From assembly GCA_003990765.1 (NCBI GenBank), contig RBNJ01000340.1, positions 1-32,650 on the forward strand: a DNA stretch of 32,650 nucleotides. Direction: 5' to 3'. Origin of the DNA: Jimgerdemannia flammicorona (taxonomy: Eukaryota). Positions 1 through 32,650 of this stretch are shown here, piece after piece. The number at the start of each line of letters is the position of its first letter. Position 1 is the first letter of the stretch. Made by a program: the position numbers and the translations under genes. The notes below the pieces were generated by a model. The model did not search any database, was not told where the DNA came from, and saw only the letters and a program-made list of their open reading frames with translations.

Positions 1-164
1 AAGAAATAAAAAAAAGAGTGATAAGTTGAGATATATTGAAATGAGTAATAAGTCAAAGTATATTGAAATAAGTGACAAATTGAGATATGAAGGAGTAAGT
101 GATAAGTTAAGATAATATCAAATAGCTAAAATGAGTAGTAAAGAATATATTAAGTATTTTACTT

Positions 165-209
<45 letters not shown>

Positions 210-385
210 TTTCAGAAGATAAGAAGATAGAATAAGGTTTCAGACTATATAATGAGAGAAATTCTAAAAACTCTGAATCTTCTATTTCTTTTTTTCTTTT
301 CTATTGACTAGAATGAGTAGTACAGTATATTAAAAATAAGTAACAAGTCAAGATAATATCAAATAGCTAGAGTAAGTAGTAGAGA
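1..385. repeat. Degenerate short-period tandem repeats with an A42 tract (166-207), probably the 3' internal region of a decayed LTR element
   Basis: Recurrent units such as gagtgataagttgagatatattgaaat / gagtaataagtcaaagtatattgaaat; aagataatatcaaatagcta occurs near 109 and 350; no CpG. Confidence 0.5.
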
Positions 386-392
386 ATACTAG

Positions 393-843
393 TAGTACTC
401 TCAAACAAATTAAATCAATTTGAATCAAATCAAATTGAGAGTTATTCAAATTGAATTGAATTGTGGATTTTTGAATTTAAATCAAATTGAGACCTGGTTT
501 GATTTAATTGAATTGAATTGGGGTCTGATTTGATTTGAAATATTTATCTCAAATTCAAAATATAATAACTTAATATAAATATATCCAAATTTAATATTTT
601 CTATTATACTAAATTCTCTATTATAAGATATATTAAATAAGCTAAAATTTATTAAATTTAGATATGTTTTGGTTGAGTTATTGAATTTTGAAAAATTAGG
701 TTCAAATTGAACTTTAAATTGAATTAAACCTTAATTCAATTTGAATTGAATCAAATTAAATTGACTCTTAATTTGATTCAAATATTTCAAATTAAATTAA
801 ATTGAGGGCAAATTTAATTTAATTTAATTCATTCTAAGTACTA
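393..843. mobile_element. hAT-type non-autonomous element (MITE) with fold-back structure
   Basis: Termini tagtactc (393-400) and aagtacta (836-843); 8-bp TSD aatactag (385-392) / gatactag (844-851) with one transition; subterminal pentamer arrays (ttgaa/tcaaa, derivable from tcgaa); internal inverted repeat ~556-597 vs ~650-690. Confidence 0.7.
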
Positions 844-882
844 GATACTAGAATAAGTAGTATATCAAGCAATAGCCCTCCT

Positions 883-1010
883 GAGGAGAGAAGGGGGCAT
901 ATATTGTAATAAAGATAGTGAATATAAAGATAGTAGATATAAAAATATATAGTAGATACATATAAAGATGATATGTCAAATGTATTCAAATGTATTCAAA
1001 TATATACAAA
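883..1010 (+). mobile_element. Polypurine tract followed by the start of a degenerate LTR (retrotransposon remnant)
   Basis: gaggagagaaggggg (883-897) followed by TGTAA at 905, the usual PPT/3'-LTR junction. Confidence 0.35.
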
Positions 1011-1019
1011 AAAGAGATA

Positions 1020-1158
1020 ATATTAAATTCCAAAAATTCAAATTGATCCAGATTGATCTAGATTAGATTATGAAACAAATCTGAGTTGATTTGAATCCAT
1101 CATATGATAAATCTTATTCAAATCTCATCTGAATAAATTTAATCTATTCAGAGCACTA
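1020..1158 (-). mobile_element. Terminus of another hAT-like element
   Basis: Reverse strand reads tagtgctctgaatagatt..., similar to the 393-843 termini, followed by gatc/ttgat-type short repeats. Confidence 0.4.
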
Positions 1159-1159
1159 T

Positions 1160-2162
1160 TAGTATCTAAAGCTATTAAATATATATATATATAAAGCAAA
1201 AAAATATCAGTTATATTAATTAGTCTTATATATATATAGTCTATAAGTATTAAATATCTATAATACTAAAGTTTCTCAAGCTATATAGAATAGATGAATA
1301 TAATATCTTTTGAAGATTACTAAAAAAAATACCAAAGTAATTAACTTAATTTTTTAATTATAGAGAAACTATATTATATCTTCAATATCAGCTATCAGAC
1401 TAGAATTATCTAAAAGATATATTATTATTGGTCTCTGAATCTTCACTTAGATATTATATATATATCTTTTTTCTTTTCAAAATATATATAATATCTACTA
1501 GTTCAAGTTGATCAGCTATATGTTCTTTAATAATTCAAATAATACTAGACAGTATAAAGTTCTTGATAGCTTTTATCTCAACAAGCTCTCAAATAATATA
1601 TAAATATTTCAGTTAATTACCATCTCTTAGTAAGTAAGTATGATTGAGACTGAATTGAAAACACTCTATTTGAATGATCTTAAGATAAAATATAGTGAGA
1701 AATCTTAATGTGAGAGGAGCAAATATCTGTTGATCAGGACTTTATATTTTATGTAATATTTGTCAGATACAACTTCTTCTTTATAAGAGCTTAACTTTAT
1801 ATATTAGCAAAGTGATAGCTGAAGGTTTCCAGGAGTTACCATTTGAGTAATGAGAGGTCACCACTACTCATTGAACTCCTCTATCAGAATTTTGGAAGGA
1901 GAGCTTACATTAAAGAGGAGTACATGCTTTTCATTAGCAGAGAGCTCTATAGAGACCCCAACAGAGGGAAGAATGGAAGAAAGAGAGGTGGATAACAGAG
2001 ATTCTGCCATTGAACATATGAACAGAGGTGTTTTATGAGAGAAAAAGCTCTTGCATATATAAACAACTTGTGTCACATCACACCATCCACCCACAGTCCT
2101 AAAAAAAAGAGCACCACATTGTGTTTTCCAGAGTCTGGACCCCCAAGTCTGCTAAACTAATA
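1160..2162 (-). mobile_element. Decayed Mutator-like (MULE) transposon, N-terminal transposase relic
   Basis: Broken minus frame NEKHVLLFNVSSPSKILIEEFNE*W*PL...CSSHIKISH...IQIECFQFSLNHT...ELVEIKAIKNF...IKEHIADQLEL, with C...HxH-like zinc-finger spacing. Recalled resemblance to MULE-associated proteins of early-diverging fungi, not searched. Abrupt GC boundary at ~2163. Confidence 0.4.
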
Positions 2163-2164
2163 GA

Positions 2165-3379
2165 TCACGGGAGTCTGCGACGCTTTAGCCAGCCCCCGGA
2201 AAAGGCGCATGTACGGTTGCCTTCATCCAGATGCAAAGTTACATCGCCACTCCGAATAATGACGCCATAATCGCGGGTCTCGCTCTTCCGTATTACCTTC
2301 CGATAATTGTCATTCCAAGATTGGAATGACCATGCCGATTCCGCGTTTTCCAAGTCGGAATCGAAGGCGGTGAACTCCTCGCCCACAAACCCGATCTCGA
2401 TGAGGGGCTCAGACTCCTTCTCTTTAAGCAATCCAACGGACTCGATCACTATGTTCCATTCGTACAGCCCCTCCTGAGTCGTCATCCCGGGGACAGAGAT
2501 ACGTGCCGTCTGTCTCACAGTCGCCGGAGACCCGACAGAAAGCTCTGAAACGATCGATCCCACTGGAGATCTTGACACCCGCGATATCCGAACGGGTGTC
2601 CCGTTGGGCACACGGTATTCTTGCATGTGTGGTGACAAAAGGCCATATAGGGCAGAGGCATCTCCGCAAACCCGTCGACTGCTTCCATGAGGCTCCTCGG
2701 GTGATGCGTGAGGTCCACATACTTCATCATGTTCAGTAACAACGAGTCATTTCCCAGCTGGATTTTTCCCTCGCATCCCGGAGCCATAGAGGCAATATCA
2801 CGCAAGACATCATGGCGCTCGCCATCTTCGGGTCCTGGCTCTTCGGCGTGCGCCTAGGCTCACAGTAGCAGCTTGTATTCGGGAGTGACGAAGGTAAAAC
2901 GCCCAGGGTGCAGTGAAAAGCAGCTCGGTAGAGAAGGGTTTGAGGAGCACGGCGTAAATGGCTTCGCTCCATGGGATGGAGGCGGCGGCCCCGTTGAGGA
3001 GACACCAAATAGCTTTGGAAGGAGAAGGAAACTCGCTGCGCGGTAGATGTCCACCGCGGTGGTGAATCCGAGGACGACGGTAAGCACTACAGAGTCGATG
3101 TCGTGGAGGTTGATTCGCTGAGAGACGCTCTCTTGCATGTTTTCGTAGAGCATTGCCTTAAAGACGGGGCACATTTGGGGCCGTATAACATTAATGAATA
3201 TGAGATAGATCTACAAAAACCATGAAACACGGTCAAGAGGCGGTTGAACACACCTGGCAGCCAGCACAGCACGGCAACAAGCTCGACACCATCGGCACAG
3301 ACTCATAGTAGGTTGTAACTGTCCATATGGAGGCGATATCGTCCTTGAGGCTAAGACTACTGTTGGATTGCACGACCAT
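2165..3379 (-). pseudogene. BTB/POZ - (BACK-like) - SPRY/B30.2 domain protein pseudogene
   Basis: LKDDIAS...VCADGVEL / CRAVLAAR | CPVFKAMLYENMQESVSQRINLHDI (BTB); MKYVDLT; GLYEWNIVIE...IEIGFV...AWSF...DYG...VTLHLDEGNRTCAFS (SPRY). Several frameshifts, and the C-terminus is cut at the AT-rich boundary. Confidence 0.75.
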
Positions 3380-4084
3380 GTTTAAGGTTGCCGATTCAAA
3401 GCAATTGGTGGTCGCTAAGTCGCGAGATAGACTTCGCAGATTGTTCGTCTATCTCTGTACAAAATGCTGGCAGAATTCAACATACCACTGTCTCGATTAC
3501 GAATCCTCTTTGAAGGGAAATCTCAGTAGAAATAAACATGTGGAAGCGAATCAACCTATCATCTTATTTGAGGATCAATGTATCCTGGTCGATAATTGAC
3601 TTGATATTTTGACCACCTATACATAGTATTATGAATGGAGAAATATACGAAATAATGCGCCCCCAAGGCCGCATGCACCGAGGCGCACGCAATGTCAGAG
3701 CAGCGCTTGTCAAGGTCGCACTGTTGAGGCGGAGATCATGGACAAAAACCGTCTTAACGAGAAAGCTGGCGGCAGCGATGTTCTGGTTTCTGGTTGGGTC
3801 GGTTTGATGTGGTGAATGGGAGGGAGTACTCGAGTTTATGATAAGCGCATTTTGTGGTGGATGGGCTAGATTTGCTGTTGGAGTTATGAATGACACAGTC
3901 GTCGTTCTTCCGGAACGGTTCCCTGCTTCGGCGCGAGCGGATCTCCTATGGCCTCTCCTATATGCGACCCATGCAAATTCCCTTTCAGAGCCTCGACGAA
4001 GCCTGCTGACTCAAAAAGCGCGATCCAAAACAAGCGATGCGGCGCGTACGGCACCTTTCCCTACGGCAGCTATGGATACGGCGG

Positions 4085-5059
4085 GTACCGCCTGTTCTAC
4101 AATCCGCCATTTTCCTGTTATAATCAACATATTCTTCGGCATGGCGTTCTTTTGGGTGAGCCGATCGAGTTTGATTATATAGCAGATTTAACCTCCAACC
4201 TTAATCATTTTGGACCTACTACACCCCTTTTACTTCCAAGTCGTCAAGGGTGGCACTGCCACCAACACTGGTCTCGAGCTGCTTCCCCTGATGGTTGGCA
4301 TTGTTTTCGGCACCGTCGGATCTGGCAGTAAGTTTGCAGCCCTTCTCAAGTTATTAGTTCAGCTGATTTGCACCTGTAACACCTCGTCCAATTGCTGGGC
4401 ACCGCCATCACTGCGGGTGCCGGCCTCATGAGCCTCTGGAACGCTGAAACGTTAACGGCCGAACGCGATGGGATCATGCTTTTCATCGGGTTGGAATTGG
4501 GTACATGGTGCAAACAATCATAGTCGCCGCTCAGGCGTCGGTGGTATGTAATGGTTTGTTTCTTTGTTTTTTTTAGGATGAGGATATAATTTGACTTCGA
4601 AACTTGATATAACTTTACTATCGTGATTGTGATATACAGGAGTATAAAGTGTATGTATCCGACATTTTGGTATTACATGTGGGCGAGTTTCCAGATATCT
4701 GGACATTTGGGTATTCATCTGACGGAAAAATTGTCAATTCACAGTATCGCCGTAATAACAGCCCTGAGCTCCTTCTTCCAATCCGTTGGCGGTGTCTTGT
4801 ATCGATAGGAATATGTTACTTTTCTTCTTTCTGCCTCTGCTTCGTAGAAATCGGCACTGCAACTCATTCACGCTTAAAGCGTCCGTAATCAACTCTTACG
4901 TCGGCGCGTTACAGCTTGTCTACATCGCCATGGTGCCACTAGCCGGAGTTATGTTCATCGCGGGATTGTTCATCGCTCGAACGCACGCTGGGTAATCGGA
5001 CGGTCGAGCAGATGGAGGCGGAGAGGGATGCGAAGAAACAGGGCGGGGTAGGTGGATGA
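4085..5059 (+). pseudogene. C-terminal half of a DHA2-type (14-TMS) MFS drug transporter, fragmented
   Basis: RLFYN...FFGMAFF, PFYFQVVKGGTATNTGLELLPLMVGIVFGTVGSG, IAVITALSSFFQSVGGVL, VINSYVGALQLVYIAMVPLAGVMFIAGLFI. The N-terminal half is absent and frames are disrupted. Confidence 0.7.
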
Positions 5060-5247
5060 AGTTGTGTGATTAATAATCGATATCTCTGATTTCTAAAAAC
5101 AATTCGAATAATATTAGCCTACGTACTCCATGACGTGCTTCATTTGAATAGACGATAGAGCTCTCAAAGAACAAAATGAATACTTTATGATATTGTTGGT
5201 GTTTGAGAACCTTGTGACTTTCACATATTGATATGAGCAATTTGTAA

Positions 5248-5358
5248 GCGCTATGAAACGCGTAAGCAGCAATTTATATGGTAGTTATCGTAGCGTGCTT
5301 ACTAACAAGCGGCTATGAAACGCAGTTTATATGGTAGTTATCGTGACGTGCTTACTAA
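5248..5358. repeat. Imperfect ~50-58-bp tandem duplication in the SDR promoter
   Basis: gctatgaaacgc...tttatatggtagttatcgt..cgtgcttactaa at 5248-5305 and 5309-5358. Confidence 0.85.
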
Positions 5359-5497
5359 TTAGTAATTGTATATACACGCGTCATTCTCAACAAGCCGCCG
5401 CCATCGACTTACAATTGGCATAAATACTGGTCTTCTTGCCCTTCCAATTGCTTAACTCCAACTTCCAATCCACCAAGAACCAATTAACACCTCCAAT

Positions 5498-6474
5498 ATG
5501 AGCTTTTCTGGTAAAGTCGCCCTCATCACCGGTGCAGCCGGCACCATTGGATCTGGTGCCGTCCGTGCCTTCCTCGACAGGGGCGCCAAGGTCATCGCTG
5601 TTTCACGCTCCCAATCCTCGCTCGACAAGCTGGCCCAGACGCTCCGGGACTACAACACGCCAACCGACAATCTTATCCCGTATGTGGCCGACGTGGGTAA
5701 AGACGAGGACCTCGGCAGGCTCGCCGCTGAGATCAAGGCCGAAAAGTACCCCGTCCCGGATCACGTCGTTAGCTGCTCCGGCCCATGGTGGCATTTGCCC
5801 GAACTTCAGGAAATTTCGGTCGAGAAGTTCAGGGAGGTTATGGTTTCCAACTTTGAGAGCCATTTCTGTGAGTAGGGTTTTTGTCGTTGCAGTATATACG
5901 TGATTGGAAATGAAGTCAGGTTTGCAAATGTCACAGATTTCATATAGACTTATCTATTGAAGGTTTTTATTGCAGTCATATATCGCAATTTCGCACCCTT
6001 TGTCCTCGATAAGTCTGGAGCTACCTACACATTGGTCACAGGGGGCATTGGCGAAGGCGGAGTAAGATCCGTCTAAACACTGCTTGAAGCTGTGCAATTC
6101 CAACTCGCTCAATTCGCCTCTCTAGTTACACACGAGTTTCTCTTCCTTTCTTCCTCAACCAGACCGCAAGCCTCGTCTCTCTCACGCAAAATGCTCAATA
6201 CGGCCTCGCCAAGGTCGCGATTCATGAAACACGCGCCAAAGCTGTTCGCTTTAACGAGCTCCGCATTAGCTTCCGCATCGAGACTGATGCCAACTGGGAC
6301 AAGATGGTCAAGGCCGGTCAGGTCCACGAGGGCGAGGCCAAGCACGCTGCGAGCCGCGAGTTTGGTCCCGTCTTCACCGCCATCGCGAGCGCGGAGGCCG
6401 CCGATCAGAAAGGCAATGTCATCTACGTGAATAGTAGGGCCAAGGCCGCCGAGCTGGAGGAGAAATATCTGTGA
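5498..6474 (+). CDS. Atypical short-chain dehydrogenase/reductase; exons 5498-5867, 5976-6061, 6163-6474
   Basis: TGAAGTIG Rossmann motif, ADV, VVSCSGPWW, NFESHF, TLVTGG, VRFNELRI; GT-AG introns keep the frame open to TGA at 6472-6474. Confidence 0.88.
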
Positions 6475-7641
6475 GGATCAGAGATAATTCTTCAAGGTTG
6501 TTGTATTGAAATTTCGTACTACTATCACTAGTATAGTTTATTATAGCCCAAACTTGTTCAGCGATCCGAAGAATAAATCGACATCAGTATGCCATCCTTA
6601 AACAATAATGATAAGTAAGGGGAGAATTATTGCCCGCAAATCCTCACCTCTTCAACAAAGACCACGTCTGACGAAGTCCATGAATTATACGAAAGTGTCA
6701 TAAATTGGGTTCGCTTCCCCCCTCTAAAGTAATTCTCCCGAAAATCGGGTTTTGATTGTCAAAAAAAAAAAAAAAAAAAAAAAGACTCCGCAACAAAGTA
6801 CTGCCCTTTCGAAGATCTTTGCTGAAGCTCCACGTCGCACACTCGCAATGGACTTGACAGCACCGAGTTCGGGGACGAGACATCACATGACCCCTCTAAA
6901 CGGTTTGCGTCGAAACCGGAGCCACACCCGTTTCCGTTCCAAGAGGAGACTTGGCAGTTTCCCAATACGTTTCGTTTCCTGTTTGCGGAGCCGTCAGGGT
7001 CCTGATCCTCGTTCTAGAACTTTATTGGATATCACAGGATTGTGTGAATTCGTGTCCGAGAAGTTGGGTGTCAGGGCTGCATGATAGGGGATTTTTCGGG
7101 TTTAGGCTAGGTTGTCTGGCCTGACCGTGGGCATATCGGAAAATTACTATCTTATCCATTGAAGGTATGGATGATTATCACCTGCGAGTTCGGTGCTTAC
7201 CGCCAAATAACGCGGCCTAAGCATATGGCCGCGAGGACTGTAATAAGGCTCACTGCGTCAACGCCGACCATGCTTGAGCTTGTGCTAATATCGTTGCCTG
7301 ATCGGACCTGGAGTCGTGAGGAAATAAGAAACGTACGCGTGATTCAAGGGGGTGACGGAGAAGGGTGGGAAGTCACGACATAGTGTTCATTGTGTTGGTG
7401 AAGCGAGTAATGACAAGAATAGTTCACATATGTAATGATAATAAACGAAAGAAATGAAATAAATTGTGCCCAAAATTCCTATCTGATAGTAAACGATAAA
7501 CCAAGATTGTGAGTTGGTCGGATGGATCCCAGAAACACAATATGGGTTGTTATACTCTCTATACCTATGCGGTTCATGAAGTTCATGTAACAGTTTGGCT
7601 TAATACAGAGAAAAAAGAAGAAATATTGCCAATATCTCTCA

Positions 7642-7669
7642 CCCCCCCCCCCCACACACACACACACAC
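7642..7669. repeat. Poly-C / (CA)n microsatellite
   Basis: C run followed by acacacacacacacac. Confidence 0.9.
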
Positions 7670-7770
7670 CGTGTATATACATACAATAAATATTAACCGA
7701 AGAAATAAACCGAATTTATAAGGGATGACGAGTAAGCAGGTCCGATATCTGTCCAGCTAAAAATTCCATC

Positions 7771-9376
7771 CTAAGAATGACCCGACTCACTGTTCTGGGC
7801 ATCATCCCCACACCCTTCCAACTTCTTGCCGAACACATAGTAAATGTTAAAATAAGGTTTATAGTCCCGAGACCCTTTCTCTGCCGCATCGACCATACTG
7901 TCGTACTCGTCGTTCCCTAGTCCGAGCGCCAGCGTCATTTGCGGCCTCAGGGAGGCTTGCGTCTGCGCATGGCCTATGATCGACCCCACCGCCACGTCCT
8001 CAGGCCCCCGTCCGATGGGAATACACCTGTGATCGCTCGTAATTTGTTTGAAACCGAGAAGGCGAAAAGAGTTGTGGATATTGTGGACCTGCCGGGTGTT
8101 GATATCACGCATACTCATCATTATGCGCACTTTTAGGTGGAAGAAAGAGAGCCGTGAAGTGAGATCGAGACAGCTTCTAGCTTAGAATAGATTGGCAAGC
8201 TAGTTTGGCTTGCTTAATTAAGCCAGTGCAAGTTACCTTTATTCCAGAATTCGGTAAGCAGAGGTCCGCCGTCTGATGGACGGATATCGCCATCAACTTT
8301 CAAGATCATGACAGAAAATGGGTGTATGCATAGGAACTCCATCAGTAAAAACCAAACTGTACAATAACATATGTATGAAATGATCTGCATCTTACCAAAT
8401 TCGATCCACCCTCCCGGTTTCATAACACGCACGAGTTCGCGGATGATCCCGGGCCACTGCTTCTCGCGGAAACACATCGCGCCGAACCGCTGACCCACGA
8501 AGTCAAAGCTGGAGTCTGGGAACGGGAGCCCCAACTGAAGGCATGTGCGAATGTGTTTTGGCGGTTTTCAGTGTTTCGATCAGGGTGGCGGTGATCGAGC
8601 CTTGGTAGTGTCGACTATTTGAAAACTCACGTTGGGCGGAGGCGAGCTGCTGTTGAAGGAGTCGTTGAAGATGTTGACCAGATCGGTGCCCACAAACGTG
8701 CTGGAGGGATATAGGCGAGCTAATTTCTGTTGTAGTGGAGATGTGGCAAATGGGAATGAGTTTAGCTTGATAATTGTCAACATTTAAATTGACAAGCAGA
8801 CATCAAAAGCGAATCGGAAATGACATACGGTGCACCACGCACCGGCACCACATCTGCAGCGTAAAGTAATAAGTCAACCTCATGAAGGATTATGCATATA
8901 CGTAGCATTGCGGGCTAGCATCAACATCAAAAGAATGAGGCGTCTTACCCAACGTCCAAGACTCTTATGCCACGTTTGAGATGTTCTTCCACAGGAGCTT
9001 TGAAGTGCCTAAAGTCGTATTGAGCAGACTCAGAATATGGTTCGATCCAATGCCGATGTCCGGAATGGTTTCTGACTTACCCTTGAAGCGCGTAGCTGTC
9101 ATACGTGCATAGAAAATAAGATACGTTACGATATACAATGGAGTCAACATCAGCTTACGACAAAACCGTGAGGAAAAGTATAAAATCCTTTCTTTTGGTC
9201 AGGCGAGAGAATAATGACAGTGTAAATTTACCAAATGAGGTATTGTATGTTGTTTAACCGAGTAATTTCATCAGAATCGTTGGGCATCGGATACACTGGA
9301 TTGGTCTCCAGCTTGAATCCGCGTCCATCCATTGATACCCTGACGACAGATTTGGGCCGGGCGGTGGTGGTTGCAT
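7771..9376 (-). CDS. SAM-dependent methyltransferase (LaeA-like), 8 exons: 9376/9332-9232, 9095-9081, 9008-8949, 8853-8829, 8726-8601, 8534-8396, 8296-8237, 8129-7771; possibly disrupted
   Basis: YPMPNDSDEITRLN, GHFKAPVEEHLKRGIRVLDVGCGAGAW, STFVGTDL, GLPFPDSSFDFVGQR, ELVRVMKPGGWIEF. Apparent 4-nt frameshift in exon 1 and a GC donor at 8600. Confidence 0.82.
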
Positions 9377-10176
9377 AATGGTGTCAAGTGTTTGCGTGTT
9401 TTGTTGGCTTGAGTCTGGAAAGGGGAGGAGTCGCTCTTCAAGCTTTTGAGACGGAGAGAGGAGAAAGATGTACGGTTTGTTTGCGTCGATCAACGATTTT
9501 CATGGAATAGTGGTAGCACGGAATGGCTTGTGATGGTGCGAACCAAGGTTTCAGAAGCCTCAATCTAAAGTTTCTTAGTCATTAAGTCACCTTCATGTAA
9601 TCGCATTTATATCGTTGTATATATATTAGCAGTTGGACGTCCCCTTGAGACAAGGCTTCGATATTGTCACGACCCAAGGAACAAGGATATTCTCATGCCG
9701 TCACCAATGCCTGGAAACCCGTTTTAATAGAAAAGCTAAACTAATTTGACCACCCTAACAGCGCACGGGACCTTGCAATTAAACCTGATGTAGACAGGTT
9801 TGTGTCCCCCGCAATGCAAAATTCCGTGGATATGTGCACCTCTCTCGTTTGGGGTGGAAGAAAGTGAGCATGTGCAGACCTTGGTGCTTTGCAACAGCAA
9901 AAAAGATGAAAGAAATTAAAAATAAACTCGATTTTTGACAGAAGCGAAGGTATTTTGTCTGCAAAATGGGAAATTACGTTTGCACAAAAGGGGACAATGT
10001 AATTATATATGCTTCATGAGAAAAAAAGCCCGTGACGCCACAACCTGTCAAACGATATTTTATGACTTCACTTAATTATCCCTCCTTGCTTTTAAAACTA
10101 AACCCCTCTATTGTGGATTGTACGTTTGTATGAATACATGCATTTTAGGCAAACAAGAGTGGCAATAGACTTAAAT

Positions 10177-10203
10177 TCACGTGATGTTTAGATGATGACG
10201 TCA
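10177..10203. promoter_or_regulatory. E-box (TCACGTGA) and CRE (TGACGTCA) palindromes upstream of the RFC gene
   Basis: TCACGTGA at 10177-10184 and TGACGTCA at 10196-10203, about 60-90 bp before the ATG. Confidence 0.45.
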
Positions 10204-10265
10204 CATAATTTAATTTTTGTGGCTGGCTGACACGCTGGCACGCTGCGCGTCTCGACATCCCAACC

Positions 10266-11378
10266 ATGACCATCTCCGACGACGATACCCAAATGCCTGA
10301 CTCCAATGAGGAGGTTACAACTCCCATCCTCCTCGATAAAGGAAAAGGCAAAGCTGTTGTTATTGACCCAACATTCAAGAACGGGGCCGTCGCGGGCGAG
10401 GAGAACCTGCCGTGGGTAGAGAAATACCGACCAGCGACGCTGGAGGACCTCGTATCTCACGAGGACATTACTTCCACCATCAATCGCTTCATTGACGAGG
10501 ACCGTTTACCTCACCTCCTTCTCTATGGCCCACCGGGTACCGGCAAGACATCCACCATTCTTGCGTGCGCGCGCAAGCTCTACGGCCCGCAATACAAATC
10601 CATGATTCTCGAGTTGAACGCCTCGGACGACCGTGGCATTGACGTGGTGCGCGATCAGATCAAGAACTTTGCAAGTACGCGCAAGATCTTCAGCTCGGGC
10701 TTCAAGCTGATCATCTTAGATGAGGCTGACGCCATGACACAGCAGGCGCAGAACGCGCTCCGGCGAGTCATCGAGAAGTACACGCGTAACGTGCGCTTTT
10801 GCATCATCTGCAACTACGTCTCCAAGATCATCCCTGCCATCCAGTCCCGCTGCACTCGCTTCCGCTTCTCCCCGCTCACCCAGGCCCAGGTTGACAAGCG
10901 CCTCGGCTTCATCGTCGATAGCGAGGGTGTCCGCCTCACCGACGACGGCAAGAAGGCCCTGCTTGTCCTCTCCTGCGGAGACATGCGCCGTGCACTCAAC
11001 ATCCTGCAGGCCTGCCATGCCGCCTACGATCGCGTCGACGAGTCCGCCGTCTATGCTTGCACGGGAAACCCGCACCCGCGCGACATTGAGGCTATCGTCA
11101 ACTGGATGCTCACCGAGGAGTTCACAACCGCCTACTCCAACATTAAGAAACTCCAGACTGAGAAGGGTCTGGCGCTGCAGGACATCTTGACGGAAGTGCA
11201 TCGCTTCACGACTGATATCGAGTTCCCGCCCCACGTACGCGTCTTCCTCCTTGACAAGATGGCGGACATCGAATACAAGCTCGCCTCGGCTGCCACTGAG
11301 AAGATACAGCTCGGGGCGCTGTTGGGATCGTTCAAGCTGGCAACAGATATGGCCGCGATCCCGTTCACGAAGACGTGA
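10266..11378 (+). CDS. RFC3: Replication factor C small subunit (yeast Rfc3 / human RFC5), intronless
   Basis: NLPWVEKYRP, LPHLLLYGPPGTGKTSTILA, LELNASDDRGIDVVR, DEADAMT, SRC motif; 370-aa open frame. Confidence 0.95.
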   Translation: MTISDDDTQMPDSNEEVTTPILLDKGKGKAVVIDPTFKNGAVAGEENLPWVEKYRPATLEDLVSHEDITSTINRFIDEDRLPHLLLYGPPGTGKTSTILACARKLYGPQYKSMILELNASDDRGIDVVRDQIKNFASTRKIFSSGFKLIILDEADAMTQQAQNALRRVIEKYTRNVRFCIICNYVSKIIPAIQSRCTRFRFSPLTQAQVDKRLGFIVDSEGVRLTDDGKKALLVLSCGDMRRALNILQACHAAYDRVDESAVYACTGNPHPRDIEAIVNWMLTEEFTTAYSNIKKLQTEKGLALQDILTEVHRFTTDIEFPPHVRVFLLDKMADIEYKLASAATEKIQLGALLGSFKLATDMAAIPFTKT

Positions 11379-11864
11379 GGGACGGTGGAAGTCCCGTGGC
11401 GGACGGCGTGCTGGGTGAATTTGTATCGGAGATTTGTATCAATGCGCTCGGGATTTGATTTGTTGTGAAGCTTTAAAGGGCAGAGCAAATCTTTGAATGA
11501 TGTCTCAAATCATAATGTCGTTTTTTGAGTCTAAGTGGAGCAAACAAAGCGAGCGCTTAATGCTTTCTTTGTATGTGTACATATGTTTAGTTATGGTGTG
11601 AAAAGCTTTTTTTTTTTTTGGTTACTTCTATTCAGTTCGTCGTTCAATTCAATTAAAGATATAATTCGGTATACAGAGTGGTACAGCAACCGGCTGGAGC
11701 TCATCGGCATCTGTTACTACTTTTTGAAAACAACCTCGTTATGGAAAGCAAGAAAAAAGAAACGCAATTATAATCATGAAGATCTATCATTTACAGCAAC
11801 GCCGAACCCACAAATAAATTCCCCAAAGTTCGTTTTAAAAAATCAACTCTGCCACGCTCCATTC

Positions 11865-13196
11865 CTAATTCTTCTCCTTATCCCTTTTCTTCTTTTTCGC
11901 TTCGTTGTTCTTCGCCTCGACCAGCGACCCCTTGTCTTCCACGGTGTCATCTGCCTCATCACGTCGTCGCTTCTTATCTTTCCCGTTCTTTGCTTTCTTG
12001 TCCTCCCTTTGCTTTTCCATACTCTGGTGTCCGTTTCCGTTCTCATCACCTCCCACTTGATTTACCGTATCGTTCATGGATGATGAGGACGTCGGGGGTA
12101 GTAGGGCGCCTGTCACAGTGAGCATGTCGTTTGCTTGGACGAGGCTAGTGAAGGAGAGTGTGACAATCAGTTGATGGATCATATATGCTTTTTTCATAGT
12201 TCCTTGGTATGTCTGTGGTATGGCGGCCGAACGCGAGAAATAAAAAAAAATGTGGCACATATACGTACTCAACGACTGTAAAGATCACAACTCCGTCCGT
12301 GGCGCCCACGCTCTCCCCCGTCTTCTTTATGACCCACTCGCCGTTCTGCGTCCGCTGCTTGTTGAACCCTTGATCCTCGCCCTCCGCACCCTCGGCGTTC
12401 GGTGCCGCGGGTTCCTCCGCTGGCGTACCCGGAAACGAGGACGGCCGCCACTCGTAGTGTGCCGTCGGAATGAATTCGCGCGGGATGGAAGCGTTGAAAG
12501 TGCCGTAGAGGAGGAGACCGATGTGGTCAGCAGATTGGAGATTGATGGTGCCGACTTGGCGAAAGAAAATGGAGAGGGGATGGTGAGGGAAACCGAGTTG
12601 CGCATACGGATTGCTTCTCAACCTGCAATACATGCGCCTGCTACCATGAGTGCATTCGAGCACTCACCTAGCTTGGATCCTTTGACAGGCTTCCACACTA
12701 GCAGGTCAACCGCAATCCAAAAGTGGCAGTATGGAGAGTCGTACATGATGCGGGCGTTCGGTTGCATGATTTTGAGATTCGAGTGAGCAAGAACTACGCC
12801 GTCAAATTGGGGGACGTATCTGTGTGTGCCCAGGTTCCATTGATACAATATCGTTAGCACACTAATAAAGAAGCTGACCCAAAAGCACAATTTCGGCGCG
12901 GAGGCCTCCGTACACCGCAGAAGAACATACCTCATAAGAAACGCATTCAACTGCTCGTTGACGCCATCAGCAGCCTGGCCGACCCAAAGCGGGGCGAGGT
13001 GGATGTATATACGTGCGCGAACTTGGTTGAAAGGGGAGGAAGCGGTGTCCTTCTGTGAAGATACGACGGCGGTGGATGCAGAGCCGTCGCCCTGGCTGGC
13101 GGTGGACTGCTTCTTGTGTTTCTTCTTTGTGGCGGCGTCGCTGTCCTCGGGGTGCTTGCGTTTCTTTGAGGGCCGTTCCTTGTGCTCAGCAGCCAT
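11865..13196 (-). CDS. RPA43: DNA-directed RNA polymerase I subunit RPA43; exons 13196-12931, 12819-12668, 12554-12269, 12144-11865
   Basis: YIHLAP...QLNAFLMRYVPQFDGVVLAHSN...SPYCHFWIAVDLLVWKP..G..LVGTINLQSADHIGLLLYGTFNASIP, MLTVTGAL, Lys-rich tail; canonical splice sites. Confidence 0.92.
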
Positions 13197-14058
13197 GGTT
13201 ACTTCAGAGCGGTTAAAATGAATTTTTTGTTTTGTTTTATTTGTTACCGACCTACAAAATGCAAGTCACAACCCATTATAACTTCTGTTCTGCAGAAACA
13301 TTCCCTACACTCGGAACGGCCATGACGTGGCCCAGTTCCACAAGGACGGCTACCACCTAGCACGACGCCGAGGCCAACATGAGCGCTGCGGGTATACCAT
13401 AAAGTACATGTCCACTCGACTACGAGAAGAACCAGGGTTGCAGGGCTCAAGATTTGGTTGGCAAGGGGGAAGGATATCGCGGGGAACATCGCAGAATCCT
13501 TACTGGATATTGAGTACCTTTGAGTACCTGCGTCTTACATTTAAGTATATGTGTACACCAAGTATGCCATGTATGTGGCGTAGTTTTATGATGCTGGGCA
13601 CAGGCGGTCGAATACAATTTCTGCGCGTCGATAGTGTACGTCGTAAATTGATGTGGGGATGTCCTGGAAAAGCTGGCTCTCAATTGGCATTTTGGTATCT
13701 TGTCTGATGCGAACCAAAGCCATCGACCAACAGCCGATATTTATTATTATTATTACAACACTCGCCCGCTCTTTCCTGCCCTGAGCGAAGAACGATGACC
13801 TTGTAAACGATTCTAAAAGCATTACCCTCGAAAATAGGGCGATCGGGAACACAAACCCGATGTAAAACAAGACTTAGATATAATTGATATGTATAATTAT
13901 ATATTTAAGACCGTCCACCATTTTATGGGGCTTTCATACCGAAAGTTCTCGTCCATGGCCATCACCTATTTTCTACCCAACCTTACACTGTTCTCCAATT
14001 CGTCCATTCGTACTCGGGCTTTCCACCAAACAGCCTTTTCTAATATCTCTTCTCCCAT

Positions 14059-16172
14059 TTATAACTCCTTCTCCTTTCCTTTGCTGGTCATGTTCTTATC
14101 CTCAGCCTCCAGCGCGGTCAGTCGCTCGACTAGCCCTGGGTGCGAGTGGTTCCACGCCGAATACAACGGGTCGACGTTGAGGTTGTTGCGGTTCTCGATG
14201 TGAAGTTTGAGAAGGGCAGAGCGAAGCTGTGCGTTGTAGCCCAACTTGCTTGCGTAGGCGTCTGTTGATCGCAAGGTATACGCGCGCACAGAAGAGAGGG
14301 AGGGAGGGGAGAAAAGTGTGAGCAACACGGTGAAAATTCAGACGGAAAAGGCTTTACAATTGACTTTTGGACATCAAACTCACCGGCCTCGTACTCGTTC
14401 TTGCGCGTATATACGTTCTGGAGGAAGGCGACGAGGTTCTCGGCGGGCGAGTAAATGTACTGCGGATTGAAAAGTACGCGTCAGTTCGATTGTTTCGCTG
14501 GATCGAACAAAGAACAATGCGACTCTCGTCAAGAAATCGCAACATACCTGGAAGAGCAAGAACCCAATTAAGGTCGGTCTCGCGGCGAACCCGAATGACT
14601 CGTACATGGCGTCGTTGTTGATGAAGAAGGAGAATTGCCAAAAGACCAAGAGGAGGTGCAGCTGGATTGTGACTAGCATTTTGATCGTGTGGTTTTGGGC
14701 CCAGTGGCCGAGCTCGTGGGCTTTTTTTTTTTTAAAAAAAAAAGTAAGTAGGTACACAATGAGGACGAATACATGATGATACCGATGTCGGCGATGGTAG
14801 CGGAAGCACGGTATTGTCATGGATTACTCGACCATCCCCTTTCCATAATCCAAATTTCACTCACCTAGTACCGCACAGATCTCCTCGGTGCCTGCCTGCT
14901 CGAGCAAGGTGTCGTATAGAACTATTCGCTTGTTCTTGAAGAAGCCATAGAAATAGGCGTTGGAGTGGGCGCTCCGCTTGGAGCCGTCGATTACGTAAAG
15001 CTGGCGCAGTGGGAAGCTAATGCGCGAGGCGAGCTGCTCGATCGCCTCTTTGAGGTCGCCTTCTTGCAAGGGGGTCACCTTGTTGAAGAGCGGCTGGATT
15101 ACCGTAGGGTATATGGTGATCACGAACATTTGGAAGGCGATGCTGTTGGGGGGGAGATGAACATACGATATCGGTTCAGATGTTCATATGCGCTAAACTA
15201 AGAGATAATAGATCAAGTTTGCTTTCTGTCTTTTTCCCTCCCCACCCTGCATCGAGATCCACGCAAGCGAACTCAAAAAAGCAACGCACATGAATACCCA
15301 AACCCAGAAATAGAACGTCTCCCCTGTCGCCTTGATGATCCACAGGAAGGCAGCCAGGACGGGGATCCCGATGGCACCGCCCAGGAGGTGGCCCTTGAGC
15401 AGGTCCATGAAGAATAGCCCCGCAGTCTGTTTGTTGAATCCATGACGCTCCTCGATGACGAAGGTGGAATAGAGCAAGACGGGCAGGCCCGAAACGGTCG
15501 AAAGGAGCGAGAGGAGGACGTAAAAGATGATCGATTGGGTAATCTGTTGGTGGCGTTACATGGGCCAGAGGCGTGGTTAGGAAACGCGCTAATGTATTAA
15601 AGGATGCACCATGTGTCGCTTGTTGCCACAAAATTCAGGGATAGGACGGAAATGGTTTCGACGCTTCGCTTGGTGGTTGGCGCTAACACATAACACTGGT
15701 GTTCCTCATCTAGCTAAACAATCAACCTTCCCGATTTGTGCATTCCGGCATAGCTATTCCCATGGCAAGAGTCCCGCCAAATGGCACTAACCTCGTATTC
15801 AGGGCCATACCCGCCAACTCTCAGCATCCAGGTCCCGCTTAAGTCCCAAAGCCACGGAAGCGCGCCAAAGAGTATGAAAACGGTGGTCTCGAGTTGCGAG
15901 TACGACCCGGCCACAAACCCAAAGCGCGCTTTATCGGAACCGTAGGCCTGAGCCTTGTCAAAGTCTTCCTGCGATACGATGTCGACGACGGCCTTGGGGC
16001 GGTTCTTCTCCTGCAGCTTCCTGTACTGGCGCCAGCTGAGGGAGGGGGGGATGGAGTGAGCGACGGTTGGAGAATAAGGTGGCGAGATATAGATAGTATA
16101 CCTCAGATATAGATCGAATGCGTAGACGAGGTAGCTGAATGCCAAGACATATTCCTTGTATGGGGTTGTCAT
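14059..16172 (-). CDS. STE24: CAAX prenyl protease 1 (Ste24/ZMPSTE24, M48A); exons 16172-16102, 16035-15792, 15543-15290, 15142-14865, 14720-14548, 14459-14384, 14261-14059
   Basis: [53 protein letters not shown] (HExxH), [15 protein letters not shown]; all introns GT-AG. Confidence 0.95.
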
Positions 16173-16417
16173 GCTCGAGTGGGTAGGAGAAGGGGAGAAA
16201 GAGATGATTCGAGTGGCTTGGAACGACCGTGCAGGAACCGGCGTGCTGGGTCATGACGTAACACTGTGCACCCCTTGCAAGGGGCGGTGACGTCAATGCA
16301 AACGAAAAAGCGAGTCCCCACGAAACAAGCCAACTCCGCTTTCCCAGCACCTCTTCTCTTCCCCCGTCAAAGCCAACACCTCCCCCACTCGACCTCTCGC
16401 TTTGACCCACCAGTCCA
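16173..16417. promoter_or_regulatory. Compact bidirectional promoter (STE24 / endosulfine) with two CRE-like sites and a 14-bp palindrome
   Basis: 245 bp between divergent ATGs; TGACGTAA at 16254-16261, CCCCTTGCAAGGGG at 16271-16284, TGACGTCA at 16288-16295. Confidence 0.55.
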
Positions 16418-17167
16418 ATGCTTCCTGCCAAGAAGAATAAGATCGATATCAGTGTATGAACCATACTTGAGCTTCAACCTTCTCCCTTATTCTGACTTGT
16501 AAACTCGAAATAGAACACTTGACCATTGTTGAACTATAATTCATTTGAACTTTCGTTAACCCTGTAGAAACTGTCTCCTGAGGAACAGAAGCTGTTCCGT
16601 CTGTACGGCAAGCTGCCGGACCGCAAGGATGTGCTGGCAAACAAGCTAAAGGTGAGCATTATGGCGGCTGCGGACTTGACACTGTGCATGCTTACACAAG
16701 CGGTACAAAGTGAATTCTAAACCCTTGACCCTTGAATAAGTGTCATGACACACAGACTGCATGTGCGCAGTAATCACCAAACCTCTCCATATCGCGGATT
16801 CCGGACATTTAGAAGACTCTTCTCATCCACGCAAAGACACCTCATCGCACAAGTAACCTATCAAAATGCTCATCGATTTCGACCGTCCAATTTCACGCCC
16901 CTTTCCCCTCCCCTCCTTCAGGAACGCAAGTACTTCGATTCCGGCGACTACGCCCTCTCCAAGGCCGGCAAGGCGGACTCTGTCGGCTCCCAGCACCCAT
17001 CCCCCGAAAATATCCCGCACTCGAACCCGACCACCAAGGACAACGCTAGCCCCACCAAGGAGTCCTCGCTCGTTCACGATACGACCGAGAACCTGGGTTC
17101 TACACCGGCTGTGGTTGCCGTGAAACCCGCGGAGGAGGTGGTGGCGGCGGGTCTCGAGAGCTCGTAA
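16418..17167 (+). CDS. IGO1: Endosulfine/ARPP19-family protein (Igo1-like); exons 16418-16453, 16568-16651, 16922-17167
   Basis: Spliced product MLPAKKNKIDISKLSPEEQKLFRLYGKLPDRKDVLANKLKERKYFDSGDYALSKAGK...HPSPENIP; FDSGDY Greatwall/Rim15 phosphorylation site. Confidence 0.92.
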
Positions 17168-17694
17168 AAGTGGGGTATGCCGAGGAGATGCAGATTGTAA
17201 GCGAGGCGATCGTGAGGTAGAATGACAACGGCGGGATTTTCCGACGTTTTATGCTTGTTCGTGATTTGCTGGGCGTTTGGTTGGATACCGTGCACGCGAA
17301 AGAGTCGTGTGCTGCTGCGTTGGCGAGGTTTGATGAAGGATGGAGAGGAGCATTCTGGAATGCGTGGGCCGCGTTCCTTCAAAATTCAAACCCTTTGCGT
17401 TGTCCGGATACACTGCTGTCGATGTTTTGTTTACTTCGTTTTGTGATTGCTTATTGTCGTTCATTCGTCTTTGCTTATTTGTCTTTATTGCTTTCTTCGT
17501 TTTCTTTCTGTCCTTCGGTTTCCTTGGACATCTTTTTTCTCCGGAATTATGGTGCGCAACAGTATCTTTTTACTTGGCAACACCATATCCATCCACACCT
17601 TCCCGCTCTTTTAGTTTTTACCCATACCTTCCACATCCATCCTGTCCCTTCCTCTTCTTCCCCCCCCCCCTTTTTTTTCTTTTCTATTTTTGTC

Positions 17695-19325
17695 TCATAA
17701 AGTCTCCTGCTGGCGTGAGTTTAGGCCCTCTTTGGCCTTCACCTGTACAAAAGCGCTGCTCGCCAATATATACACGAGTACATGAGATGGACGTTGAAAC
17801 TGTCTTTGGGATTGCGGTGTTATTTGGATACGAAACTCGAACGTGTCGGGGTCAGCGTAGGGTACGAGAAGAATCTGATACTTCAAGTCGGTCGATCTGA
17901 TTACGTGCTCAAATCAACTGGCATCTCAACCTTATTCCCTATATTTGGCAACCCAGCCGAATTTTGACATGTTAGATGTGATCAATATCCAATAGCAAGT
18001 CCGACGGAGGCGAGATCCGAGCATGCCGAGGCTTCCTTACGTCCTACGGCCCTCAAGGATAGATATCCTTTGATAAACTCACCTCCGAAGTTTACAAACC
18101 GTTTTCTGGGGCAAGCCGGTAGACGTCGCCCCCATCGGCCCTGCGGTATCGCTGCCCAAACGAGACCGCGGCGACCATGTCCCCCAAGCAAGGAGGATAG
18201 GGGAGAGTTGTACGACTTGTTCCTCAAGCGGGTCTTGACAATGAAACTTTTGAGTTTCCACCTGCAGATCTCGACTGGATTGTTCAATTGTTCTGGACGA
18301 TGATGTGCGACATGTGCGACATAGATTTGCGTTGTCCTATCACATGACCTTTTGCTGTTACACCTAAAATGGAACGCGTCACGACTGGAGAAGAGCAGTT
18401 CAGACAGCGAGAAGCTTGTAATCTTCCAAGTTAAATACTATGAGGAGCACGGCCAGTTAGATAATACAGTTACCTTTCATCTGACTATGTACCCGCTCCC
18501 TGTCAATCACCGAGAAAAGCTTGGTGTTGCCATCTGACAAAGTGTATCCAATGGTGACGCTTACATGGATGGTCGACTCAATACCGAATTTCGCTATAAT
18601 TTTTATTTTTTATCAGAATTCTTCCCTTGATCAAGTTTCCCATCTCCTGCATGTTAGTACATATTTATTTGCCATGGAACCTTCGCATCCATCCATTTCA
18701 CTTAGTATAACGATCACGTCTGATCGTCTCCTATTTCTATTTCTTATTTTATTTTATTTTATTTAAGGGGGCGGGGGGCGACACAGATTACCTCCGCAAA
18801 CTCATTGACCAGGCTCGGTGAGTTTTAAGGCATGGCGATGATGACCCAACCAGCGGTGTCTCCCCAGATAACGTGAGCGGATTTGCGACTTCAATTGGTA
18901 GGTTTCCTTTCACAAGTAAATTCAATAGGTCGACCAAGGCAATATAATAGCTCTCAGCTTTTTCTAAAGCATACAAATATTGTCCATACGTATTTCCACC
19001 CACCAAGCAAATATCGAGAGGGAAATACGTGCAAACTTGGAAAACTTGGAACAATTGCACAATTTGACGATACAACTTTGAGTGGGCCTCGTATCACATA
19101 AGTATTAAGGACCATCCCGTGCACGGTTTTCCCGAATCCTCTTGCCCCCGAAGCTACTCGAATTCGCTCGCCGTATACCTTCTTGAGGTCCGGTGGTGTA
19201 AGCCGGTTCGTGCGCGCCACGGACACAGATGTCGAAATTGATGTGTAGGAGGCGTTTTTCCTATCCAAACCGGGATTATTCAATGGTTTTAGATATTTTA
19301 ATATTTGACAATGCTTTAAGAACAT
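17695..19325 (-). pseudogene. Spliced, frameshifted gene relic with a Walker A motif (Crinkler-like P-loop protein?)
   Basis: IRVASGARGFGKT (GxxGxGKT); donor gtaatc at ~18790, TACTAAC branch point at ~18654-18660 and acceptor at ~18647 on the minus strand; further open minus segments (AKFGIESTIHV..., STDLKYQILLVPY...). Confidence 0.4.
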
Positions 19326-19855
19326 TTTTATTTAGCAATTTTGAGGAATTAGTCGATCTTTTATTTATATTAATTTAGTTTAGTGCTTTAAAAACTATAA
19401 TATTTTATAATTAACTTTGAGGCCAAATTTACTTTCTTTTAGTATAATTAGAAAATAATTCATATATAGTTATCAAGCAAGTTATACTCTTTTTTATACT
19501 TTGTAAAGTCTCAAATAGTTTGTTTATCTTATTAAACAAATAAAATAGCTGAAGTTACTATTTATTAAGTCTGATTTAATTTATTAATTTAATATTCTAA
19601 TTATGTTTTGCTTTAATAATAACATACTTAAAATAAATTATGTAATATTATTAATATAATAGAATATTATATTTGTAAATTATTTTATCAGAAAATTTAT
19701 ATTTTACTTATTATTAAATATATTTTATATTTGATTATTTAGTTAATTATCAAAATTTTAATAATGATATCTATATTTGCTAAATATATAATATATATTA
19801 TTTTATTTTATAACTAATTTATTAGAAATAAGAAAATAACTTCTTATTAAGCATA
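19300..19855. repeat. Extremely AT-rich insert, probably a decayed repeat
   Basis: Abrupt switch to near-exclusively A/T sequence with almost no CpG; no termini identified. Confidence 0.4.
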
Positions 19856-20016
19856 TTGAAGAAACGGAACAAGGATGAAGTTCCAATATAGTCTTTCCTT
19901 ATCTGATAAAACAGTGTTTCAATCTCTCCTTAAATGTTCCTGTGATACATATACATTTACCATAACCGGAAATTTGGCTATAAACTAACAAGCGTGATCG
20001 CCATCCTGATGAATTG

Positions 20017-21100
20017 ACTCAGTGGTTGATATCTGATTCGTTTCTAACCAGAATGTTGTGAAGAATAGCCAGATTGTTCCGACCTGTTACTATGTTTGGG
20101 TGCTACTATTTCCAAGATTTCCGGCGCCTGTTGGAACAGCATTTTCGCTTTTACGTACCTACCCCGGAAAAGGTAAAGCACCCAAGTTGTTCATAGTTGT
20201 TGCTGCGTCTGGGTTTTCTAGTCCTGACACCTTCTCGTGAATTGTCAGCGCCAGTTGACAGCGATTCCGCTGCATCATGCTTTCCCTGGTTATAGTAGAT
20301 TGTTCAGAATTAATGCTGTGTGTGGGTGCTCTTGTCAGAATTTTTTCTTGCAGATTTTCAGCACCTGTTGGTACAGTGGCTCTGTTTTATTATGCTTGCT
20401 CTGTTCTTTGTAAAACAAAACCGGATTTTTCAGAGTTTTTACTGTATCCATGTACTCTGGTCCCACCACAATTCTGCAGATCACTAGTGCTTGTTGGTAT
20501 AGCTGTTCTACCTCATTACATTTACTCTGGCTTTGGTAAAATTCAGCCATATTATCCAGAATTGATGCTGTACATGGGTGCTCTGGTCTCAACATCATCT
20601 TGAGGATCACCAGAGCCAGTTGATGTAATACTCCACCTTATTATACTTGCCCTACTCTTATAGAGTACAGCCAGGTTGTTCAGAGTTAATACTATATACT
20701 AATGCTCTAGTTCTAATACTTTGTTGTAGATTGCTAATGTCTTTTGATATAACCATTTTGTCTCATTTACTTATTCTATTATTAGTAGTAATAGTTAGGT
20801 TGCCTATAGTTAATACTATATCTGAGTATTCTGTTCTCAAAATCTTATTAGAGATCTCTACTGTTTATTGATAAAGTGGCTCTATCTTATTATACTTACT
20901 CTGTTCTTTATAGAGTACAGAAGATTGATCAGAGTTATTATATATTCTAATTCTATATTAACTTTAAAAATTGCCAATATCTATAAGTGCATCAGTTTTA
21001 TCTTATTATACTTATTTTAATTAAAGTAGAGCTAAGCCAGATTGTTTAAAATTATTACTATATCTGAGTTCTCTAGTTAAGGTTTATTATTAATATCAAT
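20017..21100 (-). pseudogene. Kinesin-light-chain-type TPR array (about 9 x 42-aa repeats), NLR-like sensor pseudogene
   Basis: PEHPCTASILDNMAEFYQSQSKCNEVEQLYQQALVI, GPEYMDTVKTLKN, ENPDAATTMNNLG, HPNIVTGRNNLAIL; ~125-bp periodicity (20302, 20428, 20553, 20678, 20803, 20927); stops and frameshifts. Confidence 0.8.
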
Positions 21101-21852
21101 GAGATAATATAATCTTCATTTAGTAAGATCTATAACTTTATTTATTTATTTCTTAAAAAGTAAGAGAACAGACTAAGTAGTAACAAGAGAAGCTAAATTA
21201 ATTATCTTTAACAATATTCTCTAGTTTTTAAATAGCTTGAAGATAGACTAAAGACTGATAAATTCTTAAAGTTTTCTCCTCTTTTTAATAGTTTTAAAAA
21301 AAAAAAAAACTCTATAATATTGTTAAAGAGAAGTTTCTTTTTCTTTAGATATAATATATATCTAAAATCTCTTAAAGTACATAACTTTTATATAATATAA
21401 TATAATTAGATAATATGTAAGTAGCTTTGACTACTTTTTCTAATAACTCAATAGTAATATATAGTTCTTCAAAGATCTCTATAAAACTCATGAGATAATC
21501 TTAGTAGTTGTCTCAGAGGAGAGTAGTGTAAAATTCTAATAGAGTAAATTTAGTATCTTCAGTTTTAACTCAAATATAATTACTTTTAATAAAGTTAACT
21601 ATCTTAGCTTTTATCTAATTTATATTTTTTTCTATAAAATATATAATATCTTAAAGAGTAATTTCTTTAAGATATATAATATATAGTTTAGAAAATATAA
21701 TAAAAGGTTTGATAGATCCAGAGAGTCTTTTTAATTTATCTAATAGTAAGTAGTTCTTCTTAAATAAGATCTTAATAGTTTTGTTCTACAGTTTTTTTCT
21801 TAAAGTCTATAATCAATTTTATATTTATACTAAAAGACTAAATAGTAAAAAG

Positions 21853-22094
21853 TAATACTCAGAATAATTAAATTTGATCTTAATTTGATTTAATTCAAAT
21901 TGAATTGAGGTCTAATTTAATTTATATTTAAATTCAAATTTTAATTTTCAAAATTTAATAACTTAATAAAAATATGTCCAAATTTAACAAATATTAACTT
22001 ATTAAATTTATCTTATTTAGAGAAATCTAATATAATAAAAATTATATTTTAGTTGAGTTATTATATTTTAAAGTTTGACTTTTGGAGATATTTA
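21853..22094. mobile_element. Second, truncated and inverted copy of the hAT-type MITE at 393-843
   Basis: Starts taatactcagaataattaaattt; 21940-22075 aligns with the reverse complement of ~545-700 (ttttcaaaatt.aataact.aa..aaaa.at.t..aaatttaa...). Confidence 0.65.
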
Positions 22095-22160
22095 GTTAAG
22101 GTAGATCTTCTTAATGTTATAAAGATATAGATCTTTAGAAGAGTAGAGTAATAAATATAT

Positions 22161-22627
22161 TGTAATATAGCAGATGCTTACTTTTAAAAGTATGTCAGAT
22201 TTCTGTATCTTGAAAACTTGACTGTTCTGACTCTTGCAGAGTCTCTTGAAGTTGTAGGGGAGAGTGGGTAAGTTTGAAGTGTATCTGCCTGTAGACTTAC
22301 TAGTTCCTTTGCTATCTCTTTGCTTTAAACTATTTCAATCTGAGGTTTATTCACTCAAAGATACTGGGTTATTTATATAAGTTTACTAGCTATGAGATGG
22401 TTACTAGATTATGTGGCTAAGTTATGAGTCATTTAACACTTTGTGAAATATTTCACCAGTTGCAAAATGCTATACTATATTGAGAAGCTTGATCTTGCAC
22501 TTTGCAAAATATTTAGCAAATGGCGAAATCAGGGACTGCTAACTATGTGGCTATACTACTTTGGGACTGGGTGCGATCAAGTGTCTGTTTCCTATTTCCT
22601 TCTTCTGAATCTGGCTATACTGTCACA
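22161..22627 (-). repeat. 3' LTR
   Basis: tgtaatatag...tactgtcaca; colinear with 28408-28874, about 91% identical by manual alignment. Confidence 0.95.
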
Positions 22628-22664
22628 ACTTCCTCCTGAATAGATAATCTCATCCTTGAAGCAT

Positions 22665-23126
22665 CTATTCAAACTCCCAGGCTTCAATGGTCTGTATGAT
22701 CTTGTATTGTATGATTTGTTACATTACTGTTTCCCAATGGTGTCATCTGACTCAGTCAAAGTCTGAGAGAGTCACTTCTTACAGATAGACTAGTGCTGGT
22801 TCATCCTCTCAGAATAGCTTGTAGATTCTCTTAACAATAGTGATCTGGGAATAGGAGAGCTAGCATTCTGCAATCCAATTTTCTTTGGTCATTTCTGGGT
22901 ATTGGTTGAGTACTTGGCCAAGTTTGAAGTACTCTTGAAATTCATTTCAATACTGATAGGCCTTAAAGTGTGAGATTTGAGAGAGATGAGTCTGTATAAT
23001 GCTTTGGATACTATTATAAGACTCCTCTATGGTCAGAGGTTCAGTGGTATACCATTGTCTCTCAATGGCTCTTTGGGCAGCACTAGTGATCTTGAGTACC
23101 ATTACAGTACTTTTGTTACTGGCCAT
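22665..23126 (-). pseudogene. Accessory ORF (153 aa) between integrase and the 3' LTR, function unknown
   Basis: 462-nt indel-free frame MASNKSTVMVLKITSAAQRAIERQW...EYFKLGQVLNQYP...VKRIYKLF*EDEPALVYL*EVTLSDFD...WEFE; its 7 internal stops can all revert by single transitions. Confidence 0.7.
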
Positions 23127-26100
23127 GATATTTCTTAAATCAGTTTCAGTAAATGGTAGTGGAGATTATTGTACCTGAGGGTTTTCATAGCCAAAAGGTG
23201 GTTTCTTTTATATCTTGCACAAGGTAAGGTTCTTCCCACTTGGCTCCAGTTTTCATGACCAAGAAGCTTCTACCATATTCTAGTATACCAGAACTTCATC
23301 TCCTATCTTAATAATCTCTAGGAGTTTGTGGGTCTTTTCCACATTCCTCTGTTATAATATCTATACCTTGGTTATGTAATTCTCAGCCTTCTTTCTGATT
23401 TGGTGTAGTCTCTGTATTTTCATGTCCACATGTTTCCATACAGTATCTCCATTGGATGATAGGGTTCTCTGAGAACATTTTTCTTTAAACAGTATTTCTC
23501 AAGAGATAAAGTGGGTACTTTGTAATTAGATATCCTGGAGAGCAGATAATGCTATTAGCAGATAGTGATCTCAATTTTCATAGTTATCACAGATCTTGGC
23601 AATAAAATTCTTGAGGGTCTTATTGGTCCTTTCTGCTTGTCTATTTTCTTGGGGGTGATAGGCTGTGGTCCGAATGCACTGGATCTTGTACTTCTTATAG
23701 AGAACCTCAAAGAGCTGGTTTATGAATTCTATTCCTCTATCTGTAGTTACTTATATTGAGGTCTTGAACTGGCAGATGATTTTCTTGTGAAAGAAATCAG
23801 CAATTGACTGTGCATTGGCTTCCATAAGAGATCCTGCTTCTATCTATTTTGTAAAAAGGTCTATGATGACAATGATGTATTGGTTGCCAGTCAAAGTCAA
23901 GGGTAGAGGACCGATTACATCCATTGCAATGTGGGTGAATGGTACTGGTTCTATGTGTGCTGATCCTGGAGCTTGATTTCATTGGTCTTGTTTCTGTTTC
24001 TAGTATTTAATATAGGTTTTAATGAATTTTCTGATATCTTCCTCCATCTCTGACCACTATATTGTTCTTCTTGTCTTGTTATATGTATTTGTTCCTCCTA
24101 GATGACCAAGTTCATGTACTGATTTCATTGCTTGCTCCTTCTTGTGTTCTGGTATAACTAGTAGTTTTCCTTTCTTCAGTGTTTCTCCATCAGTTTCAAA
24201 TTGTTTCTATGTTCTATTGATAATCATTTGTATCCATTCTTCCAAATGTTGGGGCATCTTTTGCTGTCCCAGATATATGATAATTCCATAGTAGAGCTCC
24301 TTATTTATGATTGATTTGTTGGTTAGAAGTAGTTCAGGGTGTCTGTGAGAGGGCATCTGCATTGACATTGGTTCTTCCAGAGTAGTGTATAATGGTTATA
24401 TCATAAGCTTGCAACTTCATTATCCATCTGGCATAGATTCCTTTGGGTTGTCCAGTTGTTAGTAGCTAGGTGAGAGCTGAGTGGTCTATTTGGATGGTGA
24501 AGTATCTTCCAGCCAAGTAGTAGTGGAACTTTTCTATGGCCCAGATGACTGCAAGGCATTCTAACTTATAGGATTCATATTCTTTTTCAGCTCCTCAGGT
24601 TCTACAGCTGAGGTATGCAATGACATACTCCACTTTATCTTTCTTTTGAGCTAGGACTGCTCTTAGTCCTTATGCACTTGTATCAGTCTGTAGGATGAAT
24701 TCTTGAGTCCAGTCAGGTCTTCTGAGGATGGGTGCCTGGGTCAGTCTGACCTTGAGTTCATCAAATGCTTTTTGTTGTCTGCCAGTCTACTAGAACTTAG
24801 TATCCTTCTTGTTAAGTTCGTAGATTGATTCTATAATATTAGAAAATTCTCTAATAAATCTGCAATAATAGGAGGTAAGTCCCATGAAGGCTTGAGCTTC
24901 TGTAATAGTGGTGGGTCTTGGGTATGCTGCCACTGCTTATATCTTGAGGGGGTCCATGTGTGTTCCATCTCAGTTGATGATATAGCTGAGATAGGAGATC
25001 TCAATTTTTGCAAATTTGCATTTTTTGGGCTTGATGTATAGACCATGCTTTCTCAGTCTTTCCATTATCTGCTGGATATACTGCAGGTGTTCTTCTGGTG
25101 TCTGGCTGTAGATAATTACATCATCAACATAGACCATCATCTATCTTCCTATGTTATAGTGGAAGATTTTGTTTATCATTCGCTGGAAACTTGCTGGTGC
25201 ATTGCACATTCCAAATGGCTTTCATAGATAGATGTAGGTTCCATCTGGGGTGATGAAAGCTGACTTTTCACTTGCCATGTCTGTGAGTCCGATTTGGTGG
25301 AATCCTGAGTATAAGTCCAAAGTGCTATAGTACTGTACTTTGTCTCTCAGTGTTATGAGGATGTCATTGATGAGGGGCAGTGGTTGGCAATCCTTTTTGG
25401 TAACCATGTTGAGCTTTCTGTAGTCAATACAGAGTCTTGGGGCAAATTCTCCAGACTTGCTGCCCTTTTTCGGGGCTAGTACAACAGGTGAGGACCAGGG
25501 GCTGCTGGCTTCTTTAATGATGCCAGCTTCTTCCATCTGCTTGATTTCTTCTCTGAGCCATTCTCAGTAGGCTGGCAGGACAGGTCTTGCCTTCTGATAA
25601 ATTGGTTCAGTATTTCCAGTATCTACTTCATGATAGTAGTGTGGGGTCTTTCCTTTGATATCCTTGAAATCTGTGGCAAGGATATCTTCGAATTCATGGA
25701 GTATTTTCTTGAGTTCTTTCTTGAGTGGAAATTTGTTTCTGATGGTGTAGCTGTGCTTGCTTGTGTTTTCCTCCTTCTTATGCTCAAGTTCAGTGATCTT
25801 GGTGCTAGTAAATACTCCTCTTTCTGTAGATCCAAATCCTTTCTTTCCTCTTTTCGTTTCCTCCAGCTTCTTAACTTCTATGATCTTTGGTTGTAGGATC
25901 GGAAAGATCAACATTTGCACCAATCAGTCCTTCTTCTTGACTGGAAATGGGATTGTAGGATTGTGATTCCTAGCAATGAGTAGAATTTCTCCAGGATAGT
26001 CTGAATCGATGACTCCTCCTTCGATTGTGATTTCGCTTCTAGCCAGGCTGCTTCTTGTCTTGAGAATCCTGATATGATCCTTTAGAATGGTCATCTCCAG

Positions 26101-28293
26101 TCCAGTTACAAGTAGGGTAGTTGTCTGGGGTTCCAGTATGGTCTCTTCTACTGTAGCGATATCCATTCCAGCTGTATTTTCTGACTTGTATTCTGACAAG
26201 ACTGCATCAGGGTAGATCTTTCAAATCTTGACCTTGATTTCTTTTTCATCATCACTATCCTCCAGGAGGGCTGGTGGTTCATCATCTTCCTCCTTCTCTT
26301 CTTCCCTGATCTGTTTTTTGAGAGCTTTCTGCCTTCTTTCCTGGTAGATCTTCTTGATTCCAATGGTATACTGGTAGCAATCATTGACATGCTCCATATA
26401 GTACATCTTGATTCCATAAGAACAGACTTCTTGTGGGGCATAACCTTCTGTAATCTTCTTGCACTATTCTTCTTTACTTATCTATCCAACTTTCTTCTTC
26501 TTTGGAGTAGTCACCATATAAGCTTCCTCTTGCTTGCTCTCTTCTTTCTCCATGTTGGGCAGGACTCCTTTGTTGACATTGATGGGAATTTGTATCTTCT
26601 GTCCCCAGTAGGTGATCTGTATCTTCTGGGCATTGAGATCGATTACTGCCTTGGCTTTGTGAAGCTATTGATTGCCAATAAGGATGTCATAGTTAGTGGC
26701 ATTAGTTATAATTACATCTACTGAGATGGTTGCTCCTCCAATCTTGATAGGAACATCTCAGATCTTTTCCAGAGATGTGGCTCTTATGCTATCAGCTGTG
26801 ACAAATACCAGCTTAGTTGCTTCTTCTACATCCCAACCTAGGCAGTCTGCTACCTTCTTGCTGAGAAGACATCCTCCTGCTCCTATATCAATGATGGCTT
26901 CAAAGATTCTATCTTCGATTTGGTATGTTGCATAAGCAGAGGTTTTGCGATTATCCTCACTTTCTTCTCTTAAGTCCTCTTGAACATTATTGGCCTTAGT
27001 TATCTTCCATCCTTATTCCTTAGTTATTTTGGCAAGTCCAAACCTCATTTGCTGTCTGAATGTTGGGATTTTTGTAAGCTGACCAAAGGTTGCATTGACC
27101 TTTTGTTGACTGAGGTCCTTGAAGATATCATACTTAAAGGTCTTGGTCTTGCAAAGCTTCTTTTCTTTTTCTCCTTCACTGGCTGGAGTGGCTTCTCAGA
27201 TGATATCTTGAACTGCTTGCTCTAGCTCCATATCTTGGTCCATCCCTTTGGCTTAGCTTTCTGTGACAGTTTCCATCCACTTTTCCACTGGGTTCTTCTT
27301 GGGTCTTCCTGGTGGTCTCTTGTAGGGTTCTTTGTGAACATCCTTTTTGGTAGTCTGAGCAGGATAGACCTCCCATTCCTCTTCATCGGATTCTCCAATT
27401 TCTTCAAAGGTGATTGTGTTGGCCTGTTTCTTATTTCTAGTAGCATTGCTTGATTGAGCCTTGTGCTTGGTTTTACTCATGTATTTATAGGAGTAGTGGC
27501 CTTCTTCTCTACAAGTATAGCAGGTGCCTTTCTTCTTGTCTGAGGTAGTGGCAAACTTCTGGACAGGGCAGCAGTCTCTTTCTCTGATCTCCTTTACTAC
27601 ATCCCCCAAGTGGGCAGTCATTTCCACGAATCTCTTGGTAAGTTCCTCCAAAGGGTCACTGTTCTTTTGCTACTCTGTAGCTTTGGGCTGAGGTGTGTTT
27701 CAATTGATCATTGTGGTGGGGATCACACTGGTTGACTTAGGTGCCTTGATTCTGACTCCTGTGACTCTCTCCATTGTATGGTCTTGTGGATGTCTGGCTA
27801 TCTAGTATCGCTGAGCATAGGTGACCTTTTGTGGCAGATCCAGAATCACTGGTGATGAGCAAATGGCCATGGCTATTTCTGGATGGACTCCTTTCATGAA
27901 GGTTGCTTCAGCTACTTGATCTTGGATAGTAGTAGCATAATCTGCAAGGATTATCTGATATCGAATTCTGGTATAGAATGTGTTTAGATCCTTGCTCATT
28001 TCTTGGCATATTGTATTGAGCTGATCCTTCAGAGCTTGCTTGATCTCATCTGTATAATATATATTTCAGAGCCAGGTCTTCTGTACTGTCAGTATAGTAT
28101 TGGCATTATTTCCTGCATAGGTTGCAGCTATAAATGCTGCTCTGGCAGGACCTTGTAGGCTGAAGGGCACAAGGGCTACTTGCTGTACTGCTGTTAGGGT
28201 CCTTACAGTGGCATACTGCTCGAAATCATCAATGAAGGTGATGATTGATTCATCTGAGGTATATCTATGGAATACTGGTGGTCTCATATCCAT
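23116..28293 (-). pseudogene. gag-pol polyprotein (single frame through RT), with many premature stops
   Basis: Gag with CYTCREEGH knuckle; protease AIIDIGAGG; RT SPWSSPVVL, RLCIDYRKLN, PFGMCNAP, YVDD (25120-25131); RNase H FILQTD, LECLAVIWA; integrase HELGH, IAMDVIGPLP, YHPQ, KWE.PY. Confidence 0.93.
25825..26240 (-). pseudogene. dUTPase domain embedded in pol
   Basis: All five trimeric dUTPase motifs: AGMDI, RSS, GVIDSDYPGEI, LVQM, RGKKGFGST. Confidence 0.93.
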
Positions 28294-28407
28294 CTTGTCT
28301 GGGTATTGGGGCTCAGTTTGTATGGTTGTTTGGATAGTGGCAGTTGTTTATTATTCAGCTTGAAAGTGAGGGATTTGTCTTGAATCACTAGTCAATGGAT
28401 ATCAAGT

Positions 28408-28874
28408 TGTAACATAGTGGATGCTTACTCTTGAAAGTATGTCAAATTTCTATATCTTGAAAACTTGACTGTTCTGACTCTTGCAGAGTCTCTTGAAGTT
28501 ACAGGGGAGGGTGGGTGAGTTTGAAGTATATCTGCCTATAGGCTTATTAGTTCCTTTGCTATCTCTTTACTTTAAACTATTTTGATCTGAGGTTTATTCA
28601 CTCGAAGATACTGGGTTATTTATATAAGTTTGCTAGCTATGAGATGGTTACTGGATTACATAGCTAAGTTATGAGTCATTTAATACTTTGCGAAATATTT
28701 CACTAGTTATGAAATGCTATACTATATCAAGAAGCTTAATCTTGCACTTTGCGAAATATTTAGCAAATGGCGAAATTGGGGACTGCTAACTATGTGGCTA
28801 TACTACTTTGAGACTGAGTGTGATCAAGTATCTATTACCTATTTCCTTCTTTTGAATCTGGCTATACTGTCACA
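28408..28874 (-). repeat. 5' LTR
   Basis: tgtaacatag...tactgtcaca; followed on the minus strand by a degenerate PBS-like tgatatcc... Confidence 0.95.
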
Positions 28875-29160
28875 ATATATAATAAATAAAACTTATTATA
28901 TATAAAATATTATAAGATTACTACTAAGTAATTTTAGATATTTAAATAATTATCTAAAAATAAATAGAGTTCTTTTAATTTCTTTTATTAATAATTATAT
29001 ATCTATATTATAAAAATTAATAAATAAATTAGACAAAGTTATTAGATATATAATATTATTTAGTAATTATATTATTTTATTAATAATATCAAATAGAATT
29101 AGTTATTATTAGATATATATAATATTACTTTTTTAAGTTGAGTAACTTTATATAATATTT

Positions 29161-31030
29161 ATAACAGTTTATTATATAGTAATAAAGTAATTAAAAATTT
29201 CAACAGAATTTCCAATAGAGTGGTTATTTTTTTTTTTTTAAAAGTTACTTAAACTCTCTTATTTATTACCAAACTAATATATACTAACTATAATATACAA
29301 ATGTCCTACCTCTACTCAATCTCTCTGAGGGGTCTACCTTCTATTCTTTTATAATTAAAAAAAACTACTTCTCTGATAGTCTAAATTCTCTTCTTATTCT
29401 TTGTATATATTCTTTTTATCAAATCTTAGTAAAGACTCCCCATAGGTCTCCATCTATCTATTATCTATTCAACAATTCTAATAATAGCTACTCTCACCTC
29501 ACTACTCTAATTTCTAATAATAATCTCTATCTATTCTTAAAGATACATATATAGTTAATATTCAGATAGTCTAATCTAAACAACAAGAACCTACTCTACT
29601 AAAAGTCATTTATTCTCAGTCTCTTTCACTAGATATAACTAAAGGACATCTCATCTTTCTTCTTTTATCTCTATAGGTCACATCTCTAGTTAGCTCTCAA
29701 TTATTAACTAAAAATCTGATAATACCTCATACTTACTCAGCTAATGTTCTGGAGTCTATACTACTTTACTCTTCTATCTCACATTGAAGCACTCTTTATA
29801 GTCAACAACTCTCTATCAACCAAATATCTCAATCTAAAGTTCAGTATTATATTCTACTATAGTAGCTATTATTATACTACTTAGAATCTAATAAAGTAAT
29901 TATAGATATATTTATATATAGTATAACTATATATAGATATATCTAGTACATCATATTTAGCTATAGCCCCAAATCTATATAAATACTCTCTGTACTGAAT
30001 ATGTTATAACCTTAGTCAGAAAGTAGAAAAAAAGTAAAAGTCAATTATCTGATATACTTAAAAAAAGAATATTTATTAAGAGTCACTTAATTTATAGAAA
30101 ATTATAATACTTAGGAGAAACACCTGTCAAGAACTACTGCTAGAAGTTATAAGCTTTATTTCTTTCTACTTTGGTTCACTTTTTAATATAAAGAAAAAGT
30201 CTACTAATTTGGTTTACTTACTAGATTAAGCCAGAAATCTGTTATATTTTAGTCTATTTCTCAGATAAGACCAAAAAACTTAAGAATTTACTTTTTAGAT
30301 AAAGTTAAATAAACTCAAGAATTTGTTCTCTAGATGAAGCTAGACAAATTAGAAAATCTGCTTTATTATAATTTAATAGTAGTAGAAAGTTACTTCTATC
30401 TATAAGCAATCTCTTCTCAAGAAGTCTAGAGTATAGATAATCTTTAGAAGAACTTGAATTATTCAATCTTGGTCTACTTTCTAAATAAAGTCTGAAAATT
30501 TTATCATCTATACTTTTCAAGAAGTCTGTCCAACTTAGACAATTCAAATTCTGAAGAATTACTATTATCTACCTGACTTGAATAATTCAAATTCTGAAGA
30601 ATTACTATTATCTATCAAACTTATCATATTATGTAAAATCTATATTCAATAATTTATACTATCTAAAGAAATCCATATCATCTAAAGAAATCTATACTAT
30701 TTAAGAATTCTGCTAAATCTGTATCAAATTAAAAATCTGTTAAATTATTCATATTATATAAATAAAAGAACCTATATCTATTTTTTTTAAAAGAAACTAC
30801 AGAATATTTTATTACTTTTTATTAAAAAAAAGAAAAATATAATAGTTTATTATATAGCAATAAAGTGACTGAAAATTTTAATAGAATTTTTAATAAAGTA
30901 GTTAAAAATATATATTATATATAGTATAACTATATATAGATACATATACCCAGTATATTATATTTAGCTATAGTCTCAAAGCTATATAAATACTCTCTAT
31001 ACTGAGTATATTGTAACCTTAGTCTGAAAG
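29161..31030. repeat. Split direct repeats A1 (29161-29226), B1 (29912-30023), A2 (30839-30905), B2 (30915-31030) in a decayed element
   Basis: A = ataa.agtttattatatag.aataaagt.a.t.aaaattt.aa.agaattt..aata.agt.gtta; B = tatatatagtataactatatatagata...aaatactctct.tactga.tat...taaccttagtc.gaaag. Confidence 0.75.
30541..30610. repeat. 43-bp-period tandem duplication
   Basis: aattcaaattctgaagaattactatta at 30541 and 30584. Confidence 0.8.
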
Positions 31031-31619
31031 CTAAAGAAAGACTTAAAGCTCTGCTTTTTAATATAAGAATAAAGCAGTATTCTTATTTAGAACTCTCAGA
31101 TCCAACTTGTTAACAATTCTAAGTCTAATTAACTTGAAATACAAATATAGTATCTTTACTAATATAAGAATCTAAAAGTGATACTTAGACTATACTGCTA
31201 TAATAGATAATTGAAACTTAGTACTTCCTAGAACTTAGAGCTAATAGTTATCTTGATTATTCACAATATATTAATTCTATCAGTATATAGTTTTATTACA
31301 ATATATATAATTATTAATAAAGTAATAAAATATCTCTTATTAGAGTATAAAGATATATATATATGAGTTCAAGAATACTAAAGACTTATTTTATATTATA
31401 TTAATTTACATATACTTATTATATAGTTAATACAGAAGTTATAATTTTTACCAGTAGACCTTTAACTAAGTTATTTATTATTATCTAGTATAAAATTATT
31501 AAGCTTATATATATATATCTTATTCTGTAATATAGATAAATTTGATTGTAAAAATAAAATTATAAAGAATTATTTACATTTGTTTTTATAAATAAAACAT
31601 TCTTAATACTGGTCTGAAC

Positions 31620-32650
31620 AGTTATCCCTCTGGTCAGACTTATAACTTTCTTTTTATAGATCTGGTAGTATATCAATTATCTTATTATCTGATTATGAAG
31701 AGGAACGAACAAATACAAAATTGTTACCAATAAAGATTAACCAAGAATTGAATATATTCAGTCTCAGCAAAGTCATATTCTGTTTTAGAGATCTGGTTTT
31801 AGTATGGGTTTTTTAGATACTGATGCCATATTCTAAGGATGAACAGGGGAATAAGCAAATATGCCCAGATTATAGATCAAGATCCATCACGCAGACAAAA
31901 ATGATGGTTCCCACAGTCCTTAAATACTGTTAAAATTCAGTTCCGTCATAGTTGCGTTCCTCTTTGGAGACTCGGTTAAGGCTCTGGCTGCCTCAGCGTC
32001 GAATTGTGGGCTGGGCTGAACCCTATCATGCAGCTGCAATAAATGGATCGCACATTTCTTACATATACTCAAGATTTAACTTGGCCAAGGCAATGACCCT
32101 CGTCAGCGATCTTGGCCGCGCTGACTCTTAAAAGTATGTCGGAACTGTGAACAGCATTGTGTGCAGCTGCGTAATGATATCAAGCTTATGCACTGTTTGG
32201 TTGTTTATCCCCTATTTATCTCCGGGGATCAACTTGGCCGCCGACGAGACCGAAGCCCTTATCGAATCGCGTTCTACCTCAGAGATATAGTTAGAGGCCG
32301 TGCCTCCTTAACACCGATTCCGTTGTCAAAATGCGAAAAAAGCATGAATGGATCGTGAGCTTGGCTTCATCACGCAGCCGTTCACCGTGCATTATATAGT
32401 TCTGAAATACATTTGAAATTGAGGTCGTATTCTGCTTCAGAGACTCGGCTATGGCAATGTGGTTGTCTGAACATGAAGAGATAAGCAACCACACAATATG
32501 CTTGATTACATTATATAACTGCACACAATGCTTCACACAGTTCCGGCATACCTTAAAGACCCGAACACTGCAGAATTCTAAGCACTCACAGAGCGATTTC
32601 ATTGCAGCAAGGTGCAATGAGTGTGGGCTTGGGCAGGACCTCGGGGGGGG
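31620..32650 (-). pseudogene. RI-like leucine-rich-repeat (NLRC3-like) protein pseudogene, probably continuing past the window edge
   Basis: AMKSLCECL, AIAESLKQNTTSI, AEAARALTESPKRNATMTELNF, SLKQNMTLLRLNI; fragmented frames separated by intron-like spacers. Confidence 0.6.

Follow-up and report, generated by a model that had tools for sequence, protein, structure and literature searches.

Repeated or heterochromatic DNA in the stretch analysed here (32,650 nucleotides of the fungus Jimgerdemannia flammicorona, hereafter the window) probably undergoes a methylation-linked deamination of cytosine that reaches beyond CpG and spares single-copy genes; the probability of this reading is put at about 0.6. 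For a fungus of the Mucoromycota, the window provides alignment-based, polarised and context-resolved evidence of a process that yields only transitions and extends past CpG. An earlier note on this DNA had proposed repeat-targeted mutation or deamination of 5-methylcytosine (5mC) beyond CpG, except if the organism were an ascomycete with ordinary RIP or if gradual CpG decay explained the whole spectrum. The proposal is supported by the present results, since neither exception was found to hold.

The element carrying most of the evidence is a Ty3/Gypsy LTR retrotransposon lying on the minus strand. The hallmarks of the group (Metaviridae) were present, namely TG..CA LTRs, a gag zinc knuckle, the order protease, reverse transcriptase, RNase H and integrase, and a polypurine tract. 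The frame for gag, protease, dUTPase, reverse transcriptase and RNase H (24373..28407, minus strand) spans 1345 codons with 26 stops (11 TGA, 9 TAG, 6 TAA) and no frameshift. Along it, also on the minus strand, were found a weak match to the zinc knuckle (zf-CCHC, 27490..27528, E 0.0035), a retroviral-type aspartyl protease (RVP_2, 26605..26952, E 6.9e-7), a reverse transcriptase (RVT_1, 24976..25470, E 7.8e-31) and an RNase H (RT_RNaseH, 24403..24780, E 1.5e-29). The integrase (Integrase_H2C2 and rve, 23652..24155, minus strand) lies in the next reading frame. The polypurine tract CAGGAGGAAG (22629..22638, minus strand), read from the sequence, stands 1 base upstream of the 3' LTR. A dUTPase (PF00692, 25825..26196, minus strand, E 9.5e-21) forms an additional domain between protease and reverse transcriptase, and is also listed in the relatives P0121-P0126. 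The candidate target-site duplication ATAT (22157..22160, matched by 28875-28878) is of low complexity and therefore weak evidence; such flanks suggest that the element landed in DNA that was already AT-rich.

The two LTRs of 467 bp described earlier were confirmed, the 5' LTR (in the element's own orientation) at 28408..28874 and the 3' LTR at 22161..22627, both on the minus strand, with TG..CA ends and a gapless alignment. The rough count of 43 differences proved exact, with 42 transitions, 1 transversion and 0 indels, giving an identity of 90.8% in the pairwise alignment of this one pair. The transitions comprised 27 of type G/A and 15 of type C/T; the sole transversion was T/A at LTR position 430. 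If transversions make up one third of ordinary changes, finding at most one among 43 has P = 6e-7. The 27 non-CpG changes alone give P = 2.6e-4, or 0.019 if only one fifth is assumed.

The sequence contexts of the LTR changes were computed with C/G taken as the ancestral state at each difference, which places 24 of the 42 transitions in the 5' LTR and 18 in the 3' LTR. With both copies pooled, the mutated share was 16/44 for CpG, 18/120 for CpA, 4/60 for CpC and 4/148 for CpT. The mutability of CpG was thus 3.2-fold higher than that of CpA (p = 0.0045), and CpA exceeded CpT with an odds ratio of 6.4 (p = 0.0005). The reciprocal CA/TG pairs that mark ancestral CpG were recovered at LTR positions 11/12, 176/177, 252/253, 321/322, 370/371 and within 302-304, and the CpA-context changes (TG/TA and CA/TA) numbered 18, as the earlier description of both classes had implied. 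Non-CpG sites accounted for 26 of the 42 transitions. Both strands were affected (G>A 27/212 vs C>T 15/160, p = 0.33), and the suggested search for strand clustering came out negative, strand-run tests on the LTR changes revealing no significant single-strand runs. The base 5' of the mutated CpG in the LTR pair varied (TCG 8/24, GCG 4/12, ACG 2/4, CCG 2/4). The reconstructed ancestral LTR had 11 CpG (o/e 0.61), of which 2 and 4 now remain in the two copies, with present o/e values of 0.13 and 0.29.

The internal region of the element (22628..28407, minus strand) has a GC content of 0.41 and 21 CpG in 5780 bp (o/e 0.09), with CA o/e 1.32, TG o/e 1.18 and a composite RIP index of -0.82. This CpG depletion with an excess of TpG and CpA is absent in the genes. 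From the young copy about 90% of the CpG to be expected are gone, as are 15-30% of the CpA/TpG sites. Its description as young agrees with the absence of indels and the single transversion between the LTRs, the retained polypurine tract and the gag-pol frame free of frameshifts.

The C-to-T direction, which had so far been assumed, was independently borne out by comparison over 195 columns of pol that do not vary among no fewer than 5 of 6 relatives. At 46 of them the element deviates, by 22 changes from C/G to T/A, 1 in reverse, 11 transversions, 11 multi-step changes and 1 ambiguous change. With 158 forward against 136 reverse opportunities, the 22:1 direction at these columns is significant (Fisher p = 3e-5). 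Three of nine invariant TGG codons have turned into TAG in the element. Four stops fall at sites where relatives carry W (at three sites all aligned relatives, at the fourth 3 of 6), and one at a site where 6 of 6 carry R. Pairwise codon comparison with intact distant relatives was directional as well (169 vs 53 and 125 vs 41), whereas for the two nearest short-ORF family fragments the same comparison showed no preferred direction (7 vs 9; 15 vs 14). A near-identical second copy of the element was not found among short ORFs, where the best matches reached 74% and 68%, and a scan of metagenome contigs with a pol fragment gave 158 pattern matches of which 0 were confirmed, so that the window's own contig is absent from the contigs scanned.

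The gene island of the window (2101..19400), with a short-chain dehydrogenase, RFC3, RPA43, a STE24-type protease and endosulfine, served as internal control. Over 2000-18800 its GC content is 0.49 and its CpG o/e 1.04, against 0.09 in the element interior and 0.00 in the relic blocks, a contrast that refers to this window only. The mutated state is restricted to the non-genic repeat blocks with sharp borders, as CpG per 300 bp goes from 0 to 22-23 at the gene borders at 300-bp resolution. An ORF at 2165-2746 gave only a weak SPRY lead in the protein atlas, which was uninformative for taxonomy.

Three AT-rich blocks surround the genes and the element. The old relic block at 28875..31800 has 0 CpG in the bins 28801-31500 and 1 CpG in 31501-31800, and its stretch 28875-31500 shows GC 0.22, CA o/e 0.64, TG o/e 0.54 and TA o/e 1.19. 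The relic block at 19500..22160, which flanks the element's opposite end, has no CpG from 20701 up to the LTR, and its composite RIP index ranges from +0.40 to +0.70 in 1-kb windows starting at 20501-21501. The block at 1..2100 has 0 CpG in 2100 bp and a GC content of 0.18-0.26, rising up to 0.40 at its edge. The GC content of the relic blocks was 19-27% per 1-kb window and 17-29% per 300-bp bin in the CpG-free parts, with one bin at 12%. The earlier statement that older repeats nearby have gone to near-pure AT was thus overstated; CpG is completely absent over 1-2100, 20701-22500 and 28801-31500. The composite RIP index was +0.61 (28875-31500) and +0.18 in two relic blocks, and the negative values of the classical index in block 1-1900 (-0.46) and in the young element count against the preferred reading.

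The remnant of a TPR_10/TPR_12 repeat gene, which is not a transposon, was detected at 20104..21050 on the minus strand, its two halves matching only in the purine/pyrimidine alphabet. In the AT-richer of these halves, 46 C>T and 46 G>A changes stand against 23 T>C and 17 A>G under a transition-tolerant scoring that inflates transitions where the alignment is poor. Under the same scoring, with the same inflation, pairs of older repeats within the relic blocks gave 34 transitions to 17 transversions and 32 to 19, plus gaps. These ordinary ratios indicate that the transition-only phase is specific to DNA still containing C. In Pfam searches of six-frame translations with stops read as X, no transposon domains were found in the three AT blocks, the TPR remnant being the only match, and the tRNA and Rfam scans gave no matches.

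A trivial origin of these patterns, either in a contaminating contig from an ascomycete that has ordinary RIP or in an assembly error behind the LTR differences, is very improbable. The RFC3 phylogeny suggested for placing the taxon was indecisive by itself, the window lineage standing alone and AU tests rejecting none of six placements (p 0.23-0.34); no ascomycete appears among the best 120 of 8000 scored RFC3 matches. The host was settled through RPA43 instead. The protein P0277, encoded by window positions 11868-13196, carries the source name Jimgerdemannia flammicorona, a second record of the species differs from it by 1 residue, and the named relatives that follow, at 47-56%, belong to Mucoromycota and Zoopagomycota. 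On the evidence of this protein the host is J. flammicorona (Endogonales, Mucoromycotina, Mucoromycota) and not an ascomycete, and repeats and genes share one contig of coherent structure. Ordinary slow decay, in which CpG-only maintenance methylation, spontaneous 5mC deamination and a GC-to-AT-biased background act with no special process, is improbable as well. Mutability is indeed highest at CpG (36% per copy), the classic signature of CpG turned into TpG and CpA is seen in the interior, and other Mucoromycota are described as having CpG methylation of transposons without RIP in the excerpt of PMC8647823. The 26 non-CpG transitions accompanied by a single transversion, the excess of CpA over CpT and the 22:1 ratio of the coding columns all argue against such decay, and relic blocks at 17-29% GC with CpA/TpG o/e of 0.54-0.64 are beyond the reach of CpG loss alone. 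AID/APOBEC-type editing of single-stranded cDNA during retrotransposition, by which the LTRs would have differed already at integration, agrees with a retroelement as target and with C-to-T changes only. Editing of minus-strand cDNA, however, predicts that the element's sense strand carries G>A only, and that strand has 27 C>T beside 15 G>A; there is no strand bias after normalisation, and the same decay is seen in DNA that is not cDNA, both in the TPR pseudogene and in the blocks that flank the element. This route is therefore given hardly any weight.

Bona fide RIP is the rival with the largest claim, although it is still rather unlikely. Here duplicates would be recognised by homology and deaminated in bursts, at a pre-meiotic or another stage, by a RID-like or other enzyme of the DNMT1 family, and RIP would then exist outside Dikarya. 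The both-strand transitions, the stop codons without indels and the RIP-like order of CpA over CpT are in accordance with it. So are the relics with an index of +0.4 to +0.7 adjoining CpG-normal genes, as in RIP-shaped ascomycete genomes, and the degradation of a tandem-repeat gene (TPR array) that is no transposon. Index-based hints beyond Dikarya also exist, 24.2% of windows being positive in Zoophthora radicans according to the excerpt of PMC11105155. Against RIP speak CpG as the top target in place of CpA, the negative composite index of the young element and the lack of strand clustering in the LTR pair. Judged by CpG o/e, the interior has been mutated no less than the LTRs, which implies that the duplication of the LTR is not in itself decisive. 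In the excerpt of PMC9963178, RID-1 is reported from Pezizomycotina only and no RID is given for Mucoromycota; the genome of J. flammicorona, of about 240 Mb, is reported to retain more than 77% repeats (PMC10386755, in part).

Methylation-linked deamination remains the preferred reading, and its mechanism may be outlined as follows. A methyltransferase of the DNMT1 family would mark cytosines throughout repeat domains, at high density in CpG and to a lesser degree in CpA, with sequence duplication as a possible trigger. The 5mC or the enzyme-bound cytosine would then be deaminated, with fixation of the ensuing T:G mismatch, giving C to T on either strand with a per-site strength of CpG > CpA > CpC > CpT. 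Three stages can be seen in the window. The young Ty3/Gypsy copy represents the first, with CpG mostly lost and 26 stops, essentially without indels or transversions. The TPR-repeat pseudogene, recognisable in the purine/pyrimidine alphabet alone, is the second, and the relic blocks at 17-29% GC, with CpG absent, CpA/TpG depleted and TpA in excess, the third. DIM-2-like methyltransferase homologues are reported for Endogonales in the excerpt of PMC9963178. Neurospora DIM-2 is described as CpT-preferring in part of a review (PMC13297926), and CpT is the least mutated context here, which counts against this reading.

Known systems resemble the present one in part. The host lies outside the lineages with established RIP (Pezizomycotina, with a RIP-like process in Pucciniomycotina). 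In Neurospora crassa and other Pezizomycotina, canonical RIP depends on RID and acts before meiosis, with the context order CpA >> CpT > CpG > CpC in Neurospora. It shares with the window C:G-to-T:A transitions only, on both strands and confined to repeats, nonsense codons without indels, AT- and TpA-rich relics beside normal genes and the preference of CpA over CpT; it differs in that here CpG is hit most, the composite index of the young element is negative and the host belongs to Mucoromycota. RIP of the Aspergillus/Penicillium type was reportedly found by Clutterbuck and others to target both CpG and CpA, and by that account the dual preference is shared, whereas the hosts there are said to be ascomycetes with RID homologues. 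Passive decay by CpG methylation (vertebrates, Agaricomycotina, Rhizophagus-type CG methylation) shares transposon-limited CpG loss, gain of TpG and CpA and genes that keep CpG, but here most mutations are non-CpG and the end state is AT-rich relics, beyond CpG-poor DNA. The RIP-like TpCpG hypermutation of transposons in Pucciniomycotina, for which the excerpted text names no recognisable rid gene and leaves the link to methylation unresolved (Horns et al. 2012, PMC3318451), is likewise CpG-centred C-to-T change in transposons; in the window no 5' T is needed, CpA is mutable and decay proceeds down to 17-29% GC. In the Ty3-rich Entomophthorales (Zoopagomycota) a RIP-like dinucleotide index was computed on 1-kb windows, and the excerpted text states that RIP has so far been observed in Dikarya only (Stajich et al. 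2024, PMC11105155). The non-Dikarya lineage, the Ty3 elements and the RIP-like composition are shared; the signal there is index-based, while the present one, though drawn from a single locus, rests on alignment with direction and context determined.

To our knowledge RIP has been established for no fungi other than ascomycetes and a small number of basidiomycetes, and it is regarded as a process of Dikarya, essentially of Pezizomycotina. No literature on RIP-like mutation in early-diverging fungi was found under that term, and among the listed papers naming Jimgerdemannia none concerned RIP by title or abstract. No paper with a RIP analysis in Endogonales or Jimgerdemannia was found; the novelty may be affected by the genome paper of Chang et al. 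2019 (New Phytologist) and by PMC12543289, Table S13. A kingdom-wide screen of 1,239 genomes describes the RIP signature as unique to ascomycetes in the excerpt of PMC12543289. Its Table S14 labels J. flammicorona 'no_rip', with 23 k-mers enriched in non-coding DNA, 0 in repeats and 0 in both, and gives the same type of profile (45, 0, 0) for Leptosphaeria maculans, which is RIP-proficient by experiment.

It is conceivable, as a tentative further step, that Endogonales possess a true homology-triggered defence of the RIP type through a non-RID enzyme of the DNMT1 family, for example the DIM-2-like protein of the order. If so, RIP-type mutagenesis would predate Dikarya or have arisen at least twice, and the 'no_rip' label would mean only that k-mer screens miss relics so far decayed and young copies whose shift towards AT is so small. 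If the process is general, index and k-mer screens would miss those with CpG as first target, the AT-rich 'non-coding' DNA of Endogonales would be explained, and an early-diverging lineage would allow a direct test of how RIP-type defences arose and how they are tied to enzymes of the DNMT1 family.

The window carries a transition-only C-to-T process that works on both strands with a strength decreasing in the order CpG, CpA, CpC and CpT. It acts on the retrotransposon, a tandem-repeat pseudogene and older relics, and the adjacent genes are spared. The LTR pair (22161-22627 and 28408-28874) was identified by direct repeat search and aligned with MAFFT. Both LTRs are 467 bp long with TG..CA ends, and the gapless alignment showed 90.8% identity with 43 differences (27 G/A, 15 C/T and one T/A transversion). 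This result is in agreement with the earlier note, which had counted about 43 differences, about 42 of them transitions, one transversion and no indels. The probability of at most one transversion among 43 was 6e-7, assuming that one third of ordinary changes are transversions; the 27 non-CpG changes alone gave 2.6e-4 at one third and 0.019 at one fifth. The transition excess is real and well outside chance. The altered sites were 18 and 24 per copy, neither copy being spared.

The ancestral state at every LTR transition was taken as C or G. The reconstructed ancestral LTR had 39.8% GC and 11 CpG (o/e 0.61), and the present copies have 36.0% and 34.7% GC with 2 and 4 CpG. With both copies pooled, mutation had reached 16 of 44 CpG (36%), 18 of 120 CpA (15%), 4 of 60 CpC (7%) and 4 of 148 CpT sites (2.7%). 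CpG was more mutable than CpA (odds ratio 3.2, p = 0.0045) and CpA more than CpT (odds ratio 6.4, p = 0.0005); the differences of CpA from CpC and of CpC from CpT were not significant in the LTR pair. Mutation at CpG required no particular 5' base (TCG 8/24, GCG 4/12, ACG 2/4, CCG 2/4). Both strands were mutated (G>A 27/212, C>T 15/160, p = 0.33), and runs tests revealed no strand clustering of the LTR changes.

The element interior was translated with stops read as X. A single minus-strand frame of 1345 codons encodes aspartyl protease, dUTPase (E = 9.5e-21), reverse transcriptase (7.8e-31) and RNase H (1.5e-29), with integrase zinc-binding and core domains in the next frame and a weakly matching gag zinc knuckle upstream. 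The polypurine tract CAGGAGGAAG is situated one base ahead of the 3' LTR, and ATAT is present on each side of the element (22161-28874), which is a minus-strand Ty3/Gypsy retrotransposon inserted into already AT-rich DNA. Its gag-pol frame contains 26 stops (11 TGA, 9 TAG, 6 TAA) and no frameshifts. The six closest relatives are metagenome proteins of at most 47% identity with the same order of protease, dUTPase, reverse transcriptase and RNase H. As the domain lists of their ORFs also lack integrase, the frame change between RNase H and integrase (24200-24400, minus strand) could reflect a frameshift native to the element, or a separate ORF, and not damage. The dUTPase (25825-26196, minus strand), lying between protease and reverse transcriptase, is common to all six; a uracil-excluding enzyme inside an element under destruction by cytosine deamination is an odd combination.

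The coding region was used for polarity because the LTR pair alone gives no direction. Five or more of the six relatives agree at 195 alignment columns, and the element departs from them at 46, comprising 22 single C/G-to-T/A transitions, one reverse transition, 11 transversions, 11 multi-step changes and one ambiguous case. The non-synonymous opportunities in unchanged codons were 158 forward and 136 reverse (Fisher p = 3e-5). Three of nine invariant tryptophan TGG codons had turned into TAG, and stop sites align with tryptophan (four positions) or arginine (position 1062, 6/6) of the relatives. The single-step differences from the two best intact relatives favoured the C/G-to-T/A direction (169:53 and 125:41); against two short fragments (74% and 68% identity) no asymmetry was found (7:9 and 15:14).

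Over 2000-18800, the stretch measured for the gene island, GC is 49% and CpG o/e 1.04. In the element interior GC is 41% and CpG o/e 0.09, against 0.13 and 0.29 for the LTRs; the interior is mutated no less than these. Its composite RIP index is -0.82 (RIP-like above 0), with CA at 1.32 and TG at 1.18. On this classical index the young element is not 'RIPped', its main signature being CpG-to-TpG/CpA. The composite index was +0.61 for block 28875-31500 (GC 22%; o/e CpG 0.00, CA 0.64, TG 0.54, TA 1.19), +0.18 for 19000-22160 (GC 27%; 0.66, 0.80, 0.86, 1.05), where 1-kb windows starting at 20501-21501 reached +0.40 to +0.70, and -0.46 for 1-1900 (GC 22%; 0.00, 0.97, 0.97, 0.94). In 300-bp bins, CpG was zero across 1-2100, 20701-22500 and 28801-31500, and the first genic bins (2101 and 32101) held 22-23 CpG each (o/e 1.24-1.26). 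At bin 1801-2100 (40% GC, no CpG), which directly adjoins one holding 23 CpG, the edge of the CpG-free domain is sharper than the GC border. No transposon domain was recognisable by Pfam in X-read six-frame translations of the three AT blocks. An A-run of about 45 bases (165-210) in the first block may be a non-LTR retroposon tail, and a T-run lies at the gene-island edge (17644-17686). The ORF 2165-2746 (minus strand, 193 codons) had no Pfam match and a weak SPRY-domain lead in the protein atlas (score 0.91).

At 20104-21050 (minus strand) lies what is left of a TPR_10/TPR_12 (NLR-like) repeat gene (Pfam match near 20177-20640, E 5e-14 to 1e-6), which fades along its length into AT-rich DNA. 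Its array of 126-bp period and 489/616-bp self-match are visible solely in the purine/pyrimidine alphabet (0.60 identity, compared with a mean of 0.51 and an sd of 0.02; plain identity 0.31-0.36). The AT-richer half showed 46 C>T and 46 G>A against 23 T>C and 17 A>G, upper estimates given that the scoring favoured transitions. This non-transposon repeat seems to be under the same process as the element. The AT blocks also hold two repeat pairs of greater age, 549-786 with the reverse complement of 21854-22078 and 29887-30107 with 30889-31122, both aligning with gaps. The counts were 170 matches, 34 transitions and 17 transversions in one pair and 173, 32 and 19 in the other. Their ratio is the ordinary one of about 2:1, normal decay resuming after C exhaustion.

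The RPA43 exon matched best a Jimgerdemannia flammicorona protein (P0277; E 1.4e-57), the next matches in the representative library being at most 57%; its three exons lie at 13196-12624 (100%), 12555-12262 and 12167-11868. The host therefore belongs to Endogonales (Mucoromycota, Mucoromycotina), and the ascomycete with ordinary RIP considered in the earlier note does not apply. For the intron-less RFC3 gene (10209-11378; also given as 10266-11375, plus strand), the best named matches, at 66-75%, came from Mortierellomycotina, Mucorales, Basidiobolus, Glomeromycotina and chytrids, and the top 120 of the 8000 matches scored included no ascomycete. In the RFC3 tree the window lineage stood on its own, AU tests rejecting none of six placements (p 0.23-0.34). 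A Logan protein (P0002) 89% identical to RFC3 hints that public reads contain a related organism of Endogonales type.

Methylation-linked deamination by a putative DNMT1-family enzyme acting on repeat domains is the favoured mechanism, with a probability of about 0.6. Ordinary CpG decay, through CpG-only methylation and passive deamination, fails, as it leaves unexplained the 26 non-CpG transitions with one transversion, the CpA/CpT contrast and the end state of 17-29% GC. Editing of cDNA by an APOBEC-like enzyme also fails, being contradicted by the strand symmetry and by the mutation of non-cDNA targets. The leading alternative, with a clearly lower probability, is true RIP triggered by homology. 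Unrepaired 5mC deaminates quickly enough for a slow process likewise to yield many transitions per transversion; the ratio alone is therefore no proof of bursts. In favour of the methylation route, Endogonales are reported to have DIM-2-like homologues, and RID-1, in the account available, is confined to Pezizomycotina (PMC9963178). A stated CpT preference of Neurospora DIM-2 (PMC13297926) counts against an enzyme of that kind, CpT being the context mutated least here. The earlier hedged reading of repeat-targeted mutation or 5mC deamination beyond CpG is supported at one locus.

Badet and Croll (2025), in the sections available, confine RIP-like k-mer signatures to four Pezizomycotina classes (PMC12543289). 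Their Table S14 lists Jimgerdemannia flammicorona as 'no_rip' (n_noncoding 23, n_repeat 0, n_both 0) and Endogone sp. as 13, 0, 0; Leptosphaeria maculans (45, 0, 0) has the same type of profile as J. flammicorona, in whose non-coding DNA TATA is 4.0-fold enriched (file 13). The profile and the enrichment fit relics too decayed for repeat annotation and young repeats still unshifted to AT. The composite index was positive in 24.2% of Zoophthora radicans windows, with major caveats, in Stajich et al. (2024), whose available text states RIP as observed in Dikarya only (PMC11105155). RIP signatures are reported absent from chytrids (PMC6572847) and are cited as absent in Gigaspora and Mucoromycotina in the available part of Dallaire et al. 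(PMC8647823). Horns et al. (2012) described TpCpG-specific hypermutation in Pucciniomycotina; for Agaricomycotina they saw methylation as the source of a plain CpG excess (PMC3318451). The literature search found no RIP analysis for Endogonales or Jimgerdemannia; the species genome paper may carry relevant remarks. The J. flammicorona genome is given as about 240 Mb with more than 77% repeats (PMC10386755), and the process, of whatever nature, failed to hold it small. The observation is confirmed from a single locus, and it is best described as RIP-like or 5mC-linked hypermutation with a preference for CpG over CpA in a Mucoromycota host.

Follow-up and report, generated by a model that had tools for sequence, protein, structure and literature searches.

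The analysed stretch of DNA (here called the window) is 32,650 nucleotides long and carries a compact run of host genes at positions 2000-18500. Among them are genes for an SDR protein (5456-5872, plus strand), a methyltransferase (8217-8567, minus strand), an RFC small subunit encoded in one exon of 370 aa (10266-11375, plus strand), RPA43 (12148-12663, minus strand), a Ste24-type CAAX protease (14383-16250, minus strand) and an endosulfine (16736-17164, plus strand). In bit score, the RFC subunit is closer to human RFC5 (464) than to budding-yeast Rfc3 (382), which does not discriminate between host kingdoms, and its Atlas neighbors come from a mixture of eukaryotes. Next to these compact eukaryotic genes, with a GC content of about 0.49, an AT-rich block (GC 0.19-0.27) contains the element studied here, whose CpG o/e is 0.10 versus 1.04 in the host genes. 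AT-rich blocks were observed at 1-1900, 19000-22160 and 28875-31500 (GC 0.20-0.27, CpG o/e 0-0.66). Classical RIP-like indices were found at 28900-31500 (TpA/ApT of 1.26 and (CpA+TpG)/(ApC+GpT) of 0.64), and the Gypsy copy shows its CpG loss without such indices. Older repeats, themselves decayed, surround the element.

The element is a decayed Ty3/Gypsy LTR retrotransposon on the minus strand of the window, bounded by two LTRs of 467 bp. Pairwise alignment gave the exact ends of the 5' LTR (TG...CA; 28408..28874) and the 3' LTR (22161..22627), which differ by 44 transitions, 4 transversions and 5 gap columns across 480 columns. Both LTRs are flanked by ATATAT, a possible target-site duplication of low complexity. 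The polypurine tract AGGAGGAAG (22629..22637) lies directly upstream of the 3' LTR and is identical in a related element on the metagenome contig L001, described below.

Following the 5' LTR, ORF1 begins with a decayed gag part containing a CCHC-type knuckle (27400..28293), which aligns in translation with gag of L001 and of the proteins P0021 and P0022. Pfam searches of the frame starting at 28293 located an aspartic protease (RVP_2; 26605..26952, residues 448-563, E 4.7e-7), a dUTPase domain in the interval between protease and reverse transcriptase (PF00692; 25825..26196, residues 700-823, E 6.5e-21), a reverse transcriptase (RVT_1; 24976..25470, E 4.5e-31) and an RNase H (RT_RNaseH / RT_RNaseH_2; 24403..24780, E about 4e-29). 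All of these share a single frame. The integrase then follows in a frame of its own, and junction alignment together with three-frame translation of the window and L001 showed that its start codon position (24308-24306) overlaps the ORF1 stop TAA (24303-24301), the junction spanning 24301..24308. The integrase ORF (23083..24308) is in +1 relative to ORF1, as delimited by Pfam, translations, an indel and a stop in register with L001. It comprises an H2C2 domain (24155-23991), the DDE core (rve; 23942-23652), a GPY/F module at about 23240-23128, read in the translations as KWE[EG]PY...NR[FL]K[KR]Y, and the TAG stop at 23085-23083. The LTRs with TG...CA ends, the polypurine tract adjoining the 3' LTR, the GPY/F module and the Pfam order RVP_2, RVT_1, RT_RNaseH, Integrase_H2C2, rve are those of Ty3/Gypsy elements (Metaviridae). 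The architecture given in the initial annotation, gag-PR-dUT-RT-RH-IN plus ORF3, is therefore not quite accurate, the integrase being encoded by a separate +1-frame ORF. The chromodomain of chromoviruses is absent, as no Chromo match at E values up to 10 was obtained by Pfam in three frames of 22629-23330, nor was one found in the L001 integrase or in 21 members of the ORF3 family.

In the window copy, the integrase is broken by a 1-nt deletion at 23242 and by many stops, one of which (TAA at 23118) is a private mutation lying earlier than the stop in register with L001. Because of the deletion, which falls in the C-terminal domain by comparison with L001, the window integrase seems to be in frame with ORF3. 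A loose end at 23242 was also seen in contigs of a soil metagenome run.

A disrupted frame upstream of the polypurine tract

The ORF3 frame (22665..23126, minus strand) runs from ATG at 23126-23124 to TAG at 22667-22665, i.e., 153 codons plus the stop. It is in +1 relative to the integrase end, overlaps it by 44 nt and ends 27 nt before the purine tract. The initial annotation had proposed a hidden accessory ORF here, ending shortly before the tract and interrupted by four TGA, one TAG and two TAA codons. Translation confirmed this position and gave the strand as minus, a point on which that annotation was silent, and a codon-by-codon reading found the seven internal stops at codons 60 (TGA), 89 (TAG), 106 (TGA), 116 (TAA), 125 (TGA), 128 (TGA) and 136 (TAA). 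The motifs EYFKLG, KRIYKLF and VT..DF pointed out at that stage are all present in the translation. The frame was also correctly described as free of indels, since the global alignment with L001 is gapless from the deletion at 23242 to the ORF3 stop and protein alignments with 9 and then 20 relatives show no internal gaps.

At this base composition, about 9.9 stops per 154 codons are expected by chance. The other five frames over the same stretch contain 4 to 13, one plus-strand frame having just 4. The number of stops does not set the ORF3 frame apart from chance; only its relatives show it to be real.

An exhaustive HMMER search with the X-masked frame against 1.84 billion representatives returned exactly three matches (E 3.9e-52, 3.0e-39 and 3.1e-16), each a short stand-alone protein. 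Cluster members and a word-indexed profile search extended the set to 20 relatives, which form 14 clusters when grouped at 90% identity. Unnamed or 'hypothetical' throughout, they stem from ENA/JGI metagenome contigs of 512-3003 bp; L001 is the one homologue for which the genomic context is visible. A likeness to uncharacterized proteins of early-diverging fungi, suggested earlier, found no support, as the homologues are all unnamed metagenome proteins and no named fungal protein surfaced. One match of the metagenome scan, L002, was rejected: it is a high-GC bacterial contig that shares just the seed word QRAIERQW, located inside a membrane protein. Genome-contig and viral-contig collections yielded no further DNA copies.

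The alignment of all 21 rows has no internal gap. The same Met start is found in 14 rows, while the remaining 7 begin at internal Met 33, 61 or 79, and 7 of the 21 share the C-terminal end EAWEFE. This acidic-aromatic terminus and the blocks AAQRAIERQW and EFQEYFKL are invariant. Four relatives are intact, each with exactly 153 aa and with pairwise identities of 69-85%; the probability of a random open frame of 153 codons at this composition is about 2e-4. Open 153-codon frames thus exist in the family, and Pfam finds neither a chromodomain nor a standard part of pol in it.

Relatives have sense codons at all seven positions at which the window copy has a stop, mostly for Arg, Gln or Lys. Arg is found at codon 60 in 10 of 17 relatives, at codon 116 in 10 of 16 and at codon 128 in 12 of 12; Gln is found at codon 89 in 17 of 19. 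Codon 106 is Lys in 9 and Arg in 7 of 18 relatives, codon 136 is Thr in 6 and Gln in 2 of 9, and codon 125 is mixed. Taken together with the CpG o/e of 0.10, these residues fit an origin of the stops by C-to-T type decay; the initial annotation had noted that all of them can be reverted to CGA, CAG or CAA.

Among public runs, part of the element was detected in one soil-metagenome DNA run (share 0.06) and in no RNA run. Its contigs covered 29 of 30 bins of the element with 1490 pieces of 80-99+% likeness, namely 82 pieces at 99+, 268 at 95-99, 637 at 90-95 and 503 under 90. The window has A or T where the soil contigs have G or C at 319 places, versus 205 places for the reverse, and this excess likewise fits C-to-T type decay of the window copy. 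The run also contains a joint that 'goes back 6205' and another that skips 6299 nt, as is typical of a solo LTR.

A largely intact relative and codon constraint

The window element aligns collinearly, with 72% nucleotide identity over 6.3 kb, with the metagenome contig L001 (6479 bp). The L001 integrase ORF ends in ...NRLKRYHGKSTEYSHSPQDH, with the stop at 5836-5838, and ORF3 (5795-6256) follows in +1 with an ATG of its own and an overlap of 44 nt. The ORF3 stop lies 31 nt upstream of the identical purine tract, which is followed by the LTR start TGTGAC. No competing ORF of at least 60 aa was found over L001 ORF3 on either strand. The start codon stands in a strong context, with A at -3 and G at +4, in both copies (ACCATGG in L001 and ATCATGG in the window).

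L001 is itself not fully intact, with an in-frame TAG in the integrase core and a gag ORF that starts later than in its relatives. The TAG (5077-5079) coincides with an in-frame stop at the same codon in the window, at about 23860 on the minus strand (DLFTK*[IV]EAG). Since several further Trp positions of the L001 integrase are also stops in the window copy, the shared stop is more probably a mutable codon that happened to decay in both copies than a site of programmed readthrough. Positions 1-372 of L001 comprise an ORF3 tail, a polypurine tract and an LTR that are 79% identical to the contig's own 3' end (6224-6479), and the contig ends appear to represent either two diverged elements sharing an LTR in tandem or a chimeric assembly. 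The L001 LTR end contains at least 4 tandem repeats of 18 nt. Two 30-nt islands on the minus strand of the window, 28613-28584 and 28383-28354, are each identical to L001 at 29 of 30 positions, versus 68% overall. The island within the LTR contains AATAAA, likely a poly(A) signal; the other follows closely on the 5' LTR, in the leader, and may be a region for primer binding or packaging.

Between the window and L001, ORF3 differs at 77 third codon positions but only at 36 first and 33 second positions. The dN/dS ratio of the ORF3 frame is 0.107, compared with 1.14 and 1.12 for the two alternative frames, which indicates purifying selection on the ORF3 frame. With synonymous sites saturated (pS about 0.7), pN/pS is the safer measure; it amounts to 0.28 for ORF3, 0.25 for gag, 0.26 for PR-dUT-RT-RH, 0.30 for the dUTPase and 0.22 for the integrase in this comparison of two DNA copies, one of which (the window) is itself decayed. 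Shifted-frame controls gave pN/pS values of 1.0-1.26, and an out-of-frame run over pol gave 1.02. At the amino acid level, ORF3 is 64% identical between the two copies, gag-pol 65% and the integrase 60-73%. ORF3 resembles gag, pol and integrase in pN/pS and has therefore been kept like these core genes. Within the 44-nt overlap, the ORF3 reading is the conservative one, with 9 of 15 residues identical, and the reading as integrase tail is poorly conserved.

On the strength of the relatives and of these codon patterns, we consider it very probable that a Ty3/Gypsy lineage with a dUTPase and without a chromodomain, represented in the window by a dead copy, has in ORF3 a genuine third gene, under purifying selection like gag, pol and integrase. 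The complete explanation, in which this gene is combined with the working model of its function given below, appears likely to us, if less firmly so.

Two other views of the frame deny it this status. If it were no gene at all but a frame read by chance in a 3' untranslated region that has decayed, its seven stops, close to the roughly 10 expected, and the plus-strand frame with just 4 would cause no surprise. Such an origin does not account for four intact relatives of 153 aa that align without gaps, for the bias toward third codon positions or for a pN/pS of 0.28 where control frames give about 1; judged by relatives and codon analysis, the chance reading counts as refuted, and we attach next to no probability to it. 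An envelope remnant or miniature, or a fragment of a host gene that was captured and is passively carried, would suit the location of ORF3 in the env position, and excerpts of PMC5408684 document the capture of extra ORFs by LTR elements. The frame has neither a hydrophobic segment nor a signal peptide, though, and no homologue outside the element lineage was found among the 1.84 billion representatives; its constraint matches that of the core genes, hence it is not passive cargo, and it is not a gag duplicate either. We regard this origin as very unlikely.

Possible expression and predicted product of ORF3

The junction between ORF1 and integrase is repeated in related elements. In L001 (4609-4619), the integrase ATG overlaps the ORF1 stop within ATGAATAA, where the window has ATA in place of ATG. 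The 1499-aa protein P0021 (51% identity in gag) lacks an integrase Pfam domain and ends at the same place as ORF1, and the +1 relation from ORF1 to integrase is conserved in three diverged elements. We infer that the element family is built of three successive +1-frame ORFs, i.e., gag-PR-dUT-RT-RH, integrase and ORF3. From this layout, the step from RNase H to integrase would seem to involve termination-reinitiation or programmed +1 recoding, either of which would be unusual for Ty3/Gypsy elements. For ORF3, expression from a spliced subgenomic RNA is equally possible as termination-reinitiation or +1 recoding; according to excerpts of PMC5408684, spliced messages are the typical route by which LTR elements express their ORF3s. 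Because the ORF3 reading is better conserved across the 44-nt overlap, initiation at the ORF3 ATG is favored over a late +1 shift. At the pol stop, 28 of 30 nucleotides are conserved between the window and L001. This island could hint at recoding instead of independent initiation, but its conservation is not exceptional, as 8 other 30-nt windows reach 29 of 30.

The ORF3 product of 17-18 kDa is predicted to be soluble and all-helical, with seven helices. In the four intact copies, the highest 19-residue Kyte-Doolittle mean is 0.17-0.46 and GRAVY is about -0.6. This agrees with the earlier view of a soluble protein without a transmembrane segment or signal peptide, and the claim that an accessory ORF other than Env occupies the env position is supported by the intact relatives and by the lack of a hydrophobic segment. 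An Env or errantivirus-type ORF3 was rejected on the same hydropathy values and because no Env family was matched in Pfam, where Glycoprotein_B appeared in 1 of 21 members at an E value of 0.15, which is noise. Gag-derived origins were likewise rejected: for an accessory protein resembling the Ty1 self-inhibitor p22, BLASTP against the element's own gag gave a best E value of 0.75, and for a gag duplicate, comparison of the ORF3 profile by hhalign with an alignment of four gag sequences gave a probability of 0.13%.

Domain searches returned nothing beyond noise. Pfam gave no credible match for the window frame, three frames of the stretch from integrase to polypurine tract, or the 21 members; HTH_Tnp_Mu_2 (Mu I-gamma) was reported in 4 of 21 members at a noise-level E value of 0.031. 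NCBIfam matched a transporter in 1 of 21 members (E 0.074, noise), and the best PHROGs match was an unnamed family in 3 of 21 members (E 0.0083, not beyond noise). A sequence-profile search of the PDB gave an asparaginase as best match (E 0.086), with the TrfB/KorA helix-turn-helix at a noise-level E value of about 1.1. The two helix-turn-helix matches are, at this level, the sole pointers to a possible activity.

Structure prediction was of low confidence as well. The AF2 model built from 21 rows was poor (mean pLDDT 51.7), and the ESM Atlas model (pLDDT 0.42) had unrelated structural neighbors. With the former model (pLDDT 52), Foldseek found no match above background in the PDB (best E 2.3), and a wide VIA-align search peaked at Z 6.6 for GLTP/ACD11-type helical chains, a value that falls short of the background stated for helical models. 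TetR-type chains reached only Z 4.5 or Foldseek E values above 4 on this model of pLDDT 52. The predicted self-association of two copies scored 0.14 against a mark of 0.32, which is evidence neither way. Classical NLS or NES patterns were absent from the four intact copies, which is weak evidence.

The initial annotation had guessed at anti-silencing, targeting or regulatory roles. As a working model, the ORF3 protein would be a trans-acting regulator or adaptor acting on the element's own nucleic acid. Like CERV of Cer1 or retroviral Rev/Tas-type proteins, it might take part in the handling of RNA in the nucleus or in expression directed by the LTR. Small amounts would be produced, from a spliced subgenomic RNA or by termination-reinitiation after the integrase ORF, the latter with the same stop/start-overlap geometry as the link between ORF1 and integrase. 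By analogy, we tentatively favor such a regulatory or adaptor protein for the element's own RNA or DNA, at well below even probability. Next comes an integrase-linked targeting factor standing in for the missing chromodomain, to which we would give about one chance in four. An antagonist of host silencing seems unlikely, and the remaining probability falls to some other activity.

ORF3 might also be no separate protein but a C-terminal integrase module, produced by a programmed +1 frameshift in the 44-nt overlap and acting as a targeting domain in place of the chromodomain. It occupies the very position of the chromodomain of chromoviruses in a lineage that has none, the +1 step is the same as that from ORF1 to integrase in three diverged elements, 28 of 30 nucleotides around the integrase stop are conserved, and the window copy lies inside an AT-rich, repeat-derived block. 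Yet an ATG in strong context heads the frame in both DNA copies, and over its first 15 residues the ORF3 reading is more strongly conserved than the integrase reading. No recognizable slippery site was seen at the junction, whose conservation is not exceptional, and no protein of more than 153 aa or fusion with the ORF3 domain occurred among 8000 scored candidates, a weak negative. We therefore hold an integrase module to be improbable. Similarly doubtful is a more far-reaching scheme, in which the chromodomain was replaced by an unrelated helical DNA- or chromatin-binding ORF3 and the three +1 ORFs are expressed by serial recoding or termination-reinitiation. If true, serial recoding or reinitiation would fix the stoichiometry and supply either a free targeting cofactor or an integrase-ORF3 fusion, which would steer integration into AT-rich heterochromatin. 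This would amount to a new way in which a retrotransposon chooses its targets and to a polycistronic mode of expression new to LTR elements.

ORF3 among additional ORFs of LTR retrotransposons

The initial annotation had called the Gypsy architecture undescribed, which is too strong in view of excerpts from three sources. A dUTPase between protease and reverse transcriptase is reported for fungal Gypsy elements in PMC2864245, where the legend of Figure 3 also lists an 'add. ORF ... unknown function'; env-position ORFs other than Env are known from PMC10309623 and PMC5408684 in part, and the former describes such ORFs of unknown function as common in LTR retrotransposons. ORF3 shows the traits of this class of additional ORFs (aORFs), with a separate frame, an ATG of its own, intactness in four copies and a pN/pS of 0.28. 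On this evidence, we count it as a genuine, lineage-specific accessory gene of this known class. Like the env-position additional ORFs described in these excerpts, it lies between pol and the polypurine tract/3' LTR and has no Env homology. It differs from them in being short (153 aa), in its +1 overlap with the integrase and in the purifying selection shown for it here. Its family matches none of those searched, although the 'add. ORF' families of PMC2864245 may include the same ORF. A literature text search found no description of the ORF3 protein family, bearing in mind that sequence is not text-searchable and that an entry in a TE library is possible.

Elements that share the dUTPase between protease and reverse transcriptase are PosPlaTy3-5 of Postia, the Phanerochaete elements and Tmt1 of Tuber, according to excerpts of PMC2864245 and PMC12581995. 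Tmt1 is said in the latter to carry a chromodomain, which the present lineage lacks. The chromodomain of chromoviruses is a positional analogue only: it likewise directly follows the GPY/F module of the integrase, whereas ORF3 has no Pfam Chromo match, uses a frame other than that of the integrase and is predicted to be all-helical. The rotifer elements Juno, Vesta and TelKA, as portrayed in excerpts of PMC5408684, come close in several respects, with a dUTPase between protease and reverse transcriptase, a GPY/F module without chromodomain and family-specific non-Env ORF3s. Their ORF3s are enzymatic (GDSL, DEDDy), coiled-coil or transmembrane proteins, and Pfam finds no such domain in the ORF3 described here. 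Their hosts are bdelloid rotifers, while the present host looks fungus-like.

CERV of the Cer1 element of C. elegans offers a further parallel. Like ORF3, it is an env-position, non-Env and lineage-restricted accessory protein of a Ty3/Gypsy element, and it is needed for export of the genomic RNA (PMC10309623, in excerpt). The same excerpt describes CERV as a phospho-regulated protein of 517 aa encoded by a 5-exon spliced mRNA that shares exons with gag, in contrast to the single ORF of 153 aa found here. No nematode protein was among the HMMER matches, which comprised three metagenome clusters out of 1.84 billion representatives in a database search rather than a pairwise comparison.

ORF3 is constrained like gag and pol, and the element therefore seems to need it. 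Stop-riddled copies such as the one in the window can conceal real genes, which family comparison alone reveals. Env-position extra ORFs are widespread and a role is known for almost none, CERV of Cer1 being a rare exception. With its separate, overlapping integrase ORF and without a chromodomain, the ORF3 lineage offers a compact and testable case for a non-Env accessory role in what is probably a fungal retrotransposon, be it in RNA export, LTR activation, target choice or defense evasion.
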